Origin: an uncultured Bacteroidales bacterium
Lineage (GTDB): Bacteria; Bacteroidota; Bacteroidia; Bacteroidales; VadinHA17
Direction: 5' to 3'
Length of the DNA stretch: 64,000 nucleotides
Assembly (NCBI GenBank): GCA_963717685.1
Contig: OY970346.1
Span: 2,736,419-2,800,418 of the forward strand
The position numbers and the translations under genes were made by a program. The notes beneath the pieces were generated by a model. That model was given only the letters and a program-made list of their open reading frames with translations, did not search any database and was not told where the DNA came from. Of the stretch, positions 1-64,000 are shown one piece after another; the first letter of the stretch is position 1; each line of letters starts with the position of its first letter.

Positions 1-1
1 T

Positions 2-1333
2 TTTTATGCAGAGAAGGAGGTTTTTGATATCCATGTTGAAGAGATGGCCGACAATAAACCTAAATCATTCGGAAGGACAGTCTTAAAAACCTGTAGCGGA
101 AATGAAATTGTTTGCAGGATAAGCAGCTTCATGGGTCTTGATGAAGCAGGGAAGCCTTCCTACATGGACTTTGCATTTGAAGACTCAACACGCGAGCTCA
201 TGCTCGAAAACAGGCTGCTTGAAGCCCAGAAGCTGGAAACAATAGGGTCTCTGGCCGGAGGAATTGCTCACGATTTCAATAATATTCTTGCAACCATATC
301 GGGTTATTCAGAATTAATACGCGATGATCTGCCTAAAGATTCTTCTCCCTATGAAAAAACATCAAAAATAGATATGGCAGTTGCCAGGGCAAGATCACTT
401 ACAAACCAGATACTTACGTTCAGCCGGCAGGTGGACCAGGAAAAAGTGCCGGTGAGCGTTTATGAAGTTCTCAGGGAGACAATAGGTTTTATAAAATCAG
501 CGGCACCATCCAATATAACTATAAAAAGCAGCCTGAGAAACAGACAGAAAAATGTACTTGCTGATCCGACTCAGCTTTTCAGGGTTTTCCTCAACCTGAT
601 TACAAACGCAATCCAGTCAATTGAGGGTAACGCAGGGACGGTTTACATAAGCACAAAACTGGTCAGTGGCAAAAATGTTCAGAGCGAAATGAATAAAGAT
701 ATAGTGGCAGATGAGTATATACTCGTCAGTTTCAGGGATACGGGAAAAGGTATGGACCCATCGCTATTAAGAAGGATATTTGAGCCTTTCTTTACAACCC
801 ATGAAGTGGGAAAAGGAACAGGGCTGGGATTGTCAGTAGTTCATGGAATCGTATCGGAGATAGGCGGCGAGATCCTTGTTTCGAGCGAAAAAGGGAAAGG
901 GTCTGTCTTTTACACTTATCTTCCTGTAGCAGGGGATTATATTGAACCAGCTGAAATTGCAGCTAAAAAGAAACAGATTTTGTTCATTACCGGTGACAAG
1001 CACGAATCAAGGATACTCACGCTTGCCCTTGAGAGAGCAGGTTTTGAGATGATACAGTCTTCGGAGCTCAGACATTTCAGCAATATTCTTTCAGGACAGG
1101 AGCCGAGACCGGATCTAGTCATTTACATGAGCGATTCAAAGGAAATAAGAACAGGAGATCTGGTGGATCAGCTTAAGAAAAACGATGCGGCAATACCATG
1201 CATAATTATATCCGATTCAAATCAGGACATAGCTGATGATAAATTGCTAAATTCCGGGATTGTCAGGCAACACCTTATAAAACCCGTTTCCCTCAGGGAA
1301 ATAAAAGACGCGATAAAATTGTCTATTAAATAG
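2..1333 (+). CDS. Sensor histidine kinase, 5-prime truncated by the window edge, with a C-terminal degenerate receiver-like domain
   Basis: Frame 2 is open from nt 2 (FYAEKEVFDIHVEE precedes the first Met at 44). H-box GGIAHDFNNIL, N-box FLNLITNAIQS, G-boxes DTGKGM and GTGLGLS. The last ~125 aa have REC-like periodicity (ILFITGD ... PDLVIYMSD ... IIISDS ... IKP). Confidence 0.85.
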   Translation, partial: FYAEKEVFDIHVEEMADNKPKSFGRTVLKTCSGNEIVCRISSFMGLDEAGKPSYMDFAFEDSTRELMLENRLLEAQKLETIGSLAGGIAHDFNNILATISGYSELIRDDLPKDSSPYEKTSKIDMAVARARSLTNQILTFSRQVDQEKVPVSVYEVLRETIGFIKSAAPSNITIKSSLRNRQKNVLADPTQLFRVFLNLITNAIQSIEGNAGTVYISTKLVSGKNVQSEMNKDIVADEYILVSFRDTGKGMDPSLLRRIFEPFFTTHEVGKGTGLGLSVVHGIVSEIGGEILVSSEKGKGSVFYTYLPVAGDYIEPAEIAAKKKQILFITGDKHESRILTLALERAGFEMIQSSELRHFSNILSGQEPRPDLVIYMSDSKEIRTGDLVDQLKKNDAAIPCIIISDSNQDIADDKLLNSGIVRQHLIKPVSLREIKDAIKLSIK

Positions 1334-1336
1334 TAT

Positions 1337-1356
1337 ATTGCATAAAATTATGCAAT
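1337..1356. promoter_or_regulatory. 20-bp palindrome ATTGCATAA-aa-TTATGCAAT between the kinase stop and the regulator start
   Basis: Nine of 10 positions pair by hand. A 2-nt centre is too small for an RNA hairpin loop, so a dimeric protein operator is more plausible than a terminator. Confidence 0.3.
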
Positions 1357-1376
1357 AATTAACCTGATAACTGATT

Positions 1377-1757
1377 ATGCCGGGAATCCTGATTGTCGAA
1401 GATAACAATGAACTTCGTGAAATGCTGAAAGTTTCCTTTAACAGGAAGCGGTTTACTGTTCTTGAAGCTGAAAACGGGAAGGATGCAATTATTCACTTCA
1501 AGCCGTCAGTAACGGATCTTGTAATTACTGACCTTATAATGCCTGAGGAGGATGGGCTTAAGGTCATTATGAAATTGCGGGAGATTAAGCCATCCATAAA
1601 GATTATCGCCATCTCGGGAGGGGGGAAGGCCGGCCCTGCAAATTATCTTAATCTGGCAAAAGCCTTGGGTGCCGATGCGGTTTACTCAAAGCCTTTTTCA
1701 GTTAATGAAATGGTATCGGAAATAGAAAAGTTGCTGGATATTGAACATCCCCTGTGA
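1377..1757 (+). CDS. Single-domain response regulator (CheY-like receiver only)
   Basis: ILIVEDN, DLVITDLIMPEEDG (phospho-Asp context), IIAISGG and SKPF motifs. At 126 aa there is no output domain. Confidence 0.92.
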   Translation: MPGILIVEDNNELREMLKVSFNRKRFTVLEAENGKDAIIHFKPSVTDLVITDLIMPEEDGLKVIMKLREIKPSIKIIAISGGGKAGPANYLNLAKALGADAVYSKPFSVNEMVSEIEKLLDIEHPL

Positions 1758-1784
1758 AAGAATTGTTATAGATTTAAAAAAACT

Positions 1785-2294
1785 ATGACCATGCTTAAGA
1801 AAAAAGTTGAAGACATCTGCAACAGGCAGGTAGAAAGAGAAGGCTACTCATCGAACCTGTACCTTTCAATGGCATCGTGGGCTGAGAATAACAGGTATTC
1901 AGGAGTGGCAAAATGGATGTATGCCCAGGCGGAAGAGGAAAAGATTCATATGCTAAAGTTCTTCAGGTACATTAATGAACGGGGAGGAAAGGCAATAATG
2001 CCGGCATTCAAGCAGCCTCCTGCCGATTTTAAAAACATTGAAAACCTTTTCAGCGAAGTGCTGAAGCATGAAGAATTTGTTACATCGAGCATTAATGAAA
2101 TCGTAGCTCTTACATTGGCTGAAAAGGATTTCAATACGCACAATTTTCTTCAGTGGTTTGTAGCGGAGCAGGTTGAAGAAGAAATATCTGCCAGGGCTAT
2201 CTTGGACAAGATTCATCTTCTTGGCAAAAACAGCTTGTACGAACTCGACAGGGATATCATGACGCTAAGGGCTCCTGAAGGTGCCAAAGAATAG
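1785..2294 (+). CDS. ftnA: Non-heme bacterial ferritin
   Basis: Ferritin-like diiron pattern (EREGYSSNLYLSMASW, AQAEEEKIHMLKF, LKHEEFVT, VAEQVEEE) in a 169-aa protein. Confidence 0.9.
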   Translation: MTMLKKKVEDICNRQVEREGYSSNLYLSMASWAENNRYSGVAKWMYAQAEEEKIHMLKFFRYINERGGKAIMPAFKQPPADFKNIENLFSEVLKHEEFVTSSINEIVALTLAEKDFNTHNFLQWFVAEQVEEEISARAILDKIHLLGKNSLYELDRDIMTLRAPEGAKE

Positions 2295-2302
2295 CCTTGT
2301 AA

Positions 2303-4774
2303 ATGAAAAGGCAGATCGCGGTTGTCATAATAATAATCTTAGCCTTGCCAGTCACCGGGCTTCATGCCCAGAGTCGGGCAGGCAGGTTACCTTTCCGGTC
2401 GACCTGCTATGCAGGCAAAAATGTCAACCAGATTTATATCCCGCCTCCAAAGGAATTCCTTTCAAAATCAGGAAGCAAAGGCGGAGCTACAATAACAATG
2501 TATTATTCCGGTGATTTTTCAGCCGCAGCGGTCAATGCCATAAACTTTTCCGCTTCGGTTCTTGAATCGATTTTGCCTTCTGATACGCACATCTCAGTAA
2601 CGGCTATCTGGGGTGCAATAACTACCAGCGGTGTTCTTGCCCAGGCAGAGGCAACAGACTTTATTCCCGGATGGGAAATAAATGCCCAGGTGCCATATGC
2701 ATATTATCCGGCTTCACTTGCCGAGAAGATTTCAGGCAAAAGTTACACAACCCTTTCTGAAGGTGGTGATATCCTTCTTTATGTCAACAGCACTGTAAAC
2801 TGGTACCTTGGAACAGATGGAAAGACCCTGTCATTCCAGTATGACCTGGCTACTGTTGCCATGCATGAAATAATTCACGGGCTTGGATTCTTCAGCAGCA
2901 TGGATGTATCAGGGTCGACTGGATCCTATGGCATCTCAAATGTGCCGGTTGCTTTTGACACATTTATCGAAAATCTTGCAGGCAAGAAACTTACAGATAC
3001 TCTTTTGTTTGCAAACCCTTCTGCAGCGTTAAAGGCTGCTCTTACGAGCGGGCAGGTATATTTTGATGGTCCCCTGTTAAAGAATTATTCCGGCGGGAGA
3101 GCAAAACTGTATGCTCCAACAACGTACGATTCGGGCTCGAGCATCTCCCATCTTGATGAGAACGCTTACAGCAATACGGTAAATGCCCTCATGACTCCTG
3201 CAATTGATATGGGCGAGGCAATACATAATCCGGGGCAGTTTACAATGTCAATGCTTGCCGATATGGGATGGGTGAATACAAGGATAACACATAATCAGCC
3301 TAAAGACACGGAGGACTCTCTTTCGATGATCACTCTTTCAGCTTCAGTAAGCTCTGATACAATCTATAATCATAACAGTGTGACTCTCATCTGGTCATAT
3401 AACGGTTTTTCCAATACTGATTCGACCGTCATGACATCTCCACAGTCGGATAATAATTATATTGCCACCATTACCGTACCATCATACGATTCCCGCCTGG
3501 AATATTATATTTCAGTCATGGACTGTTTTGGCAGAGTATATAATTTGCCCTCTTATGTTCAGAAGAACCATTTTTCGATTTATATAGGAACCGATACCGT
3601 AAAACCGGTAATAGAACATACTCCGCTGACCTACTTTTTTGAAGGTGTTGATACTATTGGATTCAGGGCAGCCGTGACGGATAACCTTGCCGTAGACACC
3701 GTATATGTGGAGTACAAGGTTAATGATGGTACTGTTTTTCAGATGGGGCTATATTCAATGGGAGGAGATATGTACCGGAATACACTTAATGCCAGGAATT
3801 TATCATTAAGCGGGGGAGATTCAATAAATTACAGGATTGTTGCCATCGACAAGGCAGCCTCGCCTAATAAGGCAACATTGCCTTCCCAGGGATGGTACTC
3901 GATAAAGATCGAATCGCTGAATAGTGTTGCTTCCAGTTATCAGACTGATTTCACCAATGCATCTTCGGATTTTCTGATGGATGGCTTTTCAATATTTAAA
4001 CCATCGGGGTTCTCAAGCTACGGTCTCAATACTCCGCATCCTTATCAAAGCCCTGAAGAAGACGGAGACAGCATTGGATATATTGCAACGCTCAGGACTC
4101 CACTGAAATTTGATTCGAACGGTATGACAATCAGCTATAAGGAGGTCGTCCTTGTAGAACCGGGAGAATCGGGATCGACTTTCGGATCATCAGATTTTTA
4201 TGATTATGTCATAGTTGAAGGCTCAAGGAATTTTGGAGAATCCTGGTTTTACCTTTGCGACGGGTATGACAGCAGGTATTGGGATAATTGGCTGACTGCC
4301 TTTAACAGTTCAACCGACTCGGCGGGTAATTCCACATTTGTACCTGATGAAACTCTTCTTCTGAAACATTCAATCTTTGCCAAAGTCTCCGGTGATATCT
4401 CTGCCGGGGATACGCTGATGGTCCGGTTCAGATTATTCTCTGATCCATACGTACATGGATGGGGCTGGTTTATTGAGAACCTTGATATTGAGCCACTCAT
4501 AGATCAGGTTGAGAATATTACCTATTCATCACTGGTAATGTACCCGAATCCCGGGAATGGTCTTATTACGATCAGAGATGAAAGTGATGCCGGCTTCGGG
4601 CCTTTTGCTTATAGCGTCTATAGCTCTTCTGGCACATGCCTGATCACCAATGAATTCACGGGCGGAAACGAACTGATTATCAATATTTCAAATTATCCTG
4701 CAGGGCTGTATTTTATTATCCTGTACCGGAGCGACGGGGTAAGGGCATTGAAATATACCCTGATAAGGAAATAG
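2303..4774 (+). CDS. Secreted HExxH zinc-metalloprotease-like protein with a T9SS C-terminal sorting domain
   Basis: Signal peptide MKRQIAVVIIIILALPVTGLHAQ. HEIIHGLGF at nt 2864-2890. C-terminal ~80 aa (VMYPNPGNGLITI ... GLYFIILY ... KYTLIRK) fits the Por/T9SS type A tail. Confidence 0.8.
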   Translation: MKRQIAVVIIIILALPVTGLHAQSRAGRLPFRSTCYAGKNVNQIYIPPPKEFLSKSGSKGGATITMYYSGDFSAAAVNAINFSASVLESILPSDTHISVTAIWGAITTSGVLAQAEATDFIPGWEINAQVPYAYYPASLAEKISGKSYTTLSEGGDILLYVNSTVNWYLGTDGKTLSFQYDLATVAMHEIIHGLGFFSSMDVSGSTGSYGISNVPVAFDTFIENLAGKKLTDTLLFANPSAALKAALTSGQVYFDGPLLKNYSGGRAKLYAPTTYDSGSSISHLDENAYSNTVNALMTPAIDMGEAIHNPGQFTMSMLADMGWVNTRITHNQPKDTEDSLSMITLSASVSSDTIYNHNSVTLIWSYNGFSNTDSTVMTSPQSDNNYIATITVPSYDSRLEYYISVMDCFGRVYNLPSYVQKNHFSIYIGTDTVKPVIEHTPLTYFFEGVDTIGFRAAVTDNLAVDTVYVEYKVNDGTVFQMGLYSMGGDMYRNTLNARNLSLSGGDSINYRIVAIDKAASPNKATLPSQGWYSIKIESLNSVASSYQTDFTNASSDFLMDGFSIFKPSGFSSYGLNTPHPYQSPEEDGDSIGYIATLRTPLKFDSNGMTISYKEVVLVEPGESGSTFGSSDFYDYVIVEGSRNFGESWFYLCDGYDSRYWDNWLTAFNSSTDSAGNSTFVPDETLLLKHSIFAKVSGDISAGDTLMVRFRLFSDPYVHGWGWFIENLDIEPLIDQVENITYSSLVMYPNPGNGLITIRDESDAGFGPFAYSVYSSSGTCLITNEFTGGNELIINISNYPAGLYFIILYRSDGVRALKYTLIRK

Positions 4775-4875
4775 AGCTTACCCTTCCGGACCATTTCCAT
4801 TAACTTTCAGGCAGCAGGCGAATTCTTATACCGGCCTGACTGATTTTATTACTGTCCACAATCAGAAAAATAAAC

Positions 4876-4883
4876 TAATTTTG
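4876..4883 (+). promoter_or_regulatory. Bacteroidota-type -7 promoter box TAatTTTG upstream of secA
   Basis: Exact TAnnTTTG match 34 nt upstream of the secA ATG. Confidence 0.45.
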
Positions 4884-4916
4884 CGGGATATTTGCGATTT
4901 TGTAAAATAGACTTAT

Positions 4917-7900
4917 ATGAGCCTGATAAATAATATTCTTGGTCTCTTTCTGGGTAATAAGTACGAAAGGGATATGAAAGAGATAAATCCTTTTGTGGAA
5001 AAAACCCGGCTTGAATATGAAAAACTTTCTAATATAACAAATGATGAGCTCAGGGATAAAACACTCGAACTGAAAAAGGAAATACTTGAATATATTGAAA
5101 ATGATGAGAATGAAATCAAGTCGATAAAGGCACAGGCCGAAGCCGAAGAGGATGTCTCGCTAAAGGAGGAACTTTATAACAAGATTGATAAGGCTGAGAA
5201 GAGTATTGATGAAAAGCTTGAAAGGATCCTTGACGAATGTTTACCAGGGGCTTTTGCAATCGTGAAGGAGACAGCAAAGCGCTTTAAGGAGAATAGCGAG
5301 CTTGAGGTCACCGCAAGGCAGTATGACAGGGATCTGGCCGCTACCAGGGAAAGTATAACAATTAAAGGCGACAAGGCGTATTGGAAGAACCGTTGGATGG
5401 CTGGAGGCAATGAGATACTCTGGGACATGGTTCACTATGATGTCCAGCTTTTTGGAGGTGTCGCGCTTCACAAGGGAAAAATCGCCGAAATGGCGACAGG
5501 CGAGGGCAAAACAGTAGTTGCAACTTTGCCGGTGTTTCTCAACGCACTGGCAGGCAGAGGTGTTCATATAGTCACGGTCAATGATTATCTTTCAAAACGC
5601 GACTCCGAATGGATGGGACCTGTTTATGAATTCCACGGGCTTTCAGTCGATTGCATCGATAAACATCAACCCAATTCTCCTGAGAGAAGAAAGGCGTATG
5701 ATGCAGATATAACATTCGGGACAAATAACGAATTTGGCTTCGATTACCTGAGGGATAATATGGCCCTTAACCCGGAAGACCTCGTTCAGCGCAAGCACCA
5801 CTATGCCATAGTCGATGAGGTCGATTCAGTACTGATAGATGACGCAAGGACGCCGCTTATTATTTCGGGGCCTACTGCCAAGGGCGAAAATCAGCAGTTC
5901 GACGAGCTCAAGCCAAAGGTTGAAAAACTGGTGAGTGCCCAGAGAAAGCTTGTCAACCAGATACTTGCAGATTCAAAAAAATTGATCAACGAAGGAAAGA
6001 ACGAAGAGGGAGGATTGCTTCTTTTAAGAGCTTACAAGGGACTTCCAAAGAACAGTGCCCTTATAAAGTTTCTCAGCGAGGAAGGCAACAAAACGCTTCT
6101 TCAGAAAACAGAGAATTTCTATATGCAGAATAACAGCAAGGAAATGCCCAAGGTTACTGATGAGCTTTATTTCATTATCGATGAGAAGGTAAATACAATA
6201 GAAATGACGGATAAGGGCATTGACCTGATTTCAACATCCGTCGAAGATGCAAGCTTCTTCATCCTTCCTGATGTCGGCTCCAAAATTGCCGACCTGGAGA
6301 AATCAGACAAAAGCGAAAGGGAAAAATTAAAGCTTAAGGATGAGCTTCTTGAGGATTATTCAATTAAATCCGAAAGAGTTCATACAATGACCCAGCTGCT
6401 TAAAGCATGGACTCTCTTTGACAAGGATGTGGAATATGTGGTCATAGATAACAAGGTAAAGATCGTCGATGAGCAGACAGGAAGGATACTTGAAGGACGA
6501 AGGTACTCTGACGGCCTCCACCAGGCAATTGAAGCAAAGGAAAATGTAAAGGTGGAAGCGGCCACACAGACCTATGCAACAATTACTCTGCAGAATTATT
6601 TCAGGATGTACCATAAGCTTGCAGGAATGACAGGTACCGCAGAGACCGAAGCCGGAGAATTCTGGAATATTTATAAGCTTGATGTTGTGGTAATACCGAC
6701 AAATAAGCCGGTCATAAGAACTGACCGTGAAGATATTATTTATAAGACAAAGCGCGAGAAATACAATGCAGTCATCGATGAGATATCCGAAATGTACCGG
6801 CAGGGGAGGCCCGTCCTGGTCGGTACAACATCGGTAGAGATATCTGAGCTTCTGAGCAGGATGCTTAAGATGAAAGGATTGAAACATAACGTTCTTAATG
6901 CAAAGCTTCACCAGAGAGAAGCAGAAATTGTGGCTGAGGCAGGAAAAACCGGAACGATTACCATAGCCACAAATATGGCGGGCCGTGGAACCGACATCAA
7001 ACTGACGGAAGAGGTCAGAAATGCCGGCGGTCTGGCAATTATAGGGACAGAAAGACATGAATCGCGCAGGGTTGACAGACAGCTCAGGGGCCGTTCCGGC
7101 CGTCAGGGCGATCCCGGATCCTCACAGTTTTTCGTTTCACTTGAGGATGAGCTAATGAGGCTGTTCGGATCTGAAAGGATTGCCGGCATCATGGACAGGC
7201 TTGGACTGAAGGATGGGGAAATGATTCAGCACCCGATGATCACAAAGTCAATTGAAAGGGCACAGAAGAAAGTCGAGGAGAACAACTTCGGGATACGCAA
7301 GAGGCTTCTTGAATATGATGATGTGATGAACTCACAGAGGGAAGTGATATATAAGAAACGGCGCCATGCCCTACTTGGTGAAAGATTAAGAGTGGATGTG
7401 GCGAATTCAATGTACGATGTCACAGCATCGCTCGTGGATTTATATCACAGGGAAGGAGATTATGAAGGATTTGAGCTGGATCTTATCAGATCATTCTCAA
7501 TGGATTCTCCGGTGTCTCAGGAGTCCTTTCTGAAAGAATCCATTGATAATATCACTGAAGCGGTCTATGCAAAGGTCATGGAGACCTATAAGCGAAAGGT
7601 CGAGACAATATCACAGCAGGCTTATCCTGTTCTTAAAGATGTGTACGAACGGATGTCACATGCCTATGAAAATGTGGTAGTTCCTATTTCGGATGGAGTG
7701 AGGGTATTCCAGGTAATCACTAACCTGAAGGCCACTGCCGAATCGGAAGGGAAGGAATTGTCCAAATCAATTGAAAAAACGGTAGTCCTTGCCACAATAG
7801 ATGAAGAATGGAAGGAGCATCTGCGGGAAATGGATGAACTGAAGGAATCTGTTCAGAATGCAACATATGAACAGAAAGATCCGCTTTTGATATATAAATT

Positions 7901-8240
7901 TGAATCTTATGAGCTGTTCAAGAAAATGCTCGACAAAGTAAACAAGGATCTGTCAAGTACGCTCATGAAGGGCCATATACCTACGCAGGAGCCTGAACAG
8001 GTGAAGGAAGCACAGCGTCGAAGGCAGGTTGAGAATCTGAGGACATCCAGGACTGATTCAGTCCAGACATCAGGGCCTTCAGGAGGAGGACCTGACAGGG
8101 AGAAAAAAACTGAGCCTGTACGCGTTGACAAGAAAGTCGGAAGGAATGATCCATGTCCATGCGGGAGTGGCAAGAAATACAAGAACTGTCATGGTATTCA
8201 GCATACTTCTCCTGGCGGCCAGGATTCAAGGCAAGTCTAG
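4917..8240 (+). CDS. secA: Preprotein translocase ATPase SecA
   Basis: MATGEGKT Walker [30 protein letters not shown] and the C-terminal zinc motif [14 protein letters not shown]. Confidence 0.98.
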
Positions 8241-8250
8241 AAAGGTACCT

Positions 8251-9129
8251 CTATTTCAGATCCTCAACAGCTTTTTGGATCCTTGCATAGATGGTACGGT
8301 TTACCGGAACCAGCGGAAGCCTTAAGTTATTCTGGCAAAGGTTAAGCACGCTCATGAATGCTTTTATCCCTGAAGGATTGCCGTCAGCAAACAACAATTC
8401 TATTGATTCGACGAACTTTAACTGAATATCGCGGGCAGCCTTAAAGTTATTCTTAAGCGCATTGTTAACAATCTCGCAGCATTCAGACGGAAAAGCGTTT
8501 GCAAGAACAGAAATAACTCCTGCGCCTCCGGCAGAGATTATCGGCAGAGTCATCATATCATCCCCTGATATGACAAGGAAATTTTCAGGTTTTCCTCTGA
8601 CGATCCTCAAAACCTGGGCTATATCTCCCGATGCCTCCTTGACGGCAATTATGTTCTCGCACTCCTGGGCAAGCTCAAGACATGTATCGGAAGTGATATT
8701 ACAGCTGGTACGGCCCGGGACGTTATAGATTATCAAAGGAAGCGGACTGCAATTGGCAATTGCCTTGAAGTGCTGGAATATTCCACGCTGGCTCGGTTTG
8801 TTATAATATGGAGCCACCGATAAAATAGCATCCACGCCATCGAGGTCCATTTCCCTGATGCTGTTTATTATTTCCTGGGTATTATTTCCGCCGATTCCAA
8901 TCACTATCGGAACCTGTTTATCCACTGTTTCAGTTACATATGAAATCACAGCCTGTTTTTCGTCCTTTGTGAGAGTGGGTGTCTCGCCGGTCGTACCCAT
9001 TGCAACTATGTAATTGACTCCACCCTTAATGACATGGTTAATCACCCGGCCCAGTGCCGAGAAGTCAATGCTTGAGTCATTCTTGAAAGGTGTAACTATG
9101 GCAACACCCGTTCCTTTGAATCTTTTCAT
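8251..9129 (-). CDS. dapA: 4-hydroxy-tetrahydrodipicolinate synthase
   Basis: GTGVAIVTPF, MGTTGE, YNVPGRT and the KEASGD lysine region. 292 aa. Confidence 0.95.
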   Translation of the reverse strand: MKRFKGTGVAIVTPFKNDSSIDFSALGRVINHVIKGGVNYIVAMGTTGETPTLTKDEKQAVISYVTETVDKQVPIVIGIGGNNTQEIINSIREMDLDGVDAILSVAPYYNKPSQRGIFQHFKAIANCSPLPLIIYNVPGRTSCNITSDTCLELAQECENIIAVKEASGDIAQVLRIVRGKPENFLVISGDDMMTLPIISAGGAGVISVLANAFPSECCEIVNNALKNNFKAARDIQLKFVESIELLFADGNPSGIKAFMSVLNLCQNNLRLPLVPVNRTIYARIQKAVEDLK

Positions 9130-9135
9130 ATATTT

Positions 9136-9708
9136 TTATTTGACTTTTTGATCGGATGACCCTGAGTTTATCAATTCCAGGTAATGAATGATCTCGTCCA
9201 GGTAATTATCGAGCATGACGGGTTTCTTCAGTTCCAGCATCAGATCGAAATTTTGTTCTGTTGGTTCAGAATCAAACAAACCAACTTTGAAGCCCGAACG
9301 GGAAAGAGAAGAAATATATTTCAAGGTCAGCAGCTTATCAAAATTAATGTCGATAAGCACATCAAATCTTGTTTTGATAAAAGATTCCGTATCAGCTGAA
9401 TCAGGAATGTAAAAGAGATCTATATCATTGTTCCTGATGCAGGTCAGATACCTTATAGCCGTGTACTGGTCAGGAAGTTCCTTTCCCTTATAATATCCAA
9501 GGATCTTTACATCAATATTACGGTCATGCATTTTCTGAAAGAACCTGGAAAGGCAGCTAAAATCCTGGGTTTTTGAGGCATCCCAGACAACTCCAATTGA
9601 CCTTACATTACTTAAATTTGAAAAACTTACCTTCCTGCTGTTTTTTGCAAGCTTCTTTTTGAGAATTGAATTCCCTATTTTTAATCTTGTTTTTCCGAAT
9701 AATTCCAT
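9136..9708 (-). CDS. Hypothetical protein, cotranscribed with ligA and dapA
   Basis: 190-aa ORF with an ATG start and a 6-nt gap to dapA. I recognised no motif. Confidence 0.6.
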   Translation of the reverse strand: MELFGKTRLKIGNSILKKKLAKNSRKVSFSNLSNVRSIGVVWDASKTQDFSCLSRFFQKMHDRNIDVKILGYYKGKELPDQYTAIRYLTCIRNNDIDLFYIPDSADTESFIKTRFDVLIDINFDKLLTLKYISSLSRSGFKVGLFDSEPTEQNFDLMLELKKPVMLDNYLDEIIHYLELINSGSSDQKVK

Positions 9709-9754
9709 GATGCAAACCTAACAGTTTTTTATTAAAGTCGTCAAATCAAAATTA

Positions 9755-11773
<2,019 letters not shown>

Positions 11774-11802
11774 TTAGAATTACTGAATGTGTCAAAAGTG
11801 TG

Positions 11803-12939
11803 TCAGTCCCAGACGCCCCTGATCTCATAACCGCATTTATTGCATTTTCCTTTTGTAAGGTTTCTTGAAGTTATGGTGTATCCCTGCCTTCCTATTACCA
11901 CAGCTCCGCATGATGGGCATTTTGTATCAGATACTTCACTGCCCGGCACATTTCCCGTATATACGAACTTAAGACCTTCCGATGAAGCTGCTTTAACTGC
12001 TTTATCAAGGATTTCCAGAGGTGTCGGAGGTAACTGCTCAAGCTTGTACATTGGGTAGAACCTGCTGAAATGAAGCGGTGTTTCCCTGAATCCGTTGCCG
12101 GCAAGCCATTTGCACATTCTGCTTATTTCATCGATATTGTCAGTCCATTGCGGAACAACGAGATAGGTAATTTCAAGCCATACACCCATGTCTTTATAGA
12201 TCTTAAGGGAATCCAGCACTGGCTGAAGCTTTCCACCGGTAAGCCTGAGATAGGTGCTGTCGTTAAATGACTTAAGGTCAATGTTCGCTGCATCTGTAAC
12301 CGTGCATATCTTCTTCAGCGGCTCAGGGTTGATATAGCCGTTGGATTTAATAATGTTCTTTATTCCGGCTCTTCTGGCAAGGACAGATGTATCATAGTCA
12401 TATTCAAAGAATACGACAGGTTCAGTGTAAGTATAGGCAATTGACCTGCAATTGCTTTTGGCCGCACCCTCCACAACCATTTCAGGCATCAGGTCATAAT
12501 TCCTAGTCTTTTCCGGACTTATCTGGGAAATCGACCAGTTCTGACAATTCAGGCATACCATATTGCAACCTGCAGTTGCTATTGAATAGGCTCTTGAGCC
12601 CGGGTAAAAATGATAAAGCGGCTTTTTCTCCACCGGATCAATATTTACCGAACAGGGATTGCCATAGGCCATTGTCCACAGCTTTGAGTTATGCACCCTG
12701 CGGTTATTGCATTTACTTAATTCTCCCTCCCTGAGAACACATTCGTTGGGGCATATCCTGCACATAATTCCCCTTGGGGTCTCTTCCTGGAACATCGCTT
12801 CCTTCCTGTAGATATCCTCTTCGCCTGAGACAATGTCAGCCACTATGCGCGTGGACGGAAGAAACGTGATACCAGCTGAGAAAGCAAGGCATTTTTTCAG
12901 AAAGAGGCGCTTGCCATTGTCGAAATTCTTTCGTCTCAT
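11803..12939 (-). CDS. amrS: AmmeMemoRadiSam-system radical SAM enzyme with a Tat-like N-terminal leader
   Basis: CNMVCLNCQNW (CX3CX2C), N-terminal CRICPNEC...C and C-terminal CPSCG...CNKCG. The track ORF starts at TTG 13008, overlapping the upstream gene. ATG 12939 (MRRKNFDNGKRLFLKK...) is the first ATG and lies 31 nt after the upstream stop. Confidence 0.85.
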   Translation of the reverse strand: MRRKNFDNGKRLFLKKCLAFSAGITFLPSTRIVADIVSGEEDIYRKEAMFQEETPRGIMCRICPNECVLREGELSKCNNRRVHNSKLWTMAYGNPCSVNIDPVEKKPLYHFYPGSRAYSIATAGCNMVCLNCQNWSISQISPEKTRNYDLMPEMVVEGAAKSNCRSIAYTYTEPVVFFEYDYDTSVLARRAGIKNIIKSNGYINPEPLKKICTVTDAANIDLKSFNDSTYLRLTGGKLQPVLDSLKIYKDMGVWLEITYLVVPQWTDNIDEISRMCKWLAGNGFRETPLHFSRFYPMYKLEQLPPTPLEILDKAVKAASSEGLKFVYTGNVPGSEVSDTKCPSCGAVVIGRQGYTITSRNLTKGKCNKCGYEIRGVWD

Positions 12940-12970
12940 TTTTCCAGGTATCAATAATGAAATAAAACTA

Positions 12971-15394
12971 CTATTTGTTGGCGTTTGTGCCAAATAGAAT
13001 ACCAGCAAAAATCAGGCCGGTAAGTAAAAGAATCGAAGTCCTTATCCCCAGTACTGGTATTGCCGCGCCTGAAATCAGAATGAAGCCCAGGGCTGAACCT
13101 GCAAGATCGGCACTGTACACAGCAGACGGATGTGACCCGGCTTCGTCATGGATTGTCATTTCACGATAAATGTGGCCTGTAAGGAATGATGGCAGGAGGG
13201 TTGAGCATACTATGATGGCTATTGAGGAGGCGGCTCCCCGTTCATGCAGTATCCAGCCAAGGGATACTGCGGTAAGCACATAATAGAGAGCAAGAATCAG
13301 AGATTTTACTTTAAGAGGAATCGGGTCCATGAATTTCAGTTTGGTTCCGGACCCGGCAGCAAGACCGGCCATAAGTGATGCCAGTATCAGACCTGTCAAC
13401 TGATACATATTACCGGCAGTGAGCTGAATCAGGAACAGGGCGATTATTTCAAATCCCGCCAGTGCAGCAGCGCTGAAGTACATAGTTATATTTCTCCTCC
13501 GGATTGCCAGCCCGGGAACTGCGAAGGCCAGGATCATTAAAATTATTGCAGGAGTCTTCTCATGTATGGTCCTGCTTAAGTTATACTCCTGGAAATGAAA
13601 GGCGGCGATGGGAAAATCTCTTCTGTTAGGGCTGACAGCCTTATTCATTATGGAAGCAACCTGTGCTGATTTTGCCTCAACCAGATCATCAGCCAAGAAA
13701 TCAGGACCGACATACACATTTTTAATTCCTCTTTCTTCAGCCAGTTTGCAAAAAGAAACAGAGATATCATCGTCCGAAGCTATAAAATATAATTTTTGCC
13801 CCATTACAGGCTTTACGTGCCTGAATATTCCCGAAAGGCTGTTATATATTGAGGAATACAACTCTACGGATTCATTATTGAGATAATCGTCGCCCGGGCC
13901 GGGAGAGCACATAAAAACACCTCCTTTGACTAGCCTGTTTCGGGCATCATTGAAGAATTCAGTAATATAATACCTGTCAAGCGAAAGTGTCGATGGCGGA
14001 GGAACGAGCAGGATAATGGCATCCATTTTTTCACCCAAAGCCCTGAGATATCTGAAAGCATCTCCCTTCTCAATGTTCAGCAGTTTTGGGGCGTTACTGA
14101 TCTCTGTTATGGCTCTCTTTATAAGTTCCGGATCTCTTTCAATGAATGTGATTTTACTGATATGGTATTTTGTAATTTCGGAAAGATGAGATTGCAGATT
14201 ACCCGAGATCATCAGGATCTTTTCAGGATACGGCCTCTGAAGCAGGGCATAGTGAATGTCTTCCTCTCTTTCGGCTGCATCATCATGATACGCGATCAGC
14301 CTCTGGTTATAAAAATAAGCCGGTTCGCCCGCATATTCTCCCCTGGTGACGTTACCGTAGGGAGTATCCTTTGTACTCATGACTTTGACTCCAGACAGCA
14401 ACAGTTGCCTGAAAAAAATATCCGGATCTGTCAGAACGACGTATGACAGAATAACGGCAAAGATGATCCTGGCAATGGTTTTATTCCTCCTGCTCATGAT
14501 ATAATATGTAAGCAGGGAATAAGCCAGGGATAGCAGGGCGATTGTCAGAAATATTTTATAATTGGAGAACAATCCGGATGTGATTACTGAAAGAATCATG
14601 CCCGAAATAGCTGATCCGGTCGTTTCAACTGAAAAGGACCTTCCGGGAGCAGCGCCTGAAGCATTTCTGGCGGCCATTGTAAGCTTGATGAAGGAGAAAC
14701 CTGACACAAGGCAGAATGGCAGGAGCACGATAAATGTGAATATCATGCTGGTAAGGAAGGAGGGTGTTTCTCCTGGCTGAAGGAAAAATCTTGAGAACAG
14801 GATCAGAAGCAGGAGAGAGACAAATGGTGCTGAGGCAAATATTATGGATATTTTTGCCTGATCATTAAGTCCCGATTTGCGTGCTATAGCCGCACCTGAT
14901 GAAGAGGCAATAAGCCAGGATCCAAGGAACACTCCCGAGATAAGCTCATAGCCTCCTGCAATATTCATTATTTCCCTCATAAAAAGGATCTGAATAGAGG
15001 TGCTGACAAATCCAACTATGAACAGGTTGGCATTAATTGAAACCTGGTTCAGTGACAGATTGCCGGTTTCATGCAGGACATTGCCGGAAGATGAGAATAT
15101 CTTGCCATAATAGGAAAAATGCCAGATAAAATGGAATATTCCTATAATAGTGGCTGCGGCGCCAATTTCAACATGCCACTTCAGCAGGGATTTCAGGAAT
15201 GGGACGTTCCATTGATAGTTTATCTGAAGCGCCATGAAGACGCCGGCAAGTGCCGTAAAGAGAAATGTCAGTGCGAGAAAGATATTCCAGACCTTTTTGT
15301 GAAAGACAAGTGAATAAAAACCTGCCTTGTAAAAAGAAAAGCTCAGGAGATATAATAATGAAACAGTGAGGCACGTCCCAGCGACATGGTACAT
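12971..15394 (-). CDS. Polytopic membrane protein with a central spermidine-synthase-like (class I MTase fold) domain
   Basis: 807 aa. There are many hydrophobic helices at aa 1-330 and 615-805. The central soluble segment (TPYGNV, KILMISGNLQ, ITFIERDPEL, DAIILLVPPPS) resembles the SpeE fold order. The ATG lies 2 nt after the upstream stop. Confidence 0.75.
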   Translation of the reverse strand: MYHVAGTCLTVSLLYLLSFSFYKAGFYSLVFHKKVWNIFLALTFLFTALAGVFMALQINYQWNVPFLKSLLKWHVEIGAAATIIGIFHFIWHFSYYGKIFSSSGNVLHETGNLSLNQVSINANLFIVGFVSTSIQILFMREIMNIAGGYELISGVFLGSWLIASSSGAAIARKSGLNDQAKISIIFASAPFVSLLLLILFSRFFLQPGETPSFLTSMIFTFIVLLPFCLVSGFSFIKLTMAARNASGAAPGRSFSVETTGSAISGMILSVITSGLFSNYKIFLTIALLSLAYSLLTYYIMSRRNKTIARIIFAVILSYVVLTDPDIFFRQLLLSGVKVMSTKDTPYGNVTRGEYAGEPAYFYNQRLIAYHDDAAEREEDIHYALLQRPYPEKILMISGNLQSHLSEITKYHISKITFIERDPELIKRAITEISNAPKLLNIEKGDAFRYLRALGEKMDAIILLVPPPSTLSLDRYYITEFFNDARNRLVKGGVFMCSPGPGDDYLNNESVELYSSIYNSLSGIFRHVKPVMGQKLYFIASDDDISVSFCKLAEERGIKNVYVGPDFLADDLVEAKSAQVASIMNKAVSPNRRDFPIAAFHFQEYNLSRTIHEKTPAIILMILAFAVPGLAIRRRNITMYFSAAALAGFEIIALFLIQLTAGNMYQLTGLILASLMAGLAAGSGTKLKFMDPIPLKVKSLILALYYVLTAVSLGWILHERGAASSIAIIVCSTLLPSFLTGHIYREMTIHDEAGSHPSAVYSADLAGSALGFILISGAAIPVLGIRTSILLLTGLIFAGILFGTNANK

Positions 15395-15396
15395 GG

Positions 15397-17064
15397 CTAT
15401 TTCTTGTTTTCTTCGAGGACCTTACCCTCGTAAATATAGATGTCGGCAGTTTTCCATCCGTCCCATCCGATGCCGGCCTTATCCCTCGACGTGTATCCAA
15501 GGAACTCTTCAAGCGTCCAGCCGTATTCGATGGGAACCTGAGGCAGCATTGTCCCTGACCTGAAATCTTTCTTGATATATATCCCGTGCTTGCCCAGAAC
15601 TATCTCATTAATATTGTTTATTTTCTTCATCGGTCCTAGTACTGTGATCTCAACTTCGATTTTATCATATTCCTGCTTTGTGAGGGGAGAGAAGCGGGGA
15701 TCTTCAAAAGCCGACGAAAGTGCAGATTCCTGTACAACACTATAAAGCGGATCGGACGAGACAAACCTGCCTATGCATCCTCTTAGCACGCCGTTTTCCT
15801 TCAGAGTCACAAAAGCGCCGTACTGTTGTTTAAGAGCCTCAGGGATCCTGCTTTCATCAATGGAGTACTTTTTATTATCGAAAAGCTTTGATTTGATGCT
15901 GTTCCTTGCAATTGAAAAGAGCATTTCTTTCTCATTTTCAGTAAAGCTCATCTCCTGGGGAATAGTCTCATTAACTCTAGGGCCGCCTTTTTCTTCCGCT
16001 TTTGCAGTGGTATTTTCAGACAAGGTTGTGCTTTCAGAATTGCTGTCATTTAATCGTTCAGGCTTGGTTTCCTCAGCTGAAATATTTTTCCCTTTAGCTG
16101 AATAGTTAATCTCTTCCCGGTTCTTCTGACCGGTCCCTGAAACGCCCTCCTTTTCTACCAATGCTATAGCGTTGTAACCAACTACCTGATCTTTATCCCC
16201 ATAGGGTGAATCGCCTGAATTGGAATAATCGATTTTTCTGAATTCAAGGTTCCTATTTCCTTGCGAAAGATAGAGAATTGTCAGTCCTGAGGTCCATCCG
16301 CACATGCTGGTAACCAATCCCGGGATATTTCTTGAAGCGTTACTCTCAAGCGTCGATAGAAAAACTTCTGGATCACTTGAAATGATGGCATCAGCCGTGC
16401 GCTTATCGTTATCAATTGCATCCTTATATGCAGGATAATGCGAAAAATCGCTGCTGATTACGAATAAATTATCGGGTGTGAAATATGGTTTTAATGCCTC
16501 AGCAATTCTCCTGATCACGGATGGATCATTCGTCCCGATTATAATGGGGACTATTTTCTGAGCTTTAGTATAATAATATTGAATAAAAGGGACCTGCACT
16601 TCAATACAATGATCCTGTATGTGAGCGTCTTCCGGATAGTCAAAAACCCTGTTTTCATTTTTCAGTTTTGCAGCGATTTCCCTGTTGACAGTCATTCTGC
16701 CTAACGGCGTGATGTAATCTCCAGAACTATAGACTGATGCGCCATCGAACGCCATGATATGGCTGGAGCCAATTATAAAGATGTTCTTATACCCTGCATC
16801 TTTTGGCGTAACGGAGAAACCCGCGGCTGCAGTATTCCCTGAGAATACATACCCTGCATGGGGAGTAATGATTGCCCTGACAGCCCATCTGGCATGGATT
16901 TTTTTGCAACCGGCAAACATCTTCGCCATATCCCTGAGAAGCGTATCCTTGTTTCCAGAATAGAATTTGTCTGCTACATAAGGCTGGCGGTCAATTTGTA
17001 TATTCTGAGACTGAAGTTCCATGATGCTGAGAATTGATAACAGGAAAGTAATTACGGTGCGCAT
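15397..17064 (-). CDS. Fusion of Memo-like (AmmeMemoRadiSam protein B) and AMMECR1-like (protein A) domains
   Basis: Memo motif IITPHAGYVFSG is N-terminal. AMMECR1 motif GAFVTLKENGVLRGCIGRF is C-terminal. A ~80-aa Ser/Glu/Lys/Asn-rich linker separates them, and the N-terminus is hydrophobic (MRTVITFLLSILSIM). Confidence 0.88.
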   Translation of the reverse strand: MRTVITFLLSILSIMELQSQNIQIDRQPYVADKFYSGNKDTLLRDMAKMFAGCKKIHARWAVRAIITPHAGYVFSGNTAAAGFSVTPKDAGYKNIFIIGSSHIMAFDGASVYSSGDYITPLGRMTVNREIAAKLKNENRVFDYPEDAHIQDHCIEVQVPFIQYYYTKAQKIVPIIIGTNDPSVIRRIAEALKPYFTPDNLFVISSDFSHYPAYKDAIDNDKRTADAIISSDPEVFLSTLESNASRNIPGLVTSMCGWTSGLTILYLSQGNRNLEFRKIDYSNSGDSPYGDKDQVVGYNAIALVEKEGVSGTGQKNREEINYSAKGKNISAEETKPERLNDSNSESTTLSENTTAKAEEKGGPRVNETIPQEMSFTENEKEMLFSIARNSIKSKLFDNKKYSIDESRIPEALKQQYGAFVTLKENGVLRGCIGRFVSSDPLYSVVQESALSSAFEDPRFSPLTKQEYDKIEVEITVLGPMKKINNINEIVLGKHGIYIKKDFRSGTMLPQVPIEYGWTLEEFLGYTSRDKAGIGWDGWKTADIYIYEGKVLEENKK

Positions 17065-17135
17065 AATAATATAATATTTGGCGTAATAAAGTTATGCCAA
17101 AAAAACGAAGAAAGCTTAATTAAAAATGAATTGTT

Positions 17136-17594
17136 TCAGATCAGAACTATTGATTCCTTAAGGATCTCGCCTTTGTCATCCGTTCCGTATATTTTTATGC
17201 CAAGGCTCACTGTAGGAGTTCCAATCATATCTATTATAGGGCTAAGGGCCTCTTTCAGGTCTTCGACTTCCATGCTGTCGAATTCTTCGATGTTGAAATA
17301 AATGTGGATCATCAGTACGCACTCAGGTTCCTTTATCGAGCAAAGGGCCTTGACAATTTTTGCAAGCCATATTGATGAAGCCGTGTTAAAATATTCAAGA
17401 TTGAACCGGAGGTTAGTGGTACGCCTGGGATCTTCAGCATATTTAACTATCCATTTCAGGATATTCTCATAAAGCTCAACTGCATTTTCAGGGATCGATC
17501 TTCCTGAGAAAATCAAGTCTCCCGTCATTTTATTCAGATCAATCTGCGGAGTCTTGCTTGTCGGCTCAAGGAATATATTTTTAAGTTCCATCAT
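17136..17594 (-). CDS. SiaC-like / DUF1987 family protein
   Basis: The region from MMELKNIFLEPTSKTPQIDL...LIFSGRSIPENAVELY...LEYFNTASS matches my recollection of DUF1987. The track ORF extends to a TTG at 17786. A tandem ATG sits at 17594/17591, preceded by a -7 box at 17640-17647. Confidence 0.7.
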   Translation of the reverse strand: MMELKNIFLEPTSKTPQIDLNKMTGDLIFSGRSIPENAVELYENILKWIVKYAEDPRRTTNLRFNLEYFNTASSIWLAKIVKALCSIKEPECVLMIHIYFNIEEFDSMEVEDLKEALSPIIDMIGTPTVSLGIKIYGTDDKGEILKESIVLI

Positions 17595-17639
17595 GTTCAC
17601 CAAATGTCTGTCCCCCTTATCAACGAAATTCGCTGAATC

Positions 17640-17647
17640 CAAAAATA
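17640..17647 (-). promoter_or_regulatory. -7 promoter box (TATTTTTG on the minus strand) for the DUF1987 gene
   Basis: The plus strand reads CAAAAATA, an exact TAnnTTTG on the minus strand, 46 nt upstream of ATG 17594. Confidence 0.4.
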
Positions 17648-17799
17648 TAATAACTTTTTCATTATTTCCCCTAACTTCATCAAAAAGAATTATCAGATGG
17701 TCAAATTTTTCGGTCTGTTTGCATAAACAAATTACTGCGGGACAATTATGCAGGCGGGTTTTTGATGTTGCTTTGTGATATCTCAATATTTTAAAATAT

Positions 17800-17807
17800 T
17801 ATCTTTG
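17800..17807 (+). promoter_or_regulatory. -7 promoter box TAtcTTTG for argS
   Basis: Exact match 23 nt upstream of the argS ATG. Confidence 0.45.
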
Positions 17808-17829
17808 CGGCTGAAATTCGCAAAGATGG

Positions 17830-19617
17830 ATGGAGAGTATACTTAAGCAGAGGGTACGGGAGGCTGTCAGGGCTTTATATGGCTGTGAAGCAGGCGATGA
17901 CCTGATCCAGATACAGGAAACGAGGAAAGATTTCAAGGGAGATTTTACCATCGTGGTATTTCCTTTACTTCGTTTTTCGAAAAATACCCCTGAAAAGACA
18001 GGAGAGACGATAGGCAATTATATTGTCGGGACATTTCCGGAAGTTTCCGGATTCAATGTCGTAAAGGGATTTCTGAACCTTGAGATATCAGGAAAATGGT
18101 GGATTGATTATTTCCGCGGAATGGCTTCAGGCGAAGATCTCCTTGAAAAATGCCGTGTGACCGCTCCGGAGACAATTTTGGTTGAATATTCCTCACCAAA
18201 CACGAATAAGCCTCTTCATCTTGGACATATACGCAATAACCTGCTTGGCTTCTCCCTTTACCGGATCCTTTCAGCTTGCGGGCACAGGGTTGTCAGGACC
18301 AATATCGTAAACGACAGGGGTATCCATATCTGTAAATCCATGCTTGCGTGGGCGAAATATGGCAATGGGGAGACTCCGGATTCATCAGGTATGAAGGGTG
18401 ACCATCTGGTGGGCAAATACTATGTGATTTTTGAAAAAGAATGCAAGAGGCAGGTGGCAGATCTTGTATCAAAAGGAATGAACGAGGAGGAAGCAAGGAA
18501 CTCGGCGGAACTAATGAGGGAAGCCAGGGGAATGCTTTTAAAATGGGAAGCAGGAGACCCTGATATTCTAAAACTCTGGAACATGTTGAACTCGTGGGTC
18601 TATTCCGGATTTGATGAGACCTATTCAAGACTGGGTGTCGATTTTGATAAAATATATTACGAATCAGAAACATATAAAACCGGTCGGGAAATAGTTCGTG
18701 AAGGACTCGAGCGAAAGGTGCTTTACCAGAATCCTGACAGTTCAATATGGGTTGACCTCAGTGACGAAGGACTTGATCAGAAATTATTGCTGAGATCGGA
18801 TGGCACTGCAGTATATATGACACAGGATCTCGGTACAGCGGTACTGAGACACAATGAATACAATTTTGACAAATGCCTTTATGTGGTTGGCAATGAGCAA
18901 AACTATCACTTCCAGGTTCTTAAAGCTGTCCTTAAAAAAATAGGCTGTAAATGGGCCGATGGCCTGATCCACTTTTCTTACGGTATGGTCGAGCTTCCTG
19001 AGGGGCGGATGAAATCAAGGGAAGGAACAATAGTTGATGCGGATGACCTGCTCGATGAGATGCAGGCGACTGCAAGAGAAGTATCCCTTGAGCTTGGGAA
19101 GCTTTCGGAATATTCTGATACGGAAAAAGAGGAAATATTCCGTAAAATAGGCCTTGGAGCCCTGAAATACTACATCCTTAAGGTCGATCCCCGTAAGAAC
19201 ATGACTTTTAATCCGGCAGAATCCATCGATTTTAATGGTAATACGGGACCTTTTATCCAGTACACGTTTGCCAGAATAAAGTCAGTTTTCAGGAAAGCTC
19301 GGGAATTGGGTATCGTATTCGATCCTTCTGTTTCTTCATTTACAGCCGCTAATGATAAGGAAATAAACCTTATAAAGCTGATGAGAAGGTATACAAATGT
19401 GGTAAGTGAAGCTGCAGCCGGCTACTGCCCGGCGCTTATTGCAAATTACTGCTATGACCTTTCTAAAGAGTATAATCAGTTTTATCATGATTTTTCAATC
19501 CTTGGAGAGCCTGATAATGCGTTGTGCAATTTCAGGATGGGAATTTCAAGGGTCACAAGCATGATTCTTGATTCAGGCATGGGGTTGCTTGGGATTGAAA
19601 TGCCTGAAAGAATGTAG
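17830..19617 (+). CDS. argS: Arginine--tRNA ligase
   Basis: SSPNTNKPLHLGHIRN (HIGH-type motif), class I architecture, C-terminal ...MPERM. Confidence 0.96.
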   Translation: MESILKQRVREAVRALYGCEAGDDLIQIQETRKDFKGDFTIVVFPLLRFSKNTPEKTGETIGNYIVGTFPEVSGFNVVKGFLNLEISGKWWIDYFRGMASGEDLLEKCRVTAPETILVEYSSPNTNKPLHLGHIRNNLLGFSLYRILSACGHRVVRTNIVNDRGIHICKSMLAWAKYGNGETPDSSGMKGDHLVGKYYVIFEKECKRQVADLVSKGMNEEEARNSAELMREARGMLLKWEAGDPDILKLWNMLNSWVYSGFDETYSRLGVDFDKIYYESETYKTGREIVREGLERKVLYQNPDSSIWVDLSDEGLDQKLLLRSDGTAVYMTQDLGTAVLRHNEYNFDKCLYVVGNEQNYHFQVLKAVLKKIGCKWADGLIHFSYGMVELPEGRMKSREGTIVDADDLLDEMQATAREVSLELGKLSEYSDTEKEEIFRKIGLGALKYYILKVDPRKNMTFNPAESIDFNGNTGPFIQYTFARIKSVFRKARELGIVFDPSVSSFTAANDKEINLIKLMRRYTNVVSEAAAGYCPALIANYCYDLSKEYNQFYHDFSILGEPDNALCNFRMGISRVTSMILDSGMGLLGIEMPERM

Positions 19618-19647
19618 AAATTGTCAGAACATTAACATCGTTATAAA

Positions 19648-20964
19648 ATGTTTGAGAACCTTAGTGAACGGCTGGAAAAAGCTCTCAGAACTCTGCGGGG
19701 CCAGGGAAGAATATCAGAAATAAATATTGCCGAAACGCTCAAGGAGGTGAGGCGGGCACTGCTTGATGCTGATGTCAACTTCAAGATCGCCAAGCAATTC
19801 ACCGATGAAGTAAAGGCCAGGGCACTGGGTCAGGAAGTTATTAAATCCGTGAACCCTTCACAGATGATGGTCAAGATCGTTCATGATGAGTTGGCCGGGC
19901 TGATGGGGGGAGATAAGACAGATATCAATCTAAAAATAAATCCATCCGTCATTCTTATTGCGGGACTTCAGGGATCGGGCAAGACTACATTCTGCGGGAA
20001 GCTTGCGAAGTGGGTTAAAAGCAAACGGGGGAAGAATCCGATACTGGTTGCCGGTGATGTCTATCGTCCGGCTGCAATAGAACAGCTTAAGATCATTGCA
20101 GCACAGGCCGAGGTTCCGGTTTATACCGAAGAAGACAGCAATAACCCTGTTCAGATCGTCAGAAATGCCGTAAAGGAGGCAAAGCGAAACGGCTATGATG
20201 TGGTGATAATTGATACAGCCGGCCGGATGGGCATCGACGAGGAAATGATGAATGAGATTTCCGCTATAAAAGAGGCCGTGTCACCACACGAGATCCTCTT
20301 TGTGGTCGACTCAATGACCGGACAGGATGCGGTTAATACGGCTAGGGAATTTAATGAGCGTCTCAATTTTGATGGAGTGGTTCTGACAAAGCTTGACGGG
20401 GACACAAGAGGAGGTGCAGCACTGTCGATTAAATCTACCGTGAGCAAACCCATAAAGTTCGTAAGTACCGGAGAGAAGCTGGATGCAATTGATATCTTTT
20501 ATCCAGACCGAATGGCGGACAGAATCCTTGGAATGGGAGATATCGTATCACTTGTCGAAAAAGCACAGGAACAGTACAATCTGGAAGAGGCCCGGAAGCT
20601 GCAGAAAAAAATAGCAAAGGATCAGTTCGATTTCAATGATTTTCTATCGCAGATCCAGCAGATAAGGAAAATGGGCAATGTAAAGGACCTGATGGGAATG
20701 ATCCCGGGAGTAGGAAAAGCGATTAAGGACTTGGACATTGACGATAGTGCATTCAAGGGAATTGAGGCTATTATTGGAAGCATGACTCCGGGAGAGAGAT
20801 CAAATCCGCTGGTTTTAAACGGGAGCAGAAGGAAAAGAATTGCTGTCGGAAGCGGAACAAGCGTGCAGGAAGTGAACAGGCTCATGAAACAATTCGACGA
20901 GACACGCAAAATGATGAAAATGGTTTCGAAAGGAAATGCTGCCAAATTAATGGGACGCAGATAA
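19648..20964 (+). CDS. ffh: Signal recognition particle protein
   Basis: GLQGSGKTT, DTAGR, TKLDGD and a Met-rich M domain. Confidence 0.97.
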   Translation: MFENLSERLEKALRTLRGQGRISEINIAETLKEVRRALLDADVNFKIAKQFTDEVKARALGQEVIKSVNPSQMMVKIVHDELAGLMGGDKTDINLKINPSVILIAGLQGSGKTTFCGKLAKWVKSKRGKNPILVAGDVYRPAAIEQLKIIAAQAEVPVYTEEDSNNPVQIVRNAVKEAKRNGYDVVIIDTAGRMGIDEEMMNEISAIKEAVSPHEILFVVDSMTGQDAVNTAREFNERLNFDGVVLTKLDGDTRGGAALSIKSTVSKPIKFVSTGEKLDAIDIFYPDRMADRILGMGDIVSLVEKAQEQYNLEEARKLQKKIAKDQFDFNDFLSQIQQIRKMGNVKDLMGMIPGVGKAIKDLDIDDSAFKGIEAIIGSMTPGERSNPLVLNGSRRKRIAVGSGTSVQEVNRLMKQFDETRKMMKMVSKGNAAKLMGRR

Positions 20965-20973
20965 AAGCTTAAT

Positions 20974-21849
20974 ATGTACACACTTATCGATGGCAGAAAA
21001 ATAGCAGCCGGGATTAGGCAGGAAATTGCAAAGGAGGTCCATGATATGAAGCAAAACAATATCAAGGTTCCCCATCTCGCAGCTGTCCTGGTTGGAGATG
21101 ATCCCTCAAGCCAGACGTACGTGGCAAATAAGGTCAGGGACTGTAATGAAGTCGGTTTCAGGTCAACCCTTGTTAAATTTGAATATGATATACCCGAACC
21201 GGTGCTGATAGACAAAATAAATGAACTTAATAACGATCCGGATATTGATGGTTTCATAGTTCAGCTTCCTCTTCCCGGACACATTTCTGAAAATAAAGTC
21301 ATTGAGTCAATTGATCCCTCCAAGGACGCAGACGGTTTTCATCCGGTGAATCTCGGAAAAATGGTCATCGGAATTGAAGGGTTCCTTCCTGCGACTCCTT
21401 ACGGGATTGTAGAACTTATAAGAAAATATAATATCATGACAACCGGGAAAAGATGCGTTGTCATAGGAAGAAGCAATATAGTAGGGAGGCCGTTAAGCAT
21501 TCTTCTTTCTCAAAAAGGTATGGATGCCACGGTGACGGTTGCACACAGCCGGACGAAGGACCTGGCTGATATTGTAATGGAATCAGATATAGTTGTCGCG
21601 GCAATTGGATCCCCCGGCTTTGTAAAGGAGACCATGATAAAGGAAGGTGCAGTGGTTATTGACGTAGGAACATCACGGGTTCCGGCTTCCGGTACCAAAT
21701 CAGGGTTCAAGCTTGCCGGAGATGTCGATTTTGAAAATGTGGCTCCGAAATGCTCATATATTACTCCTGTTCCGGGCGGCGTCGGACCCATGACAAGGGT
21801 CTCCCTTCTCAGGAATACTCTTTTTGCCGCGAAAGCCAGGCGGTCTTAA
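20974..21849 (+). CDS. folD: Bifunctional methylenetetrahydrofolate dehydrogenase/cyclohydrolase
   Basis: [34 protein letters not shown] and [10 protein letters not shown]. Confidence 0.96.
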
Positions 21850-21870
21850 AGGAAAAGTATTATTTCGAAA

Positions 21871-22881
21871 TTACTGAGGAATTGTTATTCCGGTGAAATA
21901 CAGGTCATAACCACCTTTTCCTCCGGGTCTGTCGGAAGAAAATATCATCAGATAATTTGTAAAAGAGGCGTCGGAAACCAGAACAGGACGGTATTCATTA
22001 TACTGGGTATTTATTGACGGGCCGAAATTAATCGGAGAACTCCAGGCGCCATTTCTGAAAACAGAATAATATAAATCAAAACCTCCCATACCGCCGCCGC
22101 GGTCCGAAGCGAAAACCATTATTTTCCCGCAAATGTACGGACACTTATCGTTGCCGTCGCTGTTGACACTGTCCACTTTGGCCGAAGCCGAATAGCTTCT
22201 GTTGAAATAGTCTGATAATGACGTGTCGGATGAGACCGGTTTCATATAGATATCAAAATTTCCGCCTGCAGCGGATGAAAAATAAACGGTATCCTGCATT
22301 AAATTAAAGCTCAGATAAGCGTCATCGGAGGATGTATTCAGCCATGTGATCGGGTATGGACCAAGTATATTAGGCAATGTATTGCCATTGACAGGCCAGT
22401 TTTTCAGGTAATAGAAATCAAGATCACCATTGCCGTTTTGTGACGAAAGAATAAGATATTCATATCCATCGGTTGAGCTGTAAAGGCTGTAAGGGCCAAA
22501 ATCGTTTCCCGATGTGTTTGCTGTTGCCAGAAGCTTAGTAAGAAATGGATCGCTGGTGAGCCCTGCCGACAAGGTGAATTTCCCGTTTGTCTGATCCCAT
22601 GTATATGACAGCGATGCCTGCACGAGGTCGAACTGACCTCCGGAGCTGTTACGGTTACTCGAAAATATAAGTACCTTGCTTCCGTTCAGCGTATACAGGT
22701 CAGTGTTAATATCGTCGTACTGGGAGTTGATGTCAGTCAATGCTGAGACAGTATCAGGGAATGTACCATTGGGATATTTGATTGGATTGGACTTTTTACA
22801 GTCTGTCAAACCAAATGAAATGAATAAAATGCCCAGGAATAATGCCAGGGAATTTACTGTCAACTTCTTCATTGTTTCCAT
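21871..22881 (-). CDS. Lipoprotein with PD40 / TolB-like beta-propeller repeats
   Basis: Signal plus Cys (LFISFGLTDC). Repeated FSSNRNSSGGQFDL, FASDRGGGMGGFDLYYS and FSSDRPGGKGGYDLYF. Confidence 0.8.
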   Translation of the reverse strand: METMKKLTVNSLALFLGILFISFGLTDCKKSNPIKYPNGTFPDTVSALTDINSQYDDINTDLYTLNGSKVLIFSSNRNSSGGQFDLVQASLSYTWDQTNGKFTLSAGLTSDPFLTKLLATANTSGNDFGPYSLYSSTDGYEYLILSSQNGNGDLDFYYLKNWPVNGNTLPNILGPYPITWLNTSSDDAYLSFNLMQDTVYFSSAAGGNFDIYMKPVSSDTSLSDYFNRSYSASAKVDSVNSDGNDKCPYICGKIMVFASDRGGGMGGFDLYYSVFRNGAWSSPINFGPSINTQYNEYRPVLVSDASFTNYLMIFSSDRPGGKGGYDLYFTGITIPQ

Positions 22882-22936
22882 TTTTAACTGGAAATACTAA
22901 CGTAAAGATATCAATATTTATTGGTAATAAATGAAA

Positions 22937-22956
22937 AACCGGGACTTTGCCCGGTT
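22937..22956 (-). terminator. Orphan intrinsic-terminator-like hairpin, oriented on the minus strand
   Basis: Minus strand reads AACCGGG-caaagt-CCCGGTT followed by TTTC. It lies ~55 nt upstream of the PD40 gene start, and no gene is upstream of it on that strand. Confidence 0.35.
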
Positions 22957-22973
22957 CTTCCTGAGGTAGAATT

Positions 22974-23009
22974 TAGGTTAATTCTAGGGTAATTGGGTAT
23001 AGGGTAAAA
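22974..23009. repeat. Three direct repeats TAGG(T/G)TAA in a divergent intergenic region
   Basis: TAGGTTAATT (22974), TAGGGTAATT (22985) and TAGGGTAAAA (23000). Spacing is 11 and 15 nt. Confidence 0.4.
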
Positions 23010-23185
23010 ATAATTGTTTTACAATAATGAAGATGATAATTTGACCCGGGAGGTTGCGTTTGTCGAATAAAAAAGCAGGAAAAATCATTACTTTATTTGT
23101 ATCAAACTGAATATGAGATGTTTAAAAAAATATTAAAATGTTGATAATTGAACAGGGCCATCTTATTCGCCTTTGAAATAAATAT

Positions 23186-23193
23186 TATTTTTG
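23186..23193 (+). promoter_or_regulatory. -7 promoter box TAttTTTG for the TPR gene
   Basis: Exact TAnnTTTG. It overlaps the TTG that the ORF track used as a start, which argues for ATG 23212 as the real start. Confidence 0.45.
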
Positions 23194-23211
23194 CACTGTA
23201 ACCATGGAGAG

Positions 23212-24624
23212 ATGGAAGAGAACAAGTTTGGAAACACGTTTGATGAGGAGGTGAAGCAGGCCGTCCGGAAGTTTGAGAAAATGAAGAGGAATAATGAAAA
23301 TTATTTCTTTGATGTCATCGAATTTGAATCCATTATTGATTTTTATCTTGAATCAAATAATCCGAATCAGGCATTTGAGGCTGCAACGGTGGCGTCGGAT
23401 CAGCATCCGAATTCTGTATCTATCCAGCTCAGAAAGGCAAAGGTTTTGCTTGAGAAGGGACGCGCTGTGGAAACGCTTAAGATCCTTAAGAAGATGGAAA
23501 GCATCGAACCCGGCAATCATGAGATTTATATTGCGAAAGGGACGGCGATGGGCATGATGGGGGATATACAGGGTGCGAGGAAGATGTTCGACTACGCATT
23601 ATCGCTCGATTCTGATGATGTTGAGAATATCCTCTTTTCAATTGTCTCAGTGCTTCAGAACATGAATTATTACGAACAACTTATTCCGTACCTGCTGCAG
23701 TTGATTGAAAGGGAGCCGGAGATCAGGACGCATTTGTACGATCTGGCTTACGCTTATGATAAAATTGAGAAATATCCCGACAGTATCAGGTTTTATCTTA
23801 AATATCTTGAGGAAGATCCCTTTTCAGACAGTGCCTGGTACAACCTGGGCATAATATATAACAAGCTTGATAAGCAGGAAAAGGCTATTGAAGCATATGA
23901 TTATGCACTTGCCATTAATTCAGAGAATACATTTGCCATATTCAACAAGGGTAATATTCTGAGCAATCTCGACAGATATACCGAAGCAATTCCCGTGTAC
24001 CTTGAATATCTCGAGAATGAGCCGGACAGCTTTGAGGCAATGACATACCTTGCTGAATGCTATGAACATACTGATAATATCGCTCTGGCAAGAAAATATT
24101 ACAACGATGCAATTGATCTTGACCCGGAATTCGCCGATCCATGGTTCGGACTTGGAGTGATAGAGCTTAACTCGGGAAATCCGGGTGACAGCCTTATTTT
24201 TTTCAGAAAGGCAGTTCGCCTTGATGATGAAAACCCCGAGTACTGGTACCTTCTCGGGAAAGCCCATTATGTGAAGGGTGAGGTGAAACAGGCATTAAGC
24301 TGCTTCAGGGAAGCTCTTAAGCTCGATATCTATTATGACGAGATATGGATCGATATCGGAAGAATACTTATTAAGGAAAAGCTTTGCATGAAAGCGGCCG
24401 GATATCTTGAGCATGCGTACAAGGTGACCGGAGATGTTCCGGGTGTTAACTTCCTGATGGCATCCGTGTATCTTCATGCAGGTTCAGGCGACAAAGCTTT
24501 CAGGCATCTTTCAACTGCCATTGAATCTGACAGGGATGCATTCGAGAAATTCTCCGAGATATTTCCCCAATCTGTCCTGACAAGGAAAATAACCCGGTTC
24601 CTTAAATTGAAAAATCTTTTATGA
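23212..24624 (+). CDS. Tetratricopeptide repeat protein
   Basis: Many 34-aa TPR-like units (AWYNLGIIYNKLDKQEKAIEAYDYALAINSEN and others). Start moved from TTG 23191 to ATG 23212. Confidence 0.8.
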   Translation: MEENKFGNTFDEEVKQAVRKFEKMKRNNENYFFDVIEFESIIDFYLESNNPNQAFEAATVASDQHPNSVSIQLRKAKVLLEKGRAVETLKILKKMESIEPGNHEIYIAKGTAMGMMGDIQGARKMFDYALSLDSDDVENILFSIVSVLQNMNYYEQLIPYLLQLIEREPEIRTHLYDLAYAYDKIEKYPDSIRFYLKYLEEDPFSDSAWYNLGIIYNKLDKQEKAIEAYDYALAINSENTFAIFNKGNILSNLDRYTEAIPVYLEYLENEPDSFEAMTYLAECYEHTDNIALARKYYNDAIDLDPEFADPWFGLGVIELNSGNPGDSLIFFRKAVRLDDENPEYWYLLGKAHYVKGEVKQALSCFREALKLDIYYDEIWIDIGRILIKEKLCMKAAGYLEHAYKVTGDVPGVNFLMASVYLHAGSGDKAFRHLSTAIESDRDAFEKFSEIFPQSVLTRKITRFLKLKNLL

Positions 24625-24650
24625 AAGGGCTTCCTTTAAGTTATTAGCTT

Positions 24651-25424
24651 ATGAAAAAAATACTTCCTTTTTTACCGGAACGTCCCCCAAAACCCAGAAA
24701 TTCAGGCCTGACGATGGTGATGGACAAGGGTCTCAGCCTAAGGGAGGCAGAAGATTTCATGTCTGTCGGCAGCGAATATACTGATTATGTCAAGCTTGGA
24801 TTTGGAACATCGATAATTACCCCGGGTCTCAGGAAAAAGATAAAGGTTTATAAGGAAGCCGGCGTTATTCCGTATTTCGGAGGAACACTGTTTGAAGCCT
24901 TCATAATTCGCAAAATGTTCGGGGAATTTGTAAAGTTCCTTGATAAATTTGAGATTGAAATGGTCGAAATATCTGACGGATCATATGATTTTGAACATTC
25001 CCAAAAGCTTGAATATATAAAAAAACTTTCCGGGCGCGGAAAGGTCATTTCGGAGGTCGGTTCGAAAAAGAAAGAGGTGGTCTACACTCCCGATGAATGG
25101 GTGGCAATGATGAAAGCAGAGCTCGAGGCAGGATCGGTAAAGGTAATCGCCGAAGCCAGGGAATCCGGGACTGTTGGCATATATAATGAAGATGGTTCCA
25201 TAAATAATAAGATAATCTGCGCAATTTCCGAACATGTAAAGCTTGAGAATGTCATATGGGAAGCGCCTCTTAAATCCCAGCAGGCCTGGTTTATTAAGCA
25301 TTTCGGGGCAAATGTCAATCTCGGAAATATAGCGCCAAATGAGATTATAGCCCTTGAGACCCTCAGGCTCGGCCTGAGAGGTGATACATTTTTCCAGTTT
25401 CTCCCCGAAGATCTTAAGGAATAG
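24651..25424 (+). CDS. comA: Phosphosulfolactate synthase family protein (ComA-like)
   Basis: KPRNSGLTMVMDKGL, DYVKLGFGTS, EISDGS and VISEVG fit the ComA family as I recall it. Confidence 0.8.
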   Translation: MKKILPFLPERPPKPRNSGLTMVMDKGLSLREAEDFMSVGSEYTDYVKLGFGTSIITPGLRKKIKVYKEAGVIPYFGGTLFEAFIIRKMFGEFVKFLDKFEIEMVEISDGSYDFEHSQKLEYIKKLSGRGKVISEVGSKKKEVVYTPDEWVAMMKAELEAGSVKVIAEARESGTVGIYNEDGSINNKIICAISEHVKLENVIWEAPLKSQQAWFIKHFGANVNLGNIAPNEIIALETLRLGLRGDTFFQFLPEDLKE

Positions 25425-25454
25425 GCCCTCTCATACCTCAACTGAAAAAATGGC

Positions 25455-26207
25455 ATGAGAAAATTCGGCCTAATAGGATACCCTCTTGGTCATTCTTTCT
25501 CACAGAAATACTTCTCTGAAAAATTCAAGCGGGAGAAAATATGTGAATGCACTTATGAGAATTTTCCCATGAAGGAAATTGAATCTCTTCCGGGACTTAT
25601 TTATTCGGATAGTGAAATCTGCGGCCTGAATGTGACAATCCCGTATAAGACTGAAATCCTGAGGTTCATTGATGAAACAGATGAAGCTGTGAAGGAGATC
25701 GGAGCTGCCAATGTCCTGAAAATAAAAAGGGAAGAGGGAACCGTGAGGCTTTTTGGCTATAACAGCGATATCGAAGGGGTAAAGGAATCTCTCCGGCCTT
25801 TATCGGGAGTTAAAGGAGGAAAAGCTTTGATACTTGGAACCGGAGGTGGGTCCAGGGCAGTTGCATGGACGCTTGGGAAGATGGGATTTGAGGTCATCCT
25901 TGTTTCGAGAAGAAAAAGCAATGGTATTCTTAGATATAATGAAGTGAGCTCTGAAATACTTGCGGATACTGATTTGATAGTCAATGCGACACCTATAGGA
26001 ATGAACCCGCATGCAGATGGAATGCCTGAGATTGACTACAGCCTGCTGGATGAGCACCACACTCTTTTCGATCTCGTATATAATCCCGAGATGACTTCAT
26101 TCCTTAAAATGGGGCAGGAGAGGGGATGCAGGATAATCACCGGGATTAAGATGCTTTACTCCCAGGCAGAAAGATCATGGGAGATCTGGAATGATGACAG
26201 ATTATAA
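25455..26207 (+). CDS. aroE: Shikimate dehydrogenase
   Basis: FGLIGYPLGHSFSQ, NVTIPYK, GTGGGSRAV and NATPIGM. Confidence 0.9.
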   Translation: MRKFGLIGYPLGHSFSQKYFSEKFKREKICECTYENFPMKEIESLPGLIYSDSEICGLNVTIPYKTEILRFIDETDEAVKEIGAANVLKIKREEGTVRLFGYNSDIEGVKESLRPLSGVKGGKALILGTGGGSRAVAWTLGKMGFEVILVSRRKSNGILRYNEVSSEILADTDLIVNATPIGMNPHADGMPEIDYSLLDEHHTLFDLVYNPEMTSFLKMGQERGCRIITGIKMLYSQAERSWEIWNDDRL

Positions 26208-26255
26208 AGGGGATTTGCTGAATAACCGGATATCAAAAGTGAACAGTTTCCTGCA

Positions 26256-26591
26256 TCAGGCTGTTTTTCTCCTCATCCAATACCTTGAATCGCAGTCGGT
26301 GCATTCCTGTTTCCAGTATCCGGGCGAAAGAAAGCCTCCTTCAGGTGTTTTCAGTATCCGCTCATAGACGGCAAAGGCCGGATTAAAAACAAGGTCAGTG
26401 ACGCCGATAGTGTACCTTGGTTCCTGTCCGCGGGGGTCGGACGTTATTTTTGATTCCATTACCTCTAAGTTGTTGAATTCCAGAAGTCTGCGCAGAAAGG
26501 CTGCCCTCTCCATTGTCACTCCTGAATCAACTATCGTGCAACGGACTCCGTCGATCTCACCGATAATATGTTTTGCATTGCTGATTGCCAT
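26256..26591 (-). CDS. Hypothetical 111-aa protein tail-coupled to nuoN
   Basis: ATG lies 10 nt downstream of the nuoN stop on the same strand. No motif recognised. It has CxxC (CTDC) near the C-terminus. Confidence 0.6.
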   Translation of the reverse strand: MAISNAKHIIGEIDGVRCTIVDSGVTMERAAFLRRLLEFNNLEVMESKITSDPRGQEPRYTIGVTDLVFNPAFAVYERILKTPEGGFLSPGYWKQECTDCDSRYWMRRKTA

Positions 26592-26601
26592 GTCATTATA
26601 A

Positions 26602-28026
26602 TTAATTCCCTATGCTGATGCTTCTTATATAGTCGAAAATAATGCTTGCGAAACCGATAAAAAATATACCTGCCACACAGATTATAAGTGCTGACCTTGT
26701 CGGGAAATCGCATTTGAATCTGGCGATGGGTTCATCATTTTTATTTATAAACATTGCTTTTACAACCAGCAGATAATAGTAAAGTGAAATTATTGTATTC
26801 AATACCGCAATGATAATCAGCGGATAGAATCCTCTTTGTGCTGCAGCCGTGAACAGGAAGAATTTTCCAAAAAAACCGGCCACAGGAGGAATTCCTCCGA
26901 GTGAAAACAGGGAGAGCGTCATTATCAGGCTCAGCTTCGGATTGGTGTGGTAAAGGCCGTTGTAATCGCTTATGTCTTCTTTCCCTGTTGCATTTGAGAT
27001 TGCGGCGACAACTCCGAAGGCGCCCAGGTTTGAAAATATATATACAAGTATGTAGTATATTACTGAAGCCATCCCAAGCTGATTGCCGCCAATTATCCCG
27101 ACAAGTATGTACCCTGCCTGAGATATTGATGAGAAAGCAAGAAAGCGCTTGATATTCTGTTGCCTTATGGCAAAAAGATTTCCAATGGTCATCGTAAGAA
27201 CTGATGTTACAAATATCGCTTTCTGCCATGTCCAGATGATCATCGGGAATATGGTATAGAGTATAATGACGAAGATGAATAGCGCAGCTCCCTTGGATAT
27301 GACGGAGAGAAATGAAGTGATGTTCACAGGTGCTCCTTCATATACATCTGCAGTCCAAAGGTGGAAAGGAACCACGGAAATTTTAAATGCCATGCCTGCA
27401 AAGAAGAAAATGAATGCCAGTACCTGTAGATTAAATCCGGGAACGAGCCTGGCAACCTCATTGAAATACAGAGAGCCTGTAGTGCCATAGATCATGGATA
27501 ATCCGTAAAGCATAATCCCTGATGATAATGATGACGTCAGGATCAGCTTAATGCCGGCTTCAGCCGATTTATTCCTGTAGCGTTCAAACGCGGCAAGTGC
27601 CGCTAAAGGAATGGTGGCCAGCTCAAGGCCTAAATAAAACATCAGGAAATGCCCTGATGAAATCATAAAATCCATTCCCACGACTATTGAAGCAATAAGA
27701 AAGAAATATTCGCTAATCCTGTCCGAATTCTCATCTTTTCTGAGCCAGGAAACCGACTGGATCATGACAATCAGCACGCCAATATTCAGTATGTTTTTCA
27801 TTAAGCTTGTAAGTGCTGATGACACATACATGCCGCCAAAAAGCGTGCTGTGATACTTTGACGGAAGAAAGCCGGCAACCGTCAGGATGGCAAACAGAAC
27901 AACAGGGAACAATATCCTCGCATTCTTCCTGCCCGGACCCAGGAATATCTCAGCCATCAGAATGAGTAATGCAGCTGCTGAAAGAAGCAGTTCATGACGC
28001 ATTAATAAAAGACTTTGCAAATTCAT
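26602..28026 (-). CDS. nuoN: NADH-quinone oxidoreductase subunit N
   Basis: HLWTADVYEGAP motif in a polytopic antiporter-like protein. Confidence 0.93.
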   Translation of the reverse strand: MNLQSLLLMRHELLLSAAALLILMAEIFLGPGRKNARILFPVVLFAILTVAGFLPSKYHSTLFGGMYVSSALTSLMKNILNIGVLIVMIQSVSWLRKDENSDRISEYFFLIASIVVGMDFMISSGHFLMFYLGLELATIPLAALAAFERYRNKSAEAGIKLILTSSLSSGIMLYGLSMIYGTTGSLYFNEVARLVPGFNLQVLAFIFFFAGMAFKISVVPFHLWTADVYEGAPVNITSFLSVISKGAALFIFVIILYTIFPMIIWTWQKAIFVTSVLTMTIGNLFAIRQQNIKRFLAFSSISQAGYILVGIIGGNQLGMASVIYYILVYIFSNLGAFGVVAAISNATGKEDISDYNGLYHTNPKLSLIMTLSLFSLGGIPPVAGFFGKFFLFTAAAQRGFYPLIIIAVLNTIISLYYYLLVVKAMFINKNDEPIARFKCDFPTRSALIICVAGIFFIGFASIIFDYIRSISIGN

Positions 28027-28058
28027 ATTTCAATTATACCTGTAAATAATAGTTCAAA

Positions 28059-29564
28059 TCAGAATGGGTTCACTGCAAGTATCTTGTCAATAATAGGCTG
28101 CATGCTTGTCCCTATCATGGAAGAGAGCCAGAATGGTGCCAGTCCTATTGAAGCCACAAAGGTTATCAGGGTCAGCGCCGATAGCTTCTCATACCATTTT
28201 GCATCATCAAAGTGCCCGTAGTGAGTGTTGCTGGCCGGACCCAGAAGCAAAGTTCCTATGACTCTCAGGATGTAGACAGCAGTTATCACTATTGACGAGA
28301 TGGCAACAATTGTAACCAGTCTGTGAAACAAATCCGGATGCTGGAAGGCTCCTACGAATATCGTCATTTCTGCAACGAATCCGCTTAATCCGGGCAGACC
28401 TATGGAAGCAAGGCCGGCTATGACGTAACATACCGAGAGGAAAGGAATGATCTTCATCAGGCCTCCCATTTCATTTATCATTCGGGTATGAGTCCTTCCA
28501 TAAAGCATGCCGATCAGGGCAAAGAAAAGGGCTGTCATAAGTCCATGAGATATCATCTGGATAATTGCCCCATTCATCGCTGTCTTGTTCATCATAAGCA
28601 ATGCAAACAGCACAAGACCGCAATGGCTTACCGATGAGTAAGCATTGATATACTTCAGGTCCTTTTGGACAACAGCACCAAATGCTCCGTAAACAACGCT
28701 TATTGAGGTAAGTATGAGGAAGATCCATGACAATTCCCTTGCTGCTTCAGGCATCAGGTAAATTGCCACTCTGAAGGCTCCGTAACCTCCCAGCTTCATA
28801 AGAACGCCGGCATGGAGCATAGAGACAGCCGTTGGTGCAGATGAATGTCCGTCCGGAGACCATGTATGAAAAGGGAACAGAGCTCCGAGGACTCCGAAAC
28901 CCACGAATGTAAGAGGGAAAAACATCCTTTGCGCCTTCATCGGAATAGTATTCTTTGCAACCTCCAGAATATTGAAAGTATGTTTCCCGTTGACCGGAAT
29001 GGAGAAGAAATATATTCCCAGAATGCCTACCAGCAACAGCGCTGAAGCGCCCATCAGCATTAGTGTAAGCTTCATGGCCGAATATTCCTTCGGACCGCTG
29101 CCCCATATTCCGATAAGCAGGTACATGGGTATCACGGCAAGCTCATAGAACAAAAACATTGTGAAAAGGTCGATCGATATGAAGAAACCGAACACTCCCG
29201 TGGCAAGAAGAATAAGAGAAACGAAGAACTCCTTGTTCAGGAAGTTCATTTCCCATGAAGCAAAAACTCCTGCGAATACTACCAGCGATGTAAGTGAAAT
29301 CATTGCAACTGATATCCCATCCACTCCCACAGAATAATGTATATTAAGACTCCTGAACCACATGATATCTTTAATAAACACCATCTGGGCAGTGTTCCCT
29401 GCATTCCGTTCAGTGACATAGAGGACTATAAGAAGTGCGGCCATCATCAACTGCAGGCCCATTCCGATCGCAGCCACCAGCTTCACCTTCCTTATATCCT
29501 TCACGAGCACTATCCCGGCAATTGTCAGCACCGGAATTACAACAAACATGGACAGAATATTCAT
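28059..29564 (-). CDS. nuoM: NADH-quinone oxidoreductase subunit M
   Basis: WSPDGHSSAPTAVSMLHAGVLMKLGGYG motif. Confidence 0.93.
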   Translation of the reverse strand: MNILSMFVVIPVLTIAGIVLVKDIRKVKLVAAIGMGLQLMMAALLIVLYVTERNAGNTAQMVFIKDIMWFRSLNIHYSVGVDGISVAMISLTSLVVFAGVFASWEMNFLNKEFFVSLILLATGVFGFFISIDLFTMFLFYELAVIPMYLLIGIWGSGPKEYSAMKLTLMLMGASALLLVGILGIYFFSIPVNGKHTFNILEVAKNTIPMKAQRMFFPLTFVGFGVLGALFPFHTWSPDGHSSAPTAVSMLHAGVLMKLGGYGAFRVAIYLMPEAARELSWIFLILTSISVVYGAFGAVVQKDLKYINAYSSVSHCGLVLFALLMMNKTAMNGAIIQMISHGLMTALFFALIGMLYGRTHTRMINEMGGLMKIIPFLSVCYVIAGLASIGLPGLSGFVAEMTIFVGAFQHPDLFHRLVTIVAISSIVITAVYILRVIGTLLLGPASNTHYGHFDDAKWYEKLSALTLITFVASIGLAPFWLSSMIGTSMQPIIDKILAVNPF

Positions 29565-29586
29565 AACAGCCTTACATTTTCATTTT

Positions 29587-31509
29587 TTACCAGTACCATA
29601 TAAATATTAAAAGGATAGCCAGGGCAACAGCTCCGGAGACAAATACGAATGCGTATTGCTGAAGTTGTCCTGACTGGAATTTCCGGATCCTGAATGAAAC
29701 GATCTGTGTTGTTGAGGCAATTGAGTTCATCGTCCCGTCAACAATATGACGATCAAACCAGGCAACCGGTTCTGAAATATATCTGAAGATTATTTTTCTG
29801 GTGACAAAAAGATATATCTCATCTATATAAAACTTATGGTATGCCAGCTTATATGTGTATTTAATTGCAGAAACGATTTTTTGAGGGATATCGGTCTCTT
29901 TCCTGTACAATATCGATGCTATGATAATCCCAAAAAGTCCTATAAGGACTGATGGAACCGCAACTGACCATTCAATTCCTGACTCAAGAATTTTCCCGTC
30001 GCTTGTGACAAGTTTATCGAAGGGAATAAATCCTGCAAAGGCAGCTCCGGCTGCAAGGATAACAAGGGGAACTGTCATTACTGCAGGAGCTTCGTGGGGA
30101 GTATGATCATAGCTTCTTTCTTTTCCCCAGAAAATGTTAAAGTAGATCCTGAACATATAAAAAGCGGTCAGCCCGGCAACCAGGTACTCCACGGCAAACA
30201 GGAATTTATTGTGATGGAACGCAGCGGCCAGGATTTCGTCCTTGCTGAAGAATCCCGAGAATGGAGGAATCCCTGCAATGGCAAGACAGGCTACAAGGAA
30301 TGTCAGATGGGTAACAGGAAGGTACTTCCTGAGATTTCCCATGTCTGTCATAAAATTGCTGTGGACTGCATGGATTATTGCCCCTGCTCCAAGGAATAAC
30401 AAAGCCTTGAACATGGCATGAGTGAACAGATGGAACATTGAAGCAGTGAATCCCAGTCCGGCATTTCCTCCGTAGCCGGATACGCCAAGCGCCAGCATCA
30501 TATAGCCGATCTGGGACATGGTGGAGTAGGCAAGAACTCTTTTGATATCTGTCTGAGTGCAGGCGATGACTGCGGCGAACAATGACGTGAAGGCACCTAT
30601 ATATGCCACAATGTTCAATGCGGCCGGAGCCGCCAGGGAGTATACAGGGAACATTCTCGCGACCAGATAAACTCCCGCCACCACCATTGTGGCAGCATGT
30701 ATCAGTGCTGACACTGGCGTAGGGCCCTCCATTGCATCCGGCAACCATATATGGAACGGAAACATTGCCGATTTTCCGACGCCTCCCATATAAACCAGAA
30801 TCATGGACCAGGTTATCACGGAAAACCCGAGAAATGTCTTTCCTGCTGCATTGACAATTGCAGGTCCGGCCGGATCGGTAAGAGTCATAAAATCGAAAGT
30901 TCTGGTATGGTATGAAAGTAACAGGATGCCTATCAGGAAACCCATATCGGCAAATCTTGTCACAATGAATGCTTTTTTTGCAGCAGCCACGGCCGATGGC
31001 TTTTCATAGTAAAATCCGATCAGAAGATATGAGGATACGCCAACAAGTTCCCAAAAAATGTACATCTGGAAGATATTAGGCGCAACGACAAGCCCCAGCA
31101 TCGAAAATGTAAAGAGTGAAAGAAAGGCAAAGAACCGCTCGTATCCCTTTTCTCCTTTCATGTATCCTATGCTGTAGATATGAACCATGAACGAAACAGT
31201 GCTGACTACAATGAGCATCATGACCGAGATGGGATCAAGAAGCACACCTATATCGATGTGGAGCTTATCGGTAAGCGAAAGCCATGTCGTATTGAAAGCG
31301 AGGATTTGCCTGAAGGCCTCATTTACCTTAGGAGTGGCAAAGAAGTATTCATAGGCTGTGAAGAACGAGACAGCCGTCAGAATCGCAAGACCTGCTGTTC
31401 CAAGGAGACCCGAAATCCTTCGTCCTATCTTATGGCCAAACAGTCCCAGAAAAATAAACATAAGGAAGGGGATCAGCAATATCGTTATGGTATATGAAAA
31501 ATTAATCAT
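29587..31509 (-). CDS. nuoL: NADH-quinone oxidoreductase subunit L
   Basis: WLPDAMEGPTPVSALIHAATMVVAGVYL in a 640-aa protein. Confidence 0.93.
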   Translation of the reverse strand: MINFSYTITILLIPFLMFIFLGLFGHKIGRRISGLLGTAGLAILTAVSFFTAYEYFFATPKVNEAFRQILAFNTTWLSLTDKLHIDIGVLLDPISVMMLIVVSTVSFMVHIYSIGYMKGEKGYERFFAFLSLFTFSMLGLVVAPNIFQMYIFWELVGVSSYLLIGFYYEKPSAVAAAKKAFIVTRFADMGFLIGILLLSYHTRTFDFMTLTDPAGPAIVNAAGKTFLGFSVITWSMILVYMGGVGKSAMFPFHIWLPDAMEGPTPVSALIHAATMVVAGVYLVARMFPVYSLAAPAALNIVAYIGAFTSLFAAVIACTQTDIKRVLAYSTMSQIGYMMLALGVSGYGGNAGLGFTASMFHLFTHAMFKALLFLGAGAIIHAVHSNFMTDMGNLRKYLPVTHLTFLVACLAIAGIPPFSGFFSKDEILAAAFHHNKFLFAVEYLVAGLTAFYMFRIYFNIFWGKERSYDHTPHEAPAVMTVPLVILAAGAAFAGFIPFDKLVTSDGKILESGIEWSVAVPSVLIGLFGIIIASILYRKETDIPQKIVSAIKYTYKLAYHKFYIDEIYLFVTRKIIFRYISEPVAWFDRHIVDGTMNSIASTTQIVSFRIRKFQSGQLQQYAFVFVSGAVALAILLIFIWYW

Positions 31510-31534
31510 GGAATATATCTCCTGTGAATTTTAA

Positions 31535-31852
31535 TCAGTACTTCATTTCATCCACATCTTCAACATTAATTGTCGTGAACCTCCTGTAAATATTTATTAT
31601 TATGGCAATTGCAACAGCAGCTTCCGAAGCGGCCACGGCGATTACGAACAGACTGAAGAACATTCCCTCCATCTTGTGAGGGAAGAGATACCTGTTGAAA
31701 GCCATAAAGTTTATATTTACGGAGTTAAGGATCAGTTCCACCGACATCAGGATTGTTATAAGATTCCTGCGGGTAAGAAAGCCATAAACGCCCGTGAAAA
31801 ACATTATCGTGGCAAGAATCAGAAAAAAGTTGAGTGGTACGCCTGCATTCAT
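31535..31852 (-). CDS. nuoK: NADH-quinone oxidoreductase subunit K
   Basis: 105 aa with 3 TM helices, SVELILNSVNINF and AASEAAVAIAII. Confidence 0.9.
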   Translation of the reverse strand: MNAGVPLNFFLILATIMFFTGVYGFLTRRNLITILMSVELILNSVNINFMAFNRYLFPHKMEGMFFSLFVIAVAASEAAVAIAIIINIYRRFTTINVEDVDEMKY

Positions 31853-31856
31853 ATTT

Positions 31857-32396
31857 TCACTTATTTAAGTTTTTACTCTCCTCTTTGGCAGGGCTTCCTT
31901 TTTTAGCGATCACAATGGCAGCTACCATTGCAGCAATCAGGAGTACAGATATAACTTCAAAAGGAAGGATATAACCATCATAATTGAGAGAAAGAAGGCT
32001 CCTTCCGATGGTATGCATATCTGTATTCAAAGCCTGCTGTCCTGAAGCCCTGAATTTGAAATCGAGTATTGTAAGGATAGCCACAATGGTACCGGCAACA
32101 GATGCAAGGGCTGCCAGCAGGGATTTTTTCCATCCCACTGGTTCAAATTTATGGTCGATATGGCTTGTAAGAAGTATTGAGAATATAATCAGAACTACGA
32201 TGCCTCCGGCGTAAAGAGTAAGTTGAACCGCAGCAAGAAACTGGTAGTTAAGCATGAAATAAAGTCCTGACGTTGAGACGAGGACAAAAAGGAGATAAAC
32301 TGAAGCCCTCAGAATCTTCCGGCTTGTCACCGTCAGGACTGAAAAGACAATAATTGCGACAGCAAACAATATAAACATTATCTGGGTTGCATCCAT
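31857..32396 (-). CDS. nuoJ: NADH-quinone oxidoreductase subunit J
   Basis: Called from position between nuoI and nuoK, size, and the hydrophobic pattern with LYAGGIVVLIIF. Confidence 0.85.
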   Translation of the reverse strand: MDATQIMFILFAVAIIVFSVLTVTSRKILRASVYLLFVLVSTSGLYFMLNYQFLAAVQLTLYAGGIVVLIIFSILLTSHIDHKFEPVGWKKSLLAALASVAGTIVAILTILDFKFRASGQQALNTDMHTIGRSLLSLNYDGYILPFEVISVLLIAAMVAAIVIAKKGSPAKEESKNLNK

Positions 32397-32875
32397 TATT
32401 CAACTCCTTTCATTAGTTGTGAACCCGGTTTGTTCAGGACTTTGATCAGAAGAGCCCTGTTGAACACGGCATGCTCGAATTCCTGTCCGAAAGCCAGCGC
32501 ATCCGACGGGCAGCTCTTCACGCAAAGTCCGCAGAAAGTGCACATGCTCAGACGATAAATGTGCTTGTCAACAGCTCTTTTCTTTTTCCCGTCCTCAGTG
32601 GTTATCGTTTTAGATATTACCTCAATTGTTCCGTTTGGGCAATTGATTTCGCAGATCCCGCAGCCTGTGCATTTATGCTCATTATTTTCGTTATGAGGCA
32701 TTATGACTTCACCCTTGAATCTATCGAACATGACAAGATCCTTCCTGTTATTCGGGTATTTCTGAGTAACAATTTTGCCAGGGCTGAAAAAGTAACGGTT
32801 GGTCACGCTCATTCCTTTCAGAAGCGATCCGACCCCATCGATTATTCCTTTAAAATATTGGCCTATACTATTCAT
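32396..32875 (-). CDS. nuoI: NADH-quinone oxidoreductase subunit I
   Basis: Two ferredoxin motifs, CTGCGICEINCP and CTFCGLCVKSCP. TAATG overlap with nuoJ. Confidence 0.92.
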   Translation of the reverse strand: MNSIGQYFKGIIDGVGSLLKGMSVTNRYFFSPGKIVTQKYPNNRKDLVMFDRFKGEVIMPHNENNEHKCTGCGICEINCPNGTIEVISKTITTEDGKKKRAVDKHIYRLSMCTFCGLCVKSCPSDALAFGQEFEHAVFNRALLIKVLNKPGSQLMKGVE

Positions 32876-32900
32876 AATGTTAATTTTTCAGTTCCCGGAA

Positions 32901-34037
32901 TCAGAAGTGCCATCCCAAAAGAACCACTAAAGCCATGATCAGCACATTGACAAGGTTTATAGGAAGCAGGTATTTCCACTCGAGTGTCAGAAGCTGATCG
33001 ATCCTGAGTCGCGGGAATGTCCATTTGAACAACATAATAAGGTATATGATAAAGAAAGTTTTTCCGATATACCAGATAAACGGCGGGATATAATCCATGA
33101 CTTGGTTGAAGCCTTCCAGGCTGCCTATATGCAAAGGCATCCATCCGCCAAGAAAAATAGTAGCTGCAATAGATGCAATTATGAACATGTTAATGAATTC
33201 CGCAAGGTAGAAAAATGCAAATCTGATCCCCGAGTATTCAGTGTGATAACCGGCGGTAAGCTCAGATTCAGCTTCAGCAAGGTCAAATGGCCCCCTGTTC
33301 GATTCAGCCGTACCAGATATGATGTAAATTACAAAGGCGATGAGAGCCGGGATGTGTCCCCTGAATATTAACCACCCGGATCTTTGAGATTCGATTATAG
33401 CTGAGAGCTGCATCGATCCGGCAAGTATTACCATTGTTGCCAGAGCAAGGCCCATGGATAATTCATAACTTACAATCATGGCTCCGCTTCTCATGGCTCC
33501 TATGAGTGAATATTTGCTGTTGCTTGACCATCCGGCGAGCAGGACTCCGATAACGCTCATGGATGTGATTGCGATCACGTAAAATATACCTATATTGAAA
33601 TCTATAGCCTGCAGGCCCTTTGCATAAGGTATCGCGGCAAGGACCATGAAATTCACTATGATTACGATGTACGGTGCGAGATTAAACAGAAAACTGTCAG
33701 CGTTTTTAATAGGAATGAGCTCTTTGAACAGTAGCTTAATCAGGTCAGCCACAGTCTGGAATATCCCGTACGGTCCTATCCTGTTTGGACCAAGCCTGTT
33801 TTGGATAAAGGCGCACACCTTTCTCTCGGCATACACCAGGAAAAGACCGATAACCGCATAAAAAAGGAGGAACAGTACGCCAACAATTAACATTTCTGTG
33901 GTCACTGCCCAGAATGATGACATCGAACTCCTGATTCCCTGATCTATTGACCTTGTCAGCGATGAAAAATCATAAAAGACTTTCCACCATGGCCCGGAAG
34001 TCATTAAAATATTTTGAAATGCTGTTCCCAGTCGCAT
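32901..34037 (-). CDS. nuoH: NADH-quinone oxidoreductase subunit H
   Basis: AERKVCAFIQNRLGPNRIGPYG motif. The start is uncertain between ATG 34037 and ATG 34004. Confidence 0.92.
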   Translation of the reverse strand: MRLGTAFQNILMTSGPWWKVFYDFSSLTRSIDQGIRSSMSSFWAVTTEMLIVGVLFLLFYAVIGLFLVYAERKVCAFIQNRLGPNRIGPYGIFQTVADLIKLLFKELIPIKNADSFLFNLAPYIVIIVNFMVLAAIPYAKGLQAIDFNIGIFYVIAITSMSVIGVLLAGWSSNSKYSLIGAMRSGAMIVSYELSMGLALATMVILAGSMQLSAIIESQRSGWLIFRGHIPALIAFVIYIISGTAESNRGPFDLAEAESELTAGYHTEYSGIRFAFFYLAEFINMFIIASIAATIFLGGWMPLHIGSLEGFNQVMDYIPPFIWYIGKTFFIIYLIMLFKWTFPRLRIDQLLTLEWKYLLPINLVNVLIMALVVLLGWHF

Positions 34038-34083
34038 ATAATTTATTTTACCAATGTCTGATCACAAATCATAAGTCTCCAAA

Positions 34084-35208
34084 TTACCGGTCAATATCCG
34101 GAATAACAAAGTCGAGTGAACCGGCTATTGCAACCAGGTCGGCTATCTTGAAATCCCTGGATATGTGGTTGAGGACACCAAGATTGACAAAATTAGGGGA
34201 CCTGAATTTCACTCTGAAAGGATTTTTATTGCCATCGCTGACTATTAATACACCAAGCTCTCCCCGGGCAGTTTCAACTTTCTGGAAATACTCTCCCTCG
34301 GGCAATTTGATGACAGGCTTCATTTTGACTGCATACGGACCTTCGGGAATATTGTCAATAAGCTGATCGATAATATTCATCGACTCTTTCATCTCCTCCA
34401 TCCTGACAAGATACCTGGAGTAAGTATCTCCTTCCGTAAACAGAACCTCATTGAATTTAACCCTGTCGTATGCACTGTAGGGTTCATGCTTCCTTACATC
34501 GCATGAAAATCCGGAAGCCCTTCCTGCAGGCCCTGTCACGCCATAGGATATTGCATCTTCTTTGGTCAGCTTTCCTATACCGATAGTCCGTTCACGGAAT
34601 ATGACATTTCCGGTAAGGATCGCATCGTATTCCCAAAGGACTGATCTGAAGTATTTTATAAATTCCTTTACTCTTTTCTGAAAATTCGGATGGATATCAT
34701 ACATCAGTCCTCCCGGGCAATTATAACTTACTATCATCCTGCCTCCGGTCGTCTCTTCAAAAATATCCAGCACTTTTTCCCTGTCGCGGAGGCCATAGAA
34801 AAAACAGGTCTGTCCTCCCATATCCATTCCATAGGATGCCCAGAACAGTTGGTGCGACTGAATCCTGGTCAGCTCGGACATAATGGTCCTTATAACCTTT
34901 ATTCTTTCAGGGATTTCTATTTCAAGTGCTTTTTCGACATCCAGGCATACGGCTTCATTATTAATGAGTGCGGACAGGTAATCCATCCTGTCGGTAAGAT
35001 GTATTATCTGGGGATAAGTAATGCTTTCGCACATCTTTTCTATACCCCGGTGTATGTAACCGACATGAGGTTCAATATTTTTTACCGTTTCACCTTTAAG
35101 AGAAACAACCAGGCGAAGCACACCATGAGTTGACGGGTGCTGCGGTCCCATGTTGATTATATATTCCTCTTCCACGCTGACGCCGGTTTTTTTTGCCAGG
35201 TCTTCCAT
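34084..35208 (-). CDS. nuoD: NADH-quinone oxidoreductase subunit D
   Basis: NMGPQHPSTHGVLRL and the C-terminal DFVIPDIDR. Confidence 0.95.
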   Translation of the reverse strand: MEDLAKKTGVSVEEEYIINMGPQHPSTHGVLRLVVSLKGETVKNIEPHVGYIHRGIEKMCESITYPQIIHLTDRMDYLSALINNEAVCLDVEKALEIEIPERIKVIRTIMSELTRIQSHQLFWASYGMDMGGQTCFFYGLRDREKVLDIFEETTGGRMIVSYNCPGGLMYDIHPNFQKRVKEFIKYFRSVLWEYDAILTGNVIFRERTIGIGKLTKEDAISYGVTGPAGRASGFSCDVRKHEPYSAYDRVKFNEVLFTEGDTYSRYLVRMEEMKESMNIIDQLIDNIPEGPYAVKMKPVIKLPEGEYFQKVETARGELGVLIVSDGNKNPFRVKFRSPNFVNLGVLNHISRDFKIADLVAIAGSLDFVIPDIDR

Positions 35209-35211
35209 AAG

Positions 35212-35667
35212 CTATTTGGTAACAATTTTAATATCATCTGCATAATCCTTCCTTAGAGGAAATCCCCACGATTTGTCCAGAAACAACCTTCTAAGGTCAG
35301 GATGATTGGTAAATTTTATGCCAAGAAGATCAAATACTTCTCTCTCCAGAAAATCCGCGCTTTTCCAGATATCAGTAATTGAATCGAAATGGGGATTTTC
35401 CCGATCGCCTGTGCGCACCCTGAGCACGATTGTATGTCCATGCCTTGTGGAAAACAAATGGTAAATTGCGCCGAGATACTGTCCATAATCAATCCCTGTA
35501 ATGCAGTCAAGGAAGTCAAATGATGCAGCCTCATCTTGCCTTAGCTTAAGTGCAACGCCATGAAGTAATTCTGCAGGAATGTCAATTTCGGAAAATTGCT
35601 TTCCTTCCTTTACCTCACAGCCGGGGGCAAGTGATCTTACATATGCAGTAAGTTCCGTTTTATTCAT
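35212..35667 (-). CDS. nuoC: NADH-quinone oxidoreductase subunit C
   Basis: ADFLEREVFDLLGIKFTNHPDLRRL motif. Confidence 0.92.
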   Translation of the reverse strand: MNKTELTAYVRSLAPGCEVKEGKQFSEIDIPAELLHGVALKLRQDEAASFDFLDCITGIDYGQYLGAIYHLFSTRHGHTIVLRVRTGDRENPHFDSITDIWKSADFLEREVFDLLGIKFTNHPDLRRLFLDKSWGFPLRKDYADDIKIVTK

Positions 35668-35671
35668 ACAA

Positions 35672-36238
35672 TTATATTATATCGGAATTATGTGAAGCTG
35701 AACGTTTTTTTCTGGATTTGATATTCTCTGTTTCTATTTTTCTCTGAAGCTGGAGCATCCCATATAAAAGAGCTTCAGGCCGCGGCGGGCATCCGGGGAC
35801 ATAAACATCGACCGGGATCAGATTATCGACCCCCTTTACCACACTGTAGGAATTGAGGAAGAATGGTCCTCCTGAAACAGCACAGGCACCCATCGCCACG
35901 ACATATTTTGGTTCCGACATCTGGTCATAAAGCCGTTTGAGGACAGGTGCCATCTTGTAGACAATTGTACCTGCCACAACGATGACATCGGCCTGGCGTG
36001 GACTGGCCCTGTAAACTTCCATACCGAACCGGGCGAAATCATGTCTCGGGGCTCCTGTCGCCATCATCTCAATGCCGCAGCAACTGGTTGCGAATGTCAG
36101 TGGCCATAAGGATGCCTTTCTTCCCCAGTTAATGACATCATCTATTGTCGTCAGGAGAACATTTCCGCCAGATTCCCTTAAAAGCTCAAGACTCTCGTTA
36201 TCCTTGAACTCCTCATATTTCATTCCTTTTATTCCCAT
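35672..36238 (-). CDS. nuoB: NADH-quinone oxidoreductase subunit B
   Basis: [29 protein letters not shown] and VPGCPPRPE (N2 cluster ligands). 10-nt overlap with nuoA. Confidence 0.95.
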
Positions 36239-36579
36239 ATCAGCGCATGTTTTTTCCAGGCATACAGCAGACCCAGCCCCAGAATGGAGAAGAAGATAAG
36301 TATTTCGATAAAGGCCGTCAGTCCGACTTCCTTCATAACCACAGCCCAGGGGAAAACGAGAACAGTTTCAACATCAAAAACCAGAAACAGGATCGCGAAA
36401 AGATAATAACCGACATTGAATTGAAGCCAGGTGACTCCCTGTGTGGGAATTCCGCATTCATAAGGTTCAAACTTCTCTGGATTAACAGATCTGGGGGCAA
36501 TTATTCCTGATAACACCAATACCAACCCGACGAATAAAGCCCCGACCAAAAAGAATAATACGAGCCATTGACTACTCAT
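36229..36579 (-). CDS. nuoA: NADH-quinone oxidoreductase subunit A
   Basis: 116 aa with 3 TM helices, KFEPYECG and [15 protein letters not shown]. Confidence 0.92.
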
Positions 36580-36610
36580 AGTCCCGGTTTTAGTTTTATT
36601 AAAAGCCGCA

Positions 36611-36618
36611 CAAAAATA
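36611..36618 (-). promoter_or_regulatory. -7 promoter box (TATTTTTG on the minus strand) for the nuo operon
   Basis: The plus strand reads CAAAAATA, 32 nt upstream of the nuoA ATG. Confidence 0.45.
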
Positions 36619-36633
36619 GAATTTCTTTTATAT

Positions 36634-36664
36634 TTTGTGAAATTAACAATAGTAATTTCACAAA
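36634..36664. promoter_or_regulatory. Perfect 12-bp-arm palindrome TTTGTGAAATTA-n7-TAATTTCACAAA, with a third half-site at 36668-36678
   Basis: All 12 arm positions pair by hand. AAATTTCACAA recurs once more 14 nt downstream. It lies just upstream of the nuo -7 box in the nuoA/hdrC divergent region. Confidence 0.5.
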
Positions 36665-36861
36665 CATAAATTTCACAAGCCAGTCAAAATAATTTGGACA
36701 AAAGCAACCAGCCAAATTTAACTTTTTTTATAAAAAGTAATCAAAACATAAATCTTATTTAAGTTACCGGCAATATGATTTATTTCATGTAAATTTTCAA
36801 ATATTAATCACTAATTTTCCGCGCTTTTTAATGCTCGCGTTTTTAAATTAAATTATACTTT

Positions 36862-37434
36862 ATGAGCTCAGATACCCATCAGTCAATGCTTTCCAAACTG
36901 GGACAGGAGTTATTTGAACAATCTGATGTAAAGGTTTCCAGGTGCTACCAATGCGGAAAGTGCTCGGCAGGCTGTCCGCTCTCCGAAGAAATGGATTATC
37001 CGCCCAGCGTGGTAATGAGGATGCTGCAAACAGGTAATCCTGAACTTGAGGAAAAAGTCCTGCGCTCATTTTCCATATGGGTATGTCTGACATGTGAAAT
37101 GTGTTTTGCGCGCTGCCCGATGAGCATAGATATCCCAAAAATGATGGACCAGCTCAGGCAGAAGGCGCTGAAAGAAGGTAAAGCCAATTCAAAGGCAAAA
37201 CAAATAATTGCATTCCATCGGTCATTCCTCGATTCCATAGAGTATACAGGAAGGCTGTATGAAATAGGACTGTTCGCGGATTATAAAACAAGGACTTTAA
37301 AAATCCTTGATGATATGAATCTTGCACCTGCGATGATGACAAGGGGCAAGTTGAATATTATTCCCGAACTGGTAAAAGACAGGAAGGGCATAAGATCAAT
37401 TTTCAGGAAGACAAAATATAAACATAAAGACTGA
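36862..37434 (+). CDS. hdrC: Heterodisulfide reductase subunit C-like 4Fe-4S protein
   Basis: CYQCGKCSAGCP and CLTCEMCFARCP. 190 aa, first gene of the cluster. Confidence 0.8.
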   Translation: MSSDTHQSMLSKLGQELFEQSDVKVSRCYQCGKCSAGCPLSEEMDYPPSVVMRMLQTGNPELEEKVLRSFSIWVCLTCEMCFARCPMSIDIPKMMDQLRQKALKEGKANSKAKQIIAFHRSFLDSIEYTGRLYEIGLFADYKTRTLKILDDMNLAPAMMTRGKLNIIPELVKDRKGIRSIFRKTKYKHKD

Positions 37435-37438
37435 ATAT

Positions 37439-38281
37439 ATGACACTCGGATTTTATCCAGGCTGTTCACTTAAGGGATCATCGAGAGAATACGCTGAATC
37501 AGTGCTGGCAGTTGCAAGAGCTTTTGATATCCGTATGGATGAGATATCGGACTGGAATTGCTGCGGGGCGACTGCGGCACATAATATGAACAGGGAGCTG
37601 TCATTCGCACTTCCCGCAAGAATTCTTTCCCTGGCCGAGAAGCAGGGCATGACGGAGATTATTGTGCCGTGCGCAGCTTGCTACAGCAGACTTATGGTTA
37701 CGGAGCATGAGCTTGCCGGAGATTCCGTGCTAAGGGACAGAGTCAGTGAAATAAACAAAATGGATTATAAGGGAACAGTCAATATCCTTAATATAATCCA
37801 GATGCTTGATAAATTCATTACACCGAAGCTCGAGGGAAAGGTTGTGAAACCGTTCGATCATAAAGTGGCCTGTTATTACGGGTGCCTTCTTGTACGGCCG
37901 CATGAAATTCTGAAATTCGACCGCGAGGAGGATCCCCAATTAATGGATGAACTCATGCTTAAAATCGGGGCAACGCCTGTTGACTGGGCATTCAAGACTG
38001 AATGTTGCGGGGCAGGCCTTTCGGTATCCAGGACAAAATCTGTCGGAAGATTGTCCGGACTTATTGTCCGTGATGCGAAAGACCGGGGCGCTGAAGCCAT
38101 AATTGTGGCCTGCCCTATGTGCCATTCCAATCTGGATATGAGACGAAAGGAAATAAATGAATACCTGGGTGAGAAAGTGGATATACCTGTTTTATATGTC
38201 ACGCAGGCAATTGGCCTGGCAACTGGAGTAAGCAGGGAAGATCTTTCGCTCAGGAGACATTTCGTGAAAGTAACAATTTGA
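37439..38281 (+). CDS. hdrB: Heterodisulfide reductase subunit B-like protein with two CCG domains
   Basis: Two CCG signatures, DWNCCGAT and KTECCGAG, each with partner CxxC cysteines (PCAACY, CPMCH). Confidence 0.85.
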   Translation: MTLGFYPGCSLKGSSREYAESVLAVARAFDIRMDEISDWNCCGATAAHNMNRELSFALPARILSLAEKQGMTEIIVPCAACYSRLMVTEHELAGDSVLRDRVSEINKMDYKGTVNILNIIQMLDKFITPKLEGKVVKPFDHKVACYYGCLLVRPHEILKFDREEDPQLMDELMLKIGATPVDWAFKTECCGAGLSVSRTKSVGRLSGLIVRDAKDRGAEAIIVACPMCHSNLDMRRKEINEYLGEKVDIPVLYVTQAIGLATGVSREDLSLRRHFVKVTI

Positions 38282-38301
38282 TAATATTCTAAGGCGATTA
38301 T

Positions 38302-40305
38302 ATGTCAAAAATAGGAGTATTTGTCTGTCATTGCGGTGAGAACATCGGTGCGACAGTCGATTGTGCAAGAGTGGCTGAAGCGGCTGGAAAATATGAAGGA
38401 GTCACATACAGTGTTGACTATAAATATATGTGCTCCGATCCCGGGCAGAGCCTTATCAAGAGCGCCATTACAGAAAAAGGACTGACGGGTGTTGTTGTAG
38501 CCGCCTGCTCCCCGAGGATGCATGAGCCGACATTCAGAAAAGCTTGTGCAGAAGCAGGATTGAATCCGTACATGTGTGAAATGGCCAACCTTCGTGAGCA
38601 CTGCTCATGGGTCCATGAAAAGGGCGAGGCTACAACAGAGAAAGCCATTGACCTGGTAAGGGTCCTTGTGGAAAAAGTGAAACACAACCAGTCCCTTGAC
38701 GCAATAAAAGTCCCAGTGACAAAAACAGCACTGGTCATAGGCGGAGGAATTGCAGGCATACAGGCAAGCCTGGATATTGCGAATACAGGTCATAAAGTTA
38801 TTCTTATTGATAAGGAGCCATCAATAGGAGGGCATATGTCCCAGCTTTCTGAGACATTCCCTACGCTGGACTGCTCTCAATGCATCCTTACTCCGAGAAT
38901 GGTCGAGGTGGCACAGCATCCAAATATAACATTGTATACCTATGCTGAACTTGAAAGCCTTGAGGGATTCATAGGCAACTTCAAAGTCAGGATCAGGCGG
39001 AAATCCAAAAGCCTGGATGAAAAGATTTGCACAGGATGCGGGATGTGCACGACAAAATGCCCTGTCAAGAAAATTCCGAGTGAATTCAATGAAGGATTGG
39101 GAATGAGAACCGCAATATATGTTCCATTTCCACAGGCTGTCCCCAATAAGCCGGTGATAGACAGGAAGAACTGCACGTATTATATTAAAGGGAAATGCCG
39201 CATCTGTGAAAAGGTTTGTCCCACACAGGCAATAAGATTCGACCAGGAGGACCAGATCGTCGAAGCCGAAATAGGGGCAATTGTTCTTGCCACAGGCTTC
39301 ACGGTCAAGCAGACTGATTTTTTCCCGGAATATGGATATGGCAAATATCCGGATGTCATAACCGGGCTTCAGTATGAGCGGCTTGCGTCCGCTTCAGGAC
39401 CGACTCTGGGTGAAATTCGCCGGCCTTCGGACGGCAAGATCCCTGAAAAAATTGTCTTTGTATCCTGTGCCGGTTCACGTGATGAGGCAAAAGGAATTCC
39501 TTACTGCTCAAAGATCTGCTGTATGTATGTGGCAAAGCATGCCATGCTGTATCAGCATAAGGTGCATGGAGGCAAGTCATATGTGTTTTATATGGATATC
39601 AGGGCGGGTGGCAAAAATTACGAGGAATTCGTAAGGCGTGCCATTGAAGAAGACGGAGTTAATTATATAAGAGGAAGAATTTCAAGGATATATCAAAAGA
39701 ATGGCAAGCTTATTGTCAAGGGGGCGGATACCCTGCTGGGTGCTATGCCTGTCGAGATAGAGGCCGATATGGTTGTTCTGGCTACCGCCGGAGTGGCAAA
39801 TCCCGGCACTGAAGAGCTGGCACAGAAGCTTCATGTCTCATACGATGCATATAACTTCTTTGCCGAAGCTCACCCGAAGCTTAAACCTGTGGAGACAAAC
39901 ACTGCAGGAATATTTCTCGCCGGAGCCTGCCAGTCCCCGAAAGATATTCCAGATTCTGTAGCCATGGCATCGGGAGCAGCAGTAAAGGTGGCCGGGCTGT
40001 TTTCACAAGATGAGCTTACTCGCGAACCGTTGATCGCGGTAGTCAACCGCCAGGCTCCGCCGGTATATTCCTCATGTGTCGGATGCTTCCTGTGCGTATC
40101 AGCCTGTCCTTACCAGGCGATCGAAAAAGAAGAGATCAGAAACAGGGCCGGAGAAGTGATCAAGACCGTTGCTAAGGTAAATCCGGGCCTTTGTCAGGGA
40201 TGTGGAACATGTGTCGCCTTTTGCAGGACAAAATCAATAGATATACAGGGCTATACTCATGAACAGATGTATTCTGAAGTGATGGCATTATTGAATGAAT
40301 ATTAA
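38302..40305 (+). CDS. hdrA: Heterodisulfide reductase subunit A-like FAD/FeS flavoprotein
   Basis: N-terminal VFVCHCGENIG, FAD fold VIGGGIAGIQASL, and four ferredoxin-type motifs (CTGCGMCTTKCP, CRICEKVCP, CVGCFLCVSACP, CQGCGTCVAFC). Confidence 0.88.
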   Translation: MSKIGVFVCHCGENIGATVDCARVAEAAGKYEGVTYSVDYKYMCSDPGQSLIKSAITEKGLTGVVVAACSPRMHEPTFRKACAEAGLNPYMCEMANLREHCSWVHEKGEATTEKAIDLVRVLVEKVKHNQSLDAIKVPVTKTALVIGGGIAGIQASLDIANTGHKVILIDKEPSIGGHMSQLSETFPTLDCSQCILTPRMVEVAQHPNITLYTYAELESLEGFIGNFKVRIRRKSKSLDEKICTGCGMCTTKCPVKKIPSEFNEGLGMRTAIYVPFPQAVPNKPVIDRKNCTYYIKGKCRICEKVCPTQAIRFDQEDQIVEAEIGAIVLATGFTVKQTDFFPEYGYGKYPDVITGLQYERLASASGPTLGEIRRPSDGKIPEKIVFVSCAGSRDEAKGIPYCSKICCMYVAKHAMLYQHKVHGGKSYVFYMDIRAGGKNYEEFVRRAIEEDGVNYIRGRISRIYQKNGKLIVKGADTLLGAMPVEIEADMVVLATAGVANPGTEELAQKLHVSYDAYNFFAEAHPKLKPVETNTAGIFLAGACQSPKDIPDSVAMASGAAVKVAGLFSQDELTREPLIAVVNRQAPPVYSSCVGCFLCVSACPYQAIEKEEIRNRAGEVIKTVAKVNPGLCQGCGTCVAFCRTKSIDIQGYTHEQMYSEVMALLNEY

Positions 40306-40317
40306 AAACAATGATTA

Positions 40318-40767
40318 ATGGCTGAATTTGAACCAAGGATTGTGGCGTTTGTGTGTAACTGGTGCACATATGCCGGAGCTGACCTCACAGGTACTAGCCG
40401 TATCAAATACGCTTCAAACGTACGAATAATAAGATTCCCCTGCACAGGGCGAATAGATTATATGCTGCTAATAAAGGCTTTCGATGAAGGTGCAGACGGA
40501 ATAATTGTTTCCGGCTGCCATCCGAATGATTGCCATTATACTTCAGGGAATTTCCATGCCAGGAGACGGTGGATAATGTTCCGTTCATTGTGCGACTTTA
40601 TGGGAATTGATATCAGGAGAATTAAATTCTCATGGGTATCGGCCGCGGAAGGTGCAAAATGGGCTAATGTGGTTAACGCTGCTGTGAAGTCGATCAGAGA
40701 GCTCGGACCTTATGAAGAATATAAAGAAGTTGCCAGGAATCCGGTAAAGGAGGTGATCAATGGATGA
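40318..40767 (+). CDS. flxD: MvhD/FlxD-like protein (methyl-viologen-reducing hydrogenase delta subunit family)
   Basis: VAFVCNWCTYAGADL, FPCTGRID and GCHPNDCHY. Confidence 0.85.
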   Translation: MAEFEPRIVAFVCNWCTYAGADLTGTSRIKYASNVRIIRFPCTGRIDYMLLIKAFDEGADGIIVSGCHPNDCHYTSGNFHARRRWIMFRSLCDFMGIDIRRIKFSWVSAAEGAKWANVVNAAVKSIRELGPYEEYKEVARNPVKEVING

Positions 40768-41560
40768 ACTGAGAAATAGAGTAAAAGAGTTGCTGGAAAC
40801 CTCTGCCGTAAAAGTGGTGATAGGCTATGAAAACGGATCGGACAGGAAAACAAGAGCATTGTTTGTTGAGGACCCGAAAGATGCCGAAAGACTTATTTTT
40901 GACAGCCGCTGTATAATGAATCTGGCATCGTACCTCACTAAGACAGAGGTCCGAAATAAGGGCAAAATGGGGATAACAGCCACTCTGCCTGTGATGAGAG
41001 CCGTTATTCAGCTTGCTTCTGAATTCCAGGTGAACGACGGCAATCTGATGGTGCTTGGCATCACGCCTGAAAGCAAAATGATTGAATTTAAAAGCCTGTC
41101 GGAAGTCGAGTCATTTGTGCACAAGTTCCAGATTGAGGTTGATTCGAAATACCGGGAGATGCTTGATAAAATTGATAAAATGGCTCCTTCTGCAAGGTGG
41201 GATTTCTGGATAAAGGAGCTGTCACCGTGCTTTAAATGCTATGCCTGCAGGGCAGCATGCCCGATGTGCTATTGCCACCGGTGTACCGTCGAATTCAATC
41301 AGCCTCAATGGATACCTGTTCCATCTCATGAACTGGGCAATCTCGAATGGCATATTATGAGAGCAATCCATCTTGCTGGACGCTGCGTGGATTGCGATGC
41401 GTGCTATAATGCATGCCCGCTTGCCATTCCGCTTAATCTTCTCACCAAAAGAATGCTGATTGATGCGAAGGAACATTTCGGATGTTATCAGCCATCAATA
41501 AAGGCCGATCATCTTATGTCCACATACAAACCTGAGGATAAGGATAATTTTATATCGTAG
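40760..41560 (+). CDS. flxC: FeS protein, FlxC-like
   Basis: CFKCYACRAACPMCYCHRC and GRCVDCDACYNACP. 8-nt overlap with the preceding gene. The subunit name comes from position and is tentative. Confidence 0.6.
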   Translation: MDELRNRVKELLETSAVKVVIGYENGSDRKTRALFVEDPKDAERLIFDSRCIMNLASYLTKTEVRNKGKMGITATLPVMRAVIQLASEFQVNDGNLMVLGITPESKMIEFKSLSEVESFVHKFQIEVDSKYREMLDKIDKMAPSARWDFWIKELSPCFKCYACRAACPMCYCHRCTVEFNQPQWIPVPSHELGNLEWHIMRAIHLAGRCVDCDACYNACPLAIPLNLLTKRMLIDAKEHFGCYQPSIKADHLMSTYKPEDKDNFIS

Positions 41561-41563
41561 GTC

Positions 41564-42589
41564 ATGAACATTGAAAGGAGATTAGTCAGGAAAAGTCAAC
41601 TTGAAAAACTTTTCGGAATCATAAAGGGGAGTGGTAGAAAGGTTTATGCCCCGTTTACACGGAATGGAAAAACATCATTCAGAAACATTGAAGATTTCAG
41701 CGAAATTGCTGTCGGTTATATTCAGACAACCCAATCATCAAAAGAGGTGTCGTTTCCCAGGACCGAAAAGATCCTCGATTTTTCAAAAGATGAACAGGGA
41801 ATATCAGTGAAAGGCAGGGATTTAGGCGGATTTAAGGAAAGCATACTCTGGGGTGTAAGGCCGTGTGATGCTATGGGGATAGGCCAGCTCAGTTCAATTT
41901 TTAACTGGGATTACTCTGATGAAATATACAACAGCCGCCTTTCAAAAGTGACAGTCATCAGTTTCAGCTGTATAAAGGCTGACGAATACTGTTTCTGCAC
42001 ATCAGTGGGTGGAAATCCGGGCAACACCACAGGAAACGACATCCTTTTCACCCAGATGGGGGAAAACGGAGATTATCTGGCAGAGATAATAACTGAAAAA
42101 GGAGCTAAGGTTGTCTCACTTGCCCCCGATCTTTTTGAACCGGCAGAAAACGTGGAGAAGGAAAAGTATCTTGCCGGTGTCCCCGTAAGGTTCAGCCGCG
42201 AGGAAATCACAGGAAAGCTTGAAAAAATCTTTGAAAGCCCTGAATGGGTTAAACTGTCGCTGAAATGCATTGGCTGTGGGGCATGCGCCTATGTCTGTCC
42301 GACATGCGCATGTTTTGATATTCAGGATGAAGCACACGGGAAATCAGGCTTGCGTGTAAGATGCTGGGATTCATGCGGTTTCTCTCTCTTCACACGGCAT
42401 ACATCCGGACATAATCCCCGTGAGGTGCAGTCACAGCGCTGGAGACAAAGGATCATGCATAAATTTTCATACATGCCCGAAAGGCTTTCAGTTTATGGAT
42501 GCACAGGCTGTGGACGCTGCAGCCGTGCTTGTCCTGCTGATATGAATATACTTGAACATCTGATAACAATTAAAGAAGCTGAAGTATGA
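41564..42589 (+). CDS. flxB: 4Fe-4S dicluster protein of the HydB/AsrA type, FlxB-like
   Basis: CIGCGACAYVCPTCACFD and CTGCGRCSRACP in a 341-aa protein. The subunit name is tentative. Confidence 0.65.
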   Translation: MNIERRLVRKSQLEKLFGIIKGSGRKVYAPFTRNGKTSFRNIEDFSEIAVGYIQTTQSSKEVSFPRTEKILDFSKDEQGISVKGRDLGGFKESILWGVRPCDAMGIGQLSSIFNWDYSDEIYNSRLSKVTVISFSCIKADEYCFCTSVGGNPGNTTGNDILFTQMGENGDYLAEIITEKGAKVVSLAPDLFEPAENVEKEKYLAGVPVRFSREEITGKLEKIFESPEWVKLSLKCIGCGACAYVCPTCACFDIQDEAHGKSGLRVRCWDSCGFSLFTRHTSGHNPREVQSQRWRQRIMHKFSYMPERLSVYGCTGCGRCSRACPADMNILEHLITIKEAEV

Positions 42590-43422
42590 CAGACAACATA
42601 TATATGCCGTACCTCATGAAGGTTGAAAAGATTACATGGGAGGCTCCGGGTGTAAAGACTTTCATGCTGAAGTTCATCAATGAGGATGATCGGAACAAAT
42701 TCAATTTCAAAGCCGGACAATTTGGTGAATACTCGGTTTACGGCGTTGGTGAATCGACTTTTTGCATAGCATCATCACCGACGCGGAGAGGTTATATCGA
42801 ATGTACCTTCAGGCAGACTGGAAAAGTCACCAATGCATTGTCGGGGTGCGAGGAGGGAAGCGTCATCGGATTCCGCGGACCATATGGAAACACGTTCCCT
42901 GTTGACGAATGGAAAGGCAAAAACCTTCTCTTTATTGCTGGAGGAATTGCTTTGCCCCCGATGCGATGCGTGATTTGGAATGCCCTCGATCTGCGTGAGA
43001 ACTTTAAGGATATAACCATCATATATGGAGCAAGGACTGTTAAGGATCTCGTATACAAACACGAGCTTCAGCAGTGGGAAAGAAGGCCTGACGTGAAGCT
43101 TATCACAACTGTTGATCCGGGAGGAGAGTCTCCCGACTGGAGAGGGGAAGTGGGATTTGTACCGACGATAGTCGAGAAGGTTGCTCCTTCATCGGTGAAT
43201 ACCGTGGCAATAGTTTGCGGGCCGCCGGTAATGATAAAATTCACATTCCCTGTGCTTGCAAAGCTAGGCTTTACCGATGATAATATCTTCACTACTCTTG
43301 AAAACAGAATGAAATGCGGTTTCGGGAAATGCGGCAGATGTAATGTCGGGGAAGTATACGTATGCAAGGATGGACCGGTGTTCACTCTTGAACAGCTTAA
43401 CGGGCTTCCTGACGAATACTAG
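42586..43422 (+). CDS. flxA: FAD/NAD(P)H-binding oxidoreductase with a C-terminal 2Fe-2S site (HydG/AsrB/PyrK-like), FlxA-like
   Basis: FAD-binding barrel (FCIASSP), NAD fold LLFIAGGIALPPM, and CGFGKCGRCNVG...VCKDGPVF. ATGA overlap with the upstream gene. Confidence 0.75.
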   Translation: MTDNIYMPYLMKVEKITWEAPGVKTFMLKFINEDDRNKFNFKAGQFGEYSVYGVGESTFCIASSPTRRGYIECTFRQTGKVTNALSGCEEGSVIGFRGPYGNTFPVDEWKGKNLLFIAGGIALPPMRCVIWNALDLRENFKDITIIYGARTVKDLVYKHELQQWERRPDVKLITTVDPGGESPDWRGEVGFVPTIVEKVAPSSVNTVAIVCGPPVMIKFTFPVLAKLGFTDDNIFTTLENRMKCGFGKCGRCNVGEVYVCKDGPVFTLEQLNGLPDEY

Positions 43423-43480
43423 GTATGCAGGCCGTTAAGGATCTGTTTTTCCTGAGAACAAAAGAGACTGAGAAATAAAT

Positions 43481-43885
43481 TTAAGGCGCACTTACTTTTT
43501 CAGTGGCCATCACCATCTTATAATTACGCCGGACACCTATTTCAAGAACATCCACAAGGTCCTGTATATCCAGACTTCGGGCAAATCTTAGTATGACGGT
43601 CGGGCTTTCCAGGTCCCTGGTTTGCTCCGCAAGCTCCTGCTCAAGCTGAGTGAAAGGTATCTCTTTCTGATTAATATAATATCTTTTATCCGCCGTGACA
43701 GTCAGATTGATCTGCTGCTTGTTTATATCCTGAGCGGATTTTGACTTTGGCAGCAGGACTTTTATCACATTTGGATTGCTTAGCGTCGAGACGATCAGGA
43801 AGAAGAGCAGCAGGAAAAACATAATATCATTCAATGACGAGGTGGCAACCTCGGGCTTGAAATGCCTGTTCCTCCTTATATTCAT
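43481..43885 (-). CDS. exbD: Biopolymer transport protein ExbD/TolR
   Basis: 134 aa with the N-terminal SSLNDIMFFLLLFFLIVS helix typical of ExbD. Confidence 0.88.
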   Translation of the reverse strand: MNIRRNRHFKPEVATSSLNDIMFFLLLFFLIVSTLSNPNVIKVLLPKSKSAQDINKQQINLTVTADKRYYINQKEIPFTQLEQELAEQTRDLESPTVILRFARSLDIQDLVDVLEIGVRRNYKMVMATEKVSAP

Positions 43886-43886
43886 C

Positions 43887-44549
43887 TCAGAAAGCCTTTA
43901 TGAATTTAAAAAGCGACTCCTGGAGCCTGATTGTATACCTGTCTATCATCATCTGGAGAAGATGGTATCCGGTATATGCAAGAACTCCGACTATTAAACC
44001 GGTTCCGCTGCAAATCATCTTCTGATATAACCCCCCTGAGATTATTCCAATGCTGATATTATCGGCAAGTGAGATATTGTAGAATATTTTGATCACACCG
44101 GCGATTGTTCCGATAAAACCAAGCATAGGAGCTATCCCGGCAATAATGCCCAGATAACCCGTATGATCCTCCATTTTTGTGATCTCAAGACCGGTCGAGG
44201 TTTCGAGGTTCCTCTCTATATCCGCTGCAGTCTTTCCGGAGTTTTCAATTCCTGTTTCCAGTATTCTGCCAAGAGAGGACTGGTTGCCTTTTGCAAGAGC
44301 CATAGCCTTATCGGTACTTCCCCCTTTAATTTCATCGAGGACCGCTGTGACAAGATTATTATTGATCCTTGAAAGCTTCCTGATATACAAATATCTTTCA
44401 ATGAATACATAAACGCTTATCAGGGAAAGAAGTATAATGGGAATCATTATAAAGCCGCCTTTCATCATCAGGTCGAGCAGGGAAATTGCCTGATCTCCGG
44501 GTTCGGCTCCCCCAGGTGACAGGAAGGTCAGCATCAACAATTGTAACAT
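43887..44549 (-). CDS. exbB: MotA/TolQ/ExbB proton channel protein
   Basis: LGIIAGIAPMLGFIGTIAGVI and GGLYQKMICSGTGLIVGV. Confidence 0.88.
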   Translation of the reverse strand: MLQLLMLTFLSPGGAEPGDQAISLLDLMMKGGFIMIPIILLSLISVYVFIERYLYIRKLSRINNNLVTAVLDEIKGGSTDKAMALAKGNQSSLGRILETGIENSGKTAADIERNLETSTGLEITKMEDHTGYLGIIAGIAPMLGFIGTIAGVIKIFYNISLADNISIGIISGGLYQKMICSGTGLIVGVLAYTGYHLLQMMIDRYTIRLQESLFKFIKAF

Positions 44550-44627
44550 ATATCAGTTGTTTTAATTATATAAGTGGCTTTTATGACTATATCTTAACAG
44601 GATTTTGAAGTGCAAATATATAAATGA

Positions 44628-45413
44628 TCAGATAAAAATCTCTTCAGGATATTCAATATCCGCAAGAAAGAGACCTTTTGCAGGCGCAGATTTGCCAGCC
44701 CTGGCACGATCCCTCGCCAGAATGATCTCCTCAAATTCTTTCAGAGTGGTCTTCCCTCTGCCGGTTTCTACGATTGTTCCGACAATTGCCCTTACCATAT
44801 TCCGAAGGAATCTGTCGGCTTTGATGGTGAAAATAAGAATGTCATTATTTTCTTCCCAGGCTGCGGACAAGATCTTGCAAATATTGGTTCTTGTATCTGA
44901 ATGCAGCCTGCTGAAACTCGTAAAATCGCTATGCTTCATTAATATGCCGCATGTATCATTCATGGTTTTAATATCAATGTTCCCGTGAATGTACCAGGAC
45001 GAATCATTCGTAAAAGGGTTCTTCTTTCTTGAAATATAGTACTTATAGGTGCGTGATATGGCGCTGAATCTGGCATTTGCATCGGGTCTTACCTTAAGAA
45101 TGTACGAGACTGAAATGTCTTTTGGAAGGTACCGGTTCAGCCTGAATATCAGATTCCCATCAGAACTGAGATCCGGCCTTACACTGTCAAAATGAGCGCA
45201 GAATGCCAGAGCATGGACACCGGTATCAGTCCTGCCTGCGCCAGTCGTGTTGATTTCTTCATTCAATATTTTATTTAAGGCTTCATCAAGCAATTCCTGG
45301 ATGGTCACGGAATTTGGCTGAAGCTGCCAGCCATGAAAGGCTGTGCCTTTATAGGAAATAAAAATAAAATATCGCGTTTTCAAGGGTGCATTTTTACAAA
45401 TATAGCTAAACAT
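44628..45413 (-). CDS. truA: tRNA pseudouridine38-40 synthase
   Basis: YKGTAFHGWQ and AGRTDTGVHA (catalytic Asp). The start may be in-frame TTG 45383 (MKTRYFIF...), because an exact -7 box lies at 45397-45404 inside the ATG-extended ORF. Confidence 0.93.
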   Translation of the reverse strand: MFSYICKNAPLKTRYFIFISYKGTAFHGWQLQPNSVTIQELLDEALNKILNEEINTTGAGRTDTGVHALAFCAHFDSVRPDLSSDGNLIFRLNRYLPKDISVSYILKVRPDANARFSAISRTYKYYISRKKNPFTNDSSWYIHGNIDIKTMNDTCGILMKHSDFTSFSRLHSDTRTNICKILSAAWEENNDILIFTIKADRFLRNMVRAIVGTIVETGRGKTTLKEFEEIILARDRARAGKSAPAKGLFLADIEYPEEIFI

Positions 45414-45542
45414 AAAGAATAGAATACCTGGTAAAATTCTTAATAATTATTTGGAACTGTTTATAGGAAAACCGATCTTAAAATGTATTTTTACCTGAGT
45501 TATAAAATCACTCGGTTATTCGTTAAAAATTAAATCTTCAGT

Positions 45543-46877
45543 ATGACAGAGCAAAAAAATACTCAGGCAGCAGGCATGGCCTTTATGGGAATGATATTTT
45601 TCCTGTTTGGTTTTGTTACGACATTCAACATTACACTTGCTGATAAGTTCAAGGCAGTTTTTGAACTGTCTAACTTTCAGGCTCAGCTTGTCAACGGTGC
45701 ATTTTTCTTCACCTATTTTGTCTTATCTTTTGCCTGCGGCGGGATCATTAAGAAAATTGGCTATAAATCGGGTGTTATTATGGGGCTTATCCTGGTAGCC
45801 ATCGGTAGTTTTCTGTTCTTTCCTGCAGCAAAGGCACTTTCCTTTCCTTTCTTCCTGTTTGCCATTTTTATTATGGCCAGCGGAGTTGTCTTCCTCCAGG
45901 TGGCTGCCAACCCTTACGTTACGGCACTTGGACCATCTGAAACTGCTTCAGGAAGGCTTAACCTGACACAGGCTCTTAATTCAATAGCGACTTATATTGC
46001 ACCTCTGATTGCAAGCGCATTTATCTTTAAAGCAGCCAGTGTCTCACTCTCTCCTCAGGAAGCTGCCAAATCGGTTCCAACGCCATTTCTTATAATTTCT
46101 GCAATTGTCATTGTTATTGCGCTGGCTGTTTATTTTCTTAAGCTCCCTGAGATACCCACACAGGGAGTAGAGAGAAAAAGTGTATGGAAATATCCGCATG
46201 TGATTCTCGGTGCAGTTGGTATTTTTTGCTATGTCGGGGCAGAAGTCGGAACTGCTTCCTATATTCAGGTGTACCTGCAGAAAGCCTTGAATATGGTGAA
46301 TACTGATGCAGCAAAGATAGTCGCTCTCTACTGGGGCGGTGCGATGATCGGAAGGTTTTATGGTTCATTCATGCTTTCAAATGTCAATAAATCAAAGAAA
46401 TACCTATATGCTGTCCTTGTGATTTTCCTGGCATTGTTTGTTGGATGGTTTGTAAGGCGTCATGTCACCGATGGGTTGATTTTCGCAGGAATAGCAATAC
46501 TGAATTATCTTGCAATGCAGCTGGGAAAAGGCAAGGCAAACAGGTCCCTGGCCGTATTTGGGATAATCGCAGCGCTGCTGCTTGTTGTTGTAATGTCGTT
46601 GCACGGTGAGATCATTATGTGGGTAGGGCTTTCAGTAGGTTTCTTCAATTCCATTATGTTCCCAAATATATTCGCACTGGGTGTCGACGGGCTTGATAAG
46701 GGAGAGTTAAGCATGGCTTCAGGCCTTATAAACACATTGATCGTCGGCGGTGCGGTCATCCCTGTGCTGATGGGTCTTGTTGCTGATAAAATAGGAGTGG
46801 TGTTTGCATTTATACTTCCTATAATCTGCTATTTGTATATAGTTTTTTATGCTCTGGCAGGAAGCAGGCATAAATGA
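45543..46877 (+). CDS. MFS sugar:H+ symporter of the FucP/GluP (glucose/galactose/fucose) family
   Basis: 12-TM pattern with FLFGFVTTFN and LQVAANPYVTALGP. Confidence 0.85.
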   Translation: MTEQKNTQAAGMAFMGMIFFLFGFVTTFNITLADKFKAVFELSNFQAQLVNGAFFFTYFVLSFACGGIIKKIGYKSGVIMGLILVAIGSFLFFPAAKALSFPFFLFAIFIMASGVVFLQVAANPYVTALGPSETASGRLNLTQALNSIATYIAPLIASAFIFKAASVSLSPQEAAKSVPTPFLIISAIVIVIALAVYFLKLPEIPTQGVERKSVWKYPHVILGAVGIFCYVGAEVGTASYIQVYLQKALNMVNTDAAKIVALYWGGAMIGRFYGSFMLSNVNKSKKYLYAVLVIFLALFVGWFVRRHVTDGLIFAGIAILNYLAMQLGKGKANRSLAVFGIIAALLLVVVMSLHGEIIMWVGLSVGFFNSIMFPNIFALGVDGLDKGELSMASGLINTLIVGGAVIPVLMGLVADKIGVVFAFILPIICYLYIVFYALAGSRHK

Positions 46878-47009
46878 CAAATGATTTAAAGATTGTTGCA
46901 GGAATAAAGAATATGGGGCTGGCTCGTATTTATTTTGAGACAATCTGCTGATATAGCTTAACGACGATTGCTAATTTAACGTCTAATCATAATATAAAAT
47001 CAAATATTC

Positions 47010-48293
47010 ATGGCAACAAGTAAAAATCTGATCGCGAAGATCAACAATGGTGACAATAAGGCCTTCCGCGACTTATACGGCAACGATCCTGCTAAACTGG
47101 ATCGGAACGCAAAAAGGTATATTTCATTACTGAGACAGTTCAGCTCTTCCTTCGGGGAAAAAGATGTTGACTTTTTCAGTTCGCCGGGCCGTACTGAAAT
47201 CGGTGGCAATCATACTGATCACAACTGGGGCCGCGTTCTTGCAGGCGCTGTAAATCTTGATAATGTTTGCGTGGCTGGTAAAAATAATACTGACGTAATA
47301 AATATTTTATCAGAAGGCTATCCTGAATTCAGGGTGGATTTGTCCTCCCTGAAGCCCAGTAAAAAGGAACATCTTACTTCTGCTGCCCTGGTAAGAGGTA
47401 TTTGTTCGCAATTCAAGGAGTCAGGCTATGCAATCGGAGGCTTTGATGCGTGTATTGACGGAGGTGTTCCCAAGGGTTCCGGATTAAGCTCATCGGCTTC
47501 ATTTGAAGTACTTATAGGTGCTATCCTGAGCCAGTTGTTCAACAATGGAAAAGTAGATCCGATAAGGAATGCAATTATTGGCCAGTATTCAGAAAACAAC
47601 TATTTTGGAAAGCCGTGCGGCCTCATGGATCAGACTGCCTGTGCCATGGGAGGACTTATAACTATCGATTTCAAGGATCCATCAAAACCAATTGTAAAAA
47701 AAGTAAACTTCGATTTTGTCGCAACAGGCTTCTCTCTCGTCATTACCGATACCGGAGGGAGCCATGCAGACTTGAATGATGAATACGCCTCTCTTCCTAC
47801 TGACATGAAGGCTGTTGCAGGTGAACTTGGTGCCAGCGTACTCCGCCAGGTAAGCCTTGATCAGGTAATTGAAATAATACCAAGGATAAGGGAAAAGGTG
47901 GGAGATCGGGCTCTGCTCAGGGCTATCCATTTTGAGCGTGACAATCAACGGGTCGTTGACCAGGTTGCAGCTCTGGAAAAAAATGACTTCAAGGCATTTC
48001 TTGGAATGGTGATAGATTCAGGCTACAGTTCCTTTATGTATAACCAGAATATTTATCCGGCCAGCGATGTAAGGGAGCAGGGAGTCTCAATTGCCCTTGC
48101 ACTTAGCGACATATTGCTTAAAGGGGAGGGAGCATGGCGTGTTCATGGAGGCGGATTTGCCGGGACAATACAGGCATTCGTGCCGAAGAACCTGCTTGAT
48201 AAATACATTGGCACCCTTGAGCATGTATTTGGCAAAGGATCATGCCATAGTCTTTTTATCCGGCATCAGGGAGCCGGAAAAGTCGAATTGTAG
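47010..48293 (+). CDS. GHMP sugar kinase of the galactokinase family (long form)
   Basis: GRTEIGGNHTDHNWG (galactokinase-signature position) and the GHMP motif PKGSGLSSSASFEV. 427 aa. Confidence 0.8.
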   Translation: MATSKNLIAKINNGDNKAFRDLYGNDPAKLDRNAKRYISLLRQFSSSFGEKDVDFFSSPGRTEIGGNHTDHNWGRVLAGAVNLDNVCVAGKNNTDVINILSEGYPEFRVDLSSLKPSKKEHLTSAALVRGICSQFKESGYAIGGFDACIDGGVPKGSGLSSSASFEVLIGAILSQLFNNGKVDPIRNAIIGQYSENNYFGKPCGLMDQTACAMGGLITIDFKDPSKPIVKKVNFDFVATGFSLVITDTGGSHADLNDEYASLPTDMKAVAGELGASVLRQVSLDQVIEIIPRIREKVGDRALLRAIHFERDNQRVVDQVAALEKNDFKAFLGMVIDSGYSSFMYNQNIYPASDVREQGVSIALALSDILLKGEGAWRVHGGGFAGTIQAFVPKNLLDKYIGTLEHVFGKGSCHSLFIRHQGAGKVEL

Positions 48294-48336
48294 TCGGCAG
48301 GAGATTATCCATTTCTATTCTTTAACGATAAATATT

Positions 48337-49398
48337 ATGAGAATCATATCTGAAAAATCTTTTAAGGAAGTTCATGACGGCAAGACTATCAGTCTTCATA
48401 CCCTGAAAAATAAGAACGGCCTTGTAGCACAGATCACCAATTACGGAGGGATTATCGTAAGCATTTTTGTTCCTGACAGGAAAGGGAATTTTGCTGATAT
48501 TCTCCAGGGATATGACACTATTGGTGAGTATATAAAAGGAAACGGACCTTATATGGGAGCTGTGTGCGGGAGATGTGCCAACCGCATAGCAAAGGGAAAA
48601 TTCAGCCTGCCCGGTAAAGAGTACAGCCTTGCAGTGAACAACGGCCCTAACCACCTTCATGGTGGCATTAAAGGTTTCAGTAAAGTTGTGTGGGATGTGA
48701 TAGATTCCTCAGCCTCGAGCCTTCACCTTGGCTATTTATCGCCAGACTGTGAAGAAGGCTATCCTGGAAATCTCATGGTCTCAGTGACATATACTTTAAC
48801 AGACGAGAATGAACTGCGACTCGATTATCTTGCACAAACTGATAAAACTACTATAGTGAACATGGCCGGCCACTCATATTTCAATTTAGCCGGTGAAGGA
48901 AGCGGAAGCATTTATGATCATCTGCTGATGATAAATGGTGACTTTTATACTCCTATTGATGAAACATCGATTCCTACAGGAGAAATCCTCGATGTAAAGG
49001 GAACTCCTATGGATTTCACAAGATCCAGGAAAATCGGCGAGTCAATAGACAAGGAAAATGAACAGCTTAAATTTGGTGCAGGTTATGATCACAATTGGGT
49101 ATTGAACCACAGGACAGGCACCCTGGGGCTGGCCGCGGTTGCTCATGACCCGGTTTCAGGAAGAACCATGGAAGTGTTTACGACACAGCCGGGAGTTCAG
49201 TTTTATACTGCTAACTGGATTGACGGTGAAAAGGGCAAGGATGGTAAGAAATATGGCAGGAGATGGGCTTTCTGCCTTGAAACCCAACATTTTCCGGATG
49301 CGATCAACAAACCGCATTTCCCTTCCACAATCCTTAATCCGGGAGAAGAATACCGGCATGTGTGTGTCTATAAGTTCAGCTATGGGCAGGATGCCTGA
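48337..49398 (+). CDS. galM: Aldose 1-epimerase (mutarotase)
   Basis: NGPNHLHGGIKGF, AGHSYFNL and CLETQHFPDA. The track ORF start at 48091 overlaps the kinase gene. ATG 48337 (MRIISEKSF) lies 44 nt after the kinase stop. Confidence 0.9.
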   Translation: MRIISEKSFKEVHDGKTISLHTLKNKNGLVAQITNYGGIIVSIFVPDRKGNFADILQGYDTIGEYIKGNGPYMGAVCGRCANRIAKGKFSLPGKEYSLAVNNGPNHLHGGIKGFSKVVWDVIDSSASSLHLGYLSPDCEEGYPGNLMVSVTYTLTDENELRLDYLAQTDKTTIVNMAGHSYFNLAGEGSGSIYDHLLMINGDFYTPIDETSIPTGEILDVKGTPMDFTRSRKIGESIDKENEQLKFGAGYDHNWVLNHRTGTLGLAAVAHDPVSGRTMEVFTTQPGVQFYTANWIDGEKGKDGKKYGRRWAFCLETQHFPDAINKPHFPSTILNPGEEYRHVCVYKFSYGQDA

Positions 49399-49449
49399 AT
49401 TCACTAAGTTTAAAAATGATATTGGTTAAAATACTTATCGATTAAAAAA

Positions 49450-50664
49450 ATGACAAAAATGGAAGACAAAAAAAACAATTATCTGTTCCCTCTAATTGTG
49501 ATGGCCTCACTTTTCTTCCTGTTTGGCTTTATCACGACTATGAACAATTCGCTGATAAATTACCTTAAGGATGCCTTCAGGCTGAATGAGGTTGAAAAAC
49601 AGTTGCCAAACACGTTTTTTTATGGAGCCTATATTCTGTCAATACCGGTCGGTTATCTGCTGAACCGTATCGGCTACAAAAATGGCGTTCTCGCCGGCCT
49701 GGGTATGGTTTGCCTGGGTTTCTTCCTCTGTATACCGGGCGTTGCCGCAGGCTATTACGGATTCCTGTCCGCAGTCTCAGTTTTTGCAATTGGAGTGGTC
49801 TTATTGCAGGTAGCCGCAAATCCTTATGTAAATGCGCTTGGGACCCCGGAAACGGCAGCAAGCAGGCTCACTCTAACCAATGCCCTTAACTCACTGGCAA
49901 CCGTAATTGCCCCGCTTTTCGTTTCCATGCTGATTGTATCAGCGAATAAGGGAGGGGCGGCCGATCCAAAAGCCGTTCAGGGTCCGTTCGCAGGTATAGG
50001 CATTGTGACTCTAGTGATCGTTGTCATTATGTTCTTCCTTCACCTGCCTGAGATAAAGGAAGGCGAAGCGACAGAAGGGATCGCCGGAAAAATAAAATCA
50101 AGTGCTTATAAATATCCACATCTCTGGCTTGGCTCTCTTGCCATATTCTTCTATATGGGCGTTGAAATTGGAATACCGAGTTTCTTCGCTGATTATTCTG
50201 CCAAACTAAAATTTGCCTTCGATGGTGAGATGCGCACAAAACTTCTGGCTTATTACTGGGGTGGACTGATGGTCGGCCGTATTGCAGGAATATTCATCCT
50301 GAGAAAGTACAAAGCAAGACAGATACTTAGTTTCAACGCAATAATAGGTGCCATAATGGTTCTTCTTTCACTGGTGGCCGGGAGTATGGGAAAGAACTGG
50401 TTCGCACTGGTATTATTCCTTGGGACCGGACTTATGCATTCGATTATGTGGCCATGCATTTATAACCTGGCACTTGAGGATCTCGGTCCTCATACAAAAA
50501 TTGGCTCAGGTGTAATAGCCACTTCGGTTATCGGTGCCGCATTGCTGCCAATAATGATGGGTGCCATTCAGAGGGGAATAGGCCTGATAGCAGCCATTTC
50601 ATGCCTGTTTGTATATTATGCTTACATTACCTTCTTTGCTATGAAAGGTTCCAAAATCCGTTAG
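49450..50664 (+). CDS. MFS glucose/galactose-type transporter, paralog of 45543-46877
   Basis: FLFGFITTMNN and LQVAANPYVNALGTPE, the same family signature as the first MFS gene. Confidence 0.85.
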   Translation: MTKMEDKKNNYLFPLIVMASLFFLFGFITTMNNSLINYLKDAFRLNEVEKQLPNTFFYGAYILSIPVGYLLNRIGYKNGVLAGLGMVCLGFFLCIPGVAAGYYGFLSAVSVFAIGVVLLQVAANPYVNALGTPETAASRLTLTNALNSLATVIAPLFVSMLIVSANKGGAADPKAVQGPFAGIGIVTLVIVVIMFFLHLPEIKEGEATEGIAGKIKSSAYKYPHLWLGSLAIFFYMGVEIGIPSFFADYSAKLKFAFDGEMRTKLLAYYWGGLMVGRIAGIFILRKYKARQILSFNAIIGAIMVLLSLVAGSMGKNWFALVLFLGTGLMHSIMWPCIYNLALEDLGPHTKIGSGVIATSVIGAALLPIMMGAIQRGIGLIAAISCLFVYYAYITFFAMKGSKIR

Positions 50665-50727
50665 ATACGATTATTTTCTGCCGGAAGGGCACCCTATAAT
50701 GCTGTCTTTGCAGTTATTTTTTGATTT

Positions 50728-51777
50728 ATGAAGAAAGATGAAGTAAGAAGAGGCTTTGCAAGCGATAATAATTCAGGTGTGCATCCTGAAATTATGAAAG
50801 AGCTCTCCCTGATAAATACCGGCCATGAGTTAGGCTATGGAGCTGACAGATATACCAGGAAGGCAGAAGAGATCTTCAAGCAGCAATTTGGTGATGATAC
50901 TGATGTCTATTTTGTTTTTACGGGAACAGCAGCAAACGTACTCGGAATAAATAATGTCACCCGCTCATGGAATTCCATAATAACGGCAAGCTCAGCTCAC
51001 CTGCAGACTGATGAGTGCGGGGCACCCGAGAAATTCACCGGATGTAAAGTAATATCAGTGGATACGCCTGACGGCAAGATAACTCCTCAGATGGTTGAAA
51101 AGCATGTGACCGGTTTTGGGTTTGAACATCATGCGCAGCCAAAAATCATTTCAATAACCCAGTCCACCGAAATGGGGACCGTATACTCGTGTGAAGAGAT
51201 AAAAGCAATCGCTGATTTTGCTCATTCGCATGGCTTGCTACTTCATATGGATGGTGCAAGACTGGCCAATGCATCAGTTTTCCTCGACTTGCCGTTCAGG
51301 GAAATAACAACCAGTTCCAGGGTTGATATCCTTTCGTTTGGAGGCACAAAAAATGGAATGATGGGAGGGGAAGCCATCTGTTACCTGAAACCCGGGCTTG
51401 CGTCAGATTTTAAGTATGTAAGGAAGCAAGGCATGCAGCTTGCTTCAAAAATGAGGTATATTTCAGCTCAGTACATCGCTTATTTCAGGAATGATTTATG
51501 GAGGAAAAGCGCATCTCATTCCAATTCAATGGCTGCAATGCTGGCGGAAAGATTAAAGGGACTTCAGGGTATCAGGATAACCCAGAAGGTCCAGTCAAAT
51601 GGAGTGTTTGTAGTTATCCCCGATGCAGTAGTTGAGAAAGTCTGCCAGGAATACTTCTTTTATCCATGGGATGAAAAAAAATCAGAATACAGGCTTATGA
51701 CCAGCTGGGATACCACGGAAGAGGATATTGATAATTTTATCCGTTTGCTAAAGAAAGAGCTTGAATCTGTATCATGA
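50728..51777 (+). CDS. ltaE: Low-specificity L-threonine aldolase (PLP enzyme)
   Basis: FASDNNSG, GTAANVLG, HMDGARL and FGGTKNG (PLP lysine). Confidence 0.88.
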   Translation: MKKDEVRRGFASDNNSGVHPEIMKELSLINTGHELGYGADRYTRKAEEIFKQQFGDDTDVYFVFTGTAANVLGINNVTRSWNSIITASSAHLQTDECGAPEKFTGCKVISVDTPDGKITPQMVEKHVTGFGFEHHAQPKIISITQSTEMGTVYSCEEIKAIADFAHSHGLLLHMDGARLANASVFLDLPFREITTSSRVDILSFGGTKNGMMGGEAICYLKPGLASDFKYVRKQGMQLASKMRYISAQYIAYFRNDLWRKSASHSNSMAAMLAERLKGLQGIRITQKVQSNGVFVVIPDAVVEKVCQEYFFYPWDEKKSEYRLMTSWDTTEEDIDNFIRLLKKELESVS

Positions 51778-51824
51778 TTTCCTGCGATTGAGATTATGTC
51801 AATTTCAAGGATTGTCAAAATAAA

Positions 51825-51850
51825 AAGGCTGAATCTGCTGATTCAGCCTT
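51825..51850. terminator. Bidirectional intrinsic terminator between ltaE and tonB
   Basis: 11-bp perfect stem AAGGCTGAATC-tgct-GATTCAGCCTT, flanked by an A-run and a T-run, between convergent genes. Confidence 0.7.
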
Positions 51851-51877
51851 TTATATAATCAATCAATAAAATGAATT

Positions 51878-52657
51878 CTATTTAAGCGTAAAGTTAATCG
51901 GCACCAGGTACCATACGGGCACAGGTTTGCCGCCTTGTTTGCCAGGCTTAAATGGAGGAAGTGTAGAAACAACTCTGACTGCTTCTTTATCAAGTTCCGG
52001 ATCGACGCCTTTCAGGATACTTACCTTATCCACTGCTCCTTTTGAAGTGACACAGAACCTGACTATCACCCTGCCCTGGATATTGTTTTCCTTGGCTACT
52101 TCGGGATAGTTGACATGTTCGTTAATATACTTAAGAAGTTCAGCGTCACCTCCCGGGAACACTGGCATTTCCTCAACAACAACGAATGGTTCCTGTTCCT
52201 TCTCCTCTTCCTGTACCTCTTCCTTTGGCTGCTGTACTTCTTCAACAACATCCTGGTTCTTGACTTCAACGTTAGCCTGATCAGCAGTCATTAGTTTGAC
52301 ATTTTCTTCAGGTTTAACGGAGTCTACTACCACAGGAGGAACGTATCTTGTCTGCTGAATCGCATCCGGTGGAGGAGGCGGAGGCGGAGGCGGAGGAGTA
52401 ACCTGCTCGGCCGGCTGATCAAGCTTTTCCATTTTAATCTCAACCTGTCTTTCAGCCCGCTTATTCCGGTTCTCCATGGCTTTGGCATTCAAATAGGGAG
52501 TGATTACAGCGGTACCCAAAATAAATATTCCAACCACCATCGAGATAAGTACATTTCTTTTATACTTCTTGCGAAGCCTGTATGCTCCATATTCCTTGTT
52601 TCTGTCCTCAAAAACAATATCATCGAATGAAGGAGCATGAATATTCTCTTTTGCCAT
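51878..52657 (-). CDS. tonB: Energy transducer TonB
   Basis: N-terminal anchor, a Pro10 run plus an acidic spacer, and a C-terminal TonB domain (PVFPGGDAELLKYI...GRVIVRFCV...). Confidence 0.92.
   Translation of the reverse strand: MAKENIHAPSFDDIVFEDRNKEYGAYRLRKKYKRNVLISMVVGIFILGTAVITPYLNAKAMENRNKRAERQVEIKMEKLDQPAEQVTPPPPPPPPPPDAIQQTRYVPPVVVDSVKPEENVKLMTADQANVEVKNQDVVEEVQQPKEEVQEEEKEQEPFVVVEEMPVFPGGDAELLKYINEHVNYPEVAKENNIQGRVIVRFCVTSKGAVDKVSILKGVDPELDKEAVRVVSTLPPFKPGKQGGKPVPVWYLVPINFTLK
52367..52396 (-). repeat. Triplet/hexamer repeat (AGGCGG)n encoding the Pro10 run of TonB
   Basis: The plus strand reads cgg tgg agg agg cgg agg cgg agg cgg agg, which is ten consecutive CCN codons on the minus strand. 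Confidence 0.8.
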
Positions 52658-52677
52658 CTTCTCTAAGGTTTAAAAGG

Positions 52678-53343
52678 TTATTTGGGTGAAGATGGAGTGG
52701 TGGCAGCTATTGCTGTTTCGACCATTTTCTCTTCATACCATGCTATATCGACGAATGTATAACGTGCAATTCCGCAGATATTCATTTCATCGAGAATATC
52801 TACAAAATTTCCGTAATTGGCTTTTTTATAAGCTTTTATAAGCACAATTGGGCCGGTATCATCGTCAGATTTGAGCCTGCTCACAGAACTTCGGAGAGAA
52901 TCCTGTGAAATCAGTCTTTTGCCTGAAGTCACTTCTGCATTAAAATCAGCAATTTTCTTAAAAAGGGCTCTGTTCCTTTCAAGAAGTAACTGACGAACAC
53001 CAGTGGCGCTAAAATCAGTCTCAAAAAGCGGAGGGAGATTCTTATATTCCTCAGGTTTAACACCTCCCGGATACCAGAAAATCCTGTCCTGAGGTCCAAG
53101 AATGATGTTGAGTGTACGGCTGGCAACGATTTTAGGAGCCTGCTGGTTTTTCGGATCTTTAATTTTCTCGGGAAGGATAATCTCCATCACTTTAGCTTTG
53201 CTGAAAGCTGTAGTGAGCATAAAGAACGTGATAAGCAGACACATGAGGTCTACCATCGGGGTCATATCTATATGCGGGGCAATTTTTTTTGCTTTCTTTT
53301 TGCCCCCTTTGCCACCTTTTTCCTCTTGAATTATCTCTGCCAT
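52678..53343 (-). CDS. exbD: Biopolymer transport protein ExbD/TolR (long form)
   Basis: HIDMTPMVDLMCLLITFFML. Confidence 0.88.
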   Translation of the reverse strand: MAEIIQEEKGGKGGKKKAKKIAPHIDMTPMVDLMCLLITFFMLTTAFSKAKVMEIILPEKIKDPKNQQAPKIVASRTLNIILGPQDRIFWYPGGVKPEEYKNLPPLFETDFSATGVRQLLLERNRALFKKIADFNAEVTSGKRLISQDSLRSSVSRLKSDDDTGPIVLIKAYKKANYGNFVDILDEMNICGIARYTFVDIAWYEEKMVETAIAATTPSSPK

Positions 53344-53344
53344 A

Positions 53345-53983
53345 TCACTTTTGTATTTCTTCCAAGTTAATCTTAGCTGCTTTTAGCGTCGTAATCAGAT
53401 TGAACCTGTTAACATTTTTATCCTGAAGAATATCAAGAACTTTCTTGACGGTCGGGAACGCTGTGGTCGCATCCCCCTTTATGCATGCCTGGTAATTTGG
53501 ATTTATCTGGCGTGCACAAAGAATCCACATGGCAAGCTGATTGTCAGTAGAGTCGAATGGAATACCTGTCTGGAAAGCATTTTTGGCCTTACTATCCGTA
53601 AGTGCAAGGAAATCTTTCATTTTAGCGATCGGCACTCCGATGCAGGAAGGGTATTTTTCAAATTCCCTCTTTTCCTGCTCTGTAAAATCGATTGAATACC
53701 TCTTTCCGATTTCCTCAAGGACTTTCGGCCTGAATTTGGAAAGGGTATCTCCACCGTTATCAAAATTAATGAAAACTCTATCGTCTTTTGCCAGGAGAAA
53801 GGTCATCATATTAAAATCAGGAGTAGGTTTCTCTGATATTGAAAAGGGCGTATCGACAGTAGCCGGTTCAGGCTGACGCATTGTGGTCGTAAGCATAAGA
53901 AATGTGAGTACGACACAGAATGTATCAACCATCGGCGTCATGTCAATTCTGGGCGACTTAGTTGGTAATTTAATCTTTGGCAT
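53345..53983 (-). CDS. exbD: Biopolymer transport protein ExbD/TolR (long form)
   Basis: RIDMTPMVDTFCVVLTFLML. 1-nt gap to the next exbD. Confidence 0.88.
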   Translation of the reverse strand: MPKIKLPTKSPRIDMTPMVDTFCVVLTFLMLTTTMRQPEPATVDTPFSISEKPTPDFNMMTFLLAKDDRVFINFDNGGDTLSKFRPKVLEEIGKRYSIDFTEQEKREFEKYPSCIGVPIAKMKDFLALTDSKAKNAFQTGIPFDSTDNQLAMWILCARQINPNYQACIKGDATTAFPTVKKVLDILQDKNVNRFNLITTLKAAKINLEEIQK

Positions 53984-54031
53984 TGTAGTTTTTTATTTTA
54001 TATATCATTTGACCAAAAGATAAAATTCTGA

Positions 54032-54850
54032 TTATTTGCTTTTTAATGAAGCAGCAAAATTCTGTGTCAGACTGAACCCTGCTTCATCAATTTTAAATGT
54101 ATATGAGTCAATTGTTGATGAAAAGTAGTTAAATGCTATAATTGATAATGTTGACCCCGATATACCAAATGCAGTATTGACAAGGGCCTCGGAAATACCT
54201 GTTGCAAGGGCAAGGGCATCTGGAGCTCCCGACTGGGCAAGAGCGGCAAATGCACGAATCATCCCTAACACAGTTCCGATAAGTCCGATAAGCACTGAGA
54301 TTGATGCAAGAGTTGAGAAAATCACCATATTCTTTGACAGCATCGGCAGTTCAAGAGCGGTAGCTTCCTCGAAAGATTTCTGGATTGAAAGGATCTTCTG
54401 GTCCTTTTCAAGCTCCTTGTCATTCTGAAGATCACGGTAACGGACAAGTCCTGCTTTCATGACATTGGCCAGTGAACCTTTCTGCTTGTCGCATGCTTCC
54501 ATTGCTTCTTCAATTTTATCCTCTGCGAGGAGATTCTGAAGCCTGAAGACGAATGAATTAAGCCTTCCTTTTCCCTTTGCCCTTGTGAGAGTGATTATCC
54601 TTTCGAAAATGAAGATGATCAGCGTCAGAACGCAGGTCATAAGAATCGGTACGATAAAACCACCTTTGAAAATAATTCCCAGGTAGTTATGCTCAAGTGG
54701 AGTACCCTTGGGGTTATGTCCCTCGAAGTTGACCGGATTACCCATCACCTGTGTGAACAGGATATAGGAAATAATAAACGCTATTAAAATAGCACTTACT
54801 GCAAAAATATTCTGCAGTGCATCTTTAAACGAACTTCCTTGTTTACTCAT
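54032..54850 (-). CDS. exbB: MotA/TolQ/ExbB proton channel protein
   Basis: LASISVLIGLIGTVLGMI and ALATGISEALVNTAFG. Confidence 0.9.
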   Translation of the reverse strand: MSKQGSSFKDALQNIFAVSAILIAFIISYILFTQVMGNPVNFEGHNPKGTPLEHNYLGIIFKGGFIVPILMTCVLTLIIFIFERIITLTRAKGKGRLNSFVFRLQNLLAEDKIEEAMEACDKQKGSLANVMKAGLVRYRDLQNDKELEKDQKILSIQKSFEEATALELPMLSKNMVIFSTLASISVLIGLIGTVLGMIRAFAALAQSGAPDALALATGISEALVNTAFGISGSTLSIIAFNYFSSTIDSYTFKIDEAGFSLTQNFAASLKSK

Positions 54851-54888
54851 TTTTATCGATTTGTTTAGGTTTAAGATTTAACAACTCG

Positions 54889-54896
54889 CAAATATA
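54889..54896 (-). promoter_or_regulatory. -7 promoter box (TATATTTG on the minus strand) for exbB-exbD-exbD-tonB
   Basis: The plus strand reads CAAATATA, 39 nt upstream of the exbB ATG. Confidence 0.4.
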
Positions 54897-55031
54897 AATC
54901 ATCAAATGTTTTTTTCCAACAAAGAATTTGAATTATATTCTAATTTTAATCGGTATAATTATCTGAACTGCGGTCACTAAGGCCACATTTTCATTTCCCC
55001 TTTTTCATATTTCCAAAATTCTTTTCCTGTT

Positions 55032-57275
55032 CTACTTTGACAATGATACGTTATAAACTCTCGACTTTGTAATGGGTATTTCAATCGATTTGTACCCTTT
55101 GGCACTGATAATCAAGACTTCTGAACCCTGAGGAATTTCAAATTTGAATTCACCCTGCGCATTCGTAAGATTCTCGGCAGCAGTATCCTTTACTCTTATT
55201 GAGGCATAGGCAATCACCTGCCCGTTTGCTGCATCTTTAACGACACCCTTAATTTCGTTCGGGTTTATTCCTTTCTTGACCTGGGCCTCGAATTCATGCA
55301 CATAGTTCAGCTGGTTTTTAGCCGAGACATTATTGGGATCGATTGCCAGGATCTTATTGTAATCTTCAGCTGATTTTTCAAGGAACGGTAGCCTGCCTTC
55401 ATTTGTTTTTTCATTGCCTGCCATTCTTAGCTCAAGAGTTCCAAGGCCGTTATACCCATTGATTTTAAAATCCTTGTTATTCGGATCAAAAGCGATCATC
55501 CTGTCGTAATATTCCTTTGATGAATTATAATTATCCTTCAGCATATAGTAATAACCGAGATACCCGAACGATTCCATCATCTCTGAAGCGTACTTTAAAG
55601 AATCAGCTTTCGTCACTTCAATCAGATTTTCAAATTTTGGCTTGGCAAGACCCATCTTTGAATCGGGGTCCATTTTGGAATAAGTCCTGGCTGTCCACAG
55701 ATATGCAGGTACAAAATCCGGGGATTTCTGCATTACGGAATTGAAAACCGAATCGGCGGTCTTGTACTTTTCCCCGTTGTAATATGCTCTCCCTACCTTC
55801 ATATAATCCTCTGGCCTGGCAGTGTTTGGGTCTATCATTGTGGCCCATGTCTGTGCTGCCTTATCATATCTTTTAAAGGTATAATAATTTGTTGCAATCT
55901 CACTGGTCAGGTTCCTGTCACCCGGCTTAAGGCTCAGGGCTTTGTCATAATTTTCAAATCCCTTGTCAATATCCTTATTCGCATTATCAATATCTGCAGT
56001 GGTTTTGGCTATTTTTGCATTAAGATCATCAATTGAGGCTTTCAGCTTTGCCCTTTCGGGAGCGGAAGCAGACGAGAGTTTGTTTTTTGCCTTATCAAGC
56101 TGTGCCTGCATACCTGAAAGATCATCCACCATTTTCGGATAACCCTGATTCTTCTTCATAAGGATTCTTGCCATGTAGTGATAATCCTTAGGCAGGATCC
56201 TGTCGGCAGGTACTTTTAAGAAAAGCTGCTCCATGTAGTACTGTGCTTTGTCATAGTCTGCATTCTTCTTTTCATAGTATGAATATCCTGCCAGGCGGTT
56301 CATATAGGCCCTTGACTGATCTATAGCAAGAATATCCTCAACATTCTTTATTACCTCATCATAGTCCCCGGTATAGAAAAGAGCATTCACATATCTTGTC
56401 TTGGCAGGTATATTTCCTTCGGTGAGGTCAAGGTATTTTTTAAAATTTGTCTTTGACTGATCAAGCCTTCCCGCAAGATAGTAGAGCTGTCCCAGCTCAC
56501 GGTATGCCGGAGCATAATTTGCATCAAGGTTAAGAGCCTCTTCAAAATAGGGAATTGCGGCCTGAAGACTTTTGCCCCTGACATAAATGTTCCCGATTTT
56601 CATGTTTGCCGTTGGCGATTTAGGATCGAGGTACTGCGCTGTATTATAATTTTTTATGGCATTTGATCCGTCATTGGCAAGAATGTATATATCTCCCGCA
56701 ATAAGGAAAATATCAGGGTTCTTACTGTCAATGGAAACTGCCTGCCTTATGAGAGGAAGGGCGGCAGAAGTGTCAACCTCATTATTTTTAATATATGATT
56801 CTGCAATTTTTGCAAGCGCAAAAGCATATTCGTTTGCAGGAGGAACTATCTTCTTTAAGCTTTTATATGGCAGAAGGAAGCTTTTTGCCTTCGTCCTCAT
56901 TTCGTCTGCCGTCTTAAAATCACCGGCCAACACTGCGACTTTCGCCAGACCTACGTAATTTAGCGGGTCGCTGGCAATGGCTGTCACTCCTTTCTCGAAA
57001 ACTTCCTTTGCGTTTTTTGTTGCAAGTGTAAGCGGGTTTGAAATAGTATCAGCATAATAGTCAAGGAGCATATTTTCTCCAAGGAAGAAATAATATTTGC
57101 TGTTCGAGGGTTCTTTCTGAATCAGCTGCTGAAGCATCGTGCCTGCCTTATCGTATTGTTCGCTTTTTGTCAGAAGCCGTGCTGAAGCCAGATCCTGCGA
57201 ATAGATGTTACTTGCAACTAATCCTGTCATTGATATGGCCAGAAAGAGACCTTTTTTAATAATTGTCCGTTCCAT
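55032..57275 (-). CDS. Secreted TPR-repeat protein with a C-terminal carboxypeptidase-regulatory-like beta-sandwich domain
   Basis: Signal-like N-terminus, many TPR units, and a C-terminal IKGVVKDAANGQVIAYASIRV...AQGEFKFEIPQGSEVLIISAKGYK. Confidence 0.75.
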   Translation of the reverse strand: MERTIIKKGLFLAISMTGLVASNIYSQDLASARLLTKSEQYDKAGTMLQQLIQKEPSNSKYYFFLGENMLLDYYADTISNPLTLATKNAKEVFEKGVTAIASDPLNYVGLAKVAVLAGDFKTADEMRTKAKSFLLPYKSLKKIVPPANEYAFALAKIAESYIKNNEVDTSAALPLIRQAVSIDSKNPDIFLIAGDIYILANDGSNAIKNYNTAQYLDPKSPTANMKIGNIYVRGKSLQAAIPYFEEALNLDANYAPAYRELGQLYYLAGRLDQSKTNFKKYLDLTEGNIPAKTRYVNALFYTGDYDEVIKNVEDILAIDQSRAYMNRLAGYSYYEKKNADYDKAQYYMEQLFLKVPADRILPKDYHYMARILMKKNQGYPKMVDDLSGMQAQLDKAKNKLSSASAPERAKLKASIDDLNAKIAKTTADIDNANKDIDKGFENYDKALSLKPGDRNLTSEIATNYYTFKRYDKAAQTWATMIDPNTARPEDYMKVGRAYYNGEKYKTADSVFNSVMQKSPDFVPAYLWTARTYSKMDPDSKMGLAKPKFENLIEVTKADSLKYASEMMESFGYLGYYYMLKDNYNSSKEYYDRMIAFDPNNKDFKINGYNGLGTLELRMAGNEKTNEGRLPFLEKSAEDYNKILAIDPNNVSAKNQLNYVHEFEAQVKKGINPNEIKGVVKDAANGQVIAYASIRVKDTAAENLTNAQGEFKFEIPQGSEVLIISAKGYKSIEIPITKSRVYNVSLSK

Positions 57276-57461
57276 AGATATTTTTATTTTGATTCAATTA
57301 TACAAATAATTAATGTATCTTTTACACTTATTCCGCAAGTTGTTCATGATCTTCCTTTTCCTGTTTTTTTATTTTCTGGTTTGAGCATTCGATCGAGAGT
57401 GACCGTTAATATCGGGCGTTTCTCTTTTTTTACCTGATTATCTTCTTTATCCTGTCCTTTC

Positions 57462-58421
57462 TTACTGATGTTTTATCTGAACCAGTCTTATCGGCATGGT
57501 CGCAGGCACCAGCCCCGATTTCAGAACTATTCTTTGTCCCTGTTCCGCTGTTGACCACTGGATAAATCCCGAACCAAGCCCTTTGAATGTCTCCCTCGAG
57601 ATAAGGAATATTTCCCTTACGAAGGGATATGATTTGTCATAAATAAAACCCTGGTATGGCCTGTAATATGAATTGTCGGTTGAATACTGCTGTGTAACGC
57701 CGACAACTATGACTTTTTTCAGGAAGCTCATGCTTGTGGCATCATTCTTATCGCTGATCCAGTTTACGCTAACAACCCCAATGGCATTAGGATTCCGTGA
57801 GACATAATCAATGACTTCAGAATTGCTGTTTAAGGCGTAAAAATTCTCCTGCAGATTATTTTTAATTTCGAAAAGTTCTTTGAAGTACCTTATATTGCCC
57901 GACTTTGTGTTGTCGAAAACCACGTTGATTTTTCCCAGCCTTGATTTCTTATCAATATCCTTCCAGTCAGTTATACTGCCGACGAAAATATCCCGGATAT
58001 TCTTATATGTAAGAAGGGAATCGATGTTTTTCCTGTTAGTCACAAGTGCTAGTGCATCATAGGCAAAAGTAATTGTCCGGGCTATGATGGCGGTATCCCT
58101 GAGATACTGTATCTGGTCATCTGTTAGCCTTTTGCTGGTGACAATAACTTGTACCGAGTCGTGCATAAAGTCATTAATGACGTCAAATTCAGGCTTGTAC
58201 GAAGCTTTTACGTGTGCGTTTACATATATATGCGTGAAGGTATATACTTCAGCATCGACAAGCGGCTGGAACGATTCGTCAGCTATGATCCTGATATCTC
58301 CCTGGGTAGGCGTTTCTTCAGGAGTCTTTGGCCCTCCACCGCATGAAACAAGCAGAAAAGGCATCGCGAACACAAGGATTCGCAATACATTCTGAAGGAT
58401 ATATCTTTTGTTTTTAGTCAC
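57462..58421 (-). CDS. PstS-family phosphate-binding-like lipoprotein
   Basis: Periplasmic-binding pattern (IRIIADESF, GSITDWKD, GNIRYF, NAIGVVSVNW). The ORF runs to ATG 58496, but GTG 58421 gives a clean lipoprotein signal (M)TKNKRYILQNVLRILVFAMPFLLVSC. Confidence 0.7.
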   Translation of the reverse strand: MTKNKRYILQNVLRILVFAMPFLLVSCGGGPKTPEETPTQGDIRIIADESFQPLVDAEVYTFTHIYVNAHVKASYKPEFDVINDFMHDSVQVIVTSKRLTDDQIQYLRDTAIIARTITFAYDALALVTNRKNIDSLLTYKNIRDIFVGSITDWKDIDKKSRLGKINVVFDNTKSGNIRYFKELFEIKNNLQENFYALNSNSEVIDYVSRNPNAIGVVSVNWISDKNDATSMSFLKKVIVVGVTQQYSTDNSYYRPYQGFIYDKSYPFVREIFLISRETFKGLGSGFIQWSTAEQGQRIVLKSGLVPATMPIRLVQIKHQ

Positions 58422-58613
58422 AATTTTGCTGACGGTAGTATATAAATTCCGGCACGCAATAATAATAAAATTTTGAATAAATGCTTCTATAATCATACGC
58501 TTATAATTTTATCAGGTTCATTACTAATATTTCAATGAGATTACAGCAAAGTGTGTGCCAAGAAAGATAAACAAACCTGGTAAATTCATCCTGCCTGTAA
58601 TAACGGTAAAACT

Positions 58614-58856
58614 CTAATCATCCTCATCTTCCCTGCTAAAAAAAGCATTGACGATCAGTTTATAAGTGACTGTTATTCTATATAATCCATAGAACAGGAA
58701 AGTCGATCCCATAATGACCTTAATGGCGCTGTCTATCCGGAATTGTTTTGCAAAAAAAAGCAGAAAAGTCCCGACTCCAATATAAAAGAATACCATGAAG
58801 ACGCCGAATATGGCATGAAATTGCTGTAATAACCTGTTGCTGTTCATTGTCTGCAT
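58614..58856 (-). CDS. Small two-TM membrane protein, hypothetical
   Basis: Two hydrophobic helices and an acidic tail (EDEDD). The track start 58889 is TTG. The first ATG is 58856, or 58847. Confidence 0.5.
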   Translation of the reverse strand: MQTMNSNRLLQQFHAIFGVFMVFFYIGVGTFLLFFAKQFRIDSAIKVIMGSTFLFYGLYRITVTYKLIVNAFFSREDEDD

Positions 58857-58945
58857 TTTGAGTGCTAATAAAACAAAATTCAATCTCAATTCAAAGAATA
58901 TACAACCCGCAATTGAATAAATTTTCAGTTATAGTGCCCCCATTG

Positions 58946-60160
58946 TCATCTCAACAGTAGGGAGCTGTCTCCATAACTAAGAAACCTGAAGCTGTTAGAA
59001 ATTGCATATTTATAAATTTCTTTCCATTTTTCACCTGTCCAGGCTGAAACAAGCAAAAGAAGCGTGCTCCTGGGCTGGTGAAAGTTCGTTATCATACCGC
59101 CGGTGATCCGGAACCTGTAGCCGGGGATTATGAAAAGTCTGGTGGAAGCATGCAGGGTTCCCATATTCCTTTTATTCATATATTCCAGCAATGCCGCAAG
59201 CGATTCTTCAGCAGGTATTGCTGTACCCCTGCTTAGATATTCCCATTGATCTGTATAAAGATCTTCCCCGGATTTTCGCTGTTCCAGGATCCTGGCACCA
59301 AGCCAGTAAAGGCTTTCAAGCGTTCTTACGCTTGTAGTCCCGACAGCGATAATATTGTTATTGCTTTTTATTAGTTTTTTGATCGTTTCAGCTGATATAA
59401 AGTAATGCTCGCAATGCATTTCATGCTCCCTGATCCTTTCTTTTTTTACAGGCTGAAATGTTCCTGCGCCTACATGCAGGGTTATTTCGGCCGCATCAAT
59501 GGCTTTGTTCCTTATTTTGCCAAGAACCTCCTTCGTAAAATGAAGCCCCGCGGTGGGAGCTGCAACAGATCCCTCAATCCTTGAATATATCGTCTGATAC
59601 CTTATATAATCTTCTTTCTCATCCTCTCTCCTTATATACGGAGGCAGCGGAATGTGCCCTGCACCTTCGATTACCTGTCCAAAATTTATTTCGTCAGAGC
59701 TCCAACGAAACCTTATTCTCCATGCTTCCCCTTCATTTTCTGTTTTTTCAGCCGACAGTACGTATTTTTTGCCTGCGTAAATGAAGCTGGTAGATAGTGG
59801 TCCTTTTTTCCATTTTTTAAGATTGCCAATTATGCATTTCCATTCTACCTGGCCAGATGAAGCAAAGGACTGCTGATATTCACGGGGTATCACCGGCTCA
59901 ATGCATAAAATCTCAATCAATGCCCCTGTAGGCTTTCTGAAAAGTATTCGCGCATTAATGACCCTGGTATTGTTAAATACAAGGAGTGCTCCCGGAGGAA
60001 GATAATCTGCAATATTTCTGAATCTATCCTCAGAAACTGAGAGGTCCTTGTACACCAAAAGCTTTGAATCGTCCCTGTTTATTAAAGGATACTGGGCTAT
60101 ACGCTCTTCAGGAAGTTCATAGTCATAATCTTCAATGTTTATATTGAAATTATCTTTCAT
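58946..60160 (-). CDS. queA: S-adenosylmethionine:tRNA ribosyltransferase-isomerase
   Basis: YDYELPEERIAQYP, PLPPYI, VAAPTAGLHFT, GTTSVRTLES and NFHQPRSTLLLLVSA. Confidence 0.95.
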   Translation of the reverse strand: MKDNFNINIEDYDYELPEERIAQYPLINRDDSKLLVYKDLSVSEDRFRNIADYLPPGALLVFNNTRVINARILFRKPTGALIEILCIEPVIPREYQQSFASSGQVEWKCIIGNLKKWKKGPLSTSFIYAGKKYVLSAEKTENEGEAWRIRFRWSSDEINFGQVIEGAGHIPLPPYIRREDEKEDYIRYQTIYSRIEGSVAAPTAGLHFTKEVLGKIRNKAIDAAEITLHVGAGTFQPVKKERIREHEMHCEHYFISAETIKKLIKSNNNIIAVGTTSVRTLESLYWLGARILEQRKSGEDLYTDQWEYLSRGTAIPAEESLAALLEYMNKRNMGTLHASTRLFIIPGYRFRITGGMITNFHQPRSTLLLLVSAWTGEKWKEIYKYAISNSFRFLSYGDSSLLLR

Positions 60161-60197
60161 CCGAAACCTTACTCATTTCTGTTAATTGTTTTCCGCC

Positions 60198-60205
60198 CAA
60201 AAATA
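60198..60205 (-). promoter_or_regulatory. -7 promoter box (TATTTTTG on the minus strand) for queA
   Basis: The plus strand reads CAAAAATA, 38 nt upstream of the queA ATG. Confidence 0.4.
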
Positions 60206-60246
60206 GCTAAAATTAAAGCTGTTGCTTTAAATTCATGGCTATTTGC

Positions 60247-60254
60247 TACCTTTG
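60247..60254 (+). promoter_or_regulatory. -7 promoter box TAccTTTG for rnpB
   Basis: Exact match ending 5 nt before the predicted P1 5-prime end. Confidence 0.5.
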
Positions 60255-60258
60255 CACG

Positions 60259-60640
60259 GCAGCAGGCTGTTCCGTCGTCCTCCGCCAGTCGGCGGAGGAA
60301 GGAAAGTCCGGGCAACACAGAGCGCCATGCTTCCTAACGGGAAGATACCTGCGAGGGTATAGTAGTGTAACAGAGAATAACCGCCATGACCTTCGTGCCA
60401 TGGCAAGGGTGAAAAGGCGAGGCAAGAGCTCACCGGTTCTGATGGCAACATCAGAAGCCGTACACCTGATGGGTTGTAAGACCATGTATACCGGCTTTAA
60501 GGGCTGCTCGTCCGTTGCCGGGGGGTAGGTCGCATGATCCCGACAGCGATGGAGGGACAAGATAAATGACGGGAAACGGTATTGTTATCTCGGGCAGATA
60601 TAAAAACCGTACAGAACCCGGCTTACAGGCTGGCTGCATA
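60259..60640 (+). ncRNA. rnpB: RNase P RNA, bacterial type A
   Basis: Universally conserved GGAAGGAAAGTCCGGGC (CR-I, ~60296-60312) and ACAGAACCCGGCTTAC (CR-V, ~60611-60626). The P1 helix pairs 60259-60268 with 60628-60637. The 5-prime and 3-prime ends are approximate. Confidence 0.93.
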
Positions 60641-60673
60641 GCATAAAGGCGGGCAATTTGCCCGCCTTTATGC
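60641..60673. terminator. Bidirectional terminator hairpin after rnpB
   Basis: Perfect 13-bp arms GCATAAAGGCGGG-caatttg-CCCGCCTTTATGC, with a GC core followed by TTTAT on both strands. Confidence 0.7.
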
Positions 60674-60718
60674 TAAATTCAAAATGATTATTCTAAGCCA
60701 ATATTCTCACGTACTCTT

Positions 60719-61429
60719 TCATTTCAGTTTGAATATACTGTCCTCGATGGGAGTATCCACCTCAACCTTCGTCACTGTCATGACCATATCCATTCCACCC
60801 ATTGAAGAAGTCGTCTTCATAGGCATCATTATTCCGTTGTTTAATGTATAGTCTGAAGGATAAGAATCAACCGTCATTTCCATACCTCCCTGGTTAATAT
60901 CCGCTTCAGTTTTTACCAGCAGATAGGATATCTTGTCAATGAACAGGTGCGTGTTGTTTCCTCCCGGGAGTGCAGCTTTAATTTTAAATGCCTTGTTCCC
61001 TTTTACCGTATCTTCACCTTCAAGAGTCAGAATTCCGTCTTTAAGGTATTTTTCCATATAATTCTGGAAGATATTGTTCCTTGTCAATTCCTTTACCTGA
61101 TCCTCACTCATTTCAGTGACATCTGCAGTTCCTGCCATAGGATTTATCATATAGCCCTTCTCGCCGTCATAGGCCTGAACAATATCCTGTCCGTTAAACG
61201 TCGTGACAGTCTTTATTTTATTCGGGTTCTTCATCCACATCTCAATGGGCATATCCTGGCCCATGACAGATACTTTAGCTGAAACCCTGACAGTTTTGAA
61301 CCCTGAAATTTTGTCCAGTTTGTTTGCTTCCGTATACTTGCCGACAATATCAGTCAGGGATTGTGCATTAATAAAAACTGCTGCCGTAAGGCAGACGACG
61401 ATGGTGATTAGTTTTTTCATGAGATTCAT
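60719..61429 (-). CDS. Secreted Met-rich hypothetical protein, possibly LolA-like fold
   Basis: Signal peptide MKKLITIVVCLTAAVFINAQ. About 17 Met in the ~214-aa mature part, including IMMPMKTTSSMGGMDMVMT. The fold assignment is a guess. Confidence 0.6.
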   Translation of the reverse strand: MNLMKKLITIVVCLTAAVFINAQSLTDIVGKYTEANKLDKISGFKTVRVSAKVSVMGQDMPIEMWMKNPNKIKTVTTFNGQDIVQAYDGEKGYMINPMAGTADVTEMSEDQVKELTRNNIFQNYMEKYLKDGILTLEGEDTVKGNKAFKIKAALPGGNNTHLFIDKISYLLVKTEADINQGGMEMTVDSYPSDYTLNNGIMMPMKTTSSMGGMDMVMTVTKVEVDTPIEDSIFKLK

Positions 61430-61435
61430 AATTAG

Positions 61436-62269
61436 TTAATTATTAAAGGAATTAATTGTTTTTCTGAGAGCAACCAGCTTGTACAAAAGATTATCCATTC
61501 CGGCAAGCTTAAGCATGTTGGCACCATCTGATTTTGCCACGGCAGGATCAGGGTGAGTTTCAATAAAAATACCGTCAGCGCCCACACTTATGGCAGCTTT
61601 GCCAATAGTCTCAATCATTTCAGGGTTTCCTCCCGATACGCCTGCTTCCTGATTCGGCTGCTGCAGCGAATGGGTTATATCCATTATTACCGGAACGCCT
61701 GTCTTTTTCATCAGGGGTATGTTCCTGAAATCGACTACAAGATCCTGGTATCCAAAAAAGTTACCCCGGTCGGTTACCATAATATTGTTGTTGCCTGAAC
61801 TTTTTACTTTGTCGATGGCAAACTTCATCGAAGGGCCGGAGAGAAACTGCCCTTTTTTGATATTGATCCATTTTCCGGTAATGGCAGCTGCATGCAGAAG
61901 ATCGGTTTGCCTGCACAGGAACGCCGGTATCTGAAGGATATCGACATACTGGGCTGCTACTGCAGCCTCTTCAGGATTATGAATATCCGTGATGACGGGA
62001 ATGGAATATTTACTTCTGACTTCCGCAAGAATTTCGAGAGCTTTAGTATCGCCGATACCCGAAAAGGAATCGGCTTTTGATCTGTTGGCTTTTCTGTATG
62101 AGGCCTTAAAGACAAATGGTATATGATATTTTGCTGTCAGTTCAACCAGCCTTCCGGCTACCTCAGAAACCAGTTCTCTGCTTTCAACAACACAGGGCCC
62201 TGCGATAAGCAGGAAATTGTCCGACTCTCCGAAACTGATGCCGGGGATATCAAATGCTTTTTTAGTCAT
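61436..62269 (-). CDS. kdsA: 3-deoxy-8-phosphooctulonate (KDO-8-P) synthase
   Basis: LIAGPCVVES, FKASYRKANRS, IPAFLCRQTDL, DITHSLQ and IFIETHPDP. Confidence 0.95.
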   Translation of the reverse strand: MTKKAFDIPGISFGESDNFLLIAGPCVVESRELVSEVAGRLVELTAKYHIPFVFKASYRKANRSKADSFSGIGDTKALEILAEVRSKYSIPVITDIHNPEEAAVAAQYVDILQIPAFLCRQTDLLHAAAITGKWINIKKGQFLSGPSMKFAIDKVKSSGNNNIMVTDRGNFFGYQDLVVDFRNIPLMKKTGVPVIMDITHSLQQPNQEAGVSGGNPEMIETIGKAAISVGADGIFIETHPDPAVAKSDGANMLKLAGMDNLLYKLVALRKTINSFNN

Positions 62270-62331
62270 TCCTGTAAAGTAAAAACATTATTTTCTTAAT
62301 TCCAAAAACACTCCCGGCAGCAGACTTCAAT

Positions 62332-63633
62332 TCATTTAGCATCGTAATCGTAAAAATCCTTCCAGAGCCGTTCTAGCCTTTTTCGGATTTCATCTTCCTT
62401 CGGGTTATTCCCTGGCTCATAAAACTTTGTTCCCTTTAATTCTTCAGGCATGAAATTATCCTGGATGAAGTTACCTTCGTAGCTGTGAGCATATTTATAA
62501 CCTTCGTGATATCCGAGATCTTTCATAAGCTTTGTTGGAGCATTCCTGATGTGGAGAGGGACGGGGAGATCGCTTTTTTCCCTTACATTCCCCTGGGCTG
62601 CTTCAATTGCCATATATGAAGCATTGCTCTTTGGAGAGGTCGCAAGATAGACTGCCGCCTCGGAAAGGATTATTCTTGATTCAGGCCATCCTATGACATT
62701 GACTGCATCAAAGCAAGCCTGTGCAAGCAGAAGCGCATTTGGGTTTGCCAGACCTATGTCCTCGGCTGCAAGGATGACCATTCTTCTTGCAATAAATTTT
62801 GGATCTTCACCTCCCTCTACCATACGGGCAAGCCAGTAAACAGCAGCATTGGGATCGCTGCCCCTCATGGATTTAATGAATGCGGATATTATATCATAAT
62901 GCTGCTCTCCGTTTTTGTCATACAAAGCAAGATTCTTCTGGACATGGGTAAGCACCTTATCGTCGGTAACGATTATTTTACTCGATTCTGAATTGTCTTT
63001 TTCCCCGGCCACCACGAGTTCCAGGGCATTATAGAGCTTTCTGGCATCTCCTCCCGAAACCCTGAACAAAGCCTCGAATTCAGTAATTTCAATATCTAAT
63101 TCTGCCAGATATGGATCTTTTCTTAATGCCCTTTCCAGCAATTTTCTCAGGCTTTTTTCATCAAGCGGATTCAGGGTGTAAACCTGGCAGCGGGATAGAA
63201 GCGGAGAAATTACCTCAAATGAGGGATTTTCGGTCGTAGCCCCGATAAGGGTGATTATTCCCTGCTCTACAGCGCTTAGGAGAGAATCCTGCTGGGATTT
63301 GTTGAATCTGTGTATTTCGTCAATGAACAGGATTGCATTCGGCTGATTGAAAAATTGTTGTTTTTTTGCCTTTTCAATGGTGTCCCTTACATCTTTAACA
63401 CCGGAATGTACGGCACTCAGGTGAAAAAATGGCCTCTTCATGGTATTTGCTATGATCGAGGCAAGTGTCGTTTTTCCGACTCCGGGCGGACCCCATAGTA
63501 CAAAGGAGGGAATGTTGCCCGATTCGATTACTTTTCTCAGAACGGCATTTTCCCCGACGAGATGATCCTGCCCGCAAAACTCATCAAGGCTCTTCGGCCT
63601 CATTCTCTCAGCAAGTGGCTGATTTGACAGCAT
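62332..63633 (-). CDS. rarA: Replication-associated recombination protein A (AAA+ ATPase)
   Basis: [27 protein letters not shown] and the MgsA C-terminal region. The track start 63660 is TTG. ATG 63633 gives [13 protein letters not shown]. Confidence 0.93.
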
Positions 63634-63762
63634 ATCATAAATTTTGCGTAAAATTAGCAAAAGAAAAATTCTCCGGAGACAATTATTCTGCTCTATGCCT
63701 GATTTTTTTAATGCCCGGATGCACCTATTTCAATTATATTTAAGTCATAATATAAGTCAGTT

Positions 63763-64000
63763 AATGAGAAAACAGGATTTCATATTCGTTGCAGTGCTCC
63801 TGCTGGCCGGATGCTCGGGGGAATCCGGCAAAAAACAAGGCACGGCAGTCGAGGGGCATAATATTTATGCCAGTCATGGAATGGTGGTATCGGCTCATCC
63901 CCAAAGTTCAAGGATTGGGGTTTCTGTACTTCAGAATGGAGGAAATGCGGTGGATGCGGCAGTCGCGACTGAATTTGCACTGGCAGTATGTTACCCGGAA
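63763..64000 (+). CDS. ggt: Gamma-glutamyltransferase, 3-prime truncated by the window edge
   Basis: Hand translation gives [20 protein letters not shown]...[41 protein letters not shown], a lipoprotein signal plus a typical GGT N-terminus. It is absent from the ORF track because no stop is reached. Confidence 0.85.

Follow-up and report, generated by a model that had tools for sequence, protein, structure and literature searches.

A conserved SpeE-fold membrane protein gene within a predicted extracytoplasmic AmmeMemoRadiSam system of a peat Bacteroidales genome

In a peat Bacteroidales genome, three adjacent minus-strand genes encode an AmmeMemoRadiSam trio, carried by the two outer genes, and a large polytopic membrane protein with a SpeE-type fold, encoded by the middle one; this raises the question of what such a membrane protein does among these enzymes. 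The window analysed is a stretch of 64,000 nucleotides of contig OY970346.1, and the DNA runs in which the stretch occurs come from metagenomes of peat and wetland. Both Memo and AMMECR1 have been conserved all the way from archaea to humans, in whom they have links with disease. We know of no reaction or substrate for Memo/AMMECR1 or for the bacterial three-gene system, and literature searches on AmmeMemoRadiSam gave no study of its function or of a periplasmic form.

The three genes and their enzyme domains

The locus comprises the following genes:

15397..17064, minus strand: Memo (AmrB) and AMMECR1 (AmrA) fusion gene, 555 aa, with a motif-predicted N-terminal signal peptide
12971..15394, minus strand: gene of the polytopic membrane protein with a SpeE-fold domain, 807 aa, divergent kin of 'fused MFS/spermidine synthase'
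11803..12939, minus strand: AmrS radical SAM enzyme gene, 378 aa from its ATG

The tight packing described in the sequence-only reading, with gaps of 2 nt and about 31 nt on the minus strand, was borne out by the ORF calls and by direct reading of both junctions: the fusion gene and the membrane gene are joined as TAG-cc-ATG (2 nt gap), and 31 nt separate the membrane gene stop at 12971 from the AmrS ATG at 12939. A TTG-started AmrS ORF reaching 13008 was rejected, as it overlaps the 807-aa gene and is without orthologue support. The minus-strand scan revealed no terminator-like site between the three genes. A sigma-70 promoter scan gave a background result (21 sites versus 18.1 expected) and was set aside because its model is ill-suited to Bacteroidota.

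The flanking genes were compared with the NCBIfam models of the system and exceeded the curated cut-off in each case, in agreement with the trio proposed earlier. The AmrB (Memo) domain, residues 26-301 of the fusion, scored 221.2 bits with TIGR04336 (cut-off 26), the AmrA (AMMECR1) domain, residues 381-549, scored 162.8 bits with TIGR04335 (cut-off 99) and AmrS scored 344.3 bits with TIGR04337 (cut-off 220). The Pfam domains Memo, AMMECR1 and Radical_SAM were matched as well, and the Spermine_synth model proposed as a check on the 807-aa protein gave 36.6 bits for a cut-off of 22.9. The motifs ITPHAGYVFSG, LRGCIGRF and CNMVCLNC, quoted from the start for these proteins, were all found in the translations. 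The fusion contains PHAGY, GSSH, DFSHY, MCG, RGCIG and DPRF, and AmrS contains the CX3CX2C motif (CNMVCLNC) together with an N-terminal CRICPNEC cluster and a C-terminal CPSC...CNKC ribbon. Judged by these profile scores and motifs, the locus encodes genuine AmrA, AmrB and AmrS domains.

Genomic linkage of the membrane gene and N-terminal signals of its partners

In every one of 80 Bacteroidales genome loci that reached far enough, the gene order was the same. Because the whole ffh-to-dapA region is syntenic in these genomes, the 80 loci count as one lineage and were not used as independent support for the linkage. Taken by itself, this set is no proof, and it would fit an incidental adjacency, in which the arrangement of a housekeeping region has simply been inherited within one Bacteroidales lineage. 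This explanation is, in our opinion, highly improbable, since the trio recurs with other neighbours and other gene orders in other lineages and phyla. Relatives of the membrane gene, down to about 25-30% identity, adjoin genes for Memo/AMMECR1 and for AmrS; the neighbourhoods are unrelated and belong to Bacteroidota, Acidobacteriota and, probably, Verrucomicrobiota. The trio was present in six of the seven relatives that were looked up; for P0142, P0373 (Acidobacteriia), P0338, P0284, P0355 and P0336, the order is Memo-AMMECR1, membrane gene, radical SAM gene, and the flanking genes differ each time. Among the 36 evaluable metagenome loci, defined as those extending 2.5 kb or more to either side of the membrane gene, both partners lay within 8 kb in 27, one partner in 7 and none in 2. 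The placement of Memo-AMMECR1 in the metagenome loci varies: it can be divergent on the opposite strand, downstream, or split into separate genes. According to a rough, uncomputed estimate assuming 1-2 AmrS copies per genome of several Mb, the chance of meeting an AmrS gene in a 16-kb stretch is well under 1%. A single recently transferred island, as another source of incidental adjacency, is opposed by protein identities of 25-50% among the loci. Membrane-gene relatives with no amr neighbours also exist (P0302, L137 and L145), and three Bacteroidales MAGs carry a permease gene, unrelated and on the opposite strand, between the membrane gene and the AmrS gene.

Both partners of the membrane protein carry N-terminal extensions resembling export signals:

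12838..12939, minus strand: codons of the twin-arginine-type leader of AmrS, MRRKNFDNG-KRLFLKK-CLAFSAGITFLPS-TRIVA
17005..17064, minus strand: codons of the Sec-type signal peptide of Memo-AMMECR1, MRTVITFLLSILSIMELQS, followed by QN

The calls of localisation rest on motifs and on the positive-inside rule. By motif inspection, the AmrS leader contains a KR variant (G-K-R-L-F-L-K-K), and not RR, of the S/T-R-R-x-F-L-K consensus, followed by the moderately hydrophobic h-region CLAFSAGITFLPS and by a basic residue ahead of the I-V-A site (TRIVA). A Tat-like SKRDFLKK is kept in 75 of 76 Bacteroidales AmrS orthologues. At distant loci, the leader [ST][RK]R-x-[FA]-[LI] was found in essentially all evaluable AmrS encoded beside the membrane gene, in the form of SRR, TRR or SKR. 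As a control, 120 AmrS were collected by an AmrS-core profile search, without regard to a membrane-gene neighbour: the leader is absent from 119 of them, and the sole leader-bearing protein, that of L128, adjoins a membrane gene. At the three looked-up loci with leaderless AmrS (P0442, P0491 and P0449), no such membrane gene was present. AmrS without a membrane-gene neighbour start straight at the CxxCPxxC motif, and in L115 both kinds of AmrS are encoded side by side. Concerning Memo-AMMECR1, the hydrophobic N-terminus displays an n-h-c pattern ending in Ser, with cleavage expected before the following Gln (Bacteroidetes Q-rule type, again by motif inspection). The pattern is kept in the Bacteroidales orthologues, for example as MRTVFIVLLSIFTIMETFS followed by QN, and the distant orthologues show signal or lipobox N-termini, often ending in GC.

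AmrS with its Tat-type leader and Memo-AMMECR1 with its Sec signal peptide thus appear, from these motifs, to be extracytoplasmic. An envelope or membrane-associated site of action had already been suggested for this locus, and the suggestion is strengthened by export signals that had been overlooked at that stage. The membrane gene had also been described as interrupting the cassette; the recurrent synteny, kept with such cassettes in unrelated contexts and other phyla, indicates instead that it is a regular, conserved part of a separate subclass predicted to be exported. The two refuting conditions named in the sequence-only reading, failure of the family models on the flanking genes and loss of synteny among homologues of the 807-aa protein, were thus both examined, and each outcome favoured that reading. 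On the grounds of gene neighbourhood, the 807-aa protein accompanies such exported AmmeMemoRadiSam systems as a conserved partner across phyla, and the three genes probably constitute one functional module, an extracytoplasmic variant of AmmeMemoRadiSam.

Architecture of the 807-aa membrane protein

The membrane protein belongs to a family of 4,852 cluster representatives at E <= 0.001. In its AlphaFold model (pLDDT 83.8), ten helices precede the soluble domain (3+6+1) and seven follow it (1+6). The SpeE-fold core announced in the sequence-only reading is therefore present, and the counts of about 7 N-terminal and about 6 C-terminal helices given there have to be replaced by these. The following parts were delimited:

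15101..15394, minus strand: N-terminal 3-TM module, residues 1-98, with AlphaFold helices 4-24, 29-60 and 65-98
14501..15046, minus strand: first 6-TM repeat, residues 117-298, from AlphaFold helices and hhalign
13595..14425, minus strand: SpeE-fold domain, residues about 324-600, between TM 302-321 and TM 610-630
12992..13498, minus strand: second 6-TM repeat, residues 633-801, from AlphaFold helices and hhalign

Alignment of residues 117-300 with residues 631-803 by hhalign gave a probability of 97.3% and an E-value of 1.9e-11 over 169 aligned columns; by this profile comparison, the two 6-TM halves are homologous. The sums of K+R alternate loop by loop, with a mean of about 22.5 on one side of the membrane versus about 3.1 on the side of the SpeE-fold domain, and both halves begin on the K/R-rich side, i.e. 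in the same orientation. From this charge bias, the SpeE-fold domain is predicted to lie in the periplasm.

These data bear on the reading in which the whole system is cytoplasmic, the N-termini being membrane tethers or artefacts of start calling, and the SpeE-fold domain an ordinary SAM-dependent enzyme facing the cytoplasm. Such a reading would agree with the fact that, to our knowledge, no SAM-dependent chemistry is known in the periplasm, and with the nature of the data, the gene starts being inferred and the export signals judged by motif. We consider it very unlikely: the K+R bias is about 7:1 against a cytoplasmic SpeE-fold domain, the protein sequence of the leaders is conserved between phyla and has the Tat consensus at its proper place, basic residues before a single hydrophobic segment would put the remaining protein outside even in the case of a tether, and the direct start of the neighbourless AmrS at their first cysteine motif also speaks against it.

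The SpeE-fold domain keeps the fold of aminopropyltransferases. The best 50 Foldseek matches were all aminopropyltransferases (target TM-score 0.63-0.72; 1uir, 6bq2 and 1inl came first, at 0.65-0.72), and the family profile matched 1uir with an E-value of 4e-28. The SpeE motif positions were aligned to 1uir via this profile. In the window protein, the glycine-rich loop reads SGNLQS where SpeE has GGGEG (GGG[DE]G). The DxxDP motif reads LVPPP in the clade of the window protein, so that both aspartates are gone, and NxPDP in relatives. Only G398, P466 and P467 of the loop and DxxDP positions are kept across the 120-member clade; the ribose-binding acidic residue E419 and the DA motif (D445) are retained. 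The scores with the SpeE equivalog models stay far under their cut-offs (TIGR00417: 28 versus 249.55 bits; PRK00811: 34.4 versus 260 bits). Given the loss of the glycine loop and of both DxxDP aspartates, the SpeE-fold domain of this clade is, from its residues, not a spermidine synthase and may lack nucleotide binding, and the earlier statement that two of the three proteins handle SAM-type cofactors becomes doubtful for this clade. A conserved TPYGN sequence was considered as a glycyl-radical site for the PflA-like AmrS and discarded, being the ordinary S-x-Y-Q motif of the SpeE N-domain.

In the 3-TM N-terminal module, H74, H88 and H92 are invariant, H74 and H88 being 14 residues apart on the same helix. 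The module is missing from a class of relatives of roughly 700 aa; weak, sub-threshold matches to DUF4405 were obtained for 4 of 13 members, the best with an E-value of only 0.015. At 36 loci from other lineages, an 85-aa protein with two TM helices is encoded between the membrane gene and AmrS. Its H52 and H66 are invariant and show the same 14-residue spacing as H74 and H88 of the fused module. Sub-threshold Pfam matches of this small protein were to Ni_hydr_CYTB (11 of 20 members), Sdh_cyt (5 of 20) and DUF4405 (2 of 20), the best being 25.3 bits for DUF4405 (cut-off 26.7) and an E-value of 2.4e-5 for Ni_hydr_CYTB. All cytochrome-b-like assignments lie below the curated cut-offs, which weighs against the SAM and electron-supply mechanism considered below. 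Homology between the N-module and the small protein was not retained, the hhalign probability of 2.7% being not significant and the matching His positions a hint only.

The membrane protein could also be a scaffold or anchor, a pseudoenzyme holding the exported enzymes at the membrane with no role in transport or redox chemistry. The degenerate SpeE motifs of the window clade would suit this function, SpeE-fold proteins are known to oligomerise, and the TM parts matched no transporter family: Pfam searches with the isolated TM segments gave no match even at E <= 10, including no MFS model, and the PDB profile and Foldseek matches were confined to the SpeE domain, with none for the TM parts. 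A mere anchor is nevertheless unlikely, because 14-17 TM helices and their numerous invariant residues, glycines as well as polar ones (the latter including Q135, E141, N144, E150, Q657 and D763), far exceed what an anchor needs, the 6+6 repeat is typical of transporters, and the conserved His pairs, like the separate cytochrome-b-like gene, suggest a cofactor.

Possible functions and comparison with known systems

An AmrS truly acting outside the cytoplasm would require both SAM and low-potential electrons in the periplasm, and we know of no system dedicated to bringing them there. We favour, with moderate confidence, a periplasmic AmmeMemoRadiSam system tied to the cytoplasm by the membrane protein; its boldest version, in which AmrS, Memo and AMMECR1 act on an envelope substrate with SAM export by the 6+6 core, hand-over by the SpeE-fold domain and haem-b-like electron transfer, we consider less probable than not. 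AmrS would fold and acquire its Fe-S clusters in the cytoplasm before its export by Tat, and Memo-AMMECR1 would be exported by Sec. The membrane protein would dock the exported enzymes and link them to the cytoplasm. In the likeliest form of this link, its transporter-like core and nucleotide-binding-fold domain would deliver S-adenosylmethionine to a SAM-free compartment, or remove the cleavage products. The His-rich module would carry electrons over the membrane and reduce the radical SAM cluster, a task that the separate 2-TM cytochrome-b-like protein would take over in other lineages. We infer this SAM and electron-supply role of the membrane protein; the idea of SAM binding is weakened by the loss of most of the glycine-rich loop in the clade, and the potential of a typical cytochrome b is much higher than the one required by a radical SAM cluster, which counts against the electron-supply step.

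The membrane protein could alternatively handle the substrate and not a cofactor, flipping or exporting a lipid, a polyamine-like or a lipid-linked molecule which the periplasmic SpeE-fold domain would bind or alkylate before or after the action of Memo, AMMECR1 and AmrS, as proposed in the sequence-only reading. The evidence of linkage and topology is the same for this function as for cofactor supply. Distant relatives could be active transferases, since they retain the GGxxG loop, the ribose-binding Glu, the DA motif and one Asp of PDP, and in many lineages lipobox signals would hold Memo-AMMECR1 on the surface of the membrane. Substrate handling nonetheless seems rather doubtful to us. A periplasmic transferase would itself need SAM or decarboxylated SAM in that compartment, the window clade is devoid of the catalytic and loop residues and yet its linkage is fully kept, and the supply of SAM and electrons to a periplasmic AmrS would be left unexplained.

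The exported, membrane-tied subclass narrows the search for the substrate to molecules accessible on the periplasmic side of the membrane, which for the favoured reading could be a membrane lipid, an isoprenoid or another envelope molecule, and it offers experimental handles on the system. If the SAM-supply mechanism is true, it would represent the first case of SAM export devoted to an enzyme outside the cytoplasm, and a direct experimental route to the reaction of the Memo/AMMECR1 families. The analysis also provides a first functional context for a large, unstudied membrane protein family, whose current 'spermidine synthase' annotation is not supported by the residues.

Compared with SpeE and other aminopropyltransferases (PDB 1uir, 1inl, 3o4f), the window domain has the same fold, including the N-terminal beta-hairpin domain and the Rossmann domain, but it is inserted between TM helices and predicted to be periplasmic. 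With 'fused MFS/spermidine synthase' (NF037959), the name given by NCBI to relatives of the membrane protein, and with the membrane-bound SpeE-like proteins of PRK03612 and COG4262, it shares a polytopic N-terminal region followed by a SpeE-fold domain. It differs from these proteins by a second 6-TM half after the domain and by the extra His-rich 3-TM module; the name of the family suggests an enzyme acting on polyamines, whereas the window protein lacks the defining SpeE residues. P0373 (51.6) and P0302 (52.2) pass the NF037959 cut-off of 40 and P0142 (27.4) does not; the window protein gave no match to this model at E <= 0.01 and scored 46 bits with PRK03612 for a cut-off of 472. No reported function or partner of the fused family was found in the literature. 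As in the MFS superfamily, the protein has two homologous 6-TM halves of the same orientation, but the Pfam, PDB-profile and Foldseek searches gave no sequence or fold match to a known MFS family.

The nearest characterised relatives of AmrS are the PflA-family activases (TIGR02493), with which it has the radical SAM core in common; its second-best NCBIfam matches were the PFL and YjjW activases (62 for a cut-off of 232). AmrS differs from PflA activases by the extra N-terminal Cys motifs, the C-terminal zinc ribbon and, here, the Tat-type leader, and no glycyl-radical enzyme gene was found near it. Membrane haem-b modules, such as MsrQ/YedZ with MsrP, feed electrons to periplasmic enzymes. 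The analogy of the His-containing module with MsrQ/YedZ, cytochrome b561/Ni_hydr_CYTB, DUF4405 and Sdh_cyt lies in a small TM module with two His 14 residues apart, likewise encoded with redox partners that are Tat-exported according to their motifs; the differences are that no match reached the cut-off and that the acceptor would here be a low-potential radical SAM cluster.

A study by Burroughs et al. in 2019 reportedly broadened the range of gene contexts described for Memo, and the association with a membrane gene may already appear there, so that any claim of novelty is qualified accordingly. Balaji and Aravind 2007 (PMC2034487) noted the neighbourhood of AMMECR1, ring-opening dioxygenase and radical SAM genes as well as fusions between the first two. 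The Memo-AMMECR1 fusion of the window is an already-known arrangement. All three AmmeMemoRadiSam families (TIGR04335, TIGR04336, TIGR04337) are co-located in the window on one strand, with one extra gene between them. What sets this locus apart is the motif-predicted export signals, Tat on AmrS and Sec or lipoprotein on Memo-AMMECR1, and the regular presence of a polytopic membrane partner with a cytochrome-b-like module, either fused or encoded by a separate gene, in contrast to the sampled leaderless AmrS, which have neither the export signals nor the membrane gene.

Composition of the cassette

The cassette consists of three closely packed genes on the minus strand of the window:

Genes of the cassette
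15397-17064, minus strand: fusion of Memo (AmrB) and AMMECR1 (AmrA), 555 aa
12971-15394, minus strand: polytopic membrane protein, 807 aa
11803-12939, minus strand: radical SAM enzyme AmrS, 378 aa counted from the ATG

These ORFs and their junctions are as the sequence-only reading had described them: TAG-cc-ATG (a 2-nt gap) joins the fusion gene to the membrane gene, and 31 nt separate the stop of the latter at 12971 from the AmrS ATG at 12939. A TTG start for AmrS, with an ORF reaching 13008, was rejected because orthologue conservation starts at the ATG. The proposed identities of the flanking genes were confirmed by NCBIfam models scoring over their curated cut-offs, TIGR04336 (AmrB, 221 bits) and TIGR04335 (AmrA, 163 bits) for the fusion protein and TIGR04337 (AmrS, 344 bits) for the third protein, and Pfam assignments concur. 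The spermidine synthase (SpeE)-like core announced for the 807-aa protein was recovered by Pfam Spermine_synth at residues 380-498 (36.6 bits, cut-off 22.9). This protein has the same sequence as ABSG89_09290 from an NCBI MAG, and the window DNA, a chromosomal stretch of an uncultured peat Bacteroidales, also occurs in metagenomes of peat and wetland.

The gene immediately upstream of the cassette (17136-17786, minus strand) codes for a regulatory phosphoprotein domain of the SiaC family (Pfam PF09345, 79.5 bits); since conservation sets in near residue 66, translation probably begins at an internal Met. Most of the 80 Bacteroidales loci retrieved here keep this gene in synteny, but it was not found beside the module in other lineages. 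A conserved DUF6913 gene (9136-9708, minus strand) stands between ligA and dapA across the Bacteroidales loci. The window also has ordinary chromosomal genes, for complex I subunits (26602-34037, minus strand; three Proton_antipo_M proteins and NADHdh), SecA (4917-8240, plus strand) and an 823-aa protein that carries a C-terminal sorting domain for type IX secretion (2303-4774, plus strand).

Linkage of the membrane gene to the Amr genes

A scan of one genome per species gave 196 relatives of the membrane protein, from which 80 loci, all in Bacteroidales MAGs, were retained. The order Memo-AMMECR1, membrane gene, AmrS was found in every locus reaching far enough. These loci are syntenic over the whole region (ffh, argS, SiaC-like gene, trio, ligA, DUF6913, dapA); they therefore represent one lineage, carry little weight on function and, taken by themselves, would leave room for an adjacency by chance. 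In an exhaustive search of cluster representatives, the membrane family numbered 4,852 at E <= 0.001 and 1,228 under the stricter limit of 1e-30, in two length classes of ~800-850 and ~700-730 aa, the shorter being devoid of the first ~115 residues of the longer. Relatives bear the NCBI product name 'fused MFS/spermidine synthase'. Seven relatives with ~25-35% identity were looked up, and six of them (P0142, P0338, P0284, P0355, P0336 and P0373, the last from an Acidobacteriia MAG) showed Memo-AMMECR1, membrane gene and radical SAM gene in a row, with flanking genes that differ each time; the seventh, P0302, had no Amr partners beside the membrane gene.

A metagenome scan seeded with the Acidobacteriia protein yielded 80 further loci, of which 36 were evaluable (at least 2.5 kb on each side). 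The refuting outcome named in the sequence-only reading, a lack of conserved synteny elsewhere, did not occur: AmrS and Memo/AMMECR1 were both found within 8 kb at 27 of the 36 loci, one partner at 7 and neither at 2. The arrangement varies, Memo-AMMECR1 being divergent on the opposite strand (L111, L152, L153, L159), placed downstream of AmrS (L100, L166) or represented by two genes, one for Memo and one for AMMECR1 (L105, L143). Genes that stay linked through such rearrangements while their proteins share 25-50% identity are usually connected in function, and adjacency by chance is considered less likely. One AmrS on the contig of locus L115 shares 81-93% identity with proteins attributed to Verrucomicrobiota, which makes a third phylum likely.

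No Amr gene was detected within 8 kb of the family member at L083, L137 and L145; at L083 (8001-10526, plus strand), on a 6.2-Mb contig, the membrane gene is flanked by genes for a TonB-dependent receptor and citrate synthase. Amr genes may stand elsewhere in the genomes of such standalone members, or the family may play a second role. In three Bacteroidales MAGs (L033, L055, L064), a gene of ~2.7 kb separates the membrane gene from AmrS. At L033 (12524-14920, minus strand) it codes, on the opposite strand, for a 798-aa protein that by eye resembles an FtsX/MacB-type ABC permease; at L055 and L064 its presence was deduced from the equal gap size alone. At L173 (8586-9645, plus strand), the AmrS beside the membrane gene was called in two pieces of 146 and 214 aa, owing perhaps to a frameshift, pseudogene formation or misassembly.

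Predicted export signals of the partner proteins

The N-terminus of the window AmrS, MRRKNFDNGKRLFLKKCLAFSAGITFLPSTRIVA, can be read as a KR variant of the twin-arginine motif, after which come a weakly hydrophobic segment, a basic residue and an I-V-A site; the conserved core starts after this leader, at CRICPNEC. Of 76 Bacteroidales orthologues, 75 carry this type of leader, with SKRDFLKK and a hydrophobic stretch of 12-14 residues; the remaining one has an assembly gap. At distant loci, all evaluable AmrS adjoining the membrane gene carry an SRR, TRR or SKR-x-F/A-L/I motif. A strict motif script missed six cases: four leaders outside the pattern or the 75-residue window, one truncated ORF and one control. 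The window Memo-AMMECR1 begins with MRTVITFLLSILSIMELQS/QN and the matching stretch of its orthologues reads ...IMETFS/QN, where the slash marks the putative cleavage site; signal-peptidase sites ahead of Gln are typical of Bacteroidota. Distant Memo-AMMECR1 orthologues bear putative signal peptides, and a lipobox such as LLPFSGC is found in many of these.

As controls, 120 proteins, mostly of ~360 aa, were retrieved with a profile of the AmrS core. In 119 of them CxxCPxxC stands at median position 24 and no leader was observed; the sole leader-bearing protein, at L128, adjoins the membrane gene. No SpeE-like membrane gene was detected at three loci with leaderless AmrS (P0442, P0491, P0449), where the neighbour is a LigB or LigB-AMMECR1 gene, or nothing. 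A wholly cytoplasmic location of the system with the membrane gene is judged less likely, given the conserved leaders of its AmrS. The L115 contig carries an exported-type set (lipoprotein-type Memo-AMMECR1, membrane gene, small gene and Tat-type AmrS) and, directly downstream (9824-12421, plus strand), a leaderless LigB-like-AMMECR1 fusion and a leaderless AmrS, so this organism has both cytoplasmic-type and exported-type systems. Within the data sampled here, the membrane gene and the predicted export signals occur together. An exported module with the membrane protein as functional partner is considered highly probable, and the interpretation of the cassette in the sequence-only reading is both supported and extended by the conserved linkage and the predicted export signals.

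The membrane protein and its predicted role

The 807-aa protein was modelled with AlphaFold (pLDDT 83.8, pTM 0.83):

Segments of the membrane protein in the AlphaFold model
Residues 4-24, 29-60 and 65-98: N-terminal helices, with a disordered linker after them
Residues 117-298: first six helices
Residues 302-321: helix preceding the soluble domain
Residues ~324-600: soluble domain
Residues 610-630: helix after the soluble domain
Residues 633-801: second six helices

The model places ten helices ahead of the soluble domain and seven behind it, which corrects the earlier count of about seven and about six. Residues 117-300 are homologous to 631-803 (hhalign probability 97.3%, E 1.9e-11, 169 columns), indicating that the core is a duplicated 6-TM unit. 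In this it resembles major-facilitator transporters; no MFS model matches the TM parts, and the 807-aa protein falls below NF037959, which relatives reach. In a diverse alignment, mean K+R content strictly alternates by loop, with 1.3-3.9 in each odd-numbered loop (~22.5 in total) and 0-1.1 in each even-numbered short loop (~3.1 in total). One of the even positions is taken by the soluble domain, and RRNK and RRRN stand at the far ends of its two helices. By the positive-inside rule, this pattern predicts that the SpeE-fold domain faces the periplasm.

The soluble domain shares the aminopropyltransferase fold of SpeE: its top 50 Foldseek matches are all SpeE-type enzymes (target TM-scores 0.63-0.72), and a search with the family profile hits 1uir at E 4e-28. 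Two SpeE features persist in the window protein, namely the ribose-binding Glu (E419) and the DA motif (D445), whereas the GGG[DE]G loop of SpeE is replaced by SGG-x-x-G in relatives and SGNLQS in the window protein, and the DxxDP motif by N-x-P-D-P and L-V-P-P-P, respectively. The 807-aa protein is far under the cut-offs of the SpeE equivalog models. Judged from these motifs and scores, the domain is not a spermidine synthase.

At 36 loci of the ~700-aa class, a gene for a conserved two-helix protein of 80-90 aa lies between those for the membrane protein and AmrS, and the membrane protein of these lineages is devoid of the His-rich 3-TM N-terminal part (N-module).

Examples of the small two-helix protein
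L115: 6848-7108, plus strand
L119: 10122-10394
L154: 10437-10709
L110: 5106-5381

Its invariant residues are R13, W17, H52, H66, Y72 and R77. Among 20 members, sub-threshold matches were to prokaryotic cytochrome b561 (11), the succinate dehydrogenase cytochrome b subunit Sdh_cyt (5) and DUF4405 (2; best 25.3 bits, under the cut-off of 26.7). Two His 14 apart on one helix is the spacing found in di-haem cytochromes b. The N-module of the 800-aa class, including the window protein, has invariant H74 and H88, likewise 14 apart, plus H92, and 4 of 13 members show weak DUF4405 matches. Profile comparison of the N-module with the small protein was not significant (probability 2.7%), though the His pairs align. 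What is fused in the window protein is split at L101, where a 119-aa ORF of its own (153-509, plus strand; HMM E 6e-17) encodes the N-module and directly precedes a membrane gene of the short class. A haem-b-like electron-transfer role of either element is offered as a hypothesis only.

Family assignment, conserved linkage, leader sequences, domain order with its internal repeat, charge bias and loss of SpeE catalytic residues are established by sequence analysis, and the mode of action is inferred from them. A radical SAM enzyme needs SAM and one electron per turnover, and the periplasm is not known to offer either. With its transporter-like core, outside nucleotide-binding-fold domain and His-rich TM module, the membrane protein is the obvious candidate for their supply. 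AmrS would receive its Fe-S clusters in the cytoplasm and then cross via Tat, Memo-AMMECR1 would cross via Sec, and both would act, together with the SpeE-fold domain, on the periplasmic side of the inner membrane, while the membrane protein would supply SAM and electrons, or clear 5'-deoxyadenosine and methionine. The specific supply of SAM and electrons is a tentative proposal, rather doubtful when taken alone. The main rival, which follows the idea of the sequence-only reading, is that the membrane protein transports or modifies the substrate (such as a lipid, isoprenoid or polyamine-like compound). A pure scaffold role is less likely, given the transporter-type repeat and the conserved His pairs. 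The combined statement, an exported module together with the supply model, is somewhat favoured. With this locus, an adjacency that had lacked an explanation becomes a model, open to testing, of an enzyme system that has long defied solution, and radical SAM chemistry is predicted for a compartment where it would not be expected. The whole argument is drawn from sequence.

The AmmeMemoRadiSam system is codified in TIGR models and has, to our knowledge, no established function. In 2019, Burroughs and colleagues surveyed the Memo superfamily and reportedly described additional gene contexts. The searchable literature yielded no account of either an exported form or a membrane partner; part of this finding may already be noted in that survey. 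The neighbourhood of AMMECR1, dioxygenase-like and radical SAM genes, as well as AMMECR1-dioxygenase fusions, has been known since 2007 (PMC2034487). The predicted exported form with its membrane partner is thus regarded as a variant of a known system and not as a categorically new one.
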